From Deltaproteobacteria bacterium (GTDB lineage Bacteria > Desulfobacterota > GWC2-55-46 > JADFVP01): a stretch of 64,000 nucleotides of DNA. The stretch's first letter is position 1; each line of letters begins with the position of its first letter. A program made the translations under genes and the position numbers. Below the pieces are notes generated by a model. That model had not been told where the DNA came from, ran no database searches, and saw nothing but the letters and a program-made list of their open reading frames with translations. Shown piece by piece: positions 1 through 64,000 of the stretch. The DNA lies in NCBI GenBank assembly GCA_029262515.1, contig JAJCZH010000020.1:65457-129456 (forward strand), in the 5' to 3' direction.

Positions 1-458
1 CCCCTCTTCATTCTCTCGACCGTATCATCTTCGAAACCGAAACGCGATATCCCGTCGAAGAACTCGTTACCCACCTTGCCGTCAGCCTCCTCTATATAGA
101 GCCTGCCGCCCACCACAACCACAACCTCTCCATCGGGCAGCAGAACAGGTACGGTAAAGAGGTACTGGTTTGTGTGGCATTTATAGACGTGGGACTGGCG
201 AGTTGCGACGGCCTCTGAAACGGCCATCGAATAGAAATCGTTACAGCAGGTACGACCTACGGGGTCGAGCTTGACCCGTTTGCAGACAGAGTTGACCCGG
301 CCAGACTCAACGAGCACTGAGCCCGTCTCATCATACAGGCTCAGTGGAACATCAATCAACGCACCGAGACCGTCTTGAAAGTCACGCCACAGTTCAAGAT
401 TGATACTGCCCTGTCGAACCCTGTTTTTAGGTCTGTTATTCACGGCACCTCTGTTCAT
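1..458 (-). CDS. PocR ligand-binding-domain sensory protein, partial (C-terminus runs off the window edge)
   Basis: Minus-strand ATG at 458 reads MNRGAVNNRPKN...CKRVKLDPVGRTCCNDFYSMAVSEAVATRQSHVYKCHTNQYLFTVPVLLPDGEVVVVVGGRLY. This resembles the PocR sensory domain found in HKs and GGDEFs. The gene is absent from the ORF track because it has no in-window stop. Confidence 0.45.
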   Translation of the reverse strand, partial: MNRGAVNNRPKNRVRQGSINLELWRDFQDGLGALIDVPLSLYDETGSVLVESGRVNSVCKRVKLDPVGRTCCNDFYSMAVSEAVATRQSHVYKCHTNQYLFTVPVLLPDGEVVVVVGGRLYIEEADGKVGNEFFDGISRFGFEDDTVERMKR

Positions 459-504
459 ATCGAGACACTCCCAAGCCTGACATAAAACCGATACTATGTG
501 TAGC

Positions 505-548
505 AAAAAAAAATGCCTCAATACCGCAATTTCGCGATAAAGAGGCAT
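505..548 (-). terminator. Rho-independent terminator downstream of secF
   Basis: Minus-strand hairpin ATGCCTC...GAGGCAT (514-548) is followed by T9 (505-513). Confidence 0.5.
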
Positions 549-838
549 CTTAACCTCGTCTTTTACCGGAACCCGTCATGAGCCCCGTAATAGGTATTCT
601 CAAATGACCCGGAACCTGCGGATACAGTTATGGTTCCGGACATAATATAACCCGATAAGTATTATAGCATATGTCATGTTGAAAAACAATGGTTTTAGCT
701 CTATCAAAAACCTGGAAGAAATAATACAAAACAAAATCAGCCAGTTAGAGCTTACTTAAATGAATGGGGGAACTATTGCCTCGAAACTAAGCCCGAAAAA
801 GGGCTTAGTTGTCCGCACTTTGGTAGAAGGAGAGGAGG

Positions 839-1813
839 TCAGGGCTGCACTGAGCTCGGTTTTACGGCATTCGATATGCCACCGCCCTGTTTTGCGCTCT
901 GTTTGTCTCCCTTTTTGCCATCGCGCTCCCAGAAAAGCAGCACCGGGCTTGCGATAAAGATAGAGGAGTAGGTACCCACAAGAACACCGACAAAGAGCGT
1001 GAAAGCGAAGTCGTAGAGCACTTCGCCGCCAAAGACCAGAAGCGAGGCGAGGGCCATCAAGGTCGTTACAGAGGTAACAACCGTACGGCGCAGCACCTCG
1101 TTGATACTCCTGTTGATCAGGTCGTAGCCCTCCTCCTTCTTCTTGTTCTCGCGATGCAGATTCTCTCTTATACGGTCGAAGACTACGACACTATCGTTAA
1201 TAGAGTATCCGGCAAGCGTTAACAGACCGGTTACTATAAGCAACGTTATCTCTTTATCCAGAATCAGGAGAATACCGAGAACGATAAGGACATCGTGGAA
1301 GGTAGCTATTACGGCAGCGATTCCGAAACGGAACTCAAACCGCCATGCCACATAGAAGAGGATACCGAGAAGCGCCACCCCTATGGCCTTGAGCGCGTCG
1401 GTCTGGAGCTTTTTACCGACAGTCGGCCCGACCTCTGTGGTGGAGTCTACCACGAACGGGTTACCTGGAAGGCCTTGCGTAAATATTTCACCAAGAGATT
1501 TTGAGGTTGCTCTCAGGTTGCCCTCGGCCTTTTTAAGCCTGACGAGCATCTTGTTCGGCTCCGAGAACTGCTGAAGCTGCGCCTCGCCGAATCCGCCTTT
1601 GGAGAGAAGCTTACGCACCTCTTCGATCTTGAGCGGAGACTCAAACCTGTACTGAATGGCTATGCCGCCCGAAAAATCGGTACCCAGATTGGCCCTGCCC
1701 GTGCCTATGGCTACAACAGCCACGAGGCCGATAAGCACCAGTATGGTCGAAATGGTAAACGTTTTCTTCCGTTTACTCAAAAAATCAAAATGTCTGTCAC
1801 CCCAGAGATCCAT
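839..1813 (-). CDS. secF: protein-export membrane protein SecF
   Basis: 324 aa with SecF-like TM topology and conserved GxDFxGG and LxVxHD regions. It directly follows secD. Confidence 0.93.
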   Translation of the reverse strand: MDLWGDRHFDFLSKRKKTFTISTILVLIGLVAVVAIGTGRANLGTDFSGGIAIQYRFESPLKIEEVRKLLSKGGFGEAQLQQFSEPNKMLVRLKKAEGNLRATSKSLGEIFTQGLPGNPFVVDSTTEVGPTVGKKLQTDALKAIGVALLGILFYVAWRFEFRFGIAAVIATFHDVLIVLGILLILDKEITLLIVTGLLTLAGYSINDSVVVFDRIRENLHRENKKKEEGYDLINRSINEVLRRTVVTSVTTLMALASLLVFGGEVLYDFAFTLFVGVLVGTYSSIFIASPVLLFWERDGKKGDKQSAKQGGGISNAVKPSSVQP

Positions 1814-1830
1814 ACGTAATAACTCCTCTG

Positions 1831-3417
1831 CTATATGCTCAACTTCCTGAGCCTGAGCTTATCGTTCTGAATGTCGAAGACCACCTTTGTGCCAACAAGC
1901 GCCGTAAAGAGGTTTATCAAAATACCGAGGCTGAGCGTAACGGCAAAACCTTTTATAGGCCCGGAACCGAACTGAAAGAGCACAAAGGCCGTAATAAGAG
2001 TAGTTACGTTAGAGTCGACAATGGTCCACCACGCCCTCTCGTAACCGGCATTAACTGCTGAGCGCGGCGTACGCCCGCCCCGTAGCTCCTCTTTTATCCG
2101 CTCGAAGATCAGGACGTTGGAGTCAACACCCATTCCGACCGTAAGTATTATTCCCGCTATTCCGGGCAGCGTAAGCGTTGCGTTGAGCCACGCCATTGCG
2201 CCGAGCAGCATAACAATGTTCAAGAGTATGGCGAAGTCGGCAATTACACCGGCGACCCTGTAGTAAACCAGCATAAAGAGCAACACGAGTATAAAACCGA
2301 GCGCAGCGGCCCTGAGGCCCGCCTCTATAGAATCGTGCCCGAGGGTCGGCCCAACCGTCACGTTCTGTATAATCTCCACGGGTGCCGGCAAGGCTCCAGC
2401 GCGAAGCACTATGGCTAAATCGCGAGCGGACTCGTACGTAAAGCTGCCGCTTACCTGCGCCTTGCCTCCGGAGATCGGCTCATTAATATTCGGAGCCGAG
2501 TAGACGTTGCCGTCGAGCACGATAGCGAGCCTCTTGTCGACGTACTTGGTCGTAACGCGTTCAAACGTGCGGGCGCCGTCGGAATCAAAAGTTAATGAAA
2601 CATACGGCTCGTTAAACTGCGAATCGATAGAGACCCTGGCGTCCGAGAGCGAGTCTCCGGTCATCATGACCTCTTTGAAGAGCAGAAATGGCTTTTTCAC
2701 CATCTCGCCGGTAGCCGGGTTCTCTTCCCTCTGAAAGAGCACCTCGGAGCCGAACGGCGCGCCCTGCACAAGCGCCTTCTGCGGGTCCATCGAATCGTCC
2801 ACTATCCTGAACTCCAGAACCGCCGTCTTGCCGATAAGCTCCATTGCGCGCTCAGGATCCTTGAGTCCCGGCAGCTGTATCGCTACCTCGCTGATACCCT
2901 GCTTCTGTATGAGCGGTTCGGCTACGCCGAACTTGTCTATGCGGTTTCTTATGGTTTCCAAGGCCTGGGAGAGTGCCCACGACTTTATCCGCTCAGCCTC
3001 TTCTTCCAGAAGCGTATAGGTAATGGCGCCGTCGGAAAGTTCCGAAGAGGCGAGGCTCGGGAACTCTTTCTCCACAACCTTTTTAACGGCCTCGGCGTTA
3101 TTCGGGTTGAAGACACCGACATCTATGCTGAGAGCGCCGTCCATTCCAACGGACCGGTACGGAACCTTCTCGTTACGAAGCGCCTCCTCTATAGAGCTCT
3201 TCATCCTCTGCACGCGGTTCTCAACGGCCTTGTCCCTGTCTACGTTGAGCACAAGGTGCATTCCGCCCTGAAGATCGAGTCCGAGAGTCATCTTCGGAAT
3301 CGCGTCGTTCCAGACAGATGGCAGTATATTAGAAAATGGCGTGGAGGGCAGAAATAACCCTAGCGCCACAATCGTAAAGGCCGCCAGCATAAGTATACGA
3401 AGCAGTATGCTTTTCAT
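1831..3417 (-). CDS. secD: protein-export membrane protein SecD
   Basis: 528 aa with a large periplasmic domain followed by a 6-TM RND-like region. It sits in a yajC-secD-secF arrangement. Confidence 0.93.
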   Translation of the reverse strand: MKSILLRILMLAAFTIVALGLFLPSTPFSNILPSVWNDAIPKMTLGLDLQGGMHLVLNVDRDKAVENRVQRMKSSIEEALRNEKVPYRSVGMDGALSIDVGVFNPNNAEAVKKVVEKEFPSLASSELSDGAITYTLLEEEAERIKSWALSQALETIRNRIDKFGVAEPLIQKQGISEVAIQLPGLKDPERAMELIGKTAVLEFRIVDDSMDPQKALVQGAPFGSEVLFQREENPATGEMVKKPFLLFKEVMMTGDSLSDARVSIDSQFNEPYVSLTFDSDGARTFERVTTKYVDKRLAIVLDGNVYSAPNINEPISGGKAQVSGSFTYESARDLAIVLRAGALPAPVEIIQNVTVGPTLGHDSIEAGLRAAALGFILVLLFMLVYYRVAGVIADFAILLNIVMLLGAMAWLNATLTLPGIAGIILTVGMGVDSNVLIFERIKEELRGGRTPRSAVNAGYERAWWTIVDSNVTTLITAFVLFQFGSGPIKGFAVTLSLGILINLFTALVGTKVVFDIQNDKLRLRKLSI

Positions 3418-3492
3418 AAATTCTTTTTCTCTTCTTAATAGTCGTACTATCCGCCGGTTACTCCGGCGCCTGACGTCAGAATTCTACTTCTA

Positions 3493-3816
3493 TTAACTGT
3501 CGCCCTGCGTCTTGCGCGCGGTTATCGCGCCCTTTGAGACCTTAACGCGAATCTTATCGGCGATCTCGGCGGTAACGGTATCTTCCTGAACCGCGGTCAC
3601 GCGGCCATGTATACCTCCGCTCGTTACGATATTATCGTTTACGGCAACCTTGGTCAGCATCTCCTTATGATCCTTGCTCCTCTTCTGCTGCGGACGGATA
3701 AGAAGAAAGTAAAAGATAACGAAGAGAAAAACCAACGGGGCAAAGCTCATTATGCCGGAAGGTCCGGCCGGGGCCGCATCCGCGGCGTACGCTACTGCTA
3801 CTGGAAAGAATAACAC
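3493..3816 (-). CDS. yajC: preprotein translocase subunit YajC
   Basis: 107 aa with a single TM followed by IRPQQKR and a typical YajC motif. It lies between tgt and secD. Confidence 0.9.
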   Translation of the reverse strand: MLFFPVAVAYAADAAPAGPSGIMSFAPLVFLFVIFYFLLIRPQQKRSKDHKEMLTKVAVNDNIVTSGGIHGRVTAVQEDTVTAEIADKIRVKVSKGAITARKTQGDS

Positions 3817-3986
3817 CTCTTAATACCTCCTAATACTCTGTTTTAATTTAGATAAAAGCATAAATGTCTAAAATCTGTTCAATGCGTCTAATGCGTCTGT
3901 CTGATGACACCGCAATTTCACGGCAAAGACGCGTGTTGATTCTATAAAATGTCCGGACTTTGATACCGGCCTTGAGTCTGCCTCGA

Positions 3987-5126
<1,140 letters not shown>

Positions 5127-5338
5127 TCAAATAGGCAGAATATACGAAAATACGGCAAAAAACGACTTAAATCGGGTATAAAATGGCTTTTTTTAGCAAA
5201 AACTGCTCTACCCCTGCAGGGCAAAAAGAGTTGAAACCAAAATACGGAATTGGCCTGTTTTGGCCATTTTCTGGCTGTTTTATTCTATTTTTAAGCCTTT
5301 TTTAGGTTTTTTCAGAAACTGTAACTTTTCAGTCAATC

Positions 5339-6439
5339 TCAGCATATGAACATGGCGTCGCCGTAAGAGTAGAAGCGGTACCCCTCTTTCACCGCCTCTT
5401 CGTACGCATTGAGTATAAACTCTCTGGTGGCAAAGGCCGAAACGAGCATAATAAGGGTCGAGCACGGCAGGTGAAAATTGGTCATCAGGGCATCGACCAC
5501 CTTAAACTCATAACCGGGATAGATGAAGATCGCAGTCGTGCCTTCAATACCCGAACCCTCTGTTACGGCTTGAGCTCCAGCCCCTTCGAATCCGCCACAA
5601 GCTGTCCACGCGCCCTCAATAGCCCTTGTGGTCGTGGTGCCTACCGCCACCACGCGCCCGCCTTCGGCTTTAGTCCTTTTTATCGCCTCTATAACGTCGG
5701 CGCCAATCGAGTACCTCTCGCTAAGCATCGTATGCTTCTCTATGCTATCTACCCTGACCGGCAGGAAAGTACCGGGGCCGACATGGAGCGTAATATACTT
5801 TACCTCTACTCCGGCAGCCGAAATCTCTCCTATCAGCTCAGGCGTAAAGTGCAGACCCGCTGTCGGGGCGGCAACCGCTCCATCGCTCTTTGCAAAGACG
5901 GTCTGGTACCGCTCGGAATCCTCTGCTCCGGGGCTCCTCTTTATATATGGTGGAAGCGGTATCTCGCCGAGCACTTCAGGAGCGCTCTCGCCTTCGGCCA
6001 GACCCGAAAACCGGACCAGGCGGCTGCCGTCGGCTTCTATTCCAGTGACCGCAGCTCTAACCCCGTTATCGAAGAGAATCTTAGCACCGATTCGCAAATC
6101 CTTTGAAGGCCTCGCCATACACCTCCAGCGCTCTTCGCAGGGCAAGAACCGTTCGCCTTCCGTAGACGAGTTTTCTTGCAAAACTCTTTCTATCAACAGA
6201 AGCTCCACTGCCCCGCCAGTCGGCTTTTTGCCCTTCAGGCGCGCGGGAATTACGCGCGTATCGTTTAAAAGAAGCAGGTCTCCCGGTTTGAGACAGCTCT
6301 TGAAATCTTTAAAACCCTTATGGTTTATAGACCCTGTACTCTTATCTAAAAGCAGCAGGCGCGACCCCGTGCGCTCAGGGGCCGGGTAGAGCGCAATAGA
6401 CTCTTCGGGCAGGTGAAAATCAAAATCACTCAGTTGCAT
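5339..6439 (-). CDS. queA: S-adenosylmethionine:tRNA ribosyltransferase-isomerase
   Basis: 366 aa with a QueA N-terminus (FDFxLPEELIAxxP) and conserved synteny with tgt. Confidence 0.92.
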   Translation of the reverse strand: MQLSDFDFHLPEESIALYPAPERTGSRLLLLDKSTGSINHKGFKDFKSCLKPGDLLLLNDTRVIPARLKGKKPTGGAVELLLIERVLQENSSTEGERFLPCEERWRCMARPSKDLRIGAKILFDNGVRAAVTGIEADGSRLVRFSGLAEGESAPEVLGEIPLPPYIKRSPGAEDSERYQTVFAKSDGAVAAPTAGLHFTPELIGEISAAGVEVKYITLHVGPGTFLPVRVDSIEKHTMLSERYSIGADVIEAIKRTKAEGGRVVAVGTTTTRAIEGAWTACGGFEGAGAQAVTEGSGIEGTTAIFIYPGYEFKVVDALMTNFHLPCSTLIMLVSAFATREFILNAYEEAVKEGYRFYSYGDAMFIC

Positions 6440-6489
6440 GTTAAAAGGTTACTCCGAAGTATTACAAAGAGAGTTTTTCAAGAAGGGGC

Positions 6490-7887
6490 TCAATCGACGC
6501 GGCTGAGCCTGGTACCGGGGTAGTAATGGCGCAGAATTTCCTTGTACGTATAACCGTTTGCGGCCATACCCTTTGCGCCCCACTGCGACATACCGACGCC
6601 GTGGCCGAGTCCCTTACCGGTAAAGAAGAAGAGGTTGCCGTTGCGCGAAACCTCGAAGTTAGTGGACTTTATATGGTCGTAACCGATCGCCTCGCGAAAC
6701 TCCTTGCCGCTGAGCGTAACAATCTCGTCAGAGCCCTCGATATCCAACTTGTGGACCCTGTTCGACCGCGTTCTCTCGGTTACCGTAACACTCTCCGGCC
6801 TCCCGACCTTGAACCCGGCGCGTTTTAAGCGCGACGCAAGCTTTTCAGGCGTTATCGGGTACTGCCACGAGTAACCCGGAGCCCCCTTGTCGTACGGGCT
6901 CTTAACCGAACGGAGGTACGGGTAACCGGTGGTCCATACATTGCCCGAAGACTCGGTCATGCCTCCTGCATTCGAGTGGTAGACCGTAAGCGCGATCTTG
7001 CCCCTGTATGTAAGCACCGTGCCGCGAGTCTCCTTTACCGCGCGCAACGCAAGGTTGTCCTCGGCGTTCACGCCCTTGTAGACCTGTCCCAGCACAGAGC
7101 CGTCCAAATCGTAACGCTCGTCGAGGCCCTTGCCACCCGTGCGCTCTTTTTCATGAAGCGCATAGGTGCGCGCTATAATAGCCTGCGCCTTAACGGCCGC
7201 CTCGGGCCACTTCGACGATATCTCGTGGTTGATCAGCCCTACTATGTACGGTTCGATGTAGAGCTCGTTGACCGCCATAAGGCCGACTTCACCGGCATAT
7301 ATATCTACTACGCCACGGTACGGCCTGCCGTTTAAGTAGATGAACTCCTTGACCGGGGTCAGGCGTATCGGAAGGTCAACCACCTTACGCTTGACCTTTG
7401 CCTGCGTATCACTGACACGGGTTATATTGACGCCGCTGCCGGTGCCCTCTGCGCCGTTCACCCGTATGGTCTTCCTGCCGTTCACAACCAGCACGCGAAG
7501 CTTCTCTCCGCCTTCGAGTTCCGCAAGTGCGTTACGGTCCGGTCTGACTCTGACCGGGGGCACCTTGGCAAGCCGTTCCCGCTCGCCCTTTATTCTCCGG
7601 GCGGCCTCCTGCTCAGCTTTTTTCTCCGCTTCGCTCTCGGCTATCTTCTCTGCTATCTTCTCGCCGATGAGATCTCGTCCGGGCTCAGCCAGCTTGCCAA
7701 AGACAACAGGTTCGTCTTCTTCGGTAAACTCCGGGGCAGTCTCGTCAATAGCCTCAGCCACATCAAGCTCGTGGGCCGAATCTGTTGCGACCTCTGTAGT
7801 GGCGCAGCCGTAAAGAAAGAGAGCGGCCACCACTACAGAAAAGAACCGTAACGGAATTAATTTTCTTATCTCATCTATTCCAACCAT
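6490..7887 (-). CDS. SpoIID/LytB domain lipoprotein
   Basis: 465 aa with a lipobox (LYGCAT), a low-complexity E/K/A linker and a C-terminal SpoIID/LytB domain (YHSNAGGMTE, GHGVGMSQWGA). Confidence 0.8.
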   Translation of the reverse strand: MVGIDEIRKLIPLRFFSVVVAALFLYGCATTEVATDSAHELDVAEAIDETAPEFTEEDEPVVFGKLAEPGRDLIGEKIAEKIAESEAEKKAEQEAARRIKGERERLAKVPPVRVRPDRNALAELEGGEKLRVLVVNGRKTIRVNGAEGTGSGVNITRVSDTQAKVKRKVVDLPIRLTPVKEFIYLNGRPYRGVVDIYAGEVGLMAVNELYIEPYIVGLINHEISSKWPEAAVKAQAIIARTYALHEKERTGGKGLDERYDLDGSVLGQVYKGVNAEDNLALRAVKETRGTVLTYRGKIALTVYHSNAGGMTESSGNVWTTGYPYLRSVKSPYDKGAPGYSWQYPITPEKLASRLKRAGFKVGRPESVTVTERTRSNRVHKLDIEGSDEIVTLSGKEFREAIGYDHIKSTNFEVSRNGNLFFFTGKGLGHGVGMSQWGAKGMAANGYTYKEILRHYYPGTRLSRVD

Positions 7888-7966
7888 ATACCCACTCTTC
7901 TACTTTTCCATACACTCTAAACAGAAGCCACCACCGGCCACAACCGCTAACCGTTACAAAGTATTA

Positions 7967-8155
7967 CTAAAGATACCTGGTTATGTAGAGCAACACAAGG
8001 CCTAGAGTCACGCAAACGAAACCGAGCCGCCTGAGCGTAGACTCAGGAACCTCCTGAAGCATCAACGCCCAGAGCTTCGCCTTTTTCGGAAAAGCGAAGT
8101 ACGGCAACCCCTCTATAACGAGCAGGGCGCCCAGTATTAAAAGAACAATTCCCAA
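7967..8155 (-). CDS. DUF2065-family small membrane protein
   Basis: 62 aa with two TM helices and the pattern LGALLVIEGLPYFAFP. Confidence 0.55.
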   Translation of the reverse strand: MGIVLLILGALLVIEGLPYFAFPKKAKLWALMLQEVPESTLRRLGFVCVTLGLVLLYITRYL

Positions 8156-8276
8156 GTATCTTTATAGTAGACGAAACGTATACGCGCCCAAATGCCCGGA
8201 CACGCTGTACTGATTTAAATATACTCAATGCCGCATTGTAATACAACCTGCCACAGAGTACAACCTGCCACGGAGT

Positions 8277-8648
8277 TTAACGCGCCGAACAGTTACAGAG
8301 CTTTCTGATATAGGAGACCAGCTCTGTTACCTCTGCATCGGTCAGCGTTTTACCGAAAGGCGGCATGAGGGTGCTCTTGGAGGTGGCAATGCCCCCGTCC
8401 TTTATAACATAACTGATATCTTCGTCGGTCAATTTGCCCATCTCGTACGCGCTCGTATGGTCTCGCGGCTCCACCGGCTGGTTCTTCGTGGCATTTGGGC
8501 CGTCTCCGTAACCTTCAAGGCCGTGGCACTGCGCGCAGTAAAACCTGTAGTTATCCGGCGCGCTCGCGGCCCCGGCAACACAAGCGCCTGCCACCAACAG
8601 AGTCAGCGCTGTAGAAATCATAACGGTTATAAAAAGAGATCTAGCCAT
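8277..8648 (-). CDS. class I c-type cytochrome (monoheme)
   Basis: 123 aa with a signal peptide, one CAQCH motif and a distal MPPFG Met-ligand motif. Confidence 0.8.
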   Translation of the reverse strand: MARSLFITVMISTALTLLVAGACVAGAASAPDNYRFYCAQCHGLEGYGDGPNATKNQPVEPRDHTSAYEMGKLTDEDISYVIKDGGIATSKSTLMPPFGKTLTDAEVTELVSYIRKLCNCSAR

Positions 8649-8683
8649 AATTCTACCTATTCCGGTAACAGAAGCAAATAACT

Positions 8684-9355
8684 TTAAAAAGTTGATATGT
8701 ACGCGGCAAGGGCCGCCATGTCGGTATTAGAGAGTATGCCCGCATAGATCGGCATATCCTTTACCGGCTTGAAGGCCGTGGAGTTCGTCATGTAGGCGTA
8801 GATCCAGTCGGGGTTGAGTCTTTTGCCTGCGCCTATGAGGCTCGGCCCTGTCAGGCCTCCGACAACACGCCCCCTTCGTGAAAGCACCTGGTGGCAGCCG
8901 TAACAAGACTGCGACTTGGAGAATATGATCCTTCCCTTCCTGTCTACCGCGGGCTGTATGCCTACCGGCTTAACGGCGCCAGAACGGAGCGACTCGAGGT
9001 AAGTTGCAACGTCTGCGGCATCAGCGGAATTCAGCTTGATGTGATCCCCTCTGTTCTTCTCGGTTATCGAGTAGTACTCCATGGGGCGGATCACCTCCGG
9101 GTTCTTCAGCCAGACCTCTATAAACCCGGCCTTGAACTTGCTTCCGGCATACCAGAGTTCCGGGCCCTTGCGCTTCATCTGGTCCGCTATCGTCTTTTCC
9201 CGTGCCGGACCCTCTATCTGGTGACAGGCAATACACTTGTTCTTTTTGAAAATCTTCTTGCCGGACTCTGAAGAACCGGCAAAAGTGGGTGTGGCGGCGT
9301 AGAACAAAAAGAGTATTGCCAACACGACAGAAAAAATTGTTACGAAGCTTTTCAT
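8684..9355 (-). CDS. diheme class I c-type cytochrome (c4-like)
   Basis: 223 aa with a signal peptide and two CxxCH motifs (CIACHQ, CYGCHQ), each followed by a Met-containing ligand loop. Confidence 0.8.
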   Translation of the reverse strand: MKSFVTIFSVVLAILFLFYAATPTFAGSSESGKKIFKKNKCIACHQIEGPAREKTIADQMKRKGPELWYAGSKFKAGFIEVWLKNPEVIRPMEYYSITEKNRGDHIKLNSADAADVATYLESLRSGAVKPVGIQPAVDRKGRIIFSKSQSCYGCHQVLSRRGRVVGGLTGPSLIGAGKRLNPDWIYAYMTNSTAFKPVKDMPIYAGILSNTDMAALAAYISTF

Positions 9356-9525
9356 GCACCGACCTTTTATTGTTTAAATTTTCTATTGCAAGTCAAACCG
9401 GGCGGGTTGATCCATATTATCTGCCGACCGGTAAAGTGTCAAGGAATTTACGTTGTTATGGCCCTTAACCTAGAAGTAAATAGTAACACGCTGCCATTAA
9501 TAGATAATTAAAATCGAATTAGCTT

Positions 9526-10362
9526 TTAAACCGCACGAGACCGCTTCAGTACGGAACTCAATCCGAAGGCGATACCCAAAACCACGACTATCGTGGCGCC
9601 GGATGCGAGATCGAAAAAGTAAGAGAGACAGAGGCCCGTTATCGTCATAACAGTACCCGTTACCACGGACAAGAGCATCAGGGATCTAAAACCGGTAACA
9701 TACATCCTGCTGACCGCCACCGGTATCGTCAGCAGCGCAATTACGAGGATAATACCTACTACTCGTATCAGGACCACAACGCTGAGAGCCACGAGGCACA
9801 ACATCAGCATGTAGAGCAACCGTGTCGGCATGCCGGCGACGGTTGCGAACTCCTCGTCAAAGCAGAGCGCATAGAACTCGCGGTAGAAGATAACTACCGT
9901 AGCGATTATCACAAAGTCGAGCACGAGCATTACGACTAAGTCGGAGTTCGGCACGGTTAAGATATTACCGAAGAGGTAACTGAAGAGGTCGGGCGCGTAA
10001 CCGGGGCTCAGGTTGATGAATATAATGCCGAGCGCCATGCCCACGGTCCAGAGTATGCCGATAGCGGTATCTTCGCTAACAACAGTCTTTCTGCTTATAA
10101 CACCTATACCTATTGCGGCGAACAGACTAAAGGGTATCGCCACGAGTATGGGACTCAAGCCGAGCAGGTAACCGAGCCCTATGCCGCCGAAGGCGGTGTG
10201 CGAGATTCCGCCGGAGATAAAGACTATGCGTTTGGTCACGACATAGGTGCCTACTATGCCGCAGGCGATGCTTACCAGCACCGCCGCCACAAAGGCGTTC
10301 TGCATAAAGTCGTATTGGAGTATCTCGAACATCTTATTTTCTACCCTCTTCGCTTGAGCCAT
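9526..10362 (-). CDS. znuB: zinc/manganese ABC transporter permease (ZnuB-like)
   Basis: 278 aa with 8 TM helices. It belongs to the ABC-3 permease family and overlaps the znuC end. Confidence 0.85.
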
Positions 10363-11173
10363 GCGTGCAGCACTCGGGCTTATCGCCCTTGCTGAAGTCG
10401 GTGCCGTGCTCGGAGAAGACCCTGTGCGGTACGCCGTGCGAGATTATGTCAACGGGACAGCTATAGAGTTCGTCGAGGTTGTCTATGCCCTCGGGACTGC
10501 CGTGATAGAAGAGCGTTCTGTTTACGCACGCAACCGTATCGACATGCACGGAAATCGCGCCTACGTCGTGGGTAACGAGCAGTATGGCCATCCTCTGTTT
10601 TAGTTCGGCCAGCAGTTCGTAGAAGGACTTCTGCATCTCAGGGTCCACCGAAGCCGTCGGCTCGTCCAGCAGCAAAAGCGCGGGCTCCTTTACTATTGCG
10701 CGCGCAAGAAATACCCTCTGCGCCTGTCCGCCGGAGAGAGTACCCACCTGTGAATTTCGCTGTTCGTACATTCCGACACGCTCTAATGCCGCTTCGGCGC
10801 TCTGCCTGTCCTCGGCCCTGTACGCCTTTAATAGCCCTCGGTACCGGCCCATCAGAACGGCATCGAAGACGTTTATCGGAAAGGCCGGGTCGAACCGGCG
10901 CTTCTGCGGCAGGTAACCGACATCCCTGCGCCCCTCCTTCGGCGGCCTGCCTAAAACCTCTATACTTCCGCTAACAGGTTTCAGAAGCCCGAGCAGGGCC
11001 TTTAAGATAGTCGTCTTCCCGGATCCGTTCGGCCCGATTACGGCGAGCAGCTCGTTCGGGGCGACGCTGAGCGTAATATCTTCCAGCACCGGTTCATTGG
11101 TGTACGAAAGCGTTACCTTGCTCATCTTTACGACAGCCTCGTTTTGCAAGCCGGTCTCTGTTTTACTCTCCAT
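10334..11173 (-). CDS. znuC: metal ABC transporter ATP-binding protein (ZnuC-like)
   Basis: Walker A motif GPNGSGKTT plus the LSGGQ signature. It has a C-terminal His/Cys-rich tail. Confidence 0.88.
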
Positions 11174-11232
11174 ACCAATACCCTGCCGGCGGCAATCCCT
11201 ACCGGCCTCTATAATTAAAAAAACTCCAACCT

Positions 11233-12120
11233 CTACAACTTCGAAAAGGCCTCTGCTACTCTTTCTATATTCTCTATGTACTCTCTTTTAAGCGGACTGA
11301 TCCGTTCGACCTCGCCGTTGATCTCTCTCGCAATAACCTCTGCGGCACGCATCGAAAACTCGGGCGAGGTGAAGACAATACGGATCCGCTCCTCTTTGGC
11401 CATCTTTACCAGTCGCGCCACGCCTTGCGGGGTCGGTGCCTTACCGTCATGCTCAACAGAGACCTCTTCGAGCCCGTACAGAGAGGCGAAGTAAGCCCAG
11501 GCAGGGTGGTAGACTATAACTCTTGTACCCTCTTTACCCTTTAACAGAGCGCGAATAGATCCGTCGAGCCCTTTTAACTTCTTTACATAAGCCTCTTTGT
11601 TAGCCCTGTAGACCTCTCTCCCTTCGGGGTCGAGAGTTACAAGTCCGGAATAAATATTCTCGACCATCTTAATCGCATTTACCGGCGAGGTCCATATATG
11701 GGGGTCACTACGGCCTTCGTGACTTTCATGTCCGTCATGCTCTTTATCTCTTTCAACTCGTAAAAGCTCTATCCCCGCAGAGCTGTCGACTATTCGCATC
11801 TTCGGATTGAGTTTTACGATACGATCCATCCACATAAGTTCAAACTCTACGCCGGAGCCGACCTTGGCGTAGAGCCCGGCGCGGCTGACTGCTCTAAGCT
11901 GACTCGGCTTCGGCTCATAGGTATGCGGGTTGGCGCCTCTTGGCACCATTACCGTTACGTTCACCCTCTCTGCCCCTATTGCCTCGACAAAGGTTGCCAT
12001 CGGTTCTATGCTGACCATTACGTTAATCCGGGCTCCTGCCGAAGGCTCGCTTACTTTTTTACAACCGACACTCAGCACAGAGAGCAGAAGCAGCAACAGT
12101 ATATAAGAACGAAACTTCAC
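11233..12120 (-). CDS. znuA: periplasmic zinc-binding protein (ZnuA-like)
   Basis: 295 aa lipoprotein of cluster-9 SBP type with a His/acidic loop KEHDGHESHEGRSDPH. It uses a GTG start overlapping the zur stop (GTGA). Confidence 0.88.
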   Translation of the reverse strand: MKFRSYILLLLLLSVLSVGCKKVSEPSAGARINVMVSIEPMATFVEAIGAERVNVTVMVPRGANPHTYEPKPSQLRAVSRAGLYAKVGSGVEFELMWMDRIVKLNPKMRIVDSSAGIELLRVERDKEHDGHESHEGRSDPHIWTSPVNAIKMVENIYSGLVTLDPEGREVYRANKEAYVKKLKGLDGSIRALLKGKEGTRVIVYHPAWAYFASLYGLEEVSVEHDGKAPTPQGVARLVKMAKEERIRIVFTSPEFSMRAAEVIAREINGEVERISPLKREYIENIERVAEAFSKL

Positions 12121-12596
12121 CTGGCGGACTCCGTGACTCCGTTACACAGAGCGCAGATTCCGAAGAATTCGAGTGAATGTTTTATAAAGGTAAAGTTCTT
12201 CTCAGCCGTGATCTGCTCTTCGAACTCCTTGAGGCATGCCTTCATCTCAAAGCACTCGATGTTCTTGCACTTCACGCAGACAAGATGGTGGTGGTGGCCG
12301 CCCTTCAGGTACTCGTAGCGGCGCAGTCCGTCACCGAGCTGGACTTCGCGAATCAGCTTCCGGGTTATCAGAAAATCGAGCTCGCGATATACGGTCGTCT
12401 TGTTGACACTTATTCCCTCGGTCGAAAGACGGAGCAGTAGCTCGGGCACGGTCATGGGGCTTTCGCCGGAGAGAAAAAGGCGCAGCACCGCTTTTCGGGT
12501 CGAGGTGAGCCGAAAGCCCTCTTTGCGCAGTCTCTCGAATATGATCTCTGTATCAGCCACCAGAGGAGTATAACGCAACTGAGTTGCGTCTGTCAA
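12117..12596 (-). CDS. zur: Fur-family transcriptional regulator, probable zinc uptake regulator Zur
   Basis: 159 aa with a winged-helix N-terminus, HHHH and two CxxC pairs. It is the first gene of the znu operon. Confidence 0.8.
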   Translation of the reverse strand: MTDATQLRYTPLVADTEIIFERLRKEGFRLTSTRKAVLRLFLSGESPMTVPELLLRLSTEGISVNKTTVYRELDFLITRKLIREVQLGDGLRRYEYLKGGHHHHLVCVKCKNIECFEMKACLKEFEEQITAEKNFTFIKHSLEFFGICALCNGVTESAR

Positions 12597-12672
12597 AGAA
12601 ATAAGGGCCTGCTTGTCACGTTTCTCACATCTTTTCGCGCCTTTTCTCTCCTATTCTTCTCGCCTTAACCTC

Positions 12673-12690
12673 CGAATTCTCCAGAATTCG
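12673..12690. promoter_or_regulatory. perfect 18-bp palindrome CGAATTCTccAGAATTCG, candidate operator upstream of zur
   Basis: Read directly from the sequence, 77-94 nt upstream of the zur start codon. Confidence 0.4.
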
Positions 12691-12781
12691 TCGTAAATAG
12701 TCACAAAAACAGTTCAAACCGACACCTTTAAAGACTGCACCAGTGATAAAACCAGAATATATGCAGCACCGTCCCGACACC

Positions 12782-12819
12782 TATTTCAAACAAAAAACCC
12801 CGCGACCGGTAACGGTCGC
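12782..12819. terminator. bidirectional intrinsic terminator (rne 3' end)
   Basis: An A7 run, then hairpin CCCCGCGACCGG-TAA-CGGTCGCGGGG, then T5. Confidence 0.75.
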
Positions 12820-12884
12820 GGGGTTTTTACTATTCAATCAAAAAGTATTTCAAAGAGGCTTTACATTGCTCCAAAAAGCCTGAA

Positions 12885-15131
12885 TCAGAAGATCTCGTAC
12901 CGCTCCTGATGGAAGCGGTCAACCGACTTAACCTCTATACTTCTGCCAGGAAAACGCCTGTTTAGCTCATCGAGCACCGCGGTCTCTGTTTTGAAACGCT
13001 TGGCCACGGCAGGGCTGACATAGATAGTCGCTTTCTTCTTTTTATGCGGCAACTCTCTCAACATATCCCTGAAGATATCCATAATAACCGTATCAACGTG
13101 GCGTACGATAGCGTTGCCTTCGCAGTACGGACACGGCTCGCAAAGCGATTGCGAGAGCGACTCACGTACCCTTTTACGAGTCATCTCAACTATACCGAGC
13201 TCGGAAATCTTCAATATATTTGTCCGTGCCTTATCAGCCCTCAAGGCCTCTCTCAACTCATTATAGACCTTTTCACGATCAGGCAACCGCTCCATATCGA
13301 TAAAATCTATGACGATAATACCGCCGATATTACGCAGCCTTAGCTGGTAAACGACCTCTACTACCGCTTCTAAGTTGGTCTTTAGTATCGTCTGGTCAGA
13401 GTTCTTTTTCCCTACGTACTTTCCGGTATTGACGTCGATAGCGGTTAGCGCCTCCATCTGGTCTATCACCAGGTGGCCGCCGGAACGGAGCCAGACCTTT
13501 CTGTCGACCGCGCCACCGATTTCGATATCGATTCCATTAGCGTCGAAAAGCTCTTCACCCCCCTCGAACAACTCTACTCGCGGAGCGAGAAAAGGCATAA
13601 ACTCATCTATAAACTTCGACGCCCGCTCGTACTCCTCCTTGCTGTCTATTATCAGCTTGCCTATATCGGAGCTGAAGGTATCACGTATCATACGGAGCGA
13701 CAGGTCGAGCTCTTCGTATAAAACACCCGGATTCGATACCGTCTCTCTATTGTTCTGTATCCTGTCCCAGAGTTTAATGAGGAAGTTCATATCGGCCTCA
13801 ATCTCCTCACGCGACACACCCTCGCAGACGGTCCTTATGATGAAACCGCAACCCTTGGGACGGAGATTATGAACAATATCCTTAAGCCTGCGCCGCTCCT
13901 TATCGCTAGAGATCCTTCTCGATACCGCGATCTTGCCATACGTCGGCATAAAGACCAGGTACCTGCCTGGAAGCGAAACGTATGAGGTGACGCGCGCGCC
14001 CTTGGTGCCTATAGGCTCCTTGGCGACCTGCACCATAACCTCCTGCCCCTCCTTGATCATGTCCTGAATACGGAACACTCCCTGGGCATTACGCTCCGGC
14101 TCTTTCTCGCCTTCTTCGTCAAAGCCGGCCATAGACCTCTTGATATCCGACACATGAAAGAAGGCCGTTCTTGCAAGGCCTATCTCGACAAAAGCCGACT
14201 GCATGCCCGGAAGCACGCGAACGATCTTGCCTTTATAGATATTCCCGGTAATACCCCTCTGCCTGTTGGCCCTGTCAACATAGAACTCGGCCAGACGCCC
14301 GTCCTCCATAAGAGCTATACGTGTCTCAAACGGGGTGGAGTTTACCAGTATCTCCTTTTTAACATTGCGGTTGATCTTGGGGCGTGGTTCTCTGCGATTA
14401 TCCCTGCGAGAGTCGCGCCGCGGAGATCTCGGCTCCCGCCGAACAGCCGTGCGCCGGTGCGAGTCGGTCTTAGCCTGAGTTGCCTCTTTTTTCTGTGCGC
14501 CGCTATTCTCATCTCCTTCTTTAACAGTGCCTGAGGTCTCTGCGCCTTCATCTCTGCGCGCACCGCCACGGCCTCTGCGCGCTCCACCGCGAGAACCTCT
14601 GCGAGAACCTTTGCGGGGCTCTCTATCGGTTGAACCTTCTACCCTGTCACCAGCAGATGCGGCCCCCTCACTGGCAGACGAACCTTCTGTGGCAGTCTCA
14701 CCTCCGGACTCCGTAGAGTCGTTTTCGAGAAGCTCTTTGTCTGCGAACTTCTCGGCCCTCGGGCCTCTTCTCGCTCCGCCACGACCGCCTCTCGAACCTC
14801 GGCGCGTTGGCCTTCTCGGCTCTTTCGAACTCTCTTCGCCCTCTCCAGAACTCGACTCCTTGTTACCGGGCCCATCGTTTCCGCCCCGCTCCGGTGAATC
14901 GCTACTATGCACCTCTTTTCGATCTGAAGAACTGTTAGAAGAAGCACGATCCGCTACCGGTTCTCCCTCAGGCCTATTATTGTCGGACCCGTTAGCATTT
15001 GCGCCCTTTTTAACTTCAACATCGTTTTCCGGCCTGCCATCAGGTTTGTCAGCCGATCTGTCCGGCGATTTGTCTGGCGTACTCACTGCCGGACTGTCCG
15101 GCTTTACGCCGTCGTCACTACTATTTGTCAT
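12885..15131 (-). CDS. Rne/Rng-family ribonuclease (RNase E/G catalytic core with N-terminal disordered Arg-rich extension)
   Basis: Residues ~260-748 carry the S1 and RNase E/G catalytic domains (ILVNSTPFETRIAL...GNIYKGKIVRVLPGMQSAFVEIG, Zn-link CPxCxG). Residues 1-258 are low-complexity S/D/E/R/G with RRGSRGGRGGARRG repeats. Confidence 0.88.
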   Translation of the reverse strand: MTNSSDDGVKPDSPAVSTPDKSPDRSADKPDGRPENDVEVKKGANANGSDNNRPEGEPVADRASSNSSSDRKEVHSSDSPERGGNDGPGNKESSSGEGEESSKEPRRPTRRGSRGGRGGARRGPRAEKFADKELLENDSTESGGETATEGSSASEGAASAGDRVEGSTDREPRKGSRRGSRGGARRGRGGARRDEGAETSGTVKEGDENSGAQKKEATQAKTDSHRRTAVRREPRSPRRDSRRDNRREPRPKINRNVKKEILVNSTPFETRIALMEDGRLAEFYVDRANRQRGITGNIYKGKIVRVLPGMQSAFVEIGLARTAFFHVSDIKRSMAGFDEEGEKEPERNAQGVFRIQDMIKEGQEVMVQVAKEPIGTKGARVTSYVSLPGRYLVFMPTYGKIAVSRRISSDKERRRLKDIVHNLRPKGCGFIIRTVCEGVSREEIEADMNFLIKLWDRIQNNRETVSNPGVLYEELDLSLRMIRDTFSSDIGKLIIDSKEEYERASKFIDEFMPFLAPRVELFEGGEELFDANGIDIEIGGAVDRKVWLRSGGHLVIDQMEALTAIDVNTGKYVGKKNSDQTILKTNLEAVVEVVYQLRLRNIGGIIVIDFIDMERLPDREKVYNELREALRADKARTNILKISELGIVEMTRKRVRESLSQSLCEPCPYCEGNAIVRHVDTVIMDIFRDMLRELPHKKKKATIYVSPAVAKRFKTETAVLDELNRRFPGRSIEVKSVDRFHQERYEIF

Positions 15132-15305
15132 ACATTCCTTCCTGAAAAACCGGACTCATACGTGAGGCTCCGGTCTCAAAAGATTAAACCGATCCGCAAT
15201 AATGAAAGATGACCGTCTGCCTCAGACAGAAGCGAGACCCAGCTTAAATAAGTCGGGAGCTTCTAGCCTGAGCAAGTTATCACTCATCCACTTAGGTGTG
15301 AGCCG

Positions 15306-18017
15306 CTAGAGCCCTACACTATTGCAATTAACGGATCTGGTCTTCAGGATAGGTATAAGGGGGGTTTCTTCAGGAGAAAAGTTAAAGAAATGGACCAGTA
15401 CATCTGAGGGCCGCAGGCTAGAGCCCGGCCCCCTCTTAAGCACAAGTCGCAAAGTTTCCTCGTCAACGAGCTCTAACTCGTTAACAAGCTGCTTCATATC
15501 TACCTCTTTAACTTTACCTTTTTTTGCGATACTTAAAATTACAGCATCCTTCCCAGCAAAATCCCTAATATACCTATCAATTCGATTAAAATCTATATTT
15601 AAGCCCTTCGGGGCTCTTTTAAATAAAATTAGATACTCGGCTGCATCCATACTACCAGAGGCGCGCGAAAGTTTCAAGTGGGTAGGCACTGCCTCAAGAA
15701 ACTTTATTCCCTCGGGTGATGTACGGTTTAGCCGCTCTAAAATTTCCTCCGGCTCAAGCCTTCCGTTTAAACCATTCAACTCAACTCCGAAAGATTCATC
15801 GAGGCTCTCTATGCCGACCGGCAACGGATCCGGGAACGACATGCGCTGCATGGGGTGAAAACCCTTTGAGTAGATGACAGGAAGCCCGGCCCGTTTTATG
15901 TTCCTCTTTATAGCACTGACTATCTCCAAATGGCCCAGAAACTTAAGAGGCCCGAGCCGCGAATACCGGACAGTATATCGAAGCGGAAGCTCCTCCTCGA
16001 CCGGCTCTTCTTGCGAAACAGGCGAAACTTCACCTGAAGAAGAGGAAACCTCCCCTGAAGCAGAAGTAGCATGCTCTGCGCCGTCACTTGCCAATACATT
16101 CTTTACTACCTTGAAGTCGCATACGCCGCAGTAGGAACAGGAGTCGATTTTACAGTCCGGTGTCTGCTCGGGCGCGACGCCCTCCATTTCCGAATTCTCA
16201 TCTGCGCCCTCTGCGGATACACTCATAGCGGAAGTCACTTCTGCATACACATCCTCTACGGAAGAACCCCCTACTGCTTTTTTGTACTCATCTATCAGAA
16301 ACTCTTCTGTTACTCCAGGTGACAGGTGCTGCCACGGAAGGGTCTCCCCAAAGTTCCGCTCTCTGTGGGTATAAAATGCGGTCTCTACGCCCAGTTCCTC
16401 AAAAGCCTGCTCCCATACCTCTGACTTCAACTCTTCGCTCCAGCCGTCGAAACGGGCGCCCTTTTCAAACGCCCTCTGTATCACCGCCGATAACCTTCTA
16501 TCTCCGCGCGAAAAGACCCCTTCCAGGATAGACGCGCCCGGATCGTTCCACTTAAAGTCGAGCCCGGAACTCCTAAGCCTCTTTCTAAGGACCGCATGAA
16601 CCTCGCGGCATCTCTCAAGCTCCATCTGGGGGATCCACTGAAAGGGTGTAAACGGTTTTGGAATAAAGGTTGTAACGGACACGCTAACCTGAGGAGAGCC
16701 TTTCATGATGCGTTTGCCGACCTGGCGGACTTTAGAGCCGAGTTGTACGATTCCGAGCAGGTCCTCTTCCGTTTCGGTCGGCAGCCCTACCATGAAGTAG
16801 AGTTTGATGGCACGCCAGCCGAGCGAGAAGACCATCTCGGCAGTACGTATAAGGTCCTCTTCGCTTATGCCCTTGTTTATCACCATCCGGAGCCTCTCGG
16901 TACCGGCCTCTGGTGCAAGCGTAAAACCTGTCTTTCGTACCCGCGCTACCTCGCTGGCAACCGTCTTGCTGAGACTGCCGACTCTCAGCGAAGGCAGCGA
17001 CATCGCCACGCCCTCTTTGCTGAGGTCGCACATAAGGCCTGTAATAAGGCCATCGATCTCGGTATAATCACCGGTGCTGAGACTGAGAAGCGACGCCTCG
17101 TCGTAACCGGTATTTAAAAGCTCGGTCTCTACAATAGAGCTTATCTTCGCTTTCGAGCGCTCTCTTGCCGGCCTGTAGATCATTCCCGCCTGGCAGAACC
17201 TGCAACCGCGCGTACAGCCGCGCATAATCTCAACCGAGACCCTGTCGTGCACGGTTTCGGCAAAAGGCACAATCGGGTTAAGCGGTACCGGAAGCTGCTC
17301 TATGTCCGGCTCTGTCCTCTTCAATATTCCGTCGTAACCGGCAACCGTCGAACGGATCTCCTTGACGGTACTGTCCGCATTGTACAAAACCTCGAAGAAT
17401 GAAGGTATATAGACTCCCGGGATCTTGCTGAGCCTGCCAAGCGTCTCGGCCCTGCTCTCCCCTGTTGCTCTCGACTCCTTTACCGCCTCTGCAATCTCAA
17501 CTGCGGCCAGCTCACCGTCGCCTAAAAGAACGGCATCGAAAAACTCGGCCATCGGCTCCACGTTAAAAGCCACCGGGCCTCCGGCAATAATAAAAGGCTC
17601 GCTCTCGGCCCGGTCAGCCGCTTTCAAGCTTATGCCACCGAGATCGAGCATATTGAGAATATTCGTGAACGAGAGTTCGTACTGGAGTGAAAAACCGACT
17701 ATGTCGCACTGATAGAGCGGTATCCGGTTTTCCAGCGTAGAGAGCGGTACTGAACGGGCACGCATAAGCTCTTCCATGTCGGTCCACGGCGCAAAGACCC
17801 GCTCGCAGGCTATGTCATCGACACTGTTCAGGGCCGTATAAAGAACCTGAAAACCGAGGTGGCTCATGCCGAGCTCATAGGCGTCCGGAAAGGCGAGGGC
17901 GAACTTTACCCCGACGCTATCCAGATTCTTCTTTACAGAGTTAAGCTCGCCGCCTATGTAACGCGAAGGGCGCCTGACGAGCGGTAACAACTCTTCCATG
18001 CTTTCTCTCTTATTCAC
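15306..18017 (-). CDS. B12-binding-domain radical SAM protein fused to DUF2344 (TIGR03960/TIGR03936-like)
   Basis: 903 aa. The N-terminal B12-like domain is followed by a radical SAM CTRGCRFC motif. A Ser/Glu-rich linker follows. The C-terminal DUF2344 region reads LRYTVRYSRLGPLKFLGHLEI. Confidence 0.8.
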   Translation of the reverse strand: MNKRESMEELLPLVRRPSRYIGGELNSVKKNLDSVGVKFALAFPDAYELGMSHLGFQVLYTALNSVDDIACERVFAPWTDMEELMRARSVPLSTLENRIPLYQCDIVGFSLQYELSFTNILNMLDLGGISLKAADRAESEPFIIAGGPVAFNVEPMAEFFDAVLLGDGELAAVEIAEAVKESRATGESRAETLGRLSKIPGVYIPSFFEVLYNADSTVKEIRSTVAGYDGILKRTEPDIEQLPVPLNPIVPFAETVHDRVSVEIMRGCTRGCRFCQAGMIYRPARERSKAKISSIVETELLNTGYDEASLLSLSTGDYTEIDGLITGLMCDLSKEGVAMSLPSLRVGSLSKTVASEVARVRKTGFTLAPEAGTERLRMVINKGISEEDLIRTAEMVFSLGWRAIKLYFMVGLPTETEEDLLGIVQLGSKVRQVGKRIMKGSPQVSVSVTTFIPKPFTPFQWIPQMELERCREVHAVLRKRLRSSGLDFKWNDPGASILEGVFSRGDRRLSAVIQRAFEKGARFDGWSEELKSEVWEQAFEELGVETAFYTHRERNFGETLPWQHLSPGVTEEFLIDEYKKAVGGSSVEDVYAEVTSAMSVSAEGADENSEMEGVAPEQTPDCKIDSCSYCGVCDFKVVKNVLASDGAEHATSASGEVSSSSGEVSPVSQEEPVEEELPLRYTVRYSRLGPLKFLGHLEIVSAIKRNIKRAGLPVIYSKGFHPMQRMSFPDPLPVGIESLDESFGVELNGLNGRLEPEEILERLNRTSPEGIKFLEAVPTHLKLSRASGSMDAAEYLILFKRAPKGLNIDFNRIDRYIRDFAGKDAVILSIAKKGKVKEVDMKQLVNELELVDEETLRLVLKRGPGSSLRPSDVLVHFFNFSPEETPLIPILKTRSVNCNSVGL

Positions 18018-18039
18018 GTACCACCTTTTCCTTCTCTCT

Positions 18040-19662
18040 CTAACCTATACAGACCCCGCACCTCGTGCAGCTTCCGACATCACACGGCGGGGTCAATCTC
18101 TCATCCATTCCTCTTTGGTACTCGCGCCACAGGTACAACTTGTCGAGACCGTGTCCTATAAAATCCCACGGCAAGATATCCTCTTCGGAAACCTCCCTGT
18201 AGATCGACCCGATAACAGACTCTTTCTTCTTCCACTTCTTAAAGGCCCGTGCCGGACTCAATGCCGCAGCCTCTATAATAAACTGCCCGGCACGCCTGTC
18301 GGCCCTCGATAGGTAGGCCTGAACAAGAGCCTCCTTTGCGCTTAGCGCCTTTACCGTAATGCCGCGCTCTCTTTTAAGCGCCTCTTTTATCCCGGCTATT
18401 CGCTTATCTACCGTAACCGCATTCTCAAAAGGGTGAAACTGAAACGGCGTAAACGGCTTCGGCACGAACGGGTTTATCGACAGATGCAGCATACCCTTTT
18501 TCATTAAAGAGCGTATTCTCAACGTGAGAGTTGAGATAGCGAGGGCATCGTAGTGTGTTTCGGTTGGAAGACCGATGAGGAAGTAGAGTTTTATCTTCGA
18601 AAAACCGGCCTCAACAACCTCTTCAACCGTAGAGAGTATCTCGGCATCAGTCATACCCTTGTTGATTACGGCACGGAGCCGCTCCGTACCGGCCTCCGGG
18701 GCCATGGTAACGGTCTTGTAGCCGGCCTCTTTCAAAGAGTGCAAAAAAGGCGCGTCGAGCGAATCGAGCCTCAGTGAACTGAGCGTAACAGGCGCCCCAA
18801 GGCCGAGCCCGGCTTCGACCACCTCTTTAATATCAGGGTACTCGGAGACGGCAGCCCCTATCAGGCCGATCTGACCGCCTCTCTCTACGCCCTCAGCCAC
18901 CACGTCCTTAACCTTTTCTACATCTCGCCACCTCGGCGGCAGGTAGAGAAAACCTGCGGCGCAAAAACGGCAGCCGCGCCCGCAACCGCGCTCGACTTCG
19001 GTTAGGAATGTATCTTTAAAACCGGTATCCGGCGTATAGATAAAGGAGCGCGGGATGTCGAATTGGTCGAGATCGAGGTTTTTGGTCGCAAGGATCTTTT
19101 CTTTGATGCCGTGCCGAGGCCTGAAACTCTTTATACCGACGTGATCATACTCGACCTCGTAGAGCGAGGGAATATAGGTAAAGGGCAGGCTGTCTAACCC
19201 CGCAACTCTATCAACTCTGCCAGGGACCGACTCGCATAACTCAAGAAATCTGTCTATAAATAGATGGAGCGCCCCTTCTGCCTCGCCGAGAATAAAGAGG
19301 TCGATCATATCGGCCAGAGGCTCGGGGTTGAGCGATACTGCCACTCCTCCGGCTACTACCAGCGGGTCGAATACGGCCCGTTTGCCTAAACCCCGCTCTG
19401 CCGATAGAAGAGGTACTTTACCAAGGCCGAGTATCTTCGGGATGTTGAAATAATCCTCCTCAAAGGCTATTGAGAAGGCGATAATATCAAACTCCGTGAG
19501 AGGGCTCTTCGTCTCATACGAGAAAAGCGGAACCTCTGTTCTCCCATACTCTTTCAACTCTTCGGGATCGGGCAGGAAGGCCCTCTCCACGGTTACTACG
19601 CCCTTGCCCTCGCGATATGTATCGAACAGATGGCAGACCGACTGAAAGCCTAGGTTACTCAT
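18040..19662 (-). CDS. B12-binding-domain radical SAM protein (paralog of the upstream half of 15306-18017)
   Basis: 540 aa. Radical SAM motif CGRGCRFC, shared MAPEAGTERLR and PFTPFQ blocks, C-terminal CDVGSCTRCGVC. Confidence 0.8.
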   Translation of the reverse strand: MSNLGFQSVCHLFDTYREGKGVVTVERAFLPDPEELKEYGRTEVPLFSYETKSPLTEFDIIAFSIAFEEDYFNIPKILGLGKVPLLSAERGLGKRAVFDPLVVAGGVAVSLNPEPLADMIDLFILGEAEGALHLFIDRFLELCESVPGRVDRVAGLDSLPFTYIPSLYEVEYDHVGIKSFRPRHGIKEKILATKNLDLDQFDIPRSFIYTPDTGFKDTFLTEVERGCGRGCRFCAAGFLYLPPRWRDVEKVKDVVAEGVERGGQIGLIGAAVSEYPDIKEVVEAGLGLGAPVTLSSLRLDSLDAPFLHSLKEAGYKTVTMAPEAGTERLRAVINKGMTDAEILSTVEEVVEAGFSKIKLYFLIGLPTETHYDALAISTLTLRIRSLMKKGMLHLSINPFVPKPFTPFQFHPFENAVTVDKRIAGIKEALKRERGITVKALSAKEALVQAYLSRADRRAGQFIIEAAALSPARAFKKWKKKESVIGSIYREVSEEDILPWDFIGHGLDKLYLWREYQRGMDERLTPPCDVGSCTRCGVCIG

Positions 19663-19841
19663 GCCGAGTTTGTAAGTATTCGGAAAGATAACGCAGATAC
19701 TTAGAGAGCCTCCGCCGCTGGAGGCAGAGCGAAGAGCACCTGTCTCACTCTTCAGGCGCTGATTAATAACCTCTACGAGCTTTCTTCTTTTATCCCTGTG
19801 GCCGATACTGCAACTCCCTGTTCTGTTATAGAAAAAAAAGT

Positions 19842-19875
19842 CCGCAGGCAGAGCAGCACCCGCGGGATAGTAAAA
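19842..19875 (-). terminator. intrinsic terminator ~360 nt downstream of ftsZ
   Basis: Minus-strand hairpin CCGCGGG-N10-CCTGCGG followed by ACTTTTTTTT. Confidence 0.5.
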
Positions 19876-20232
19876 TTATCTCATATAATCAATATGTTTG
19901 CAAGTAAGCAGCGAAAAACCGGCAAGACAGACAGGATACAAACCTGAGTGGTTGAACCCGACACAGGCCATACAAACGCATGTATATAACAGTAGGCACG
20001 ATAAAGGATAAAGAGCCTGACAAGCAGCAGTGCCCTAAAGAGCAACGCTACCGGCCTGAAAATAGGATCGGGCCCTAACGGGCCGAACTGACAGGTAGCG
20101 CGTTAGTACTTCAATATCGAACCAACCGGCAGGTGAGCGCACCAGACCTGCGGTACCGAAACCTCTACGACAAGGCCGGGCCTATCGAAGCAGACCGGCC
20201 ACCGGCGTCATACAAACAGGTAAACCGGCGGC

Positions 20233-21411
20233 TCAGTCGGCCTGCTTGCGAAGAAAGGTCGGGGTATCGTATATGTCCTCATCGTCGAGATTCAACCCGC
20301 CCATCTGCGAGTAACGGCGTATTTCTGAATTCCGAAGCTCTTCGGTCTTTGTGTTGTCCTTGCGTACAAAAGCCGGAAGATCGAGGTTCTCAATAACCTC
20401 TGCCTCAGCTATTACGGATGCCTCGTTACCTGCTCTCGCCTCGGCCAGTTTGCCAAAACCGGTAGCTATTACGGTAACCCTGACCTCCTCGCCCATACTC
20501 TCGTCTATGACCGCGCCGAAGATAATATTCGCATCTTCATGCGACTCTTCCTGCACAAGGCACGACGCCTCGTGTACGTCATGTATGGTCATCTCTGAGG
20601 AGCCGGTTATGTTTATAAGCACGCCCTTAGCGCCGCTTATCGAGATATCTTCGAGCAGAGGCGAGCTGATCGCTTTTCTTGCGGCCTCCTGCGCCCTGTT
20701 CTCACCGCGCGCTATGCCGCTTCCCATAAGGGCCTGGCCCATCTCGCCCATGATCGTCTTGACGTCGGCAAAATCGACATTAACAAGCCCGGGCACGGTA
20801 ATAACGTCCGAGATTCCCTTTACCGCTTGGTAGAGCACTTCATCGGCCTTCTTGAATGCATCGGCTAAAGAGGTATTCTTGCACGCAACCGAGAGCAGGC
20901 GCTGGTTCGGTATTACTATAACCGTATCGACTACCTCTTTTAGCTTTTCGAGCCCCTCTTCCGCTTTACGCATCTTTCTGGTGCCCTCAAAGACAAAGGG
21001 CTTGGTCACGACCGCAACCACTAACGCTCCGGCCTCTCTTGCGATCTCGGCTATTACCGGGGCCGCACCCGTTCCGGTTCCGCCACCCATGCCCGCAGTT
21101 ACGAAGACCATATCCGTATCGTGCAACGATTCCGCCAGTAGCTCTGCACTCTCCATCGCGGCATTACGTCCCACTTCGGGATTGGCCCCTGCGCCCAGCC
21201 CCTTGGTAAGCCCGGCCCCCAACTGAACCTTAACCCCTGCCTTGGAGTGGCTCAGCGCCTGAACATCCGTATTGGCGACCATAAACTCAACGCCCTCGAG
21301 CCCGGCCTCTATCATCGTATTTACCGCATTACCGCCACAACCGCCCGTACCTATTACCTTGAGCCTTGCTCCCGAATTGAAACCCTCCGCCAGCTCTATA
21401 GACATACCCAC
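20233..21411 (-). CDS. ftsZ: cell division protein FtsZ
   Basis: 392 aa with the tubulin signature GGGTGTG and a conserved C-terminal peptide [11 protein letters not shown]. Confidence 0.95.
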
Positions 21412-21520
21412 CTCCTTGGTTTTAAAAAATCGATCGAAACAGAATTCCTATATCTTTACCGGTTCAGCAAAAGCCGGACCGGAATTTTTTTCTACCGACA
21501 AGCTGAACTGACCCTGCTGA

Positions 21521-22747
21521 TTAAAAAAACTCCTTTACCCAGCCGCTCATCCTCGTGGTCAGCTTATTGAATATATTTGCCGAACTTCTACTAAACTGAT
21601 TGACACCCATGTGCTTGGCGCCGTAAAGCACCAGACCCACGCCGGTTGAAAACCTCGGCCCCTTTACCACATCTACTAGTCCGGACACGCCTTCGGGCAG
21701 GCCGCACCTGACCGGCACGTTGAATATCTGCTCGGCCAACTCGGCCGCGCCCTCAGTGGCAGCGGTCCCTCCTGTTATAACAACTCCCGAAGAGATCAAC
21801 ACGTCGTAACCGGACTTCATGATCTCACGCTTTACGAGATCGAAGATCTCCTCTATACGTGGTTCGACTATCTCGCAGAGAGTATAGCGCGAGACCTTGC
21901 GAATCTTTCCCCCGCCAACGCTCTGCACATCGAGTATCTCGTCCTTGGAGACAAGAGCCGTCATCGCGCAGCCGAACTCCTTCTTGACCTTCTCGGCCTC
22001 GCTCGTCGGCGTTCTAAGGCCGACCGAGATATCTCCGGTAACCTGATTTCCGCCAAGCGCAATTACGGTCGTATACTTGATTGTTCCGTTATGGTAGAGC
22101 GCGATATCGGTTGTACCTCCGCCGATATCGACCAGCACAACACCGATCTCCTTCTCGTCCTGATTCAGGACCGCCTCGGAACTGGCGATCTGTTGAAGCA
22201 CGATATCGGCCACGTCGAGCCCGGCCTTGTTTGCGCACTTTACAATATTCTGCACAGAGGTCACCGCTGCGGTAACGATATGAACCTTAACCTCCAGCCG
22301 TATGCCTATCATGCCAAGAGGTTCCTGGATTCCCTCCTGATCGTCTACTATATACTCCTGCGCTATAACGTGTATCACCTCACGGTCAGGCGGGATCACC
22401 ACGGCCTGGGCCGCCTCTATCACGCGCTCGACATCCTGCGGAGTAATCTCGCGGTTTTTAACGGCTATAACGCCGTGGGAGTTGAAGGCCTTGATATGGC
22501 CGCCAGCTATGCCGCAGTAGACCCTGTTTATCTCGCAACCGGCCATCCGTTCGGCCTCTTCGACCGCGCGACGGATAGAGTCCACCGTACTCTCGATATT
22601 GACTACCACGCCCTTTCTCAACCCCTTGGACGGGTGCATCCCGATACCTATTATCTCAACCCCGTCGTCGGTCTTCTCGCCAACGATGGTGCAGATCTTT
22701 GTGGTGCCTATATCGAGCCCTACTACAATATTCTCTCTCTTAGCCAT
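21521..22747 (-). CDS. ftsA: cell division protein FtsA
   Basis: Actin-like ATPase reading MAKRENIVVGLDIGTTKI. The start is set at the internal ATG at 22747, adjacent to the ftsQ stop; the track ORF extends to 22834. Confidence 0.9.
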   Translation of the reverse strand: MAKRENIVVGLDIGTTKICTIVGEKTDDGVEIIGIGMHPSKGLRKGVVVNIESTVDSIRRAVEEAERMAGCEINRVYCGIAGGHIKAFNSHGVIAVKNREITPQDVERVIEAAQAVVIPPDREVIHVIAQEYIVDDQEGIQEPLGMIGIRLEVKVHIVTAAVTSVQNIVKCANKAGLDVADIVLQQIASSEAVLNQDEKEIGVVLVDIGGGTTDIALYHNGTIKYTTVIALGGNQVTGDISVGLRTPTSEAEKVKKEFGCAMTALVSKDEILDVQSVGGGKIRKVSRYTLCEIVEPRIEEIFDLVKREIMKSGYDVLISSGVVITGGTAATEGAAELAEQIFNVPVRCGLPEGVSGLVDVVKGPRFSTGVGLVLYGAKHMGVNQFSRSSANIFNKLTTRMSGWVKEFF

Positions 22748-22748
22748 C

Positions 22749-23606
22749 TTATGTAGCCCCGCTATCTTTAACCATATTACCGGTATACTTGATAACCACT
22801 TCACTCTCCCTTGTGAGGTCAATAGCAGAAACACCCGAGAGCGTACCGCCCCTCGCCTCGACTATTCTTTCGAACAAGCCGAGCTTCTCTTCAAACCTAT
22901 CGCTGCCTAGCTCCAATTTTACTCCCGAATCCGTCGTATAGAGCGTGTACCCGTACTCAGTATCGACATGAATCTCACTCACGTCCACGGCATTAAAACC
23001 GTTCCTGCCAACAAGCTGATCGAGCAGGTCCATAAGCACAACGTCTTCTACGGTCGTGCCCGGCTCAACGGTATCTGGGCAGCAACCCGTGACTACCGGC
23101 AAGTCGAGTCCGTCTAAGACCGAATGCCTCTTGAAGAGGGTGCCATTCGAGTCCATCAAATATAAGCCTTCGGCACTCACTATGGCCGCCGGTACGCGCT
23201 CGGTAACCTCTATTCTTACCGTAGACGGAATCGATCTTGAAACTCTCGCGCTCTCTATCCACGGATTACCCTTTATGTCCTCTTCAACCTCTGAGAGCCT
23301 GAAGGAGAATATATTCTCCCCTGACTCTATTCCCGCAAGCTCTACAACGGTATCAACACCGGACCTGAAAGCCCCATCCACGGTTATCTTCTCCACGGCA
23401 AGGTACTCAGTCGTAGTAACGACACCGTACAGACACCACGCCCCGTAACCGGTTGCGGGCAATACCGTTACTATAAAAGCTACCCAGAACAACCGCGCAA
23501 GAGCTCTTTTCGCTCTCGTGCCAAAGGGCTCTCTTTTACGCCTGTTCTTGCCCTTGTTAACTTTTTTTCGCCCCTGGCGCACATCTGAATTTCTTGACAC
23601 CTTCAC
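22749..23606 (-). CDS. ftsQ: cell division protein FtsQ
   Basis: 285 aa with a basic N-terminus, a single TM and POTRA plus FtsQ beta domains. Confidence 0.85.
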   Translation of the reverse strand: MKVSRNSDVRQGRKKVNKGKNRRKREPFGTRAKRALARLFWVAFIVTVLPATGYGAWCLYGVVTTTEYLAVEKITVDGAFRSGVDTVVELAGIESGENIFSFRLSEVEEDIKGNPWIESARVSRSIPSTVRIEVTERVPAAIVSAEGLYLMDSNGTLFKRHSVLDGLDLPVVTGCCPDTVEPGTTVEDVVLMDLLDQLVGRNGFNAVDVSEIHVDTEYGYTLYTTDSGVKLELGSDRFEEKLGLFERIVEARGGTLSGVSAIDLTRESEVVIKYTGNMVKDSGAT

Positions 23607-23609
23607 ACC

Positions 23610-24563
23610 TCAATACTTGTCTACAGAGGCCCCTAAGAGCATCATCTCCACAAGCTTTTCATACCCTATTCCAGCACTAGCCGCAGCCATCGGCAGCAGG
23701 CTAAGCTCCGTAAGTCCCGGCACCGTATTTATCTCAAGCACATAAGGAGACTGTTCTGAGTCGAGCATAATATCTACCCTTGCCACCCCGGAGCAACCGA
23801 CCGTCTCGTATGTACGTAATGCGTACTCCTCTACCCGCTTGCCGACTCTTTTACTGAGCGGGGCCGGTACCAGAAACTCGGTAAGCCCCTTCGTATACTT
23901 TGCTTCGTAATCGTAAAGACCGGACTTCGGTCTGATCTCAACCGCCGGCAGCACGGTTCCGTCGATTATGCCGACTGTCACCTCCCTGCCCACTATGCAC
24001 TCTTCTATCAGTACGCCTGTTGCGGTGTGCTCGGAAGCGCTCTTAACCGCACTGGCCAGCTCACTTCTCTTTCTGACGATCGTCACGCCTATGGCAGAGC
24101 CCTGAGAGGCAGGCTTTACCACATACGGCAATTTTACTCCCTTAACGGCACTACCCGGCTTATAGGTACAGTACTCGGGGGTGGGAACCCCGCAGCTCTC
24201 AAGCAACCTCTTGCTAAAGAGCTTATCCATGGCCACGGCAGAAGCCCTTACCCCGCTTCCGGTATACGGCACCCTCATTACCTCCAGGAGTCCCTGGATA
24301 GCGCCGTCCTCGCCGAAACGACCATGCAGAGCTATGAAAGCGACCTCTATCTTTTTTCTTCTTATAACCGTTGCAACGTCCGGGCCCGCGTCTATGGCAA
24401 CCGCGCTGTAACCGAGACTCTTTAAAGCCGATAGTACTGCAGCGCCCGTCTTGAGTGAAATCTCCCTCTCTTCGGAGACCCCGCCCATCAAAACCCCTAT
24501 CTTTTTCGCCTTAAAGACCGCACTCGTTTTCCTTGCTGCGCCCTCTCTTACCATATAGACCAA
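23610..24563 (-). CDS. ddl: D-alanine--D-alanine ligase
   Basis: 317 aa with an ATP-grasp fold, GGxSxExEVS and the C-terminal EINTxPG motif. Confidence 0.93.
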   Translation of the reverse strand: MVYMVREGAARKTSAVFKAKKIGVLMGGVSEEREISLKTGAAVLSALKSLGYSAVAIDAGPDVATVIRRKKIEVAFIALHGRFGEDGAIQGLLEVMRVPYTGSGVRASAVAMDKLFSKRLLESCGVPTPEYCTYKPGSAVKGVKLPYVVKPASQGSAIGVTIVRKRSELASAVKSASEHTATGVLIEECIVGREVTVGIIDGTVLPAVEIRPKSGLYDYEAKYTKGLTEFLVPAPLSKRVGKRVEEYALRTYETVGCSGVARVDIMLDSEQSPYVLEINTVPGLTELSLLPMAAASAGIGYEKLVEMMLLGASVDKY

Positions 24564-24605
24564 CCTATCCTGCTCCCCGGTTCTCTTGCTCGTTCCAGGT
24601 GTCTC

Positions 24606-25514
24606 TCAGACCTCTCCGACCACCTTTATCTCCGGTTCGAGCAACACGCCTTTGTGCTTATAGACCTTGTCCCTGATTGTCGCCATTAACGAGAGAACGT
24701 CATGCGCCGTGGCCGTGCCTCTGTTGATTATATAGTTGGCATGAACGTCAGATACTTCGGCGTCTCCGCACCGCTCGCCCTTGAGGCCGGCCTCGTCTAT
24801 CAGTCGTCCGGCAATTCTCTCTTCCGGGTTTTTGAAGATCGAACCGGCATTCGGAAAAGCTACCAGGCTTGTTGCCTTCCGCCTGCGCCTGTAACTATCC
24901 ACCATCTCCGTAATCTTTTGAGGATCGGACTTTGTAAAGGCCATATGTACGCGCACGGCAACCGTGCCCTTCGGCATGTCGGTTTTTCTATATTCGAAAC
25001 CCATCTCGGCCGCCGACAAAAAGCCCTTCTTTCCCTTGCGCCCCACGAACTCCACGCCCTCAACCACGCTCTTCATCTCAAACCCGTAGGCTCCCGCATT
25101 CATTATAACCGCCCCGCCTACGGTTCCAGGTATGCCCGCGACGAACTCCACACCGCTAAGGCCACGGTCAAGACACTCTTTGAGCAGGTCCCCGAGCCTG
25201 ACGCCCACTCCGACTACAGCCCTCATATCGTCAACCCAGGTGATCTCACCGAAACCGTCGGCCATATTTACCACGATACCCCTGATGCCGCCGTCCCGAA
25301 CCAGCACATTACTTCCGCCGCCAAGCACATAGTACTTAAACCTCTTGCTCTCGGCAAAGTTAAGCAACTCTTTCAAGTCGTTATTATCCTGCGGGAATGC
25401 CATCACGTCGGCAGGCCCACCGATCTTGAATGAGGTGTAGTCGCTCATCGGAACATTAAAAAGCACCTTGCCCTTGAATCTCTGAATAAAAAAGAGCGAG
25501 TACTGTACACCCAT
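24606..25514 (-). CDS. murB: UDP-N-acetylenolpyruvoylglucosamine reductase
   Basis: 302 aa with the FAD-binding motif GGGSN and a MurB C-terminal domain. Confidence 0.92.
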   Translation of the reverse strand: MGVQYSLFFIQRFKGKVLFNVPMSDYTSFKIGGPADVMAFPQDNNDLKELLNFAESKRFKYYVLGGGSNVLVRDGGIRGIVVNMADGFGEITWVDDMRAVVGVGVRLGDLLKECLDRGLSGVEFVAGIPGTVGGAVIMNAGAYGFEMKSVVEGVEFVGRKGKKGFLSAAEMGFEYRKTDMPKGTVAVRVHMAFTKSDPQKITEMVDSYRRRRKATSLVAFPNAGSIFKNPEERIAGRLIDEAGLKGERCGDAEVSDVHANYIINRGTATAHDVLSLMATIRDKVYKHKGVLLEPEIKVVGEV

Positions 25515-25577
25515 CTCAGGGCCTCCGTTCTAAAAAGGATGAACCAGCAAAAGTGTTAATATCAAAACCTTTCAAAA

Positions 25578-26990
25578 TCATTTTATCTGCAAAACCTCTC
25601 TGCCCTTCAAAATCTCAACAAGCTCCCTGCCGACCTTCCAGACGTCCCCGGCACCGAGCGTTAAAACCATATCTCCTGCCAGAGCGATGGAGTCTATATA
25701 CGCGGCCACATCGGATAATTTAGCGATGTGATGCACGTCCTTATGGCCGTGCTCTTTAATAGACCTGTATAACGCTTCAGCGCTTACGCCCTCTATAGGC
25801 GCCTCGCCAGCCGCATAGATATCGGTTATGACAAGACGCGCCGCGTCGTTAAAGACCGGTATAAAGTCGTCAAAAAGATCGCGGGTCCGTGAGAACCTGT
25901 GGGGCTGGAATATCGCCGTTACCGGCTTTGACCAGCCGGCACAGGCCGCCGAGAGCACGGCTTTTATCTCTTCTGGATGATGACCGTAGTCGTCCACCAC
26001 CGTAATACCGGCCTCATTACCCACCACCTGAAACCGTCGCTCGACTCCGCTGAACTCTTCGAGCCCGGTGCGAATATATTCGTAATCGATCCCTATTTCT
26101 TTTGCTACGGCAACTGTCGCCAGCGCGTTATAGACGTTATGCTCACCCGGCATATTTAGCTTTACGGGACCCATCTTCGAGTTACCGTACCAGAGCGTAA
26201 AGCTTGACTCCATCTTGTCGAACCTGAGGTCGCTTGCATGGACATCGCTCTGGGCGCTAAGGCCATATGTAACCAGGCGCCTGGTGATCGCAGGTATAAG
26301 CGACTGAAGCTCCGGATGGTCTAGACAGATCACCGCACAGCCGTAAAACGGAACCTTGTTCATAAAGTCCGTAAAGGACTGTTTAACCTCATCCATTCCG
26401 GAGTAATGGTCCATATGCTCACGGTCTATGTTCGTTACCACAGCTATGGTCGGCGCAAGTTTTAAAAAACTTCCATCAGACTCGTCCGCCTCTGCCACCA
26501 GAACGTCGCTGCTACCGAGCCTGGCATTGGCTCCGAAGCTGTTGAGCCTTCCACCCGTGACCACTGTGGGATCTATATCCGCAGCAGCGAGCACCGAGGC
26601 GACCATCGACGTGGTTGTTGTCTTGCCGTGAGTGCCTGCAATGGCGATACCATACTTTATTCTCATCAGCTCGGCGAGCATCTCGGCCCTCGGAATTATC
26701 GGTATCTGCTTCGACGTCGCAGCCCGTATTTCCGGGTTATCCTTCTTTACTGCAGATGAGTAGACCACACACTGCGCACCCCTTATATTGCTGCCGTCGT
26801 GACCGAGCGCGATTACGGCACCGAGCTTCTTGAGCCTGTCGGTAGTATCTGACTCAACGAGATCCGAACCCGTGACTTCATACCCCATGTTAAGCAGCAC
26901 CTCGGCTATACCGTTCATACCAGAGCCGCCTATGCCTATAAAATGGATCCTCCTGATTCGCCCTCTGTACATACAAGTTCCTCTCTTCAA
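25578..26990 (-). CDS. murC: UDP-N-acetylmuramate--L-alanine ligase
   Basis: 470 aa with IHFIGIGGSGM and the Mur ligase P-loop GTHGKTTT. Confidence 0.93.
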   Translation of the reverse strand: MKRGTCMYRGRIRRIHFIGIGGSGMNGIAEVLLNMGYEVTGSDLVESDTTDRLKKLGAVIALGHDGSNIRGAQCVVYSSAVKKDNPEIRAATSKQIPIIPRAEMLAELMRIKYGIAIAGTHGKTTTTSMVASVLAAADIDPTVVTGGRLNSFGANARLGSSDVLVAEADESDGSFLKLAPTIAVVTNIDREHMDHYSGMDEVKQSFTDFMNKVPFYGCAVICLDHPELQSLIPAITRRLVTYGLSAQSDVHASDLRFDKMESSFTLWYGNSKMGPVKLNMPGEHNVYNALATVAVAKEIGIDYEYIRTGLEEFSGVERRFQVVGNEAGITVVDDYGHHPEEIKAVLSAACAGWSKPVTAIFQPHRFSRTRDLFDDFIPVFNDAARLVITDIYAAGEAPIEGVSAEALYRSIKEHGHKDVHHIAKLSDVAAYIDSIALAGDMVLTLGAGDVWKVGRELVEILKGREVLQIK

Positions 26991-27002
26991 CTCAATAGCC
27001 GC

Positions 27003-28109
27003 TCAACCGAGCAGCGATACAAAATCGTCAGCAATTCTTTCTGCCGCCTCGGGGCGGCCAAGCCCCGCAGCTTTCTCTCTAACCGAAGCGAGCCGCTCCG
27101 GATCCGAGCAGAAGGAGCGCACCGCATCGGCCAGCACTCTGCCCGTCAACCTGTCCTGACGTATCATTACCGCGGCACCGGCCTCCTCTACGCACCGGCC
27201 GTTCACCTCCTGATGGTTGTCCGATGCATAAGGATACGGCACCAGTATCGAAGCGAGCCCAAAGGCAGTAATCTCCGCTATGGATGTCGCCCCGGCCCTG
27301 CAAATAACAAGGTCCGCAGCACCGTACGCATCAGCCATGTTCTCTATAAACCTGTGAACCTCAACCTTGAGCTTCTTTCGGCGATACGCCTCCGCCACCT
27401 GTTCGTAACCCTGCTCTCCGGTCTGGTGTATCACCCTGAAACCGTCCCACAAATCCGTTAGGTACTCCGCAGCATCGACAAAAGCGGTATTGATGGCGGT
27501 TGCGCCTTGGGAACCGCCAAAGACCAGTATCGTAAAACGGTGGTCTTTTTTCTTTTCAACTCTCTTTGCATCTCGCTTTGTATGAAGCTCAAGCTGCTTC
27601 AAAATGTCACGCCTTATCGGGTTACCCGTTAATACCGTCCGCATAGGCGGAAAGTACTGCCGCGCCTGCTCGAACGCTATATAGATTCTCGTTACCAGCT
27701 TACCCGACACCTTGTTCGTGAGACCCGGAAGAGCGTTCTGCTCAAGTATTGCAGTCTTTATACCGAGAAGGCGTGCGGCAAAAACAACAGGAGCCGACGA
27801 GTACGAACCCGATCCGATTACCCCGTCCGGCCTTTCGCGCCTCAAGATACCTACCGCCTTGATCGTCGCCATAAACGCCTTATAGAGCGCCGCAAGCCTC
27901 TTGAGACCGCGTGTTCTCTTTACGCCCGATACGCTCAGCAGCGTCAGTTGGTAACCGTACTTCGGCACAACCTTCTCTTCAAGCCCTCCCCTGCCTCCGA
28001 CAAAGAGTATCTCAACATCCGGCTCTCTCAGCTTGAACTCCTCGGCAAGGGCAAGCGCCGGAAAAAGGTGGCCGCCGGTCCCGCCACCAGCCATAACAAG
28101 CTTCATCAC
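27003..28109 (-). CDS. murG: UDP-GlcNAc:undecaprenyl-PP-MurNAc-pentapeptide GlcNAc transferase
   Basis: 368 aa, GT28 family, with the GGTGGH N-terminal motif. Confidence 0.93.
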   Translation of the reverse strand: MMKLVMAGGGTGGHLFPALALAEEFKLREPDVEILFVGGRGGLEEKVVPKYGYQLTLLSVSGVKRTRGLKRLAALYKAFMATIKAVGILRRERPDGVIGSGSYSSAPVVFAARLLGIKTAILEQNALPGLTNKVSGKLVTRIYIAFEQARQYFPPMRTVLTGNPIRRDILKQLELHTKRDAKRVEKKKDHRFTILVFGGSQGATAINTAFVDAAEYLTDLWDGFRVIHQTGEQGYEQVAEAYRRKKLKVEVHRFIENMADAYGAADLVICRAGATSIAEITAFGLASILVPYPYASDNHQEVNGRCVEEAGAAVMIRQDRLTGRVLADAVRSFCSDPERLASVREKAAGLGRPEAAERIADDFVSLLG

Positions 28110-29251
28110 GAATCGTTCTCCATTATATAGATATTCAAGAGAACCCCTATTGCCACCATATTTATCAGGAGCGACGTGCCGCCGTAACTTATAAACGGCA
28201 ACGGCATACCCTTTGGAGGCAACAGCCCCAGCACTACTGCCATGTTTATCGCTGCCTGCAAGACCACCATAAAGGTTATACCGAGTGCGAGATAGGTGCC
28301 GTGAAGGTCCTTCGCCTTCATCGCTATATTCACTCCGCAGTACAGAATCGTCAGGTAGAGCGCTGCCACTACGCTAACGCCGAGAAAGCCGAGTTCCTCC
28401 CCTATGACCGAAAGAATGAAATCAGTATGGGCTTCGGGCAGGTAGAAGAGCTTCTGCTTGCCTCCGCCTAGTCCCAGGCCCGCTATGCCGCCGGAGCCGA
28501 AGGCGACAAAAGATTGGACCATCTGAAAACCGTCACCAAGCGGGTCGGCCCACGGATTCATAAACGTAACTACCCGCCGCACCATATAATCGAAGTTCCT
28601 TACCACGCTGAGCAGCACAGGCAATGCTAGCAGACAAACTCCGAGAAGGTACCTTAACCGCACACCTGCGGCAAAGATCATCATCAAGACAAGCAGCGTC
28701 ATAAAGACGCCTGTGCCGAAGTCCGGCTCGGATATAACAAGCGCGATTACAACTCCGGGGATCAGGACATTCGGCAGAAAACCTATGGAAAAACTCTTGA
28801 TCTTCTCAGCCTTGGCTGACAGAGAATAAGCCAGAAAAAAAACAACTGCGAGTTTCGCGAACTCTGATGGCTGAAAAGTAAAGGGACCCACCCTCAACCA
28901 CCTGACGGCGGCTCCGGCTTTTACGCCAAAACCCGGAACGAGCAACAGCACAAGAAACGCGGTGGCGAGAATAAGAATAGGGTAAGCGAGATAACGGTAG
29001 ATGGTGTACGGCACCTTTGAGGCAATAACAAAGAGCACGAGACCGCCGCATGCAAAGACTAGATGCTTCTTAACGAAAAAGTACTCATCACCGAACTTGT
29101 TCATCGCCATTATGGAACTCGACGAATAGACCATCACTATACCCACTACGAGCAGCACAAGGGTGGAGACTATGAGGAACTTATCCATCTCCTTAAAGCG
29201 TACCATCTGCGACCCCCTTACCGAACTGCCAGCCTTCGCCCATACTCTCAC
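28106..29251 (-). CDS. ftsW: peptidoglycan glycosyltransferase FtsW (SEDS family)
   Basis: 381 aa with 10 TM helices, in a SEDS-family gene between murD and murG. Confidence 0.9.
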   Translation of the reverse strand: MRVWAKAGSSVRGSQMVRFKEMDKFLIVSTLVLLVVGIVMVYSSSSIMAMNKFGDEYFFVKKHLVFACGGLVLFVIASKVPYTIYRYLAYPILILATAFLVLLLVPGFGVKAGAAVRWLRVGPFTFQPSEFAKLAVVFFLAYSLSAKAEKIKSFSIGFLPNVLIPGVVIALVISEPDFGTGVFMTLLVLMMIFAAGVRLRYLLGVCLLALPVLLSVVRNFDYMVRRVVTFMNPWADPLGDGFQMVQSFVAFGSGGIAGLGLGGGKQKLFYLPEAHTDFILSVIGEELGFLGVSVVAALYLTILYCGVNIAMKAKDLHGTYLALGITFMVVLQAAINMAVVLGLLPPKGMPLPFISYGGTSLLINMVAIGVLLNIYIMENDS

Positions 29252-30783
29252 CCCTCATCGGAGAGCGACGCCACCCGCTCTTCTTTACTCCCTTTGCTTA
29301 CCGAACTGAGCGCCATAACGCTCGAACGGTAAGACTCACCCCGATCGGCGTAACTTGAAAACATATCGAAGCTTGCGCCCGCAGGGCAGAGCAACACCTT
29401 CATGCCGGCCTCTGCGCTACTTTGCGCAATCCTGACGGCCTCCTCCATTGTCGATGCCTCGACAACATCGGTAACACTGCCAAGAGCCTCTTTCATCTTC
29501 TCCCTTGACTCTCCTATCAGGATCATCCGGGTGACTTTCTCCTTCACGTAAGGGAGCAACACCGAGTAATCCCCGCCTTTATCAACTCCTCCGGCAACTA
29601 GAACCACCTCTGAGTCGATTCCCTTGAGAGCCATCTTCAGGGCACCGACGTTCGTACCTTTTGAGTCGTCTATATAGGTGACCTCGTCGAGGGTGCGCAC
29701 AAATTCCATCCTGTGCCTAAGGCCCCTGAACCCGGCGAGCACGCCCTCTATTGTCTCCTTATCTATACCGCAAGTCCTTGCAACGGCAATTGCGGCCATC
29801 ATGTTTTCTATATTGTGCAGCCCCTTGAGCGAACACTCTTCGGTTGAGTAAACCTCACCATCGAGCAGTCCGCTACCGGCAAAGACGATTGAGGACATCC
29901 TTAAGTAGAGCCCGTCGCCGAACATACCCGTAGTCGTAAACGGCACAACCTGAGGTCCGTTAGAAGACCGGCCCTCGAATACAGTTCCACGCGTCGAAAG
30001 TATAGAGGCGACACAACCGTCTCCGGCGTTGACCACAGCCACGCAACCGGAGTCCTGAGAATCGAAGAGCGCGAGTTTTGTCGCCGCATAATCGTCAAAA
30101 TCCTTATACCGCTCAAGGTGGTCTTCGGTAATATTGAGCAGCACCGCCATCTGCGGCTTGAAAGTGCTTACATGTTCGAGCTGAAATGAACTCACCTCCA
30201 GCACGCAGAACTCCGGCGCAATATCGGAATTAAAATACTCAAGTACCGGCGTGCCTATGTTGCCCCCCGTAAAGACACTCCTTCCGGCGGCCTCGAGAAT
30301 AGAGCTGATCAGCGTTACAACCGTGCTCTTGCCATTCGTTCCGGTCACCGCTATTATCGGAGCCTTTATGTACCGAGAGGCGAGTTCTATGTCGCTTACC
30401 ACCTCCACGCCCTTCGCCTCTGCCGCCACGAGCAACTGAGCAGTACGCGCTATACCGGGGCTTGCCACCAACATATCAACGCCATCGAGAAGAGTCTCGT
30501 TATCGCTCTCGGGTACGAACTCTGCGCCGAGCCCTATAAGCTCTTCAGAGGCCGCTATCTCCGAGGCGGACTTAGAGTCCGTAATGACAACCGTAGCACG
30601 GCATTTCAGCAAAAACCGCGCCGTTGCCGTACCCGATGTCCCGAGTCCAGCTACTACTATTTTTTTTACCGAAAGCTCTTCGGCAGCCCTATCGAGCATA
30701 CCCGCCTCCCAGTCAGTCAGCACTGCAGTACCAACTCGCGGCACGCCAACTCCATACCCGTTATCTTCCGTAAAGGTTCTCAT
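29248..30783 (-). CDS. murD: UDP-N-acetylmuramoylalanine--D-glutamate ligase
   Basis: Mur ligase with GTNGKST. The start is set at the ATG at 30783, which forms an ATGA overlap with the mraY stop. The track ORF is 28 aa longer and would overlap mraY. Confidence 0.88.
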
Positions 30784-31850
30784 CTTATCTTTAACGTACT
30801 TATAGCCAATAGCGCCAACATTATGGAAATTATCCAGAACCTGACAATTATCTTGGGCTCGGCCCACCCCTTCAATTCGTAGTGGTGGTGAATGGGGGCC
30901 ATAGCAAAGACCCGTTTACCCGTAAGCTTGTAAGAGGCGACCTGCGTTATAACCGAAAGCGCCTCAACTACGAAGATACCGCCGACTATCAGGAGCACAA
31001 ACTCCTGCTTCGTCATAACCGCCAGCATGCCGAGCGCCCCTCCTAGCGGCAGTGAACCGACATCTCCCATAAAGACCTGGGCCGGGTAGGTATTGAACCA
31101 CAAAAAACCAAGGCTCGCTCCAGTCATAGAGGCCGCAAAGACCGCAAGCTCTCCGGCCATAGGAACATGTATCACCTGAAGGTAACCGGCAATCTTTAAG
31201 TGCCCGACGACATAGGCGAGCAACATAAAGGTTCCAGCAGAGATTATCATCGGGCCTATGGCGAGCCCGTCAAGCCCGTCAGTCAGGTTAACCGCATTTG
31301 AAGTACCAACTATAACGAGTACTGAAAAAGGTACATAGAGCCAACCAAGATCAAAGGCCACACCCTTGAAGAACGGCAGGCTGACCCCGGTGTCGAAGTC
31401 CGTATAGTAGAGCGCTAAAGAGGCGGCAAGCGCCACCGCAAGCTGTCCGGTAATCTTGGTAACTGCCCTGAGGCCCCCTTTTCTGCTGATAACCTTGGAG
31501 TAATCGTCGAGAAAACCGATTGCGCACATGCCGACCGTAACGAACGAGAGTATCCAGATATAGACGTTGTTCAGATTCCCCCACAGAAGAAGCGACAACA
31601 TCACTACCATTATTATCAACGCCCCGCCCATGGTAGGCGTACCGCTCTTGACCGCGTGTCCCGGCGGTCCGTCCCCGCGCACCACTTCACCTACACGCAT
31701 ATGCTTTAGCTTCTTTATGATATACGGTCCGAAGATAAAACTGAGCACGAGGGCAGTAACCATAGCGTAGATAGTCCTGAACGTAATATACTGAAATACG
31801 TTGAAGATCGTATGGTACTTGGCAAGCGGATATAAGAAGTAATAGAGCAT
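30780..31850 (-). CDS. mraY: phospho-N-acetylmuramoyl-pentapeptide transferase
   Basis: 356 aa with 10 TM helices and MraY motifs (GLxDD, NxxNxxDGxDGL, VFMGDxGS). Confidence 0.94.
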
Positions 31851-31935
31851 CTATGCTTTAACCTGCCTTACCTGCCGCTCTGTTCGGCGACCCTTATTAC
31901 AGTATCTACGATAGAGGATCACAAGTGACCCTCTA

Positions 31936-33381
31936 TCAATTGTACAAACGAGTCTCTACCGGTTCTTCGTCTCTTGAACTTATCGCTTCGACAACGCTCT
32001 CAAAGCCCATGCCGCGCGACGCCTTTACGAGCACGCAATCCCCGTCTTGCAGCAGGCCTTTCAACAAATCTGTCGATGCCTCTTTATCCGCAAAATTGAA
32101 AACAAAGTCGGAAGCGAGCCCGGACAAAAGCGCGCCGCTTGCGACCGTATCCGCCATTGAGCCTATTGCAACCAGAATATCTATGCCGAGTTCCGCTACG
32201 AGCCTTCCGAGAGCTGCATGGGACGCAGCCGCTCCGGGGCCGAGTTCTAACATATCTCCGAGCACTGCGACCTTCCTGCCCGGCAAGAGCGAAAGCGTCT
32301 TCAACGCCGCTTCCATGGAATCGGGGTTCGCATTGTAAGTATCGTCTATGACTCTAATGCCGCCCACCCTGGAGATAACAAGGCGCCCCCTGAGAGGCGT
32401 AAACTGCTCAAGGCCCTCTTTAATATCATCCAATCCGACTCCTAGCGGCAATACCGCAGCAATCGCCGCCGCACCGTTCATCACGTTGCATATTGCCGGA
32501 CTCTTCAGCCTTAGAGAGATCAACTCCCCCCTTATATTATACTCTATATCCACGGCGCCGAGTTCCTCTAAAACCGTATATGATGAAACAGAGACATCGG
32601 ACGGACCGTTGAGACTGAAGCTAACCATTTCGACAGCTTCACCTTCAACAGCTTCGCCGTGCGACTCTTCTCTCCTGTAATCTTCATAAATCTTTCTGAC
32701 CCATTCGTCATCCATATTGACAATACGTATGCAACCCGGTGCAGGGTCGATTAACAGGGCCGACTTCGCACTCGCTACTCCCTCCAGGTCTCCGAGGGTC
32801 TCCAGGTGCCCATGCCCTATATTCGTTATCAGCGCGACATCCGGCCTTGCAATCTCAACGAGCCGTGCCATCTCGCCGGACTCCGAGATACCGAGCTCTA
32901 CAACGGCCGCCTCGGCCGCCTCTTCCAAACGAAAGAGCGTCAGGGGCAGCCCTATTCTGTTATTCTTGTTGCCCTCGGTCTTTAATACCCTCTTTGAGCG
33001 CGACAGTATAAAGGCGACCATCTCCTTGGTTGTCGTCTTGCCGGTACTCCCGCTAATAGCTACAAGCGGTATAGAGTGTCTTGAGCGTATGTACGCCGCC
33101 ATATCGCCGAGCGCTCTCAAGGTATCTTCTACCTTTATAACAACGAGGCCGGCCGGGATATCAACATCAACTACCTCTACCACGACAGCACTCGCACCTT
33201 TTTCCGAGACATTCGTTATAAAAGCATGACCGTCGAAGTTCGGCCCTTTGAGCGCAAAAAAGGCACTGTCCGACACAATAGAGCGCGAGTCGATGGAGAT
33301 ACCATAGACCCTGCACTCGGGATCGCCCGAAACAAGGCTTCCGCGAGTTGCCGCCAATATGTCATTTACACTCAAGTCCAT
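31936..33381 (-). CDS. murF: UDP-N-acetylmuramoyl-tripeptide--D-alanyl-D-alanine ligase
   Basis: 481 aa Mur ligase with GSTGKTTT. Confidence 0.92.
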   Translation of the reverse strand: MDLSVNDILAATRGSLVSGDPECRVYGISIDSRSIVSDSAFFALKGPNFDGHAFITNVSEKGASAVVVEVVDVDIPAGLVVIKVEDTLRALGDMAAYIRSRHSIPLVAISGSTGKTTTKEMVAFILSRSKRVLKTEGNKNNRIGLPLTLFRLEEAAEAAVVELGISESGEMARLVEIARPDVALITNIGHGHLETLGDLEGVASAKSALLIDPAPGCIRIVNMDDEWVRKIYEDYRREESHGEAVEGEAVEMVSFSLNGPSDVSVSSYTVLEELGAVDIEYNIRGELISLRLKSPAICNVMNGAAAIAAVLPLGVGLDDIKEGLEQFTPLRGRLVISRVGGIRVIDDTYNANPDSMEAALKTLSLLPGRKVAVLGDMLELGPGAAASHAALGRLVAELGIDILVAIGSMADTVASGALLSGLASDFVFNFADKEASTDLLKGLLQDGDCVLVKASRGMGFESVVEAISSRDEEPVETRLYN

Positions 33382-33439
33382 CCGTTATCCGCTTCAATAT
33401 GGCGCTATTACATACTGCACTATACGTCACAAATAAAAG

Positions 33440-35011
33440 TCATACCGTAAGTTCCGTCACGGCAGCCCTCAACTCTTCAAGGTCGTCAAAATGTGACCTG
33501 ACGCCGTGTACTATCTGATAATCTTCGTGCCCCTTACCGGCCACAAGCACGATATCGGATCCTGCCGCTATCGACACCGCGTACCGGATAGCCTCTCTTC
33601 TGTCCTCTATAACCGTAAAGCACCGCTTTTTACCTTTGAGCCCTTCGCTGGAAAATGAAGTTAACCTAGGCGCGACCCTCTCTACGTCTTCCAGACCGAT
33701 TATTACCTCTTCTATTATAGCGCCCGGCTCCTCGTCTCTAGGGTTATCGGTCGTAACTATGGTAACGGTTGAATGGCGGGCCGCAGCCCTTGCCATCTCC
33801 GGCCTCTTACCATGATCGCGATTTCCTCCACAACCGAAGACCGTTATTATCCGTCCCTTGCCGACCCGCTCCAGTTCGCTCAATACACGCTCAAGGGCAT
33901 CGCACGTATGGGCGTAATCTACATACGCCCTGAACCTGCCCCCCGGTACCGCTACCGGCTCTAACCGGCCCGGAATCTTCTTTAAGGCTCTAATACCGGC
34001 CTCAATCACCCGGCACTCCACTCCGAGCTGGTACGTTACAGAGAGCGCTGCCAGAATATTGTAAAGGTTAAACTCGCCGATAAGATCGGATTTCACCTCT
34101 ATGGTCGCACGCGGTGTCTTCACGACAGCGGTAATACCGTCATTACTGAGCCGGTACTCGGCGGGGCGCATCTGGGCCTCGGAATCGAGGCCGTAACTGA
34201 GGCTGAACGGAAGCTCGCCGGAGAGCCTGTGTCCCCAGGTATCGTCTATATTTATTACCGGGTCCGTTATAGACCGTTCCTTGCCGGCATTGCCTTGAGC
34301 ATTGCCGGTGCCATCCTCCTTGAGGAGAGAGAAGAGCAGTGACTTGGCCTGAAAGTACTCCTCCATATTCTTGTGGTAATCGAGGTGCTCGTGCGTCAGG
34401 TTCGTGAAGACCGTGGCGCTGAACCTGCAACTCTCTACCCTCTTCTGCTCAAGCGCGTGCGAAGAGACCTCCATAACGCAGTGCGTAACCCCTGCATCTA
34501 CCATTTCTCTCAGAATCCGGTGCAACTCAACCGCACCGGGCGTCGTATGCGTGGCTGCTACCGTCGTGCCGGCATACCTGTAATTAATAGTACCTATGAC
34601 GCCTACCGAAAAACCGGCCTCTTGCAGTATAGACTCAACAAGGTAAGCGACCGTGGTCTTGCCATTAGTGCCCGTAATGCCTACAAGGGTCAAAGACTCT
34701 GAAGGCGAGCCGTAAAACCGGCTCGAAACCGTGCTGAGAGCCTCTCTGGCATCCGTAACAACTACAACGGTAACAGCGCTACTGTCACTAATCAACGAGG
34801 CCGAGCCGGAGTTGTCAGTAATAACTGAGCATGCGCCCTTTTCTACAGCCATTGCGATAAAGTCGTTACCGTTCGCACTCTCGCCTGTAATCGCCACAAA
34901 GAGCCCGCCGGGTACCACACTGCGCGAGTCGCAGTGGATTCCGGTAACCTCTAGGCCGGCCTCACCACTCACCTTGCACTCAAGGCAGCCTATAAGCTCT
35001 TCAAGGGTCAT
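33440..35011 (-). CDS. murE: UDP-N-acetylmuramoyl-L-alanyl-D-glutamate--2,6-diaminopimelate ligase
   Basis: 523 aa Mur ligase with GTNGKTT and the DAP-specific DNPR motif. Confidence 0.92.
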   Translation of the reverse strand: MTLEELIGCLECKVSGEAGLEVTGIHCDSRSVVPGGLFVAITGESANGNDFIAMAVEKGACSVITDNSGSASLISDSSAVTVVVVTDAREALSTVSSRFYGSPSESLTLVGITGTNGKTTVAYLVESILQEAGFSVGVIGTINYRYAGTTVAATHTTPGAVELHRILREMVDAGVTHCVMEVSSHALEQKRVESCRFSATVFTNLTHEHLDYHKNMEEYFQAKSLLFSLLKEDGTGNAQGNAGKERSITDPVINIDDTWGHRLSGELPFSLSYGLDSEAQMRPAEYRLSNDGITAVVKTPRATIEVKSDLIGEFNLYNILAALSVTYQLGVECRVIEAGIRALKKIPGRLEPVAVPGGRFRAYVDYAHTCDALERVLSELERVGKGRIITVFGCGGNRDHGKRPEMARAAARHSTVTIVTTDNPRDEEPGAIIEEVIIGLEDVERVAPRLTSFSSEGLKGKKRCFTVIEDRREAIRYAVSIAAGSDIVLVAGKGHEDYQIVHGVRSHFDDLEELRAAVTELTV

Positions 35012-35094
35012 ATACTCTTCTTCGGCCCCACTCTTGTGCTACCCAGTGTTCAAAAAACCTAGAACAATGTTAACCATCAACACGATACCGGACG

Positions 35095-37131
35095 TTACCT
35101 GAACCAGACAACCACGTTATCGCCCTCACTGAAACTTCGCCCCTGTGCCGGTTTCTGGTTATAACTCATACCGCTACCCCGAAACTCTACTTCTACTCCT
35201 GCGCTGTTTGCCGCCCTCAAAACCGCTCTCATGCTCTTGCCCTTCAAGTCCGGCAACAACATCTCAAAAGAATCCTTCTGTTTCTTGCCATTCAAGTCCC
35301 TGTGCTCCCGAACAGCACGAGAACCGTCTTTCAAGAGCTTTAAATCCGAACTTGTTGCACTTGCCAGACGAAAACCCGGCCTCGATTTCTTTGCCACGGT
35401 ACCGTCTATCGGGTTGTCCGGAAAGATTCCCATATATGAAAGACTCTGCCCGGCTATGGCCGAAAAGACCGGCCCCGCCACAGTGCCTCCGTGGTAATGC
35501 TTGCCTGTCGGCTCATCGAGCGCAACGTAGATTACCAGCTTCGGGTTCTTTGCTGGAACAAAGCCGAGAAATGAGGCTATATAAACGTCCTTCTGATAAC
35601 CGCCCTTTACAAGATCGGGCTTCTGCGCCGTGCCGGTCTTTCCTGCGACGTCAAACGACCCGGAGGCTGCAAGCACTCCGGTACCGCCGTCTTCGGTTAC
35701 TCCAACCAGCATCCGGGTCACGACCTCTGAGGTCTTAGCGCTTACGACCTTCCTGACTATTGCTGGGTTCGTCTCGCGAACCACCTCTCCCCTCGGATCC
35801 CTTACCGCCCTGACGATGTAAGGACGCATAAGGAAACCGCCATTCGCAATGGCCGAAAGCGCCGTGGTTAACTGAACCCCTGTTGTTGAAATTCCCTGAC
35901 CGAAACTGACCGTCTCTAACGTCACCTTCGACCAGTCCGAGTAATGACTTAGCCTGCCGGACGCCTCACCCGGCAGGTCGAGCCCTGTTTTATCGGCAAA
36001 ACCGAAAGCTAGAAGATACCTGTATAACCTCTCGGGGCCGAGTTCGCGACCCACCTTCAACGAGCCGATGTTGCTTGAGTACTTCAATATCTGCGATACC
36101 GAGAGCCAGCCGTGCTTCTTGCTGTCATGTATAGTGCGATTGGCTACCCTGTACTTTCCGTTTTCGCAATACAGAATATCGTTCGGCCCGACCACACCCT
36201 CTTCAATAGCCGCTGCCATCAAAAAGGCCTTTAGTACGCTTCCCGGCTCACTTACGTCGGTTACACCCTTGTTGCGCCATTTGGCCGGCGTATACTTTCT
36301 ATAATTATTCGGATCAAAGGTAGGCATATTGGCGAGAGCGAGCATCTCTCCGGTATAGGGGTCCATCACAATCGCCATTCCACCCTTCGCACCACTACTC
36401 TCAATAGCACTCTTTAGCTCCTTCTCCGCGATATACTGAATAGTCTTGTCTATCGTGAGTTCAACCCTGAGCCCTTCAATAGAAGTCGTCTTGTCGGCAT
36501 CTTCGTACATAAGAAGCCTGCCCTTTGCATCTCTCTGGCCTTCCACCTTGCGCACCGACCCGCGCAGCATATCGTCGTAATAGAGCTCAAGACCTTCGAG
36601 CCCTACCGAGTCCACACCGGTAAAGCCGATCAGGTTTGAGGCGAGTGAATCGTGGGGGTAATACCGCCGCGCCTCCTTAACAAGGTTGATGCCCTCTATG
36701 GAGAGTATACTCTCTCTCTTTTCACTCGTAAGATCAACCTGCCGCTTGAGCCAGACAAAATCCTTGTTAGAGCTAAGCCGCTTTTCGACCTTACGAGAGT
36801 CGAGCCCGAGCATGCTGGAAAGTTTTCTTGCGGCAGCCCTCGGCGACCTTATAGCCGCCGGTTTAGCATAGACAGAATCAACATCAATACTTACGGCAAG
36901 TTCGCTGCTGTTTCTGTCGTATATCTCGCCCCGCTTCGATCTCACCGTAATCGAGGCTATGTGCTGGTCATCGGCCCTCTTCTTGTACGAGTCGGAGCCT
37001 ATAACCTGAAGATGGAAGGCTCTAAGAAGTATGGCCGCAAAGAGACACAACAGCACCGCGGTAATTACCGCAACGCGAACCTTCAGGTACCCTGCGCCGG
37101 GTTTGACCTTCTTCGCACCTTTGCGCTTCAT
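35095..37131 (-). CDS. ftsI: penicillin-binding protein 3 / FtsI transpeptidase
   Basis: 678 aa with an N-terminal TM, a PBP dimerisation domain and transpeptidase motifs SxxK (SVLK), SxN and KTGT. Confidence 0.92.
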   Translation of the reverse strand: MKRKGAKKVKPGAGYLKVRVAVITAVLLCLFAAILLRAFHLQVIGSDSYKKRADDQHIASITVRSKRGEIYDRNSSELAVSIDVDSVYAKPAAIRSPRAAARKLSSMLGLDSRKVEKRLSSNKDFVWLKRQVDLTSEKRESILSIEGINLVKEARRYYPHDSLASNLIGFTGVDSVGLEGLELYYDDMLRGSVRKVEGQRDAKGRLLMYEDADKTTSIEGLRVELTIDKTIQYIAEKELKSAIESSGAKGGMAIVMDPYTGEMLALANMPTFDPNNYRKYTPAKWRNKGVTDVSEPGSVLKAFLMAAAIEEGVVGPNDILYCENGKYRVANRTIHDSKKHGWLSVSQILKYSSNIGSLKVGRELGPERLYRYLLAFGFADKTGLDLPGEASGRLSHYSDWSKVTLETVSFGQGISTTGVQLTTALSAIANGGFLMRPYIVRAVRDPRGEVVRETNPAIVRKVVSAKTSEVVTRMLVGVTEDGGTGVLAASGSFDVAGKTGTAQKPDLVKGGYQKDVYIASFLGFVPAKNPKLVIYVALDEPTGKHYHGGTVAGPVFSAIAGQSLSYMGIFPDNPIDGTVAKKSRPGFRLASATSSDLKLLKDGSRAVREHRDLNGKKQKDSFEMLLPDLKGKSMRAVLRAANSAGVEVEFRGSGMSYNQKPAQGRSFSEGDNVVVWFR

Positions 37132-37505
37132 CTTATATCGACCACCTGCTCCCTTCCCGGATGAACGAGGTTGAGCTCACGAGAGGCTATATCCTCGATT
37201 CGCTCCGGACTCTTCAGTTTTTCAAACTCTATCTTCAACCTCCGGTTCTGCTCAATCAGGTTCACTCTCTCCCTGTTCGCCTTGGAGATGTCATAACCTA
37301 TTGAGACGACCGTTATGCGCGACCAGATGTAACCGCAGAGCACCGTCAAACAGATCGAGGCGAGAAGAACGGAGGTGTATATAAAACTCATGTCACGAAA
37401 ATCGCGCCTAGACTTGACCTTCTGCGACCTTAACGTTCCGGCCGTTCCTGCCTTCCTGCTCGCACTTATTGCCACCCTGCCTCCGGTTAACCGATCACAA
37501 CCCAA
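37128..37505 (-). CDS. ftsL: cell division protein FtsL
   Basis: Small bitopic protein with a TM followed by a coiled coil, between rsmH and ftsI. The start is uncertain; an alternative ATG at 37391 gives 87 aa. Confidence 0.7.
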   Translation of the reverse strand: MGCDRLTGGRVAISASRKAGTAGTLRSQKVKSRRDFRDMSFIYTSVLLASICLTVLCGYIWSRITVVSIGYDISKANRERVNLIEQNRRLKIEFEKLKSPERIEDIASRELNLVHPGREQVVDIR

Positions 37506-37571
37506 TAACTTCTACGCCGCCAGCTTCTGTTCCCTTACGCTCAGGCCTATCTCTTCGCTCTATATTTCTTA

Positions 37572-38528
37572 CTATATTTTTTCAATTGCCCTGAGCCTTG
37601 CGCTGCGCGCCTTCGGGTTTGCCTCTACCTCGGTTGTACCGGGCTTTAGGCCCCTGCGCGTTAGGAGCTTTACCGTAGAAAGCCTGCCGCAGACACAGCC
37701 CGGAGCTTTAGGCGGACAGATACAGGGATTGGCCATACGGGCAAAGGCCCTCTTCACGATCCTGTCTTCTAGAGAGTGGAACGATATGACCGCCATTCTG
37801 CCGTCCGTTGCCAGAGACTCGACCGACGCCTCCAGGCCCGCTTCAAGCCCTTCTATCTCTCCGTTTACCTCTATCCTTATGGCCTGAAAGACCTTTGTGG
37901 CAGGGTGAGTCTTACGGCCATGAAACTTCGCCGGGATCGCGCCGACGACTATCTCCGCAAGCCTGCGGGTTCTCTCCACAGGCCCTGTCTCCCGAGCCCT
38001 CGTTACCGCCCTTGCGATACGCGAACTGAACCGCTCTTCACCGTAGAGCCTGAAAATCCTTTCGAGATCTCTCTCGCCGTAGGTATTGACAACCTCATAC
38101 GCGCTCAACTCTGCCCTGTCGTCCATCCGCATGTCGAGCATTGCGTCGTCTCTGAAACTGAAACCCCGTCCGGGCGTAGTAAGCTGGTGCGTGGAGACTC
38201 CGAGGTCGAGCAACACGCCGTCCACCTTCTCAAGCCCCAGGCTCTCCAGGACCGAGCGGATCTCGGTAAAACTCGCTCTTACGATACTGACGCGGTCGCC
38301 ATACGGCTTTAGCCGCACTCTAGCAGCCCCTATCGCATCCGAGTCACGGTCGATACCGATCAGGCGACCGTTCGGCCCGCTCGCTTTGAGTATCTCTTCC
38401 GCATGCCCCCCGCCGCCGAGCGTACCGTCTACGTAGAGCCCGCCGGGTGCGCAACCGAGAAGTTCTATAACCTCGACCGGCATAACCGATTGGTGGGAGA
38501 AACCCGCCTCAGATTCCAAGCCGCTCAA
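37572..38528 (-). CDS. rsmH: 16S rRNA (cytosine1402-N4)-methyltransferase RsmH/MraW
   Basis: 318 aa with HxPVM, DGTLGGGGH and the SFHSLEDR motif. Confidence 0.94.
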   Translation of the reverse strand: MSGLESEAGFSHQSVMPVEVIELLGCAPGGLYVDGTLGGGGHAEEILKASGPNGRLIGIDRDSDAIGAARVRLKPYGDRVSIVRASFTEIRSVLESLGLEKVDGVLLDLGVSTHQLTTPGRGFSFRDDAMLDMRMDDRAELSAYEVVNTYGERDLERIFRLYGEERFSSRIARAVTRARETGPVERTRRLAEIVVGAIPAKFHGRKTHPATKVFQAIRIEVNGEIEGLEAGLEASVESLATDGRMAVISFHSLEDRIVKRAFARMANPCICPPKAPGCVCGRLSTVKLLTRRGLKPGTTEVEANPKARSARLRAIEKI

Positions 38529-38943
38529 GGGTGCTTACAACCTCGTCCTGCGTGGTATCGGCCTCTAAAATATCCCAGGCCTCTTTAGACCATATCTCAA
38601 CATAGCGCAACGCACCGATAAGCATTACCTCTTTATCGAGCTTCGCGTACTCGCGTATTGCCTGCGGAATAAGTATTCGTCCAAGTTTATCTATGGTGCA
38701 CTCAGTGGCGCTGGAGCAGAAAGTCCGGAGCAGCTTTCTGGAGTCTTTGCTGAACTGTGGCAGGGACAGGACCTTCTCTTCCAACTTCTGCCACTCGGCA
38801 AACGGATAGGCGACGAGACAGCCGTCGTATTTGGTAATAACAAGGCGCGGGTCGTACCGCTCACTCAAGGTCTCGCGGAACCTGGACGGGATAGAGAGCC
38901 TCCCTTTCCCGTCGAGCGTATGCTCAAACCGTCCTCTGAACAT
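38509..38943 (-). CDS. mraZ: transcriptional regulator MraZ
   Basis: MFRGRFEHTLDGKGRLSIP with a duplicated SpoVT/AbrB-like domain. The start is taken at the internal ATG; the track ORF is 20 aa longer. Confidence 0.88.
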   Translation of the reverse strand: MFRGRFEHTLDGKGRLSIPSRFRETLSERYDPRLVITKYDGCLVAYPFAEWQKLEEKVLSLPQFSKDSRKLLRTFCSSATECTIDKLGRILIPQAIREYAKLDKEVMLIGALRYVEIWSKEAWDILEADTTQDEVVSTLERLGI

Positions 38944-39105
38944 CTTCTCTCCCAAAACAGTAAAAAAACAGTGCTTAACAACGGAACAAAAAAGCTGTTG
39001 CAAAACAGGCTATTGCACCTTCTAAACTTCACTGCGCAGAACAGAACCTGTCTAACAACGACCCGAAGCAGAAAAAGAACGTGGAACGCGCAAGAGACTT
39101 TTGAT

Positions 39106-39130
39106 CCCACTTTATACCACTTCATACCAC
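39106..39130 (-). promoter_or_regulatory. three direct GTGG(G/T)AT repeats at exact 10-bp spacing, putative MraZ operator of the dcw promoter
   Basis: Minus-strand GTGGTATgaaGTGGTATaaaGTGGGAT lies ~165-190 nt upstream of mraZ. It matches the known MraZ-box organisation of three TGGGN-type repeats spaced 10 bp. Confidence 0.5.
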
Positions 39131-39408
39131 CATACCGCTCAACTATATTCCTCAGGAGAAAAATTGTCAAGCGAAATTTACTGTTTTCTCTGGCAAATCG
39201 ACGTATTATCCGTTTGGAGAGAAGCTTGAACAGTAGGCCGTCCAAAGCCGAGCAGGGCGCAATTGAGGTGCGCCTCCACAGCCTATTTCATACACAAACT
39301 ACTCTATATGGTGTGGAAAAACCGAATGGTGGGAAGGGGTAGTGTTCCGCTAAAAAAGCCCGTCTTTTGTTGAGACGTGATGAGGGAGAGAACAACGCCG
39401 GTTTACGA

Positions 39409-40260
39409 CTACATCGCCTGCTTATCCTGACGCTCTTTTATTATCTTGATCCGCTCGATTATCTGCTCGGCCCTCTTTTTGTACTCTTTGGCATTCGGAT
39501 GCGTCGGATCGAGGCGAAGCACGCTGTCCCACTCTTCGACAGCAAGCTCCATCTCCTCTTTCTGAAAGTACGAGATGCCCTTCTTGAAGTGACGATCCAC
39601 CTGGTGTTCCCGCCCCTTTACCGCACGCTCAAGCAAGCCCTTTGTATCTAGAAATACCGGGAGCAGATCGTTTACCGTATTAAACTCATTAATAGCTTCG
39701 GTGTAGGCCATAGACTCAAGATAGATCTTGCCGCGCATATAGTGAATATTGGCGCCGACCTCTGGATCTATCTTCTTGATCTTCGCAATTTCCTTCCTTC
39801 TCTCTTTCTCTCTCTTCTTCTTCGCCTTCTTGATTTTCTTCTTGACCTTGCGCATCTCTTCCACGGTAGTGATCGGCTCTACCACACCCTCTTCTAGTCT
39901 ATTCAGTTTTCCTTTGACAAGAAGATTAGCCGGGTTGAACTTAAGAGATGTTCTGTACTCCATGATCGCTTTTGGCACTATACCGGCCTTCTCATAATCC
40001 TCGCCAAGTTCCATATGCTCTCTTGACACTTCAAGCGAGAGAGTCCTTACCTTTTTAAGCAGCTTGCTGGCCTTTTTGTGCCCTGGCTCCTGCTCACCGA
40101 TCAACAGCGCCGCCTCGCGGGCCTCCATGATAAAACCCTGCCGCCACAAGAGTTCAGCCCTCTCGTACTTCGAGCCCATAAGAAACTGGGGTGTATACTG
40201 CACGCAACCCGCAATAAAAAGCAGCAGAGTTACTACAGTTACTCTAAGATGCCATGCCAT
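39409..40260 (-). CDS. TPR-repeat lipoprotein with lysine-rich central segment
   Basis: 283 aa with a lipobox (LFIAGCVQ), TPR-like helices and a KKVKKKIKKAKKKREKERRKEIAKIKK block. Confidence 0.6.
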   Translation of the reverse strand: MAWHLRVTVVTLLLFIAGCVQYTPQFLMGSKYERAELLWRQGFIMEAREAALLIGEQEPGHKKASKLLKKVRTLSLEVSREHMELGEDYEKAGIVPKAIMEYRTSLKFNPANLLVKGKLNRLEEGVVEPITTVEEMRKVKKKIKKAKKKREKERRKEIAKIKKIDPEVGANIHYMRGKIYLESMAYTEAINEFNTVNDLLPVFLDTKGLLERAVKGREHQVDRHFKKGISYFQKEEMELAVEEWDSVLRLDPTHPNAKEYKKRAEQIIERIKIIKERQDKQAM

Positions 40261-41683
40261 CTATAACTATCTTTCTTGTAATCTTTCTAACAACGGTATC
40301 TACTTCGCTCTTCCAGTCGCCTTTGAGTCCCAGAATGCTATAGACCCGAACAGGTCCCTCAATACCTTTTATCATAACCTCTTGCGGCTCGCCAACGACA
40401 AGGTTGCCGCTTACCGACTCGTAAAGCCCGGCGCTTATCATTACTTCATCCGGCCCTGCAATATCCGAGAGGCGCGAAGCGATATTAACTGCAGGCCCTA
40501 CCGCCGTATACTCCATCCTGACACTCGAGCCCATATTCCCTACAATCACATTTCCGGTTTCGAGCCCGACGCCTATACGAAACGGCAGAAGCCGGGCCTG
40601 CTCTCTCGAACCGTTCATCATATCGACCGCCTCTTTAATGGCAACAACCGTCTTTACTCCCTGCTCAAGATGGTTACCCATCTTAACCGGGGAGCCGAAG
40701 ACCCCCATTACAGCGTCTCCTATAAACTTGTCGATCGTTCCGCCAAACTCGGAGACCACTTCTGTAATGAGCGTGAAGTAATCGTTCAGCACCTCAACCG
40801 TCATCTCCGGCGTCATGCGCAGAGAGTGCGAGGTAAAATCCCTAATATCCGCGAAGAAGACCGTAATGTCGCGTTTTTCTCCGCCGAGCCGCACGCTATC
40901 CGGGTCGCGAAGTATCTCGTCTGCCACGTGCGTGCTGACATACCGATTGAAAGCGCCCTTCAACTGCTCTTTCTTCTGCAACTCTTTTGCCATCGTGTTA
41001 AATGAGCCTACGAGTTCGCCTATCTCATCGTGGCTCCTTTTCATTTCTATCCTGTAATCGAAATTGCCCATGGCGATCTCTTTCGTACCCTGAAAGAGCC
41101 TGAGGATCGGCCGCAAAAGGCGTGTTGACAGAGGTATGGAAAGGATCGAAACAAGAAGGATGGCGATAATGGCTATTATGATAACGCTTGTCGTGGCCCT
41201 GCGCACGGTCTGGGCGATAAAGTCTCTGGAGAAGGTTATGGCAGTATAACCTACGATGGTATCCTGAAAGAGGATCGGTGCGGCAAAGGTCAACACGCCT
41301 TCGTCCTCATGTATGAGCCACGGAGGAGGCCCCTCGGCCTCTAGTATCGCATCCCCCCTGCGGTACTCCTTGCCTACATCCTGAAGCCGCATCTGCCCCT
41401 CTATCTCCATGGAATCGTTAAGGACATAGGCGTCAGCAATCCCAGGATACTTCATTATGTTGTCGACCAGCATGTTGAGAGCCAGGCCGTCATTTTGAAG
41501 TATCGGTATCTTAGTGTCGTGGGCGAACTCGTCGGTAATGGTGCCTGCCATGGAGCGCATCTGGTACTCAAGCGAACCCCGCTGGTTAGCAATCATGACT
41601 ATCCCCATCACGGAGGTTGTCACGAAGAGCAATACCGAGAGCACAACGGCAAACTTCATCTTTATGCCGAACTTGATCTTCAT
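40244..41683 (-). CDS. membrane sensor adenylate/guanylate cyclase (periplasmic sensor-HAMP-class III cyclase)
   Basis: 479 aa with two TM helices flanking a ~150 aa periplasmic domain. A HAMP domain is followed by the cyclase signature FADIRDFT...KFIGDAVMGVFG. Confidence 0.85.
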   Translation of the reverse strand: MKIKFGIKMKFAVVLSVLLFVTTSVMGIVMIANQRGSLEYQMRSMAGTITDEFAHDTKIPILQNDGLALNMLVDNIMKYPGIADAYVLNDSMEIEGQMRLQDVGKEYRRGDAILEAEGPPPWLIHEDEGVLTFAAPILFQDTIVGYTAITFSRDFIAQTVRRATTSVIIIAIIAILLVSILSIPLSTRLLRPILRLFQGTKEIAMGNFDYRIEMKRSHDEIGELVGSFNTMAKELQKKEQLKGAFNRYVSTHVADEILRDPDSVRLGGEKRDITVFFADIRDFTSHSLRMTPEMTVEVLNDYFTLITEVVSEFGGTIDKFIGDAVMGVFGSPVKMGNHLEQGVKTVVAIKEAVDMMNGSREQARLLPFRIGVGLETGNVIVGNMGSSVRMEYTAVGPAVNIASRLSDIAGPDEVMISAGLYESVSGNLVVGEPQEVMIKGIEGPVRVYSILGLKGDWKSEVDTVVRKITRKIVIDGMAS

Positions 41684-41842
41684 CGCTTTACTTTAGGCGC
41701 TAAGCCTCAGAGTAGTTGTATAATTTATATAATATTATAAATACAGAGTATCATATATAATCACAGTAGAACATTAAGGTTAACTGAACATCTGATTAAA
41801 AAAAATTTACCGGTGGATTATAAAAAAAGGAGAAAAAAAGAG

Positions 41843-42250
41843 TGCCGGAGGCTGTCGTAAGCCGGATCCTGTAACCCCGCCGAAGCGGAGCAGCAACCAT
41901 TCATCTAGGCACGCCGTTGCCGACGCGCTCAAGCGACCTACCCGTTCCGCCGCCTTTCACGAAGAGAGAACAAGGGCGGGCAACCCTTAAAACGGAACCT
42001 ATTCGGCCTTGCACCGGGAGGGGGTTACCAAGCCCTGCCGATCACCCGGCAGGCTGGTGGGCTCTTACCCCACCTTTTCACCCTTACCCGCATCACTGCT
42101 CGAAAGCAGCAGCGCGAGCGGTATCTTTTCTGTGGCCCTATCCCTGGGGTCGCCCCCGGTCGCCGTTAGCGACCTCCCTGCCCTGCGGTGTCCGGACGTT
42201 CCTCTGCGGACCGATAACGGCCCGAAGCGGCTGCCTGACAACCTCCAGCA
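41843..42250 (-). ncRNA. rnpB: RNase P RNA (bacterial type A), approximate ends
   Basis: The minus-strand sequence contains GAGGAACGUCCGGACACC (the P4 5' strand), GGGUAAGGGUGAAAAGGUGGGGUAAGAGCCCACCAG and ACAGGAUCCGGCUUAC. A P1 helix forms by GGAGGUUGUC/GACAGCCUCC pairing. A U-run follows the 3' end. Confidence 0.75.
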
Positions 42251-42401
42251 CTTTAAAAACAACCCGTTGCCTTGTCAAGCCGACATAAAAACGAGCTGGG
42301 TAAAACTACCTCAATCACACGAGAACTTGCTGCTACCCTGAAAAAGGCTTGTACCGGAATATCTCCGGCAAGAGACCGTGAAGAGAATCAGATTAGAATA
42401 A

Positions 42402-43034
42402 TCAGGCCCTGGTATCTATCGCCTCATTCGCCAAACTATCTGCCTCCGCATTGCGCTCTCTTCTAACGTGCGCTATCTCAAAAAAAATGAGTGAGCTGGA
42501 AAGCGCCATCACCCGCTCGTACAGCGGCCTCAGGTCCGGACTCTTTACCCTGTAGAGCCCCTTCACCTGCTTGACCACAAGCTCGGAATCGGCCATTACG
42601 CTGAGCCTCTTTATCCCGAAACGGTGTGCAGACTCCAGAGCAACAATCAACGCCGAGTACTCGGCCACGTTGTTGGTAACAGATCCGAGAAACTTCTTGA
42701 GCCTCTTAAACGGATTGCCATCAGGATCGAGTATCAGCACCCCGGCGCCAGCCGTGCCGGGATTACCGCGCGAAGCGCCATCGACGAAAGCGGTATACCG
42801 ACCGGAGGCATCTACCTTGTGGCTCTCGCAAACTTTCTCCGCCTCGGCAACGCCGATTGCGTTAGATTTAACAGGCAACTCACCGGCAGAAGCAGGTACA
42901 AGGCCGGCGAGGATATCTCTTGCTTTCTCTGGTGTTATACCTAAGTTGCTTATTGTCAAGGCAAGATCAAAGGTGCCGGAGAGTTCCAGCAAAAAGGCTC
43001 TGACAAGGTCGGTTCCTTCGGGGAGACGTGCCAT
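42402..43034 (-). CDS. ribonuclease HI-family protein with ~70 aa N-terminal extension
   Basis: RNase H fold motifs FVDGASRGNPG, NNVAEYSAL and the C-terminal ERNAEADSLAN. Confidence 0.8.
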   Translation of the reverse strand: MARLPEGTDLVRAFLLELSGTFDLALTISNLGITPEKARDILAGLVPASAGELPVKSNAIGVAEAEKVCESHKVDASGRYTAFVDGASRGNPGTAGAGVLILDPDGNPFKRLKKFLGSVTNNVAEYSALIVALESAHRFGIKRLSVMADSELVVKQVKGLYRVKSPDLRPLYERVMALSSSLIFFEIAHVRRERNAEADSLANEAIDTRA

Positions 43035-43038
43035 AAAG

Positions 43039-43761
43039 TTAAACCGCTGCGGGCTGATCCTCTACGTACAGGATTCTATGGCAGTGCGGGCACGAAATGA
43101 GTTCATCCTCCCCGCGGCTGAGCTGCACGTAGAGTTGCGGCGGAACATGTATATAACAACCCTGGCAGGCTTCGTCCTTAACAGGAACTACGGCCCGACC
43201 ACCCCGGCTAGACTTGATAGCCTCATACTTGTCAAGCAGACTCTGAGGAATATCGCGCACAAGCTCGTCCCTTTGCTTGCTCTTATCCTCAACGGCCTTC
43301 TCTCTACCGTCCTTACCGGCATCAAGCTCGGAAGTTAACCGCTCCAGCTCTTGCTCTTTCTCCTCTATCTCGGCCATCTTAGCATCAACTTCAGCCTGCT
43401 TTTCATCAAACTTGGCCTGTACTGTTGACAGCTCTTGTTCTATATTCTTTGAGGTCTTCGTTCCCTGGCTCTTTTCGCGTGTAAGCGCCTTCAGCTCACG
43501 GTCGTTCTTGACCTCGCCCATACGGTCTACGGCCTTCTTCACCCTTGCGTTAGTCTCTTCGAGATGAAGTTGCACACCGCTGCGCTGAGTGGTAAACTCA
43601 GCCAATTCAGCCTCCAGCCTTTCGACAATCCCTTGTGCGCTCTTGATTCCGACTTCGACACCATCTATGGCTTGCCGAACGGAAGATGCCTCACCCTCTA
43701 CAGCACCTATCTCAAGATCTATACGTTGAATCTGCTCAAGTCTTTTTATCGGGTACTGCAT
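43039..43761 (-). CDS. COG1579/DUF164 coiled-coil zinc-ribbon protein
   Basis: 240 aa with a long coiled coil and a C-terminal C4 ribbon (CQGC...CPHC). Confidence 0.75.
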   Translation of the reverse strand: MQYPIKRLEQIQRIDLEIGAVEGEASSVRQAIDGVEVGIKSAQGIVERLEAELAEFTTQRSGVQLHLEETNARVKKAVDRMGEVKNDRELKALTREKSQGTKTSKNIEQELSTVQAKFDEKQAEVDAKMAEIEEKEQELERLTSELDAGKDGREKAVEDKSKQRDELVRDIPQSLLDKYEAIKSSRGGRAVVPVKDEACQGCYIHVPPQLYVQLSRGEDELISCPHCHRILYVEDQPAAV

Positions 43762-43890
43762 TCGATATTACCGCCTCTCCCGCTCTCATACTTTTCAAAG
43801 GTTTATAACTTTCCTGATGTGCTACCGAAGAATAAACATTGTACATAGAGCGTTCTATAACTGCTACAGGAACATGTCCTGTCTCTATTC

Positions 43891-43966
43891 TGGTGGGCCC
43901 ACCAGGACTCGAACCTGGGACCAACCGGTTATGAGCCGGTGGCTCTTCCAACTGAGCTATGGGCCC
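43891..43966 (-). tRNA. tRNA-Met (anticodon CAU; elongator vs Ile2-lysidine type not distinguishable by eye)
   Basis: Minus-strand GGGCCCAUAGCUCAGUUGGAAGAGCCACCGGCUCAUAACCGGUUGGUCCCAGGUUCGAGUCCUGGUGGGCCCACCA folds as a cloverleaf. It carries a CAU anticodon and an encoded CCA. Confidence 0.9.
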
Positions 43967-44172
43967 TTGTCTGCTTAACCTTAAAACCTTGCCACACCAT
44001 CGTCAATAGCACCTTTATCATATTTATTATAGTGATACAGGCAACCGACAGAGGTAACGGGCTGTAATGTACAATTCTATGAATACTGGCCTCCATTGTC
44101 AAGCCGTTTTAAGGCATATGCCCTTATTTATTGAAAAAAGGCAGCAACCCGACCACGAGCGGCCCGGCAATT

Positions 44173-46794
44173 TTACTCTGAAGTGTCCAGTTTATCTATC
44201 TGTTTAAGCACAAACTCACGCTCCTGTTCAATACTCTCTATCTCGCCATCAAGCCTGAGTGCAAGAATCTTTTCGAGTATTGTGCCCACTTCAGGGCCCT
44301 CGGAAACTCCCATCGTTATCAGATCGCTTCCCCTCAAAAGGGAACTCTCGCTGCCAAGCCTGGTAATGTAATGCGAAATCGCTTCGCGCGTGGCCTCACC
44401 CTCGGATCGCGCCATCATATAAATAAGAGTCTCAACAGGAAAAGGCCTGCACAGATTATACAATGTGCTGCCGGTACCCACAGCGCCGTTTTCGATTCTA
44501 CCGAGCGCCCTGAGCGCAGCCCCCCTCGATCCGAGGACATTGAGTCTTCTGCGTCCGCTTACCTTAAGCTCTTCGGCCAGAGCCACCAGCTCACTCTCTG
44601 TAAGCGGACCGGTAAGAACAAGCAGAAAGACCAGCCACTCTTCGGCCTCTTCATCTCTGTAAAGAAGCCTGTACCAGACGAGGGTATCGCGCGCGCGCTC
44701 AAAGAGCGCCTCAACAGAGCCGTTCCACTCTATAGAAGGATGGATAAACTTAACAACCCCTAGTTCATAGAGCCGCTTGACAGTCCGTGTCGGCGACTCT
44801 TCGGCAAAAACATGTTTAAACTCATCGAAGAGCCTTATTGCGGACACATTACCTACAAGACCGCTCTTGACCGCGTTTCTGATCAGGTTCAGGGTGTGCC
44901 TGTCTATCTTAAAGCCGAACTTTTCACTGAAACGAATCGCTCTAACGGCCCGCGTCGGATCCTCTACAAAGCTCAGGTTATGCAACACCCTGATCCTGTG
45001 CTCCTTAAGATCCTTCTGTGCTCCAAAGAAATCGATAAGCCCTCCGAAACCGGACGGGTGGAGGGCAACGGCGAGCGTATTTATTATAAAGTCGCGCCTG
45101 TATAGATCGAGCTTGAGCGACGACTGCTCTATTGTCGGAAGCGAACCCGGTTTTTCATAATACTCGAGGCGTGCCGTTGCGACATCTATCTTAAAACCGT
45201 CGGGAAAGACCAGCACCGCAGTCTTGAACCGGGAGTGCGCCCTAACATGCAACCCCTTTTCAGACGCGAACTCACGGGCAAACTCTATCCCGTCTCCCCC
45301 TTCTACCACTATATCTATGTCGAGGTTTTCACGCCTTAAGAGCAGGTCCCTGACCACACCGCCGACAAGGTACAACTTCATACCCATTCGCTCGGCAACC
45401 GTGCCCGCCTCCTTCAATACTTCAACGAGCCATTCGGGAAGCTTCTCGCTCATAAGGCCCGTTACATGTCTCATCCTGGAAGAACCAGTCCCTGCCGGAG
45501 TTGCGCTCAACTCTTCCTGCAAAAGTTTCAGAAGGTCGGTACGGGTAATTACCCCGACAAGTTCATCCCCGCGCTCAACCGGCAACAGCCTCTGGCCATG
45601 CTTAACTACCTTATCTCTTATCTCATCAACTGAAGTGGAAACGTCTACTGTCTCGCACTCCGTCATCATATAATCACTTACGGCTGCGTTATCAAGCCCG
45701 TGATAGAGCGCCTTGTCTACCACCTGCCGCGTAATGACACCCGAGATATCACCACTGTCTACGACCGGCAGCGCATTTACGTTATAACGGCGCATTATAA
45801 CCAAAACCTCTTTAAGACCAGCAACCGGGGTAACCGTAATGGGTGGAAAACTCATTATCTCTTCGGCCCGTCTCACCGGCACCAACATCTCTTTCAAGAC
45901 AACGAGCAACCTCTCTCGCGCCTGTATAACGGTAACGCCTTTTAACGTCACCGAGGCCGCGCCCTTGTGCCCGCCACCGCCGAGCTCTCTCAGGACTGCG
46001 CCCACATCGACTCTGCTTTCCGAAGAGCGCGCAACAACATGTACCCTGTCTCCCGAATCGACCAGCATAAAGAGGTTTTTCACCCCTCCGACTTCGGTTA
46101 TCTTCTCGGCCAGCGTAGAAATTTCACCCCTGTACTCATCCAGCGAGCCCTCCACTATCGACACATCGACGTCTCCTACCGTATAGATCATGCGCGACTG
46201 CAACAGGTCGTTGAGCAGAGCGACCTCGGAAGGGCTCAGTTCATGCCTGAGCATTTCAGAGACTAAAGAAAGATCGGCGCCAAAGGGAAAAAGAAAGGCC
46301 GCGGCCTCGTAATCGGCCATAGTGGTTGAACGGTACGTGAGGTTACCGGTATCTTCGTAGATGCCGGCCATAAAGAGAGTCGCTTCGATGGAGGTAAGCT
46401 CAAATCCTCTTTCTTTGAGAAGAAGAGAGAGCACGGTCGCAGTAGAGCCGTAAGGCTTTATGACCTCGACAGAACCGCGTATGGCACCGGTTACCTCAGG
46501 ATGATGGTCGTAGATATGAATATCGAGCCCTTGCCGTCCGACTATTCCGGCAAACGGGCCTATACGCGAAGCGTGGCGTACGTCAACGAGAATAAGCCTC
46601 TCGACACTGTCCATATCAATATCAGAGGGCTTCTCCACAGCGCATGGTAGATCGAGGCCCTTAAGCGCCGTAGTTAAGGCGCGCTCTATTGAACCGGACC
46701 AGACAAGACGAGCCCCGGGATAGAGCCTTCTGGCAGCTATCATCGATGCAAGAGTATCGAAGTCGGCATTTATATGCGAGGTTATGACCTCCAT
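44173..46794 (-). CDS. DHH-DHHA1-CBS pair-polyA polymerase/CCA-adding nucleotidyltransferase fusion protein
   Basis: 873 aa. The N-terminus carries DHH motifs (HINADFD, DHH), followed by two CBS domains. Then comes a nucleotidyltransferase head GGVVRDLLLRRENLDIDIVV...RRDFTIN-like (RRDFIINTLA) with a C-terminal tRNA-NT body. Confidence 0.8.
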   Translation of the reverse strand: MEVITSHINADFDTLASMIAARRLYPGARLVWSGSIERALTTALKGLDLPCAVEKPSDIDMDSVERLILVDVRHASRIGPFAGIVGRQGLDIHIYDHHPEVTGAIRGSVEVIKPYGSTATVLSLLLKERGFELTSIEATLFMAGIYEDTGNLTYRSTTMADYEAAAFLFPFGADLSLVSEMLRHELSPSEVALLNDLLQSRMIYTVGDVDVSIVEGSLDEYRGEISTLAEKITEVGGVKNLFMLVDSGDRVHVVARSSESRVDVGAVLRELGGGGHKGAASVTLKGVTVIQARERLLVVLKEMLVPVRRAEEIMSFPPITVTPVAGLKEVLVIMRRYNVNALPVVDSGDISGVITRQVVDKALYHGLDNAAVSDYMMTECETVDVSTSVDEIRDKVVKHGQRLLPVERGDELVGVITRTDLLKLLQEELSATPAGTGSSRMRHVTGLMSEKLPEWLVEVLKEAGTVAERMGMKLYLVGGVVRDLLLRRENLDIDIVVEGGDGIEFAREFASEKGLHVRAHSRFKTAVLVFPDGFKIDVATARLEYYEKPGSLPTIEQSSLKLDLYRRDFIINTLAVALHPSGFGGLIDFFGAQKDLKEHRIRVLHNLSFVEDPTRAVRAIRFSEKFGFKIDRHTLNLIRNAVKSGLVGNVSAIRLFDEFKHVFAEESPTRTVKRLYELGVVKFIHPSIEWNGSVEALFERARDTLVWYRLLYRDEEAEEWLVFLLVLTGPLTESELVALAEELKVSGRRRLNVLGSRGAALRALGRIENGAVGTGSTLYNLCRPFPVETLIYMMARSEGEATREAISHYITRLGSESSLLRGSDLITMGVSEGPEVGTILEKILALRLDGEIESIEQEREFVLKQIDKLDTSE

Positions 46795-46952
46795 AAGCCG
46801 ATATTAACATACTTGCCCTTTAGCTTACAGCGATTTTGTTTCCGGGCTATTAACCTCTCTAATTACTAACCTCTCTATCTAATAGAGACTCAAAAGCGTA
46901 AGGCCTTAATACCATGCGCGGCTGCCACAAGCAGAAATGGCCCCGAAAGCAG

Positions 46953-46987
46953 AAAGGCCCCCTGGGTAATTATTACAGGGGGCCTTT
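46953..46987. terminator. 12-bp perfect-stem hairpin downstream of the cytochrome cluster (putative terminator or 3' stabiliser)
   Basis: AAAGGCCCCCTG-N11-CAGGGGGCCTTT. The flanking U tracts are weak. Confidence 0.4.
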
Positions 46988-47022
46988 CTAAAACAGTATC
47001 GGTCTGCGGCTAATAAGAACGG

Positions 47023-47904
47023 TTACTTCTTTTTGTCCTTCGACTCGTCCTCGTCCTCGTCCTCTTTCTCTACAGGCACAGGAGGCGCCGGCTGCGAATG
47101 GCACCTGAAGCAGTCCTCGAGCGGAAAAGAGACTGTGCCGTGACAGGTGCCGCAATACTGGCCGGCTATAATCTTCAACATATGCATATCCTTATTGCCT
47201 CCGGCCTTCTCTTTAAAGATGCTCGGATGGCAATTTGCACATGTAAGCTGCTCGGTATGCGCCTTGTGCGGAAACTTCACATCCGGCGGATGAGGCGTCA
47301 TCTTGACCGCCGGTATAATTATATCGGTATCTAGAACCTTCAGTTTCTCGCCCCCGGAACTCAGTTTTATGTCGCGCTTCCTCAGCGCTTTCACCCAGTT
47401 TACCCTGTTGCCAAAGTCGTCTTCCGGCAATGGCTCCCTCAGTTCTTCCATATCACTATTACCGGTATCATCCGCATCGAGACCCGAAGAGTGGCACCTT
47501 GTGCAACTATCTTCGTCATCGGCAGCAAACGCAACCCGGTCATTGTGACACGTAGCGCAGAACTTGCCTTCTTCCATAGCTGAGTGAGTAACACCGGCCT
47601 TGCCGGCTTTGAACGAGTAACCTGAATCGGAATGGCAGGCGCTACAGGTATATTTAACCCTGTGGGCAAGGTGTGAAAAGATTACCGGCTTTACTCCCTT
47701 AGACTCGTCGATACCCTTACCCATCAAGACGTCACCGAACGCATCGGGATTCCTCACCCTTCCGTGACCGCTCCATGCGGCAGCCTTACGGGCCGTATAC
47801 CCATCATCTGTCTTCTTTACCTTTTCTGCGGCATCTGAGTAAAGCGGGGTTAAAAGAAAGACTGCAAGAAACGTAAAAACCAGTGTATGCCTAATAAACC
47901 TCAC
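47023..47904 (-). CDS. hexaheme c-type cytochrome, secreted
   Basis: 293 aa with a signal peptide and 6 CxxCH motifs (CSACH, CATCH, CTRCH, CANCH, CGTCH, CFRCH). The C-terminal tail reads PAPPVPVEKEDEDEDESKDKKK. Confidence 0.85.
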   Translation of the reverse strand: MRFIRHTLVFTFLAVFLLTPLYSDAAEKVKKTDDGYTARKAAAWSGHGRVRNPDAFGDVLMGKGIDESKGVKPVIFSHLAHRVKYTCSACHSDSGYSFKAGKAGVTHSAMEEGKFCATCHNDRVAFAADDEDSCTRCHSSGLDADDTGNSDMEELREPLPEDDFGNRVNWVKALRKRDIKLSSGGEKLKVLDTDIIIPAVKMTPHPPDVKFPHKAHTEQLTCANCHPSIFKEKAGGNKDMHMLKIIAGQYCGTCHGTVSFPLEDCFRCHSQPAPPVPVEKEDEDEDESKDKKK

Positions 47905-47958
47905 TAACCTACCTCCGTGGAGTATGTAACAGATATAAGGCCCAATGCCGCAAGAGAC

Positions 47959-48387
47959 TCAATAGCCCTTGTGGCACGAAGCGCAGAGTTTAAAGTACGA
48001 AACCCGAAGCATATTAGGGTGCCGGGTTTTATTATGTTGCTCGTGGCATGTATTACAGACCAGGAGCCCGCCTTCCGAGACCGGCAACGAGACCGGAAGC
48101 ATGCGTCCCGGCGCTTTTCCCATCGGGTGCCTGACGACAGGGTGATTACCTACATTGCCCGCATGGCACTTTGTGCAGGTTGTAACGGGGTCTGCAAGCA
48201 GTTCTGGCGACTGAGAGACATGGCATATCACGCAACTCTTCTTGTCTCTAAAGTCATGCGGACTTTTCCGCGTCCACTCCTCTTCATCTGCCTGCGCACT
48301 AACACTGCCCGTAAGTATGCAAAGAGCTAGCGAAGATAACAGAACTGCAAGTACCAGTTGTAGTGACTTGCTCAAATTGTTCTCCAT
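47959..48387 (-). CDS. tetraheme c-type cytochrome (c3/c7-like)
   Basis: 142 aa with a signal peptide and 4 CxxCH motifs. Confidence 0.85.
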   Translation of the reverse strand: MENNLSKSLQLVLAVLLSSLALCILTGSVSAQADEEEWTRKSPHDFRDKKSCVICHVSQSPELLADPVTTCTKCHAGNVGNHPVVRHPMGKAPGRMLPVSLPVSEGGLLVCNTCHEQHNKTRHPNMLRVSYFKLCASCHKGY

Positions 48388-48527
48388 AGTGCTCTCAAAA
48401 CGCCAGTTGTGTCATGGAAGAATGTGGCCCTTCCGGGTGAGACCCCTTTAAAACAACAGACCATATCGACAACTTTCAACAGCGATTGCGATCTTCAAAG
48501 TACTACAAAACAAGTGTGGATAAAACA

Positions 48528-50765
48528 TCAATTGGAGCAATCGGCAACGATGTTACAGTCGTAATTGACCTGTGGCGTGCTGATAGTAACCGGAGTAGTA
48601 GAGAAGTCCTTATTACAAACCTCGTCCGTTAACGGAGCCACGGCCCTGAAGCCGATACTACCGCCTGACAGCGTGCTCGGGCGCGTATACGACTCAACGC
48701 ATGCTCCGTTCATCATACGGTACCCAAGCGGATCTCCGGAGCTGCCGGCAGCGCCATTACTGCCGTGAACTCCCTTTATCACATTATCCACAGCGTCGTA
48801 ACCGCCGCCATGACAGGTTAAGCAGAGGTTGCTGAACTTATTGGAATTATTACCCGTGTCTGCGCCAATAGCATAAAACGGAGAGGCGACACCAAGACCG
48901 TCCGGCGGATGGGAGACCCTTGAGTATGAGGCGTATATGCCTACGTAACCCTGGTCTCCGTAAACATCCCTGCGGTGGCAATTATAACAGAAGTTCTGCA
49001 GTGAACCAATACCGGTTGTGTTATTCTTCAAGATCCATTTATTATCAGAACCGTGAGGCCCGACCGGATCACTCGAGACGCTTGAGCCGTGACAATCCGA
49101 GCACGTCATCATAGAGTCATGCTTGACATTATAGTATCCGGCTCTTGCTCCTCCACCGGTAAACTCCACATACCTGAAGGTATTTGAAAGGCCGAGGCCG
49201 TTTATCGGCCAGTTGATATTAGCGCTTACCGGCGGTTTATTCTTACCGCTGGCAAAGACAGGGTGGACCGACATATTGTTGACATTAAAGTCTTTGGTCA
49301 TGTCCGACTGCCTGAGAGTAGAACCGTTGGCATTGCCAGACGGGGCATTCGGCGGCAGGAAACCGTATGCGTAATAAGAGTGGCACTTTAAGCAAAGGTA
49401 CCCTTCGAGGTTGTCAAAGCCGGCTGTGGTCGTGGTAAAATCGACCTCTTGATACGTATTGGCTGCGGTACCCGCCAAAGGCCACGGCGACGGCTTTACT
49501 CCCCAACTTCCTAAAATATTGGGTCCGATTATATTACCGTCGATATCTCCAACCTTATGGTTACCGGGCATTGTGCCGTGAGAGTTGTGGCAGTCCGCGC
49601 ACTCTGCATGCCTGTTACCGCCGAGGTTTACCGCGCTCTCTCGGACGGGATCTAAAGATGCCGCCCGCGATGGCACATGAGCGCCGACAGTAGCTTTGAC
49701 ATTATGCTTCGATATGCGGTTGAAGACCGGTTCCATATCTTTAACGGCTACGTTACCGTTATGACAATTGAGACATGTCCACTCCTCTGCATCAACGCTC
49801 TGCGTAACCGGGTTCGTACCCTTTAGAAGAGGCGTACCAGAAGAGCCGGTGTGCGAACGGTGGCATGCTACACAACTCTGCAAGGCCGGCGTATCGTCAC
49901 TAAAATCAGGAGTAACGCCTAAATCCTCATGGAACGGATTCTCACCGAGCCCGTTCCACGTAGCGGTTGAGGTAGAGTGAACCGACGGCATGGTGCTCCA
50001 GTACCTCAAGTCATGGCATGTATTGCAGATTGCCCCGTTATCCAGCGGTTCAACCATCATTTTGGGATAGGCCGTACCATGCGGGTCGTGGCAGCTCCGG
50101 CACTGCACCTGACCGTTGCTATCGAGTTTAACGTTCAACGGTAATGTTGCCGAATCTCTTATTTCGGTATTTGAAGGGTACGACAGAGAATAATCGAATG
50201 AAATCGGATGATCGTCACTAAGGTCTGTGCCTATAAAGGCTGTCGAGACGGATGTCAACATGCCAGAGGTAACGCCAGGCCCCGTTACGGCAAGAATACC
50301 GCCTGGACTCGCCTTGCCGGGAAGGTTTAGCATGGAGCCGAGCGCTATCGTACCGTCGTGGCAAGAGAGGCAGAGCTTTGAAGAGCCGGTGGGCTGCCCC
50401 AGAACTGCCGAGACCGTCTGCGAGGCGTAAATATTGTAGGTGGCGGACGAAGCATCTCTGTTCCACATAGGGTTTGCCGGATTGGAGTTGTGTGGAGTAT
50501 GGCAGAAGACGCATATCTCGCTATTTTGAGTAGTCTTTACATCCGCCTTGGAGAGACTTCCGAAGTTGTGCTTAGTGCCGGCAACAGAGGCGTGCGCAAC
50601 CGGCGCCGTAACCGTCAGCATCAACAGAGCAACTGCAACGACTGACACGGTGCGTAACAGTACAGCCGTATAACCGCTACCGCTGCTAAACATTTCTGTT
50701 GCCATACTCAAGCCTCTTTCATTCTTTTCCATATCCATAACATTCCGTCTCTTTAATTCGCGCAA
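48528..50765 (-). CDS. large undecaheme c-type cytochrome with paired CxxCHxxH motifs, probably cell-surface
   Basis: 745 aa with a signal peptide and 11 CxxCH motifs. Several are of the CxxCHxxH form (CVFCHTPH, CRSCHDPH, CVACHRSH, CADCHNSH). The composition is S/T/G/N-rich. Confidence 0.85.
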   Translation of the reverse strand: MRELKRRNVMDMEKNERGLSMATEMFSSGSGYTAVLLRTVSVVAVALLMLTVTAPVAHASVAGTKHNFGSLSKADVKTTQNSEICVFCHTPHNSNPANPMWNRDASSATYNIYASQTVSAVLGQPTGSSKLCLSCHDGTIALGSMLNLPGKASPGGILAVTGPGVTSGMLTSVSTAFIGTDLSDDHPISFDYSLSYPSNTEIRDSATLPLNVKLDSNGQVQCRSCHDPHGTAYPKMMVEPLDNGAICNTCHDLRYWSTMPSVHSTSTATWNGLGENPFHEDLGVTPDFSDDTPALQSCVACHRSHTGSSGTPLLKGTNPVTQSVDAEEWTCLNCHNGNVAVKDMEPVFNRISKHNVKATVGAHVPSRAASLDPVRESAVNLGGNRHAECADCHNSHGTMPGNHKVGDIDGNIIGPNILGSWGVKPSPWPLAGTAANTYQEVDFTTTTAGFDNLEGYLCLKCHSYYAYGFLPPNAPSGNANGSTLRQSDMTKDFNVNNMSVHPVFASGKNKPPVSANINWPINGLGLSNTFRYVEFTGGGARAGYYNVKHDSMMTCSDCHGSSVSSDPVGPHGSDNKWILKNNTTGIGSLQNFCYNCHRRDVYGDQGYVGIYASYSRVSHPPDGLGVASPFYAIGADTGNNSNKFSNLCLTCHGGGYDAVDNVIKGVHGSNGAAGSSGDPLGYRMMNGACVESYTRPSTLSGGSIGFRAVAPLTDEVCNKDFSTTPVTISTPQVNYDCNIVADCSN

Positions 50766-50786
50766 AATCTAATCGACCGATACGGG

Positions 50787-51893
50787 TTACGATAACTTAC
50801 CACCTTCACCGAGGTGTTCGAATATCTGAATTCTTCTGTTATAAGAGTCCGCTACATAGATATAACCGCCGGAATCTATAAAGAGCCCGCTCGGCATCCA
50901 GAAAGCCCCTCTTGCGTCCCCGATACTGCCGAAGTTGAGCATAAAGTTTCCGTCGCGGTCAAATATCTGAACCGTATCGAACAGGGCGTCTGCAACATAT
51001 ATATTGCCGTCCATGTCTACGGCTATGCCCTTGGGCCTGCCGAAATCCCCGGAGCCGTCACCCTGCGTGCCGAAGCTTGATATGAACCTGCCACCGGAAT
51101 CGAATATCTGAACCTTGTAGTTCATCGTATCTACGACATAGACATCAGACCTGCGGTCTAGGAATATATCTACCGGAAAACTGAATTTACCTTTCGTATC
51201 ACCGCGCCCGCCGAAGGTCTTGACCCCACTGCCGTCAAGGTTTGACATACGGACATTATGAGAGCCGGTATCAACAACATAGAGCCGTTTGGCGGACTTG
51301 TTTATCGCAAGACCCGTAGGCCTTTTTCCGACATTGAACCCACTCACGTACTTGCCGTTAAAATTAAAGACATAGACCTTTGCCGCAATAGAATCGGTTA
51401 CGTAGATATTGTCCTGCCCGTCCACGGCCACGCCTATCAAAGAAATAAAAGCAAAATCTCCTGCGCGCTCTATACGGCTGTACTTCTTCTCTTTCATATC
51501 ATAAATGTGGATAAGCTTGAGAGCGGTGTCGGCAACGAGAATCCTGCCTCTTGAATCGACCGTAAGCCCGTAGGGCTTTACCATGTTATTGACCTTGGCA
51601 CCAAAGAGAACATCGGCAAGCTTCTTGAAAAAACCGCTGCCAGCGCCGATATCCTTAGGCGTTGCAATCACCTTGGAGTAACTTATACGTGGAGGCGCCG
51701 GTGGAGAGGGCCAGATAAGGGCCTTTTGCGAACTTAAATCTTCGGTATCGTCCCCCTTGGAGGCAGTGCAGGACGGAAGCGTCACCCCGAGCGTAACAAG
51801 CATAAGAACGGTAAGGATAGAAAGTCCAAAACGGGCTCTCAGGGCAACAACGCCGGAGGTTAGCGAGAAAGAGGTAGCGGCTATCTTTTCCAT
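50787..51893 (-). CDS. NHL-repeat six-bladed beta-propeller lipoprotein
   Basis: A lipobox (LPSCTA) and repeated NHL signatures (GIAVDxxGNIYVxD). The start is set at the ATG at 51893; the track ORF starts 32 aa upstream. Confidence 0.8.
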   Translation of the reverse strand: MEKIAATSFSLTSGVVALRARFGLSILTVLMLVTLGVTLPSCTASKGDDTEDLSSQKALIWPSPPAPPRISYSKVIATPKDIGAGSGFFKKLADVLFGAKVNNMVKPYGLTVDSRGRILVADTALKLIHIYDMKEKKYSRIERAGDFAFISLIGVAVDGQDNIYVTDSIAAKVYVFNFNGKYVSGFNVGKRPTGLAINKSAKRLYVVDTGSHNVRMSNLDGSGVKTFGGRGDTKGKFSFPVDIFLDRRSDVYVVDTMNYKVQIFDSGGRFISSFGTQGDGSGDFGRPKGIAVDMDGNIYVADALFDTVQIFDRDGNFMLNFGSIGDARGAFWMPSGLFIDSGGYIYVADSYNRRIQIFEHLGEGGKLS

Positions 51894-52035
51894 ACTCCTA
51901 TCAGTGCTCCCTTTACTATTTTGCTTACTCTTTGGCATATTTTTCAGTACACTCCCTGACATATCAGCACTTACCGTTATTGAGACCAAACCCGTGCCAA
52001 CGACTTGTCAACACAAGACCTGCCGTCTTCTCGAT

Positions 52036-52641
52036 TCACTTCCTGTGGCAGTACTGACAGATCTCAAGTCCTTCGGAACGGAGCCTGCGAACCGAATCCG
52101 CGCCCCAGTCATTCCTACCCTTCAACACTCCCTTTTCGTGACTATTGTGACATGTAACGCATGTGACTTTACCTGTCTCAGGGTCGAGCGGCAAGATAGT
52201 ATTAACCTCTTTCAAGGCAAGCCTCATGTTCAAGGAAATAATTTTCGTCGGCTCTACAAGATGGTCGGTCGCATAGATAAAACTCATAGCGCCGCCTATC
52301 GTATCTTTAGTGGCAGGGTGATTCTTTATCGTATGGCACTTGTAGCAGAGCTCTTTGTACTCTCCACCTACGCGAAGCTCAATATCACCCTGCCTGTCCA
52401 TACTCAAGTCCGGCACACCCTTATGGCAGACAAGACAGACACCCCAAAGAACCTCACCTTCATCATTTACCTGCTCATGAGGGTTTACTACTGTCTTTAA
52501 CGCCAAACTCCTTGCATACGGCGCAACATCGGATCTGAACTTGGGTGCAGGCTCCTCTGCGCTCATACTGCTGCCGACACCCAGCATCAGAAGCACAACG
52601 GCCAGAACAGGTATAGTAGATCTCTTTATTAATTTGCGCAT
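52036..52641 (-). CDS. tetraheme c-type cytochrome
   Basis: 201 aa with a signal peptide and 4 CxxCH motifs. The last motif, CQYCHRK, sits at the extreme C-terminus. Confidence 0.85.
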   Translation of the reverse strand: MRKLIKRSTIPVLAVVLLMLGVGSSMSAEEPAPKFRSDVAPYARSLALKTVVNPHEQVNDEGEVLWGVCLVCHKGVPDLSMDRQGDIELRVGGEYKELCYKCHTIKNHPATKDTIGGAMSFIYATDHLVEPTKIISLNMRLALKEVNTILPLDPETGKVTCVTCHNSHEKGVLKGRNDWGADSVRRLRSEGLEICQYCHRK

Positions 52642-52813
52642 TATTCGAATGGCCCTTTATAATAAGCACGGTAGCCTCAAAAGACTACTTAGATAGAAAA
52701 CCATAAAATCACAAAATCGACGGCCAAAGCGGAACCCAAAACAGATATATGAATTTTAACGCCCTTACCTAACCCGTAAGCAGAACCGGAGCATGCTCAA
52801 CTCAATTGAAAAA

Positions 52814-53971
52814 TCAAGGCGCAAACGCATATACTTTTCCGTCTTTAGAACTGACAAAGACTTTACCGTCGGAGACAGCCGGGCTCGACTGCACTCCCCC
52901 CCCTGTCTTGTACTTCCATAAAACATCTCCGAAAGTAGAATCGACAGCGTAGAAGTAACCGTCGTCGCAACCGACATATATAATACTGCTCGAAGTTAGC
53001 ACCGGAGTAGAGTTTATAGCTGCCGGAAGTTTGAACTCGGAGATATCTTCACCTGTACTCTTGTTAAGCACAACTATCTTGCCGCTCCTGAGCGCCTGAT
53101 ACAGTCGCCCCCTGCTGACTACGGGAGAGGAGTACGGAAGATCGTTCCCGAACGATTTTCTCCAGAGAACCTTACCGTTACTCACATCCATCGCAAAGAG
53201 TTTACGCTCGTTATTCGCAACATATAACATTTTACCGTTTACCGCAGGAGTGGCATAAACGGAAGAGGTCAGCTTTTTGTTCCAGTTACGCGCACCGCTC
53301 TTGATGCTAGTTGAATAGAGAGTACCGCTTTTACCAGCAACTATTATCGCGTCGTCAGCAAGGACAGGAGAGGCGTACATGCCTCCGTACTTAATCTTGT
53401 CACGTATCTTACGGCGCCACTTTCTCTTACCTGTCTTGGCATCTATGGCATAATACTGACCGTCGCTCGCAGCTATATAGACCATGCCGTCTTCCACAAA
53501 CGGAGAGGTAAATACCTCGACCTTCGTATCGTAACGCCATACCTCCTTACCGGTATCCGTGTTGAGCGCGTAGACCTTGCCGTCCTTCGAACCGAAGAAG
53601 ATGGAACCCTTGACGGCGGCAGGAGTGGAGAGTATCTCGCCATCGACCTCAAAACTCCAGAGCTTGGAGCCGGTTTCGGCATCGAGGGCATAAAGCTTCT
53701 TGTCGTACGACCCGATAAAAACCTTACCGTCGTAAACTATAGGAGAGGAGTAGATCGGTCCGCCGGTTGTAAAAGACCATTTTAGCTCCAGAGGAGGGCT
53801 CGGAGCATTTCGCGCATAAGAGGTCCGACCGCTGTCCTTCATAAACATCGGCCAGTCTGCACCGACCGTACCGGAAGAAGCGAAAATAAAAGAGACCGCC
53901 ACTGCAAGCATTACGATAATAGTAGGCATCATGCGCCGGGACCTGCCAAATAAACCTTTAATGGTTACCAT
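52814..53971 (-). CDS. PQQ-like (BamB-type) beta-propeller repeat protein
   Basis: 385 aa with a signal peptide and repeated G-K-V/L-Y-A-L/V-D-xx-T-G-K-xx-W blades. Confidence 0.8.
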   Translation of the reverse strand: MVTIKGLFGRSRRMMPTIIVMLAVAVSFIFASSGTVGADWPMFMKDSGRTSYARNAPSPPLELKWSFTTGGPIYSSPIVYDGKVFIGSYDKKLYALDAETGSKLWSFEVDGEILSTPAAVKGSIFFGSKDGKVYALNTDTGKEVWRYDTKVEVFTSPFVEDGMVYIAASDGQYYAIDAKTGKRKWRRKIRDKIKYGGMYASPVLADDAIIVAGKSGTLYSTSIKSGARNWNKKLTSSVYATPAVNGKMLYVANNERKLFAMDVSNGKVLWRKSFGNDLPYSSPVVSRGRLYQALRSGKIVVLNKSTGEDISEFKLPAAINSTPVLTSSSIIYVGCDDGYFYAVDSTFGDVLWKYKTGGGVQSSPAVSDGKVFVSSKDGKVYAFAP

Positions 53972-54615
53972 TAGACCTTAAACCTCGAAATCTTTTCCTG
54001 CGCCATCTTTCTCTCAAACGCAATAGTGTCGAGCATACTCTTCAAGTCGGCTCGTGAAGGAGCCTCACCTTTTTGAGTCAACCTCAACTCGTTAAAACTT
54101 CTCTCCATCTCCAGTACCGACCACCCGACAACTTTAAAACTCTCCTCCAGGCAGCCTGCCATAGAGTTAAAAGAGTCCGGCAGGGCAGGCTGAGCGTCGC
54201 CCATATCCACACGCTCGATAAAATAACCCCTGCCGAACTTCGAAACCGATTCCTTCAACCCAGCCATCGGAGTCTCTACGCGCTTTAATAGAACACGGCC
54301 TATCAAAGCGGCAGCAATAACTATAACGGGTACGACTGTCACGGTCAATTTCCATAATATCGGCATCGCAATTTCCGAGGTCGACCGTACCCTTATATGA
54401 ATTTTATATAACTCTGCAGTGAGCTCCCTGTCAATTAAAAAATAGACGAGAATCATATTGGCAACAATACCGATGAAGACAGCAAGAGCGAAGCCAACGA
54501 CGAAGCGAGACTGCATCTTTCTGTTTATAAAGAAGTGGCGCCTTCTTAACCTTGGAAAAGTTGGTTCTACCATAGAATCAAAACCTTCCGTAAACTCTTC
54601 CTCACCCTCAGGCAA
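53971..54615 (-). CDS. two-TM HAMP-domain membrane protein without output domain
   Basis: 214 aa: TM1, a short loop, TM2, then a HAMP-like segment (LLKRVETPMAGLKESVSKFGRGYF...) and a ~50 aa tail. Its stop overlaps the start of the PQQ gene (TAATG). Confidence 0.6.
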   Translation of the reverse strand: MPEGEEEFTEGFDSMVEPTFPRLRRRHFFINRKMQSRFVVGFALAVFIGIVANMILVYFLIDRELTAELYKIHIRVRSTSEIAMPILWKLTVTVVPVIVIAAALIGRVLLKRVETPMAGLKESVSKFGRGYFIERVDMGDAQPALPDSFNSMAGCLEESFKVVGWSVLEMERSFNELRLTQKGEAPSRADLKSMLDTIAFERKMAQEKISRFKV

Positions 54616-54706
54616 GTAAATAATATTATACCGTTATTAAAAGCCAATTAATACCGAATTAAATAGCAACTAACAAAAACAGGGCCCGAAGACGAAGCCC
54701 GACCCT

Positions 54707-55522
54707 TTACTTGACGTGGCAACCGAGACAAAGAGCGCTACCTTCATTGCTCATGCTCAACTCCTGACCGATATGCGAGTACGGATTGTGGCAAGTCCCG
54801 CACCCGACAACTCCGGCAAACAGCTTAATCCCCGACGGCAGTTCGTTCACCCCCCTCAAGGCGCCCATATACTTACGCTTCATCTCAAAGTAGTTCATGC
54901 CTATAGGATGGCTCAGCCCTATTGACTGAATGTTATGAATAATACTGGACGTAGAGGTAATTGCCCTGTTACCAGAGAGCGAATCGACGCCGAACTCACC
55001 GTCGTGGCAGGCCAGGCACTTTATCGATATATCGTCAAGAACCGTACCGAAATCGCCTACATTCAACCCGGTGGATAACGTAGAGCCGATGTGCGCCGAC
55101 CCGATAGAAACCTTGTGCAGCTCGGCATCTATGTCACTATGGCACAATATACAGAAACCCTCGCCGATAGCGTTCGACCTCAGGCGGTAAGCTCCGAAAC
55201 CCTGCTGATGAGCCGGATGGCACGTAACACAGGTGACCTGCCCTCTCCAGTCGAGCGGAAAAGTGCTCGGCACAATAGCGTTTACGGGCACCATATCTAC
55301 GGGATGCGAAAACTCCCTGGCACTCTCGTGACAGTCGAGGCAAAGCTCACTCTCGTCCGCGTACAATGTACCGGGTCCCTCACCCGGCCCCGGTACGGCT
55401 ATATGACAATCGAGACATAATCCATCGAAGTTATGATAATTAGTCCACTGGGAAAAGACGTACCCTGCATAAACAGCAAATCCGATAAATAGCGTTACTA
55501 TAATAATCCTGACCTTTACCAC
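54707..55522 (-). CDS. heptaheme c-type cytochrome with N-terminal membrane anchor
   Basis: 271 aa with an N-terminal TM or signal anchor and 7 CxxCH motifs. Confidence 0.85.
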   Translation of the reverse strand: MVKVRIIIVTLFIGFAVYAGYVFSQWTNYHNFDGLCLDCHIAVPGPGEGPGTLYADESELCLDCHESAREFSHPVDMVPVNAIVPSTFPLDWRGQVTCVTCHPAHQQGFGAYRLRSNAIGEGFCILCHSDIDAELHKVSIGSAHIGSTLSTGLNVGDFGTVLDDISIKCLACHDGEFGVDSLSGNRAITSTSSIIHNIQSIGLSHPIGMNYFEMKRKYMGALRGVNELPSGIKLFAGVVGCGTCHNPYSHIGQELSMSNEGSALCLGCHVK

Positions 55523-55529
55523 AGACGCC

Positions 55530-56138
55530 CTACTCTTTCAGAGTGACACTCGAGCCGACTCTCTTCAAGTTCTCTATAGCCGCCCCCAGGCCCGCCAACC
55601 GCCTATCAACCTCCTGTGCGCTCTCAGTACCCGGCTTTGTATCGAGAAGTTCGGCAACCAACGCCTCCTTAGACTCGATATCGGCCAAAGCATCGCTTGT
55701 ACTTCGAACTGTATGGTTAACAGAGCGAACCATGGTATTTATCTCCCCCGCAATAGAGACGAACTGATCACCGCCCCGAAGATAGGTATCATGGGTAAGG
55801 TCTCCTGCGCCGATCTCGTCAAAAGCTCTTTTAAGCCGAACAGCGGGTCCCGCCATCTTATGAGAGAAAAAGAGCGCAATTACCGCTATCGCAACCGTCA
55901 CTACAGCAAGAATAAAGACCGAATAGAACGAAGCGAACATCAAAGAGAAGATATTTACCTTCAAGGAGTAGATGGTATAGATAGCGGAGCGGTAGGAGCC
56001 ACCGAGGTTCTTGGCTGTTGCAAAGTAGATAAAGAGCGTAATGCTAAGCATCCCGAGTATGGTTAGCATACAGAGTTTTATGCCGAACTTTAGCTTAAAA
56101 CCTCTTTCAACCAATACGTCTTCGCTCATAAACGGCAT
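55530..56138 (-). CDS. two-TM HAMP-domain membrane protein without output domain
   Basis: 202 aa: TM1, a 26 aa loop, TM2, a HAMP segment (HKMAGPAVRLKRAFDEIGAGDLTHDTYL...INTMVRSV) and a ~70 aa helical tail. It is the first gene of the cytochrome cluster. Confidence 0.65.
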   Translation of the reverse strand: MPFMSEDVLVERGFKLKFGIKLCMLTILGMLSITLFIYFATAKNLGGSYRSAIYTIYSLKVNIFSLMFASFYSVFILAVVTVAIAVIALFFSHKMAGPAVRLKRAFDEIGAGDLTHDTYLRGGDQFVSIAGEINTMVRSVNHTVRSTSDALADIESKEALVAELLDTKPGTESAQEVDRRLAGLGAAIENLKRVGSSVTLKE

Positions 56139-56267
56139 CCTTATAAGGGTCAGTTAGCCTTGACATAACAACCTGCCCAGGTTTAAACCGAAGGGGTTAT
56201 TAGTGCTGACTCTGCCCGCCACGATATGCTTTGCTCTTTATTAATCGATAAAACCGGAACTGTTGCA

Positions 56268-56279
56268 GAACTTCAAGTC
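56268..56279. promoter_or_regulatory. perfect 12-bp palindrome TCAGTATACTGA upstream of the cytochrome cluster, candidate operator
   Basis: Read from the sequence ~130 nt upstream of the 56138 start. A 5-2-5 palindrome GGAAGgaCTTCC lies nearby at 56294-56305. Confidence 0.3.
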
Positions 56280-56342
56280 AGTATACTGATTATATCGGTA
56301 CCGGAAGGACTTCCTTAACCACTTTATCGACCATTTTTTATC

Positions 56343-56372
56343 TTGACAAACGGAAGGCGCGCTTACTATAGT
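56343..56372 (+). promoter_or_regulatory. sigma70-like promoter for tRNA-Cys
   Basis: TTGACA, an 18-nt spacer, then TATAGT, ~100 nt upstream of tRNA-Cys. Confidence 0.4.
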
Positions 56373-56472
56373 AAAATAATCTAAAAAGAGAGCTCAAGAC
56401 TTTCCAAAAAGCACCGATGCTATAACAGTAGAGTGCCTGTCCAAAGCAAAAACTCGACGCTCAAAGATACAT

Positions 56473-56548
56473 GGCGGCGTACCCAAGTGGTTAAGGGAGC
56501 AGTCTGCAAAACTGCCATTCAGCGGTTCGAATCCGCTCGCCGCCTCCA
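56473..56548 (+). tRNA. tRNA-Cys (anticodon GCA)
   Basis: GGCGGCGUACCCAAGUGGUUAAGGGAGCAGUCUGCAAAACUGCCAUUCAGCGGUUCGAAUCCGCUCGCCGCCUCCA, 76 nt, forms a cloverleaf with anticodon loop CUGCAAA and an encoded CCA. Confidence 0.9.
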
Positions 56549-56558
56549 AAATAAGAGA

Positions 56559-56609
56559 CCCCCTGAGAACTTCCGGCATTAGAAGTTCTCAGGGGGCCTT
56601 TCTCTTTAT
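56559..56609. terminator. bidirectional intrinsic terminator (tRNA-Cys and malic enzyme gene)
   Basis: A 15-bp perfect stem CCCCCTGAGAACTTC/GAAGTTCTCAGGGGG with T-rich tracts on both sides. Confidence 0.75.
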
Positions 56610-56660
56610 ATCTATTTAACGACAGCAACAAAAGCCGTATTTACGGCTCCCGACCCATGT

Positions 56661-58091
56661 CTATTCGTCGTCGCTATCTCTCTTGGTCTCTCTTCTGGCC
56701 ACACCCGTCTCTACCGCAGCATCTACAACGGCAGTGGCAACGAGCGGAGAGACCCTGGCGTCGAAGACGCTGGGAATAACATACTCTTCGGATAGTTCAT
56801 CCTCGGTTATTACTTCGGCAATAGCGCGCGCTGCGGCAAGCTTCATCTCCCTGTTGATCTCACTGGCATTAACAACCAGAAGCCCCTTGAAAAAACCGGG
56901 AAAACAGAGCACGTTATTGATCTGGTTCTGGTAATCTGACCTGCCGGTAGCCATTATCCTCACAAACGGCTCGGCAGCAGCGGGATCGATCTCAGGGTCC
57001 GGGTTCGAAAGCGCAAAGACGATCGGGTCCTTCGCCATCTTCTTCACCCCCTCTACGCTGAGTATATTGGGCGCCGAGACCCCTATAAAGATATCCGCAC
57101 CCTCTATCACCGATGCCAGCGGCCCTTTAACCCGGCCCAGGTTTATAATCTCGGCAAGCGAAACCTTTTCGTCATTCATATTCGCCTCCCGACCTTTGTA
57201 AAGAGACCCGGCCGAATCGACACCTATTATATTCGTGGCGCCTGCATGCTCTAAAAGCCGTGCGCAGGCCACCCCTGCGGCGCCGAGTCCGGAGATCACT
57301 ATCTTCGTCTCCTCAATTTTCTTGCCGACCACTTTTAAAGAATTTATTACTCCGGCCATCACAACAACCGCAGTGCCGTGCTGGTCATCGTGAAAGACCG
57401 GAATATCGAGCCTGCGAGCCAGTTCACGCTCTATATAGAAACACCGGGGCGCGGAGATATCCTCTAAATTAATGCCGCCGAAGACTGGGGCTATCCTCAC
57501 AACGGTATCTATAATCTCGTCGGGATCCTTGGTGTCGAGGCATATAGGAAAGGCATTGACGCCGCTAAACTTCTTAAAAAGCATCGACTTACCTTCCATA
57601 ACAGGCAACGCTGCCTCGGGGCCTATGTCACCGAGACCGAGCACAGCTGAACCGTCCGTGACAATCGCTATCGTATTTTTCTTGATGGTAAGATTGTACG
57701 ACTTATTCTTGTCTTCGGCAATCTCCATACAGACGCGCGCCACACCAGGGGTATAGACCATGGAAAGGTCATCACGGGTATTGAGCGCACGTTTCGACTC
57801 TATCGTGATCTTTCCGCCAAGGTGTACGAGAAAGGTCCTGTCAGAAACGCTCAGGACCTCTAATCCGTCGAGCACTTTAAGCTCTTCGACCAGCTCGTGG
57901 CTATGCTCTACATTACCGGCATTTACCGTATAGTCCCGCGTCACATGATTCTTCTTCGCCGAAACAATATCTATGGCGCCGATATCTCCACCCGACTCTC
58001 CCAGGACGGAAGTTATCATGCCAACCATGCCAGGTCTATTCTCGGACTTTATCCTGACCGTAAAGCTGTAACTCGAACTAGGTGTTTGCAT
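56661..58091 (-). CDS. NAD(P)-dependent malic enzyme with N-terminal ACT domain
   Basis: 476 aa with an ACT-like N-terminus and malic enzyme motifs (VYTPGVA, GLGDIG, VISGLGAAG). Confidence 0.88.
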   Translation of the reverse strand: MQTPSSSYSFTVRIKSENRPGMVGMITSVLGESGGDIGAIDIVSAKKNHVTRDYTVNAGNVEHSHELVEELKVLDGLEVLSVSDRTFLVHLGGKITIESKRALNTRDDLSMVYTPGVARVCMEIAEDKNKSYNLTIKKNTIAIVTDGSAVLGLGDIGPEAALPVMEGKSMLFKKFSGVNAFPICLDTKDPDEIIDTVVRIAPVFGGINLEDISAPRCFYIERELARRLDIPVFHDDQHGTAVVVMAGVINSLKVVGKKIEETKIVISGLGAAGVACARLLEHAGATNIIGVDSAGSLYKGREANMNDEKVSLAEIINLGRVKGPLASVIEGADIFIGVSAPNILSVEGVKKMAKDPIVFALSNPDPEIDPAAAEPFVRIMATGRSDYQNQINNVLCFPGFFKGLLVVNASEINREMKLAAARAIAEVITEDELSEEYVIPSVFDARVSPLVATAVVDAAVETGVARRETKRDSDDE

Positions 58092-58487
58092 CTACCCTCT
58101 CCCGCTTCTTTTCTTCTTATTGTTAAATGACGCCCAAAATAGACAAAAACCACCGCTACGACCATACCGATTCGGTCATGCTCTACACTGTTATATTATT
58201 ATGCAAGTTTAAACTCAATAGATACTTTCAGTCACCGCCTATCTTTTGACGGAAGAAATTCCCGGCACGACTTGACAAACCGGGAATCGTACCAGATACT
58301 TTATTCAGTATCGGTTATTTTACCGGGTACTTTATTAGGAAACAACAGTGACGACATAAGGCGAAAGCACAAATTGGGCTATACCCAACGCCATTACATA
58401 GAGGCAGCAGTACAAAAACTCCGTAAACGGCAGCTTACGGGGTACTAAAACAGGTTAATAAACAGAATAGTACAGGGGGATCCTTTA

Positions 58488-58808
58488 ATGATAAGTCTTA
58501 CCGAAAATGCGGCAAAACAGATACAGAAGGTACAAAACGACACAAGCGCTGCGGATTTATTTCTGCGCGTTGATGTTGTAGACGGCGGATGCAGCGGCCA
58601 TCAATACAAGCTCGGATTCGACGACCCGCACGAAGGGGATGAGCAGTTCGAGTCGTACGGAATCTCTTTAGTGATCAATGAAAGCTCGGCACAGATACTC
58701 GACGGAGTAGAGATCGATTATGTAGAAAACCTCGAAGGCTCTACCTTCACTTTTAAAAACCCGAAAGCAACCGGCGGTTGCGGTTGTGGAAAGAGCTTTA
58801 GCGTTTAG
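58488..58808 (+). CDS. HesB/IscA/ErpA-family iron-sulfur cluster insertion protein
   Basis: 106 aa with Cys at the GGCSG site and a C-terminal CGCGxSF. Confidence 0.88.
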   Translation: MISLTENAAKQIQKVQNDTSAADLFLRVDVVDGGCSGHQYKLGFDDPHEGDEQFESYGISLVINESSAQILDGVEIDYVENLEGSTFTFKNPKATGGCGCGKSFSV

Positions 58809-58871
58809 CGAGCAAACATTTCCATACAACGGAAGTTAATAAATAAGAGACTACAGAAGCAACACGCAAAA

Positions 58872-58904
58872 GGGAGAACGGCTAGCAGGCCGCTCTCCCT
58901 TTTT
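58872..58904. terminator. intrinsic terminator after the IscA-like gene
   Basis: Hairpin GGGAGAACGGC-TAGCAG-GCCGCTCTCCC followed by TTTTT. Confidence 0.7.
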
Positions 58905-58941
58905 ACATACAAACAAAAAATGTCAGATCAGAAGCCTGACG

Positions 58942-60138
58942 TCACACCTTTGAGAGGTACTTTACAGCCGTCCACGACAGTATCTCGGCGCCTACCTTCA
59001 GAGCATCCTCATCTATATCGAACATGGAGTTATGCAGGTGCGACGTTATGCCCTTATCCCTGTTACCGGTACCGAGCCTTACAAGCGTACCCGGCACCTT
59101 TTCCGCAAAATAGGCGAAGTCTTCCGCTCCCATCAACGGCTCGGCAAGTTCTATGACATTATGCGCCCCAAGGATTTCGCGAGCAGAGTCGGCCACAAAG
59201 GCATCGACCTTTTTGCTGTTTACTACCGGCGGGGTACCGAACCAATACTCAAGCTCATAACCGCCGCCCATGCCCTCGGTAACACCCTTTATTGTCTCCT
59301 CTATCAATGAATGAATCTTCTTTCTCGCAGCCGGGTCGAGCGCCCGTACCGTACCCTCCATCTCAACATGATCGGCGATTATATTAGGTGCCATGCCTCC
59401 CTGTACCGTTCCAATAGAGATAACCCCGTGGTGAAGCGGGTCCGTACGACGGCTGACTATATGGTGTATCGCATTGACCACTAAAGAGGCGAGTAGCACA
59501 GCGTCTACGCACTGGTGCGGCCTCGAAGCATGTCCGCTTTTCCCCTTGACGACTATTCTAAACCTGTCGCTCGACGCGCTCATGATACCTGGCCTGTGCC
59601 CTACTGTTCCGACCTCCATCTCAGGAAAGCAGTGCAGTGCGACGATTGCCGATGGCACGGGGTCTTCGAGCGCACCCTCCTCTATCATAAACTTCGCTCC
59701 CGTTACTGCGCGCTCTTCAGAAGGCTGAAAAATCAGTTTTACCGAACCTGTAAGCCTCTCTCTAAACGAGTTGAGAACTATTGCGGTGCCGAGCAGCATG
59801 GTCGTATGGGCATCGTGGCCGCAGGCGTGCATAACGCCCTCGACCTTCGACGCATACTCTACCGATTTCTTGTCCTGAACCGGCAGCGCGTCCATATCCG
59901 CTCTAAAGGCTATTGTGCGCCCGGGCCGTGCTCCGTTAATAACCCCGACTACGCCGTAACCGCCGACGCCGGTGCGCAACTCTATATCGTTATCTTCCAG
60001 AATGCCCGCGACAAAAGCCGACGTCTTCTCCTCTTCTCCGGAAAGCTCCGGATAAGAGTGTATATCTCGACGGAATTTGATCAACCGCGCATGTATTGCG
60101 GTTATCGACTCTCTTATCTCTTCAATACTTACGGTCAT
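58942..60138 (-). CDS. M20D-family amidohydrolase (N-acyl-L-amino acid amidohydrolase/hippuricase-like)
   Basis: 398 aa with the metal ligands HACGHD...E...H typical of the M20 peptidase family. Confidence 0.85.
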   Translation of the reverse strand: MTVSIEEIRESITAIHARLIKFRRDIHSYPELSGEEEKTSAFVAGILEDNDIELRTGVGGYGVVGVINGARPGRTIAFRADMDALPVQDKKSVEYASKVEGVMHACGHDAHTTMLLGTAIVLNSFRERLTGSVKLIFQPSEERAVTGAKFMIEEGALEDPVPSAIVALHCFPEMEVGTVGHRPGIMSASSDRFRIVVKGKSGHASRPHQCVDAVLLASLVVNAIHHIVSRRTDPLHHGVISIGTVQGGMAPNIIADHVEMEGTVRALDPAARKKIHSLIEETIKGVTEGMGGGYELEYWFGTPPVVNSKKVDAFVADSAREILGAHNVIELAEPLMGAEDFAYFAEKVPGTLVRLGTGNRDKGITSHLHNSMFDIDEDALKVGAEILSWTAVKYLSKV

Positions 60139-60232
60139 TTTTCGCCTATACCTCCTGTTGCCGCCGGATACGCCTTACTGAAGTGAGGCGCCTGCCCGTT
60201 AATTATACTACAACTCCAGGTTCAACGCCTCT

Positions 60233-61822
60233 TTACAAACCGTGCACCACGCCGCCGCGCCTGTTGTCCCCGGCCCCGTCTATACCGTCAGAGCCGAGCA
60301 GCACCGTATGGACACCCCCGAAATACATGTGCTTGGTGCTCCACCTGTTTACATCCACTCCACCTGCCTCAAGCTCATCGAGCACGGCAGAGTCCACGCC
60401 GGTCTCCACCTGAAAGACCCCGTCGTCGTAATGGACACGCGACCGGTTGACGGCCTGCTCCACGGGAAGGTTGAAGTCCATGACATTTACGATAACCTGA
60501 AAAATCGCATCCCTTATGCGCTTTGAGCCTCCGCTCCCGAGAGCGACTACGGGCTCGTGCCCCTTCATAAGTATAGTCGGAGCCATCATGGAACTCATCC
60601 GGACGCCTGCCGGGGTCACATGGAAGCCGTGCGGGTTGAGATCGTCCTCACCGCACATGCTGTTCATCATAATGCCGGTTCCGGGAATCATATAACCGCA
60701 ACCGATACCGGTAGATGTGGTTACGGTCGCCGCATTGCCGTCTTTGTCGAGCACGCTTATCTGAGTGGTATTGCCAGAGCCCGGCCCCTTCGACTCTGCG
60801 GTACTCGCCGGTTGCACGCCCTCTCCGGCCTCCCACGCATCTATCATAGCCCTGTACCGCCCTACCGTCTCATCCGAAAGCAATCTGTCGGCTATATCTT
60901 CATCATAAATAAACGCATCGAACTCTTCTCTTCTCGCCTCGTTCGTCGCCCTCATTACATGCTCTAAAAGCCTTAAGTGCGCGTACCCGTTATGCTCAAA
61001 ACCGCTGAGGTTAAAACCGTCGAGCAGCCTGAGGGCAAAGGCTATTAAAGAGCCGCCGGAGGAAGGCGGCGGATTTGTAAAGACCGTACGCCCCCTGTAC
61101 TTAAGCTCCAACGGTGTCCGCTCTATTACGCTGTACTCTTCTATATCCTTGCTCGTAAAGAGACCCCTTGTGCCGAACCCTTCGAGCATTCTCTCAGCCA
61201 ACTCTCCTTCGTAAAACCTTTCCAGGCCGTCTCTTGCAAGGTAATCGAAGGTCTCGGCCATCTGCCTGTTTACCAGCAGTTCTCCTTCTAAAAGCGCAGA
61301 CCCCTTTGGGGCGTAGATTGCGCTCGCCTCTTTCGAGGCCGTAAGCACGGGAGAGAGCATTTTATTAAAATTAGCCTGAACAGGACTGAGCTCAATGCCG
61401 TCGCGTGCGTACTTAATGGCAGGCTCGAGCAGTTCTTTTAAAGGCAGCGTGCAGTGGTTCTTGTAGACCGTAGCCATACCCGCGATGTTACCCGGCATCG
61501 CTGCCGCTCCCTCGCCTATGTGGAGTTCCTGGAGCATACCGCCGAAGTTCACATGAATAGAGTAGAAGTTCATGTTATCGGTTCCGCCGGTCCTGCCCAT
61601 GCCCGGAACATCGGTAAAAAAGTCGTAGAACCGCACCTTGTCTTCACCCTTCGGGTGGGCCATTAGAAAACCGCCGCCCGCAGCGCTCGTAAGTGCGCTC
61701 TCTGTAACAAAAGAGGCGAATGCCGCAGCAACCGCAGCGTCGAAGGCGTTTCCTCCGGCTCTCAAAATTTCCGCTCCGGCACGCGCCGTAAGATCATGCC
61801 CCGCCGCTACTATACCTTTCAT
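60233..61822 (-). CDS. ggt: gamma-glutamyltransferase family protein
   Basis: 529 aa with the nucleophile region TTQISVLDKDGNAA and the GGS oxyanion motif. Confidence 0.85.
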   Translation of the reverse strand: MKGIVAAGHDLTARAGAEILRAGGNAFDAAVAAAFASFVTESALTSAAGGGFLMAHPKGEDKVRFYDFFTDVPGMGRTGGTDNMNFYSIHVNFGGMLQELHIGEGAAAMPGNIAGMATVYKNHCTLPLKELLEPAIKYARDGIELSPVQANFNKMLSPVLTASKEASAIYAPKGSALLEGELLVNRQMAETFDYLARDGLERFYEGELAERMLEGFGTRGLFTSKDIEEYSVIERTPLELKYRGRTVFTNPPPSSGGSLIAFALRLLDGFNLSGFEHNGYAHLRLLEHVMRATNEARREEFDAFIYDEDIADRLLSDETVGRYRAMIDAWEAGEGVQPASTAESKGPGSGNTTQISVLDKDGNAATVTTSTGIGCGYMIPGTGIMMNSMCGEDDLNPHGFHVTPAGVRMSSMMAPTILMKGHEPVVALGSGGSKRIRDAIFQVIVNVMDFNLPVEQAVNRSRVHYDDGVFQVETGVDSAVLDELEAGGVDVNRWSTKHMYFGGVHTVLLGSDGIDGAGDNRRGGVVHGL

Positions 61823-62949
61823 ACCTCCGCTTCTTCCACCTCCTGCTGTAACCCGTCGGCAAGGTCCGCAACTACCGCGGCGAGCTTGCCGGTAGCCTCA
61901 AATACCTTAAGCTGCCTCTGTGCACCAGTACCGTGCTCGAGTATATCCAACACACCCTTCAACTCATTATCCGCACCGAGCTCTTTAGCCTCCGGGGTTA
62001 CGGTATCAACCACAAAACCGATAGCCTCCTTTGCGCTCACAACCGAGCCGCCGTCTTTTACAAGAAAATTCCCCTCAATGCCGTACCTGCAAGCGCGCCA
62101 CTTGTTCTCTCTGGTGACAAAAGAGTGCGGGCGCTCAAATGGTACGCCGGAATCGTACTCGTCGCTCAGCTTCTTAACGATAGACTGAATGAGCGCGGCA
62201 ATGGCGAGCACGTCCTTCAGGCACATAGGTATATCGCAAACCCTGACCTCTACAGTACCGAAGTCCGGGTGCGGCCTGATATCCCACCACAGTTCGCGTA
62301 TGGTATCTATAACGCCGGTGGCTATATACTTTTCAACCACATTGGTATAATCGGCCCAGTCATGAAAGTAAAACGGGAGACCAGCCGTAGGAAGCGTCTC
62401 AAAAACCTTCGTCCTATACGACCTCAACCCGGTCTTCTGACCCTGCCAGAACGGCGAGTTGGCCGAAACAGCGAGCAGGTGCGGCAGGTAATAGAGCATC
62501 CGATTCATCACATAAATGCACTTCTCGGCATTATTTACGCCGACATGGACGTGAAGGCCAAAGATATTAAACCTGCGCCCGACCATCTGGAGCTTGTCTA
62601 GCAGTTGATGGTACCTCTCGGAATCCGTAACCTCTTGCTCTCTCCACAGAGAGAACGGGTGGGTGGACGAAAGGCACAGGCGCGTATTATGCTGCTTTGC
62701 CGCCGCAATGACGGCAACGAGCTTTTTATGCAAATCGGCCCCGGCCTCGGCAACGGAGCCACTCTTGGCGCTTACTATCTCTACATTAGACCCCATAAGC
62801 TCGTGCTTGACAAACTCGGTATGAGAGTCGAGCGAGCCGAGCACCTCTGAACAGCGAGAGACAAGCGCATTGCTTTGAGCGTCTACAAGCTGAACTTCGA
62901 GTTCGATCCCAACCGTAAAGTCAGGGGATTCATTAAAGTTTATCTTCAT
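61819..62949 (-). CDS. carboxylate-amine ligase, glutamate--cysteine ligase family 2 (YbdK-like)
   Basis: GCS2 family with MKINFNESPDFTVGIELEVQLVD. The start is taken at the ATG at 62949. It overlaps the ggt start by 4 nt. Confidence 0.82.
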   Translation of the reverse strand: MKINFNESPDFTVGIELEVQLVDAQSNALVSRCSEVLGSLDSHTEFVKHELMGSNVEIVSAKSGSVAEAGADLHKKLVAVIAAAKQHNTRLCLSSTHPFSLWREQEVTDSERYHQLLDKLQMVGRRFNIFGLHVHVGVNNAEKCIYVMNRMLYYLPHLLAVSANSPFWQGQKTGLRSYRTKVFETLPTAGLPFYFHDWADYTNVVEKYIATGVIDTIRELWWDIRPHPDFGTVEVRVCDIPMCLKDVLAIAALIQSIVKKLSDEYDSGVPFERPHSFVTRENKWRACRYGIEGNFLVKDGGSVVSAKEAIGFVVDTVTPEAKELGADNELKGVLDILEHGTGAQRQLKVFEATGKLAAVVADLADGLQQEVEEAEV

Positions 62950-63137
62950 AACCGACCTGTCGGCCTGCACTTCAGGCCCTGAGATAAGAGAGCGTTAACA
63001 TTACAATAAGAAGCAACCGGGAAATTTAAAATTACCATCTATAACAACACAAATCAACTCCGTTGCCAACCTCTTGCCCACCTTTCCATCAGGCTCCGGC
63101 GGTTTCCGTCAAAGAAAAGAGGTGCAACAATAGGTTT

Positions 63138-63167
63138 TTGACATTGCTGCCCGAAAAAGGGTATAAA
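63138..63167 (+). promoter_or_regulatory. sigma70-like promoter upstream of the 47-aa ORF
   Basis: TTGACA, an 18-nt spacer, then TATAAA. Confidence 0.4.
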
Positions 63168-63278
63168 AGCAGTGTAGAGGCAGGCTCGAACAGAGACCGG
63201 CATAAACAAGACCCTTCGATATAATATCAGATTCAAACGGAACAGAAACCGTATAAGTTGAACAGAGGATGGAGTGAG

Positions 63279-63422
63279 ATGCCAGAGCAGAGTACGGAAG
63301 CGCTAATGGATAGCATTATGAACTGGCTCTCGGACCCTATTGTGGTTCTTATACTGTCGTTCATGGCCACGGGTTTCGTAATTCGCAGAGTCAGCCGTTT
63401 TCTCGAAAGCCGAAAAAAGTAG
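63279..63422 (+). CDS. 47-aa single-TM mini-protein, not in the ORF track
   Basis: SD-like GGATGGAGTGAG sits 2 nt before the ATG. The protein is MPEQSTEALMDSIMNWLSDPIVVLILSFMATGFVIRRVSRFLESRKK and the gene is followed by a terminator. Confidence 0.55.
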   Translation: MPEQSTEALMDSIMNWLSDPIVVLILSFMATGFVIRRVSRFLESRKK

Positions 63423-63424
63423 TA

Positions 63425-63456
63425 CCGTGCGTACGGCACAGCGTTCGCTGTTTTTA
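63425..63456 (+). terminator. intrinsic terminator after the 47-aa ORF
   Basis: Tandem small hairpins (CCGT-gcgt-ACGG, CAGCG-tt-CGCTG) followed by TTTTT. Confidence 0.5.
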
Positions 63457-63520
63457 TTGAGCGAGAACCCCGTGGCCGGTTGATAGCTGTTAGATACGCA
63501 AACCACAAAAATCGATAATC

Positions 63521-63790
63521 GCCCACCGCAGGTGCGCTGCCCGAACGGGTACTCTCCGCACATCTAACTTCCATTTGGTACATAATAACCTACCGAATAC
63601 CACCCACCGCAGGTGCGCAAGAGTAGTGCTATGCTGTACGCTATTAGGCGATGTACCAACAGGATACTGCCCTCTGCAAGAGTGGTGCTATGCTGTACGG
63701 CATATATCGAGTAGTTGTTGCATAGTGCAATACTAAAAAATGTCTCTTACTGCATCTTGTCATCCGCAGGAGTGCAAGAGTTACTCGCTC
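63521..63790. repeat. non-coding stretch with interspersed imperfect repeats (CCACCGCAGGTGCGC x2, GCAAGAGT x3, GTGCTATGCTGTACG x2)
   Basis: Read directly from the sequence. The spacing is irregular and the stretch lies between convergent small genes. Confidence 0.5.
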
Positions 63791-63903
63791 AACCCCATCG
63801 GCTCATTACAACAGACAAGCTCTCCACCGCCGGCCTTGGTAACCAGCACTTCATTGCCGCAGATACTGCAGACGTACTTCTCTCCCTCATTCTTTACATG
63901 CAT
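63781..63903 (-). CDS. desulforedoxin-like rubredoxin-type Fe(Cys)4 mini-protein (40 aa), not in the ORF track
   Basis: Minus-strand GGAGGGTG sits 8 nt before the ATG. The protein is MHVKNEGEKYVCSICGNEVLVTKAGGGELVCCNEPMGLSE and matches the desulforedoxin CxxC...CC signature. Confidence 0.6.
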   Translation of the reverse strand: MHVKNEGEKYVCSICGNEVLVTKAGGGELVCCNEPMGLSE

Positions 63904-64000
63904 ACCGACACCCTCCATGTTTTAGGTTTTCTACAGTATCTCAATATCCCCTGAAGTACTCAAGGACAATTTCGCCCCTTCTTTTCCCCATTCTTTTAAA

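Follow-up and report, generated by a model that had tools for sequence, protein, structure and literature searches.

The block of nine genes at positions 47023-56138 is probably the GWC2-55-46 (Desulfobacterota) version of a widespread OmcE/Uet-type multihaem cytochrome system, built from recurring modules. The core of the cluster is a stripped-down relative of the OmcE nanowire and Uet clusters and not a wholly new system. This core would be the module g6-g7, an NHL lipoprotein with an undecahaem cytochrome whose first four haems are of OmcE type, and appears to be invariant across phyla. The module g1-g2-g3, an inner-membrane heptahaem cytochrome flanked by a paralogous pair of HAMP proteins, may be understood as a repeated companion of the core, and the remaining genes would make up a module of a PQQ/BamB-like propeller with a tetrahaem cytochrome (g4-g5) and one of small cytochromes of the periplasm, among them the c7/GSU1996-type g9 (g8-g9).

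The locus and its conservation

Nine co-oriented minus-strand open reading frames fill the block, which lies in a window of 64,000 nucleotides, the whole stretch of DNA that was analysed. They encode five multihaem c-type cytochromes (g2, g5, g7, g8 and g9), two beta-propellers (g4 and g6) and two HAMP proteins with two transmembrane helices each (g1 and g3). From g1 to g9, the genes carry 0, 7, 0, 0, 4, 0, 11, 4 and 6 CxxCH motifs, 32 in sum. This inventory, given in the earlier note, was confirmed by open reading frame, motif and domain searches, as was the overlap of 1 nt between the stop of g3 and the start of g4; the gaps between consecutive genes from g1 to g9 are 7, 91, -1, 172, 46, 21, 140 and 54 nt. 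All calls of transmembrane helices, signal peptides and lipoboxes come from a hydropathy heuristic, which predicted signal peptides for g4, g5, g7, g8 and g9. For g6 and g7, the true starts probably lie downstream of those of the longest open reading frame.

The upstream boundary of the cluster is marked by a strong terminator-like hairpin on the minus strand (56556..56599; 19-bp stem with 10 G-C pairs) after the upstream malic-enzyme gene. Weak hairpins were found in three internal gaps, after g2, g4 and g5. The totals of promoter-like and terminator-like sites in the region showed no excess over shuffle expectation and therefore support neither the presence nor the absence of a single operon. 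An origin as a mobile element or island was ruled out because of housekeeping flanks (dcw cluster, RNase E/G, malic enzyme) and an even GC content.

Eight further MAG species carry the whole block in collinear order, among them GCA_001595385.3 (41-63% amino acid identity per gene) and GCA_040961595.1, so the gene arrangement is not due to chance. The earlier proposal of a co-conserved multihaem electron-transfer cluster with two propellers and two output-less HAMP proteins is supported. These collinear relatives belong to the class GWC2-55-46 of the Desulfobacterota, to which GCA_001595385.3 is assigned (PMC13386864), and not to the Desulfuromonadales, in which the earlier note had suggested looking for synteny. 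The block does not match any characterised Geobacter locus collinearly and with high identity, a match that the note would have taken as a refutation. It is bordered on one side by hem genes or malic enzyme and on the other by a DHH-CBS-PolyA polymerase.

Homologues of g7 are far more widespread, with at least 582 confirmed loci in species-representative genomes. In 75 of 86 loci, the gene immediately before the g7 homologue encodes an NHL homologue. A canonical layout, found in loci of Geobacteraceae, Desulforhopalus, Gammaproteobacteria and Flavobacteriaceae, consists of an OmcE-like tetrahaem cytochrome, a propeller lipoprotein, a small cytochrome, a barrel candidate of ~670 aa, the NHL protein and the undecahaem cytochrome. 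The tetrahaem open reading frames of these clusters match OmcE (1e-24 in locus L039 and 1e-12 in L083). Signal peptides are present in the ~670-aa proteins, and 8/9 of them have F or W as the last residue, as for outer-membrane proteins, which makes them candidates for an outer-membrane barrel.

Both the barrel and the separate OmcE-like cytochrome are missing from the GWC2-55-46 version. As the earlier note had stated, no porin-like gene is present among the nine open reading frames; in Pfam and NCBIfam searches, the DmsE, MtrC and GSU2203 models gave sub-threshold partial matches only, and a set of porin, periplasmic and outer cytochrome of the Mtr/Pcc/Ext type was not found in the block. 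A tblastn search with four barrel candidates found none in the 64-kb window, and a barrel was seen in 0/10 loci of the class versus 55/76 other loci. A free OmcE-like open reading frame likewise occurred in 0/10 class loci versus 43/76 other loci, and the only OmcE-like sequence of the window is the N-terminal unit of g7. What the GWC2-55-46 version has in addition is a propeller of the PQQ/BamB-like type and two cytochromes, one tetrahaem and one c7-type hexahaem.

The HAMP/heptahaem/HAMP trio

The first gene, g1 (55530..56138, minus strand), encodes an inner-membrane protein of 202 aa with two transmembrane segments (residues 22-40 and 73-91 by the hydropathy heuristic), a short periplasmic loop, a cytoplasmic HAMP domain and a helical tail of ~60 aa. 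It is followed by g2 (54707..55522, minus strand), a heptahaem c-type cytochrome of 271 aa with an N-terminal membrane helix, probably a signal anchor, past which the first haem motif starts after 11 residues. The third gene, g3 (53971..54615, minus strand), encodes a divergent g1 paralogue of 214 aa, again with two transmembrane helices, a HAMP-like region and a helical tail; in both proteins the periplasmic loop predicted by hydropathy comprises ~30 aa. Among the domains named in the earlier note, HMM searches recovered NHL in g6 and PQQ_2 in g4, whereas HAMP was detected in g1 only under the Pfam cutoff (E=2e-4) and g3 had no Pfam match of its own. In NCBIfam, g1 matches (~1e-8) the TM2-HAMP part of histidine kinases (CpxA, MtrB) and MCPs. 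The succession of two transmembrane helices and HAMP is thus a weak match in the window copies but clear at the family level: HAMP was found in 6/9 members of the g1 family and 3/8 of the g3 family, and the two family profiles align over their full length (hhalign probability 98.8%, E=5e-17), by which sequence comparison g3 is classed as a paralogue of g1. No output module (kinase, MCP or cyclase) was found in either protein, in which HAMP is followed only by the helical tail of ~55-60 aa.

The trio is not confined to the GWC2-55-46 block. It recurs beside canonical clusters in Nitrospirota, Gammaproteobacteria and other Deltaproteobacteria, with seven adjoining loci (L018, L036, L066, L082, L088, L090 and L091), and sits inside a variant of the block in L089. 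Literature searches on HAMP proteins with multihaem clusters and on the omcS-companion/osc cluster found no description of it. As a tentative proposal of rather low probability, the trio may form an inner-membrane complex that has not been described before and that acts for the OmcE/Uet-type clusters of several phyla, either as a new quinol:cytochrome entry point or as a redox transducer coupling the charge state of an extracellular haem chain to a cytoplasmic signal. In GWC2-55-46, it may work with an undecahaem 'wire' without a dedicated outer-membrane barrel. Pfam and NCBIfam searches of g2 showed no NapC/NirT/NrfH signature (NapC/NirT tetrahaem domain), so a quinol-oxidising entry point is a conjecture. 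There are six conserved non-motif His in g2 for seven haems and an invariant His73 in the periplasmic loop of the g3 family, which makes a haem ligand donated by a partner conceivable.

A built-in signalling role of the HAMP proteins, as proposed in the earlier note, is plausible. In a stronger form, the cluster would be mainly a redox sensor, in which g2 senses, g1 and g3 transduce across the membrane via HAMP in the manner of sensory rhodopsin/Htr, and the other cytochromes equilibrate g2 with the periplasmic redox pool. Two transmembrane helices, HAMP, a helical tail and a periplasmic loop of ~30 aa are typical of transducers sensing through membrane partners, g1 and g3 always flank g2, and in Nitrospirota there are loci in which the trio is immediately next to a sigma-54 response regulator and a histidine kinase with HAMP. 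However, g1 and g3 lack an output domain, no conserved kinase or regulator lies beside the block in the window or in loci L002 and L006, and 32 haems far exceed the need of a sensor. The trio always accompanies a large electron-transfer cluster, and an accessory role, structural or regulatory, would explain this just as well, which leaves sensing as the main function unlikely.

The undecahaem cytochrome, its partners and a proposed haem relay

The secreted undecahaem cytochrome g7 (48528..50765, minus strand) has a signal peptide and 11 CxxCH motifs and belongs to a UetJ-like family. Its start is likely at 50738; the database copy has 736 aa compared with 745 aa of the longest open reading frame. 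In the family, 11 motifs are present in 79/84 non-redundant members from >15 phyla. The earlier note had recognised no known Omc signature, but g7 carries an OmcE-type domain: judged by sequence, the nanowire subunit OmcE of Geobacter has a homologue over its full length in the first ~210 residues of g7. This tetrahaem unit (residues ~43-251; 50013..50639, minus strand) matches the OmcE structure 7TFS with E=8e-22 by phmmer, and the g7 family profile matches 7TFS (E=1.9e-38), the second OmcE structure 9YUQ (E=5e-32) and OmcS 6EF8 (E=1.8e-5). A lineage-specific C-terminal extension with four Cys (~residues 660-745; 48531..48788, minus strand) has no Pfam match, and its columns are gaps in 86-89% of family members.

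This homology raises the question of whether g7 itself might be a filament-forming nanowire subunit, with its OmcE-type unit polymerising via inter-subunit His-haem ligation and g6 and g4 acting as assembly chaperones. OmcE and OmcS polymerise via a His donated to the haem of the neighbouring subunit (PMC9473688). In g7, the OmcE homologue domain is full length, four CxxCH and four additional His all align with OmcE, and 13 non-motif His conserved to >=98% in the family face 11 haems and thus leave spare ligands. Against this, a separate OmcE-like subunit coexists with the undecahaem cytochrome in 43/76 loci, so that the undecahaem protein is not the filament subunit there; an extension of ~500 residues C-terminal to the unit would occupy the OmcE subunit interface; and a secretion barrel is absent in the GWC2-55-46 lineage. 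An AF2 model from a 16-sequence alignment (pLDDT 31) was unusable for haem geometry and did not help the case. A filament of g7 is therefore quite improbable.

Directly before g7 lies g6 (50787..51989, minus strand), an NHL-repeat beta-propeller lipoprotein (Pfam NHL E=2e-27; lipobox LPSC by hydropathy heuristic) with its true start likely near 51893. The other propeller, g4 (52814..53971, minus strand), is a secreted PQQ-repeat/BamB-like protein of 385 aa with a signal peptide and no lipobox. It matches PQQ_2 (E=2e-56) and Beta-prop_ACSF4 (E=1e-64) in Pfam and stays below the NCBIfam cutoffs of both TIGR03075 for PQQ dehydrogenase (124 vs 480 bits) and TIGR03300 for BamB (203 vs 285). Its sequence contains no His and one Cys, which indicates the scaffold type and not a dehydrogenase. 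A periplasmic enzyme system, in which a catalytic propeller (PQQ dehydrogenase or NHL/SGL-type hydrolase) passes electrons to the cytochromes, would agree with the PQQ repeats of g4 and with Pfam matches of g6 to the SGL, arylesterase and lactonase propeller families, but is very improbable given that g4 is a bare propeller with the residues and the dehydrogenase score just described and that the link between the g6 family and the undecahaem cytochrome holds across phyla, whatever the metabolism.

The remaining genes encode secreted cytochromes. The tetrahaem g5 (52036..52641, minus strand; 201 aa, 4 CxxCH) has no PDB relative by sequence, is 38-39% identical to L039:7220-8206 and is related to part of an 8-haem cytochrome of canonical clusters; for these reasons it was ruled out as the equivalent of OmcE or UetA. 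The tetrahaem g8 (47959..48387, minus strand; 142 aa, 4 CxxCH) matches the GSU1996 fragment 3OUQ (E=4e-5), and the hexahaem g9 (47023..47904, minus strand; 293 aa) contains two c7-type trihaem domains (two TIGR04257 domains, E=5e-32).

Taken as a GWC2-55-46 version of the OmcE/Uet-type system, the block most likely encodes a haem relay from the inner membrane into the envelope, as far as gene content can tell. Electrons would pass between inner-membrane g2, the soluble cytochromes g9, g8 and g5 and the 11-haem wire g7, in the direction of either export or uptake. The propellers g4 and g6 might serve as docking or assembly scaffolds, and the HAMP pair might keep g2 stable in the membrane or signal its redox state to the cytoplasmic side. 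With no cluster-encoded barrel and no free OmcE, the relay would end inside the envelope or use unlinked outer-membrane parts. For the periplasm-to-surface conduit put forward in the earlier note, the locus itself offers no support: the parts for crossing and passing the outer membrane are missing from the block, and neither of them was found in the window or the 10 class loci.

The locus would place an OmcE/Uet-type system in the uncultured class GWC2-55-46, for which an unusual O2-independent ubiquinone pathway was recently noted (PMC13386864). Most of what is known of OmcE nanowire and Uet clusters comes from a small number of model or enrichment organisms. The NHL-undecahaem pair persists without a barrel or filament subunit, and thus the pair, not OmcE, seems to be what is conserved at the centre of the system. 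The trio, which travels with it across phyla, is a candidate for the missing inner-membrane or sensing link.

Comparison with known systems

Sensory rhodopsin II and HtrII form a sensor/transducer pair, in which the signal is passed to the Htr transducer. The trio resembles this pair as a functional analogy only, with a HAMP protein of two transmembrane helices and a minimal periplasmic loop beside a membrane-anchored cofactor protein; in contrast to HtrII, g1 and g3 lack the MCP signalling domain and have a c-type cytochrome as partner, and no homology is implied.

In Desulfovibrio ferrophilus IS5, multihaem cytochromes of the clusters DFE_448-451 and DFE_461-465 are co-expressed with NHL beta-propellers, for which a role in stabilising a complex of cytochromes at the outer surface was proposed (PMC5815863). 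The block is likened to these clusters by its gene content of multihaem cytochromes and NHL propellers, whereas their haem counts are 12 and 14 and no HAMP proteins were reported. The two c7 trihaem domains of g9 relate it to the GSU1996/PpcA c7 family (E=9e-34 to GSU1996, 3OV0), of which g8 is a weak fragment match, but g9 has six haems versus twelve in GSU1996 and three in PpcA.

The Uet (undecahaem electron transfer) cluster, which occurs in Ca. Tenderia electrophaga and in Gallionella (bioRxiv 10.1101/2022.05.06.490989; PMC10734462), comprises UetA (tetrahaem), UetC (barrel), UetD/E/G (c7 trihaems), UetH/I (NHL) and UetJ (undecahaem) (bioRxiv 10.1101/2022.05.06.490989). It shares with the block tetrahaem cytochromes, cytochromes with trihaem domains of the c7 type, and a secreted undecahaem cytochrome whose gene directly follows that of an NHL protein; g7 is likened by architecture alone to UetJ of Ca. 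Tenderia, which is annotated as a pseudogene in CP013099. The UetC barrel, UetB PPIase, UetF cupredoxin and downstream ccsAB have no counterpart, their domains being absent from the nine products and the flanking genes, and the block has one NHL protein instead of two and extra HAMP proteins, a heptahaem cytochrome and a PQQ-like propeller.

The closest comparison is with the omcE cluster of Desulfuromonadia, for which OmcE structures exist from G. sulfurreducens (PDB 7TFS) and D. soudanensis (PDB 9YUQ), and which in its minimal form consists of two multihaem cytochromes, two propeller lipoproteins, OmcE and a large barrel (bioRxiv 10.1101/2025.10.22.684050). The block differs in that it has no large barrel and no free OmcE, the unit being fused to seven more haems, in its genomic setting, and in carrying the HAMP/heptahaem/HAMP trio and a c7 hexahaem cytochrome; of its propellers, g6 is a lipoprotein and g4 is of the PQQ/BamB type without a lipobox. 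Common to both are the OmcE-homologous tetrahaem unit, an NHL lipoprotein beside a larger multihaem cytochrome, and further multihaem cytochromes, and g7 homologues hold the NHL-adjacent cytochrome position in canonical clusters, e.g. in the Geobacteraceae MAG of locus L083. In its layout, the canonical cluster corresponds to the minimal omcE cluster as published and is similar to that of Uet. The earlier view that the arrangement maps to no named system thus had to be revised: g9 has a c7-type counterpart in UetD/E/G, and g6-g7 is the invariant core of the described omcE cluster and, by architecture, also the core of Uet.

Composition of the nine-gene block

The earlier note described nine minus-strand genes at 47023-56138 with 32 CxxCH motifs, which was borne out by ORF calls and motif counts. 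In order of transcription, they encode a 2-TM/HAMP protein (g1, 55530-56138), a cytochrome with seven CxxCH motifs (g2, 54707-55522), a 2-TM/HAMP-type protein (g3, 53971-54615), a PQQ_2/BamB-like propeller (g4, 52814-53971), a cytochrome with four motifs (g5, 52036-52641), an NHL propeller lipoprotein (g6, 50787-51989), and three cytochromes with 11, four, and six motifs (g7, 48528-50765; g8, 47959-48387; g9, 47023-47904). Consecutive genes are separated by 7, 91, -1, 172, 46, 21, 140, and 54 nt. Searches against Pfam and NCBIfam assigned g4 and g6 to PQQ_2/BamB-like and NHL propellers, all five cytochromes to paired-CxxCH or c7-type models, and g1 weakly to HAMP, whereas g3 had no Pfam match. 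Two c7 trihaem domains make up g9 (TIGR04257, E=5e-32), which also matches GSU1996 (3OV0, E=9e-34). Signal peptides were predicted for g4, g5, g7, g8, and g9, and inspection of hydropathy and signal sequences revealed a lipobox (LPSC) in g6.

The 5' neighbour of g1 is a malic-enzyme gene, followed by a strong terminator hairpin. This hairpin (56556-56599, 3' of the malic-enzyme gene) has a G+C-rich 19-bp stem and a T-rich tail and is terminator-like on both strands. A promoter and terminator scan of the region yielded site counts at chance level. The gene for a HAMP-adenylate/guanylate cyclase (40244-41683) is found some 6 kb further downstream of the block, and the remaining window is mostly housekeeping (mraW, ftsI, mur ligases, RNase E/G, a radical-SAM gene, gamma-glutamyltranspeptidase, and GCS2).

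The undecahaem cytochrome g7 and its NHL partner

Over its N-terminal ~210 residues, g7 aligns with OmcE, the nanowire subunit of G. sulfurreducens (7TFS, E=8e-22), with four haem motifs and four additional histidines all in register. The g7-family profile spans the entire OmcE (E=1.9e-38) and also matches D. soudanensis OmcE (9YUQ, 5e-32) and OmcS (6EF8, 1.8e-5). The cluster therefore carries an Omc signature, contrary to the earlier statement that none was recognisable. That g7 itself polymerises into a nanowire is possible but disfavoured, as free OmcE coexists with g7 homologues elsewhere and g7 extends far beyond the OmcE unit.

A scan of species-representative genomes confirmed at least 582 g7-family loci in more than 15 phyla. 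The best 80 of these include Desulfobacterota, Gamma- and Betaproteobacteria, Nitrospirota, Bacteroidota, Planctomycetota, Verrucomicrobiota, Ignavibacteriota/Chlorobiota, Calditrichota, Acidobacteriota, Myxococcota, Zixibacteria, and others. Exactly 11 CxxCH motifs are present in 79 of 84 non-redundant members, in which 13 non-motif histidines are at least 98% conserved (H66-H619 in the g7 of the window). With 11 haems, up to two conserved histidines are thus spare and, speculatively, could ligate the haem of a partner such as the end of an OmcE filament. The g7 of the window has an extra C-terminal segment of about 90 residues (~660-745; 48531-48788) with four cysteines and predicted beta-strands, which is class-specific and missing from about 89% of the family.

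In 75 of 86 loci, an NHL homologue on the same strand ends at most a few hundred nt ahead of the g7 homologue, and several exceptions are contig edges. Judged from gene order, this adjacency across phyla marks g6-g7 as an ancient, tightly linked module. The pair is present in at least 582 species-representative genomes, with Bacteroidota, Planctomycetota, Verrucomicrobiota, and a cultured Planctomycetales strain (CP050848.1) among them, a range that far exceeds the five phyla from which OmcE homologues have been reported.

The HAMP/heptahaem/HAMP trio

Profile comparison of ortholog alignments found g1 and g3 to be homologous over their full length (98.8%, E=5e-17), and HAMP is detectable in six of nine g1-family and three of eight g3-family members. 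From hydropathy, both are predicted to have two TM helices, a periplasmic loop of ~30 aa, and a cytoplasmic HAMP followed by a helical tail of ~55-60 aa with no output domain. A membrane helix is predicted at the N-terminus of g2, ending 11 residues ahead of the first haem motif. The g2 family comprises 674 proteins, and almost all of the 120 listed are 253-290 aa long. In every context examined outside the class GWC2-55-46 (L018, L036, L066, L082, L088, L090, and L091), two ~190-aa 2-TM/HAMP genes flank the heptahaem gene, and the trio adjoins a barrel-containing cluster of the OmcE/Uet type, here called canonical. Such clusters conserve, in the interval that separates the trio from the undecahaem gene, a ~255-aa secreted protein with no Pfam match (locus-relative positions L066:9292-10077, L036:5739-6491, L090:8661-9422), which is not in the window. 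No description of the trio was found in the literature searched.

The seven haems of g2 are matched by only six conserved non-motif histidines, and the short periplasmic loop of g3 contains an invariant His73, while g1 has an invariant Tyr49. From these residues it is conceivable that a partner might donate a haem ligand to g2, a lead rather than a finding. In Nitrospirota, a HAMP histidine kinase and a sigma-54-dependent response regulator lie directly beside the trio on the opposite strand (L090:11373-14291, L091:11376-14281, L066:12030-14803). Together with the HAMP architecture of g1 and g3, these two-component genes would fit a cluster that serves as a dedicated redox sensor, a reading weakened by the lack of an output domain and by a total of 32 haems. 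A propeller enzyme system is not supported; g4 falls far under the PQQ-dehydrogenase and BamB cutoffs of NCBIfam and contains no histidine and one cysteine.

A barrel-less variant of OmcE/Uet-type clusters

The common order of canonical clusters is an OmcE-like tetrahaem cytochrome, a propeller lipoprotein, a small cytochrome with 4-5 haems, a ~670-aa protein, an NHL lipoprotein, and the undecahaem cytochrome. Among many examples are loci of Geobacteraceae (L083), Desulforhopalus (L055), Gammaproteobacteria (L018, L039), and Flavobacteriaceae (L033). The tetrahaem ORFs show homology to OmcE (L039, 1e-24; L083, 1e-12). The ~670-aa proteins have no Pfam match, carry signal peptides, and end in F or W in eight of nine cases, as is typical of outer-membrane barrels.

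A barrel homologue is absent from the 64-kb window and from all ten class loci, compared with its presence in 55 of 76 other loci; likewise, a free OmcE-like gene is absent from the window and these ten loci but present in 43 of the 76. All nine genes keep their order in GCA_001595385.3, which belongs to the class GWC2-55-46 of Desulfobacterota (PMC13386864) and whose genes are each 41-63% identical to those of the window, in GCA_040961595.1, and in six further MAG species. The cluster is real and co-conserved; locus L089 holds a variant with two inserted genes. The relatives' block is flanked by hemE/hemH/hemY on one side and a DHH-CBS-PolyA-polymerase gene on the other, of which the window shares only the latter, its other flank being the malic enzyme. 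Essentially, g4, g8, and g9 are limited to this lineage, the exception being a weak g4-like/g5-like pair in L007. The earlier claim that the cluster maps to no named system fails for its core, which belongs to the known OmcE/Uet-type clusters. Its layout, which lacks barrel and free OmcE but includes a PQQ-like propeller and the HAMP trio, is an undescribed variant.

Beyond the homology, co-conservation, and predicted topology shown above, we infer a haem relay in which g2 would be the inner-membrane end, g9, g8, and g5 periplasmic electron carriers, and g7 an 11-haem wire. The propellers g6 and g4 may be docking or assembly scaffolds, as has been suggested for the NHL proteins of D. ferrophilus (PMC5815863), and g1 and g3 might stabilise g2 or else transduce the redox state of this cytochrome. 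As barrel and free OmcE are missing, the locus itself offers no route across the outer membrane. Electrons may flow in either direction; OmcE systems export them, and uptake has been proposed for Uet.

A third variant occurs in Sulfuricella/Sulfurimicrobium-type MAGs (L016:1938-8593, L014:1244-8667, L007:524-8954). Its NHL-undecahaem-ResB/CcsA genes are preceded by those for a 7-haem cytochrome, a protein of ~310 aa (in L007 a cytochrome b-like Ni_hydr_CYTB protein), a membrane protein with 3 haems, and a cytochrome of ~1040 aa with 24 haems, and there is neither barrel nor free OmcE within 10 kb.

The canonical layout is that of the smallest omcE cluster described by Wang, Bond and colleagues, in which OmcE and a large barrel are joined by two multihaem cytochromes and a pair of propeller lipoproteins (10.1101/2025.10.22.684050). 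A further parallel is the Uet gene set, which comprises the tetrahaem UetA, the barrel UetC, the c7 trihaems UetD/E/G, the NHL proteins UetH/I, and the undecahaem UetJ (10.1101/2022.05.06.490989; PMC10734462). By architecture, UetA may be equated with OmcE, UetC with the large barrel, UetH/I with the two propellers, and UetJ with the undecahaem cytochrome, a likeness seen at L039:353-7068, L018:5035-11767, and L083:3913-11620. Judged by architecture, the omcE and Uet clusters look like one widespread system.

Follow-up and report, generated by a model that had tools for sequence, protein, structure and literature searches.

HAMP domains form dimeric, parallel four-helix bundles and are nearly always internal relays between the input and output of one protein. 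In HtrII transducers and in the intramembrane-sensing kinases of the BceS/LiaS type, sensing is thought to proceed via a membrane partner and not through a ligand-binding domain; HtrII contacts sensory rhodopsin and the kinases contact their transporter. The Archaeoglobus protein Af1503, which ends in HAMP without an output domain, has a sizeable periplasmic sensor domain. How output-less HAMP proteins signal had no answer before a preprint of 2026 described one case, the Cache_heme-HAMP (CHH) receptor of Pseudomonas azotoformans, whose output-less HAMP binds a Ser/Thr kinase of the same operon (bioRxiv 10.64898/2026.05.25.727664). This receptor is tied to haem c and has a periplasmic Cache_heme sensor domain, and its kinase carries helical HAMP-binding modules (bioRxiv 10.64898/2026.05.25.727664).

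The window described here, a stretch of 64,000 nucleotides from a Deltaproteobacteria bacterium, encodes on its minus strand two small proteins, mini-HAMP A and mini-HAMP B (Table 1), that resemble CHH and Af1503 in being transmembrane and in ending in HAMP without an enzymatic or MCP output. In contrast to those receptors, A and B possess a periplasmic loop of only 22-29 aa (without a Cache match) in place of a sizeable sensor domain, carry an additional helical hairpin past HAMP, and come as two diverged paralogs, not as a single homodimeric receptor. Unlike the situation in CHH, the haem protein is a separate polypeptide, the heptahaem c-type cytochrome cyt7, and no Ser/Thr kinase is encoded in the nine-gene operon or on either side of it; A and B thus fall outside the CHH type as defined by a Cache_heme domain together with an operon-linked Ser/Thr kinase. 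With HtrII and the BceS/LiaS-type kinases, A and B share two TMs, a very short external loop and a HAMP domain directly after, and these systems offer the closest working analogies for a putative contact between A/B and cyt7, although A and B have neither the MCP signalling domain nor the HisKA/HATPase in which those proteins end, and the proposed partner is a c-type cytochrome rather than a rhodopsin or ABC transporter. The haem-c-containing chemoreceptors GSU0582 and GSU0935 of Geobacter sulfurreducens likewise link periplasmic c-type haem to a TM-HAMP relay, but in these the haem domain, HAMP and MCP output are fused, whereas here the haem protein is separate and the MCP output is missing.

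Table 1. Features of the mini-HAMP/cytochrome locus, in window coordinates.
Feature	Position	Strand	Product or description
Terminator	56556-56599		19-bp stem; ends the upstream malic-enzyme gene
Sigma-70-like promoter candidate	56321..56349	-	TTGTCA-17-TAAAGT, ~180 nt upstream of A; candidate only, as such matches occur at chance level
Mini-HAMP A	55530..56129	-	199 aa; listed ORF extends to 56138
Heptahaem c-type cytochrome (cyt7)	54707..55522	-	271 aa, 7 CXXCH; encoded between A and B
Terminator-like hairpin with T-run	54682-54700	-	cyt7-B spacer; consensus match only
Promoter-like site	54620-54647	-	cyt7-B spacer; consensus match only
Mini-HAMP B	53971..54573	-	200 aa; listed ORF extends to 54615
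Secreted PQQ-repeat/BamB-like beta-propeller	52814..53971	-	385 aa; Beta-prop_ACSF4 1e-64, PQQ_2 2e-56
Tetrahaem cytochrome	52036..52641	-	201 aa, 4 CXXCH; Cytochrome_C7, Paired_CXXCH_1; syntenic
NHL-repeat beta-propeller, probably lipoprotein	50787..51989	-	Pfam NHL 1.9e-27; syntenic
Undecahaem cytochrome	48528..50765	-	745 aa, 11 CXXCH
Small tetrahaem cytochrome	47959..48387	-	142 aa; syntenic
Hexahaem c7-type cytochrome	47023..47904	-	293 aa, 6 CXXCH; Cytochrome_C7 2e-24; syntenic

Both A and B are conserved genes and not chance ORFs or fragments, because their homologs are full-length and of the same size (196-206 aa, E 1e-43 to 1e-119 for the A family; 193-215 aa, E 1e-28 to 1e-123 for the B family). 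A sequence-only reading of the window had delimited both correctly except at their starts, which the position of the RBS and the N-termini of homologs place at M4 for A (position 56129, where an AAGGA RBS precedes the ATG) and at M15 of the listed ORF for B (position 54573). The architecture proposed in that reading, TM1, external loop, TM2, HAMP and helical tail, is borne out by alignments and AF2 models, with tails of 54-59 aa. In A (202-aa numbering) TM1 spans residues ~19-41, the 22-aa loop ~42-63, TM2 ~64-91, HAMP 92-143 and a helix-turn-helix tail 144-202. The corresponding segments in B (200-aa numbering) are 24-46, 47-75, 76-96, 97-146 and 147-200; its N-terminus is basic (RLRRRHFFINRKMQSRF), 14 of the 29 loop positions are invariant, a His among them, and the helical hairpin tail is followed by a C-terminal RFKV. 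In both families the loop and TM2 are the most conserved regions (top-residue frequency 0.78-0.88, compared with 0.50-0.75 for HAMP and 0.36-0.57 for the tail), and selection is strongest at the periplasmic side.

The HAMP assignment receives mixed support from HMM searches with the two proteins alone and firmer support from their families. Against Pfam HAMP (PF00672, gathering score 25 bits) A alone scores 22 bits (E 2e-4), under the cut-off, and B alone is unmatched; elsewhere it matches only the HAMP portions of histidine kinases, at E~0.02. However, HAMP matches at E<=0.1 are obtained for 16/20 A-type members (best E 1.5e-7) and 11/17 B-type members (best 1.1e-4), and distant family members reach 33-34 bits, above the cut-off. 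The layout of the domain is also as expected, since in both A and B the last TM leads straight into an AS1 helix with the conserved Pro, which is followed by a connector that contains Gly and by the AS2 helix. The aligned signature is SHKMAGP(98)...G112-D-L-T...EINTM in A, where SHKMAGP lies at the TM2/AS1 junction and GDLT in the connector, and ETP(102)...G116...SFNSM in B. AF2 models of the single chains (pLDDT 76 for A, with helices 6-45, 49-110, 127-166 and 174-196, and 68 for B) contain a continuous TM2-AS1 helix, a connector of 13-16 residues and an AS2 helix; being monomeric, they cannot display the HAMP dimer bundle. A Foldseek structure search returned nothing significant. Profile matches in the PDB that span TM2, HAMP and the first helix include Tsr (E 1.7e-5) and HtrII (2f95_B, E 0.009), the match of the A profile to Tsr beginning in TM2 and extending into the first methylation helix, and the HAMP of Af1503 is a weak match (E about 0.04).

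As the earlier reading had stated, neither protein has a kinase, MCP, GGDEF or cyclase output detectable at E<=1 in Pfam or NCBIfam: HisKA+HATPase_c, Guanylate_cyc and GGDEF do not follow HAMP in A or B, and MCPsignal, the signalling hairpin through which MCPs bind CheA/CheW, is unmatched at the same threshold in proteins whose tails are just 54-59 aa long. NCBIfam MCP models match TM2 and HAMP only, at 16-33 bits compared with cut-offs of ~900. The two proteins had also been called paralogs, which BLASTP does not bear out (16% identity, E 0.17) but comparison of the two families by hhalign does (probability 97.6%, E 3.3e-12, 181 columns); A and B are evidently distant paralogs whose relationship is detectable at profile level only.

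Searches with a combined A+B profile indicate that the pair belongs to a large, unnamed family of ~200-aa mini-HAMP proteins without an output domain. At E<=1e-10 the profile retrieves 2,663 cluster representatives, and the family comprises thousands of 50%-identity clusters from Thermodesulfobacteriota, Omnitrophota, Planctomycetota, Spirochaetota, Bdellovibrionota and Fibrobacterota; among the 150 best representatives, 135 are 170-245 aa long with a single full-length match. Several homologs are named 'methyl-accepting chemotaxis protein' by JGI and NCBI, a mislabelling of mini-HAMPs as chemoreceptors. The family signature consists of ~180-230 aa with a basic N-terminal RRxYFIxKxFQxRF, two TMs, a short loop, SHKxAGP-HAMP, a hairpin and a C-terminal FKV, and the canonical HAMP features (AS1 Pro, a GDL/F connector and FNxM in AS2) are kept across phyla. 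All three motifs (basic N-terminal, SHKxAGP and FKV) are present in 45/133 family representatives, and in the pair they are divided: A retains only SHKxAGP (20/20 members, with the basic motif in 0/20 and FKV in 3/20), and B only the terminal motifs (basic motif 15/17, FKV 11/17, SHKxAGP 0/17). In other phyla the neighbours of mini-HAMP genes encode periplasmic proteins rather than cytochromes. A conserved gene adjoins the mini-HAMP gene at 42 of the 51 distant loci. Its product varies between loci: TPR/PDZ and SurA_N-like proteins, lytic transglycosylases, 7TMR-HD receptors and a 230-aa uncharacterised protein are all represented, and Pfam assigns a representative from each of the first four classes to the envelope.

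The sequence-only reading placed each mini-HAMP gene ahead of a cytochrome. This is correct for A, the first gene past the upstream terminator, whose stop lies 7 nt ahead of the cyt7 gene; B precedes the PQQ/BamB-like propeller, whose start its own stop overlaps, and the tetrahaem gene comes only after that. The further statement that these stand-alone HAMP proteins are embedded in a multihaem-cytochrome operon holds well beyond the window. The order A-cyt7-B occurs in 27/33 related loci, 5 of the other 6 being broken off at contig ends, and the operon is kept across ~25 uncultured species; at the junction of A with cyt7 the two genes are up to 7 nt apart or overlap by up to 4 nt. All nine genes are present in 21 loci, the window included, and together encode 32 haems, with the hexahaem c7-type cytochrome closing the conserved block. 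The PQQ/BamB-like propeller is syntenic in 23 related loci, the undecahaem cytochrome is the best conserved of the operon's products (mean pairwise identity 0.63), the small tetrahaem cytochrome appears as a second cyt7 match in the synteny comparison, and the true start of the NHL propeller may be further downstream than that of the listed ORF (400 aa). One locus (L003) has the A-cyt7-B trio only, without propellers or the other cytochromes, and another (L023) has a solitary A-like gene and no cytochrome. Cyt7 itself matches Paired_CXXCH_1, Cytochrome_C7 and c3_2 in Pfam. An alignment of 28 orthologs places the conserved SQWxSYHDFxGxCLDCH directly after an N-terminal hydrophobic signal/anchor, which may be cleaved: several orthologs have signal-peptidase-like sites and in one a ~70-aa insert separates the hydrophobic segment from haem 1.

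In gene content the operon resembles known extracellular-electron-transfer clusters that combine multihaem cytochromes with NHL propellers, the uet cluster of Tenderiales (bioRxiv 10.1101/2022.05.06.490989) and the osc/OmcS companion operon of Geobacter (PMC13194489): undecahaem, tetrahaem and c7-type cytochromes and NHL propellers recur in a tight gene order. The comparison is at the level of gene content, and, in contrast to those systems, the nine-gene block here showed neither a porin nor a PPIase gene. The word 'HAMP' has 0 occurrences in the text consulted from the two sources (bioRxiv 10.1101/2022.05.06.490989; PMC13194489).

A mirror-tree analysis of distance matrices for the nine proteins in 21 taxa gave its highest correlation for A and B (r 0.96), with a partial r of 0.71 after controlling for the other seven proteins (permutation p 2e-4). 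Partial correlations of A and of B with cyt7 are 0.37 each (p about 0.002), and values for A and B against the adjacent PQQ propeller are negative. A, B and cyt7 co-vary more among themselves than with the remaining operon, with the reservation that a mirror-tree signal can stem from shared rate constraints, A and B both being small membrane proteins.

Our main reading, to which we assign a probability of about 0.4, is that A and B form a trans-acting HAMP adaptor pair that is a partner of the heptahaem cytochrome. Each protein has a cytoplasmic N-terminus, TM1, a short periplasmic loop, TM2, a canonical HAMP and a helical hairpin, and the two would pair in the inner membrane; a heterodimer is proposed because HAMP is a dimeric four-helix bundle, and the complementary retention of motifs in A and B, the pattern expected if a homodimer had split into an obligate heterodimer, also suggests it. 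The short conserved loops and TM2 would contact cyt7, a conformational change would cross the membrane by way of HAMP, and the cytoplasmic face (the HAMP surface, the hairpin, and the basic N-terminal motif and C-terminal FKV of B) would act in trans on a partner, with information flowing either outside-in or inside-out. Action through protein-protein contacts, as had been suggested earlier, would be the only obvious route for proteins of this kind; CHH offers a precedent, and the co-variation of A, B and cyt7 fits a contact-based module. Several points count against the adaptor model: the tail is the least conserved region, which would be odd for a docking surface, no conserved candidate for a cytoplasmic partner gene exists within the operon, all nine products of which are exported or membrane proteins, the cyt7 anchor may be cleaved, and the A-like gene of L023 is solitary. 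The more specific proposal of redox or membrane-potential sensing has nothing specific in its favour. The loop motifs, including the invariant His of B, recur in mini-HAMPs of other phyla whose genes lack a neighbouring cytochrome gene and are hence not cytochrome-specific, which also weighs against the adaptor model. A wider version of the adaptor model, which we consider unlikely, holds that mini-HAMPs are a widespread, hitherto unrecognised class of transmembrane adaptors that act in trans, via the HAMP surface and conserved terminal motifs, to couple the periplasmic product of an adjacent gene to targets in the cytoplasm. That product would be a chaperone-like, PDZ or lytic-transglycosylase protein elsewhere and the heptahaem cytochrome here, where a duplicated, subfunctionalised A/B heterodimer, an 'HtrII for a cytochrome', would pass the redox state, or the electron flux, of an extracellular-electron-transfer chain straight to the cytoplasm.

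It is possible, if on the whole doubtful, that A and B do not signal but serve at the inner membrane as anchors or scaffolds, keeping the heptahaem cytochrome, and maybe the propellers, in place or assisting in maturation, with HAMP serving for dimerisation only. Such a structural or assembly role would agree with conservation that is highest in the membrane and loop regions and weak in the tail, with an operon devoid of a cytoplasmic partner gene and with the co-variation of A, B and cyt7, and the SurA_N chaperone-like, PDZ/TPR and lytic-transglycosylase neighbours found elsewhere would suit an envelope-assembly helper. However, a plain dimerisation helix has no need of the canonical HAMP features that are kept across phyla, distant members score above the Pfam HAMP cut-off, and conserved motifs at the cytoplasmic N-terminus and extreme C-terminus suggest an interaction in the cytoplasm. 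The presence of these terminal motifs throughout the family would also be in keeping with LapD-like, inside-out regulation, whereby the hairpin or one of the terminal motifs (the basic one or FKV) reads a cytoplasmic cue, which passes through HAMP and TM2 to loops that control how the periplasmic cytochrome docks or how active it is; by themselves these loops are too short for ligand binding, and the gene adjoining a mini-HAMP usually encodes a periplasmic or envelope protein. We regard this as distinctly unlikely, given that A, one of the two paralogs, is without both terminal motifs, that Pfam and NCBIfam revealed no known nucleotide- or second-messenger-binding motif in A or B, and that the proposal is drawn entirely from analogy.

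A highly improbable alternative is that the four TMs of A and B and the anchor of cyt7 create a quinol site near haem 1, making the complex a new quinol:cytochrome oxidoreductase akin to NrfH or CymA with additional subunits. The N-terminus of cyt7 is weakly NrfH-like (TIGR03153, E 0.0055), its haem 1 lies ~12 residues beyond the hydrophobic segment, and the loop and TM2 of A contain many invariant aromatic and hydroxyl residues (Y49, Y57, F64, F68, S70 and Y72 in the alignment). On the other hand, we know of no role for HAMP in a redox enzyme, the loop and TM motifs also occur in family members without cytochromes, no TM histidines are conserved that could ligate haem b, and the cyt7 anchor may not persist in the mature protein. 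We give next to no credence to the view that A and B are mis-annotated chemoreceptors or what is left of a disrupted MCP or sensor gene, the latter a possibility that the sequence-only reading had itself raised against its proposal. Chemoreceptor names among the homologs and the alignment of the A profile with Tsr speak for it; against it, MCPsignal is unmatched, homologs from dozens of species, and in thousands of clusters, keep a length of ~200 aa, the C-terminal motif too is conserved, and the next conserved gene follows immediately after, or overlaps, each gene. The remnant explanation was rejected on the strength of these conserved, full-length homologs.

The locus points to a large unnamed family with neither a sensor nor an output domain and, within it, to a paired, apparently subfunctionalised version that is locked to a heptahaem cytochrome by a conserved operon encoding 32 haems. 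Should the pair sense or control the cytochrome, it would connect an electron-transfer chain directly with cytoplasmic regulation in uncultured bacteria of sediment and groundwater; if A and B are anchors only, the smaller value would lie in a corrected annotation and a defined three-gene module.

The HAMP adenylate cyclase encoded at 40244-41683, which had been put forward as a possible partner, is a real gene (Pfam HAMP 51 bits, plus Guanylate_cyc), but it is separated from the operon by housekeeping genes, a tRNA and RNase P RNA, and none of the 33 related loci has a homolog of this cyclase within 10 kb of its cluster, so the association is not upheld. Within the operon, the spacer between cyt7 and B (54620..54700, minus strand) contains the hairpin and promoter-like site listed in Table 1 and may represent a transcript boundary or an attenuator.

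A and B, the two mini-HAMP proteins with two transmembrane helices, a HAMP domain and a helical tail, are by comparison with their families conserved genes and neither chance ORFs nor gene fragments. Full-length homologs of A (196-206 aa) show 47-78% identity to it, with E values down to 1e-91, and those of B (193-215 aa) show 40-72%. The exact proteins on record are 199 aa (A) and 200 aa (B) in length, and these lengths, together with an AAGGA box located 9-10 nt 5' of an ATG at 56129 and a GGAAGG box located 10 nt 5' of an ATG at 54573, indicate that the true genes are most likely 55530-56129 (A) and 53971-54573 (B). The sequence-only reading had allowed that both might be fragments of a disrupted sensor, for example a frameshifted MCP. 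Such gene remnants are refuted by the full-length homologs of about 200 aa, the same size as A and B, and by the lack of an MCP signalling domain.

Family alignments, hydropathy and AlphaFold models (pLDDT 76 for A and 68 for B) all agree on the architecture. A short cytoplasmic N-terminus is followed by TM1, a loop of 22 aa in A and 29 aa in B, and TM2, which runs unbroken into the first HAMP helix in both proteins; after a connector of 13-16 residues the second HAMP helix extends into a longer helix, followed by a turn and a return helix. The description of both as stand-alone HAMP proteins holds with regard to the missing output, as no kinase, MCP signalling, GGDEF or cyclase domain was detected in either with Pfam or NCBIfam at E<=1, but the HAMP assignment itself stands at the level of the families and not on the single sequences. 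A alone scores 22 bits against the Pfam HAMP model, under the cut-off of 25, and B alone gives only matches with E of about 0.02, to the HAMP regions of AdeS and CztS-type kinases. The model matches 16 of 20 A-type and 11 of 17 B-type members, however, and reaches 33-34 bits in distant relatives. Canonical HAMP residues are retained (the AS1 proline, the G-D-L/F connector and (F/I)N-x-M in AS2), and PDB profile searches match the TM2-HAMP region of Tsr (E 1.7e-5), PcaY, HtrII and Af1503. From these profiles we regard the HAMP call as secure for the family, though weaker for A and B individually. A Foldseek search of the PDB with the A model returned nothing at E<=0.001, CpxA HAMP-DHp being the top match, and the likeness of the A tail to AcrA-type hairpins is only trivial.

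A and B belong to a block of nine genes that together encode 32 haem motifs, in the order A, heptahaem cytochrome (cyt7), B, PQQ propeller, tetrahaem cytochrome, NHL propeller, undecahaem cytochrome, small tetrahaem cytochrome and hexahaem cytochrome (p293). It had been proposed that each HAMP gene precedes a cytochrome gene. This is the case for A, the cyt7 gene beginning 7 nt past its stop codon, but the stop codon of B overlaps the start of the PQQ/BamB-like propeller gene, and the tetrahaem cytochrome follows only after the propeller. A is the first gene of its unit, because a terminator closes the upstream malic-enzyme gene and a tRNA gene lies between; apart from this tRNA, Rfam revealed no regulatory RNA 5' of the operon. 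Given the hairpin and promoter-like site in the cyt7-B spacer, A-cyt7 and B-to-p293 might be separate or attenuated transcripts, although promoter and terminator matches in the window are at chance level in number.

Features of the cytochrome block and its surroundings (window coordinates unless a related locus is named)
Feature	Position	Strand	Size and remarks
tRNA	56473-56545	plus	in 520-bp gap between malic-enzyme terminator and operon start
Terminator	56556-56599		strong, 19-bp stem; at end of upstream malic-enzyme gene
A, listed ORF	55530-56138	minus	202 aa
cyt7	54707-55522	minus	271 aa; 7 CXXCH; Paired_CXXCH_1, c7 and c3 models
Terminator-like hairpin with T-run; promoter-like TTGGCT-16-TATTAT	54620-54700	minus	hairpin right after cyt7 stop, promoter-like site before B; both consensus matches only
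B, listed ORF	53971-54615	minus	214 aa
Secreted PQQ-repeat/BamB-like propeller	52814-53971	minus	385 aa
Tetrahaem cytochrome	52036-52641	minus	201 aa
NHL propeller	50787-51989	minus	400 aa
Undecahaem cytochrome	48528-50765	minus	745 aa; 11 CXXCH
Small tetrahaem cytochrome	47959-48387	minus	142 aa
Hexahaem c7-type cytochrome (p293)	47023-47904	minus	293 aa
DHH-DHHA1-CBS-PolyA_pol gene	44173-46794	minus	873 aa; CCA-adding/poly(A) polymerase-like
tRNA	43894-43966	minus
CT398-like zinc-ribbon/coiled-coil gene	43039-43761	minus
RNase H gene	42402-43034	minus
Bacterial RNase P class A RNA	41843-42246	minus	291 bits
Inserted TPR genes	L026 5488-6934; L030 11452-12898; L028		180-aa lipoprotein and ~280-310 aa membrane protein

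In a scan of one genome per species, about 29 species-level MAGs carried an A-type gene; their labels are Deltaproteobacteria or Thermodesulfobacteriota, and none represents a cultured organism. Comparison of 33 close loci by our own ORF calling and HMMs revealed the order A-cyt7-B in 27. Five of the other six end at a contig edge within about 1.3 kb after A, and the sixth (L023) carries a lone A-like gene. The full nine-gene order is present in twenty loci in addition to the window. One locus (L003) has A-cyt7-B only, followed directly by the same DHH-CBS-PolyA-polymerase gene that is always found 3' of the cytochrome block (window, L001, L003 and L004), and the trio is thus a unit able to exist without the other block genes. 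The lone gene of L023 (42-647) encodes an A-type protein 41% identical to A, next to radical-SAM-like genes on the opposite strand and with no cytochrome, so that A-type proteins are not strictly tied to the trio. In a single subclade (L026, L028 and L030) two TPR genes are inserted between cyt7 and B; a jackhmmer 'TPR_PDZ' match beside B in these loci corresponds to the inserted genes and reflects drift through TPR repeats.

BLASTP detects no significant similarity between A and B (16% identity, E 0.17), and the paralogy proposed for them emerges only from profiles: hhalign aligns the two families end to end over 181 columns with 97.6% probability and E 3.3e-12, which identifies A and B as old paralogs. 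Their conserved motifs are distributed in a complementary manner. An N-terminal basic motif, SHKxAGP and a C-terminal FKV are all present in 45 of 133 small representatives of the wider family. The A family retains SHKxAGP (20/20) and lacks the basic motif (0/20), with FKV in 3/20, and the B family has the basic motif in 15/17 and FKV in 11/17 but SHKxAGP in none (0/17). Retention in one paralog of what is lost in the other would be expected if a homodimer had duplicated to give an obligate heterodimer. From this complementary loss, the strict co-occurrence of the two genes and their co-variation we infer that A and B form a heterodimer.

Co-variation was assessed by a mirror-tree comparison of pairwise distance matrices for the nine operon proteins in 21 taxa, with partial correlations obtained after removal of the mean of the remaining seven by regression (5000 permutations). 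The A-B pair has the highest correlation of all (r 0.96) and a partial correlation of 0.71 (p 2e-4), and the value is 0.37 for both A-cyt7 and B-cyt7 (p about 0.002-0.003); the PQQ propeller encoded next to B gives negative values with A and with B. The other pairs that stand out are PQQ-NHL and tetrahaem-hexahaem c7-type (0.54 each, partial Mantel), which may point to two more sub-complexes among the operon proteins. The pattern fits three sub-modules, one of them comprising A, B and cyt7, but it is suggestive only, as shared rate constraints could mimic it. The undecahaem cytochrome is the most conserved operon protein (mean identity 0.63). Conservation within A and B is highest in the loop and TM2 (top-residue frequencies of 0.78 and 0.81 in A; 0.88 in the B loop, which is invariant at 14 of 29 positions), intermediate in HAMP (0.50-0.75) and lowest in the tail (0.36-0.57). 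In cyt7 a conserved SQWxSYHDFxGxCLDCH follows within about 12 residues of an N-terminal hydrophobic stretch, which would place haem 1 near the membrane if the stretch is an anchor. However, peptidase-like sites occur in several cyt7 orthologs, and one ortholog has a long insert between the hydrophobic stretch and haem 1.

The reading that we favour, with a probability of roughly 0.4, is a HAMP heterodimer of A and B, located in the inner membrane, which would be paired with cyt7 and would act in trans at its cytoplasmic face. The short conserved loops and TM2 could provide the contact to cyt7, as in HtrII-rhodopsin or BceS-BceAB, HAMP would couple the two sides of the membrane, and the cytoplasmic face would act on a putative partner. 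Experimental precedent for such action in trans by an output-less HAMP protein comes from one case only, a Cache_heme-HAMP receptor with a Ser/Thr kinase as its binding partner (bioRxiv 10.64898/2026.05.25.727664). Next in rank, with a somewhat lower probability, is a role in structure or assembly alone; the poor conservation of the tail, and an operon without any cytoplasmic gene, speak for it. Inside-out control is improbable and a function as quinol-oxidoreductase subunits more so, both falling behind the in-trans adaptor and the structural role.

The HAMP adenylate cyclase at 40244-41683, suggested as a partner in the sequence-only reading, does combine HAMP (51 bits) with Guanylate_cyc (80 bits) and is a genuine HAMP-cyclase, but none of the 33 related loci has a homolog within 10 kb of the cluster, and as a partner it is rejected on this ground. 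The DHH-CBS-PolyA-polymerase gene, a tRNA, the CT398-like and RNase H genes and the RNase P RNA separate it from the operon. With respect to known systems, A and B belong to the HAMP domain class and as proteins are closest to the rare output-less HAMP receptors Af1503 and CHH. Their membrane topology is most like that of HtrII and of intramembrane-sensing kinases, but A and B are without the sensor or output parts that define each of these systems. The operon content resembles that of cytochrome/NHL clusters of the uet type (Tenderiales; bioRxiv 10.1101/2022.05.06.490989) and the osc type (Geobacter; compared through one summarising paper, PMC13194489). Our literature searches yielded no HAMP component for either, the word 'HAMP' being absent from the uet preprint and, for osc, from that one paper.

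More distant full-length relatives (180-230 aa, 60-95 bits against the A profile in the one-genome-per-species scan) are found in Omnitrophota, Planctomycetia, Spirochaetes (Leptospira, Turneriella), Fibrobacteres, Bdellovibrionota, a Desulfobacterium and an Acidobacterium. A joint A+B profile run against 1.84 billion cluster representatives gave 77,504 matches at E<=1e-3, the weakest of which will include ordinary HAMP proteins, 2,663 at E<=1e-10 and 41 at E<=1e-30. Of the 150 best, 135 measure 170-245 aa and match once over their full length, and eight long ones are of the poly-HAMP type. The family signature comprises a basic N-terminal [RK][RK]xYFIxKxFQxRF, two TM helices with a loop of roughly 25 aa, SHK(I/M)AGP at the TM2/AS1 junction, a GDLT connector and a hairpin tail, very often ending in F-K-V/I/L. 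We found no paper or curated family for these proteins of roughly 200 aa, and neither Pfam nor NCBIfam contains a model spanning the whole protein. Homologs are named only 'methyl-accepting chemotaxis protein' or 'hypothetical protein' in their sources, the former being wrong by that family's defining feature. The family is large and mis-annotated, and the paired arrangement of A and B with a cytochrome is unusual; the cytochrome version is known from uncultured organisms only, and the function of A and B is a prediction.

None of 51 distant loci has a multihaem cytochrome adjoining the mini-HAMP gene, which makes the cytochrome link a feature of one lineage. Association with a co-encoded envelope protein is seen in most distant loci, where the mini-HAMP gene adjoins, and often overlaps, a neighbour: a TPR/PDZ secreted protein (18 loci), a SurA_N-like anchored protein and a 188-aa secreted protein (10 and 9 loci), a lytic transglycosylase (6), a 7TMR-HD receptor (4) or a 230-aa protein (4). 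An Omnitrophota MAG (L040, 3343-6403) contains a tandem duplication of the SurA_N-like and mini-HAMP pair (214, 181, 185, 199 and 181 aa), which shows that adaptor and periplasmic partner duplicate together. Two motif-based proposals were rejected: the invariant His of the B loop as a cytochrome-specific haem ligand, as the same His motif occurs in members without cytochromes, and the C-terminal FKV as a PDZ ligand for the neighbouring TPR/PDZ proteins, as the tail is cytoplasmic and signal peptides are present on those PDZ proteins.

Upstream of the cytochrome operon, hemE, hemH and hemY are located divergently on the opposite strand in 15 related loci of one subclade (including L001, L003, L004, L007, L008, L010, L012, L015 and L017-L022), and the adjacency of haem synthesis to a 32-haem operon may be functional. 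Beyond the hem genes, eight loci (including L004, L010, L012, L017, L018, L019 and L021) encode a dCache_3-HAMP-GAF-GGDEF protein of ~718 aa, 4-7 kb upstream on the opposite strand, in some cases accompanied by genes for a HAMP histidine kinase and for a sigma-54 response regulator. Regulation of the cluster is a possible function of this protein within the subclade. Neither the hem genes nor this protein is found at the corresponding position in the window, which, like L006, has an ACT-malic enzyme gene in place of hemE-hemH-hemY. Downstream, the order in the window is CT398-like gene, RNase H, RNase P RNA, HAMP-cyclase and a TPR gene. Omnitrophota and Planctomycetia (L043, L053, L054, L060, L062, L074 and others) have the order CT398-like (~245 aa), RNase H (~144 aa), TPR/PDZ (~320 aa) and mini-HAMP, and there may be an old linkage of the CT398/RNase H pair with a TPR gene and a gene for a HAMP membrane protein.
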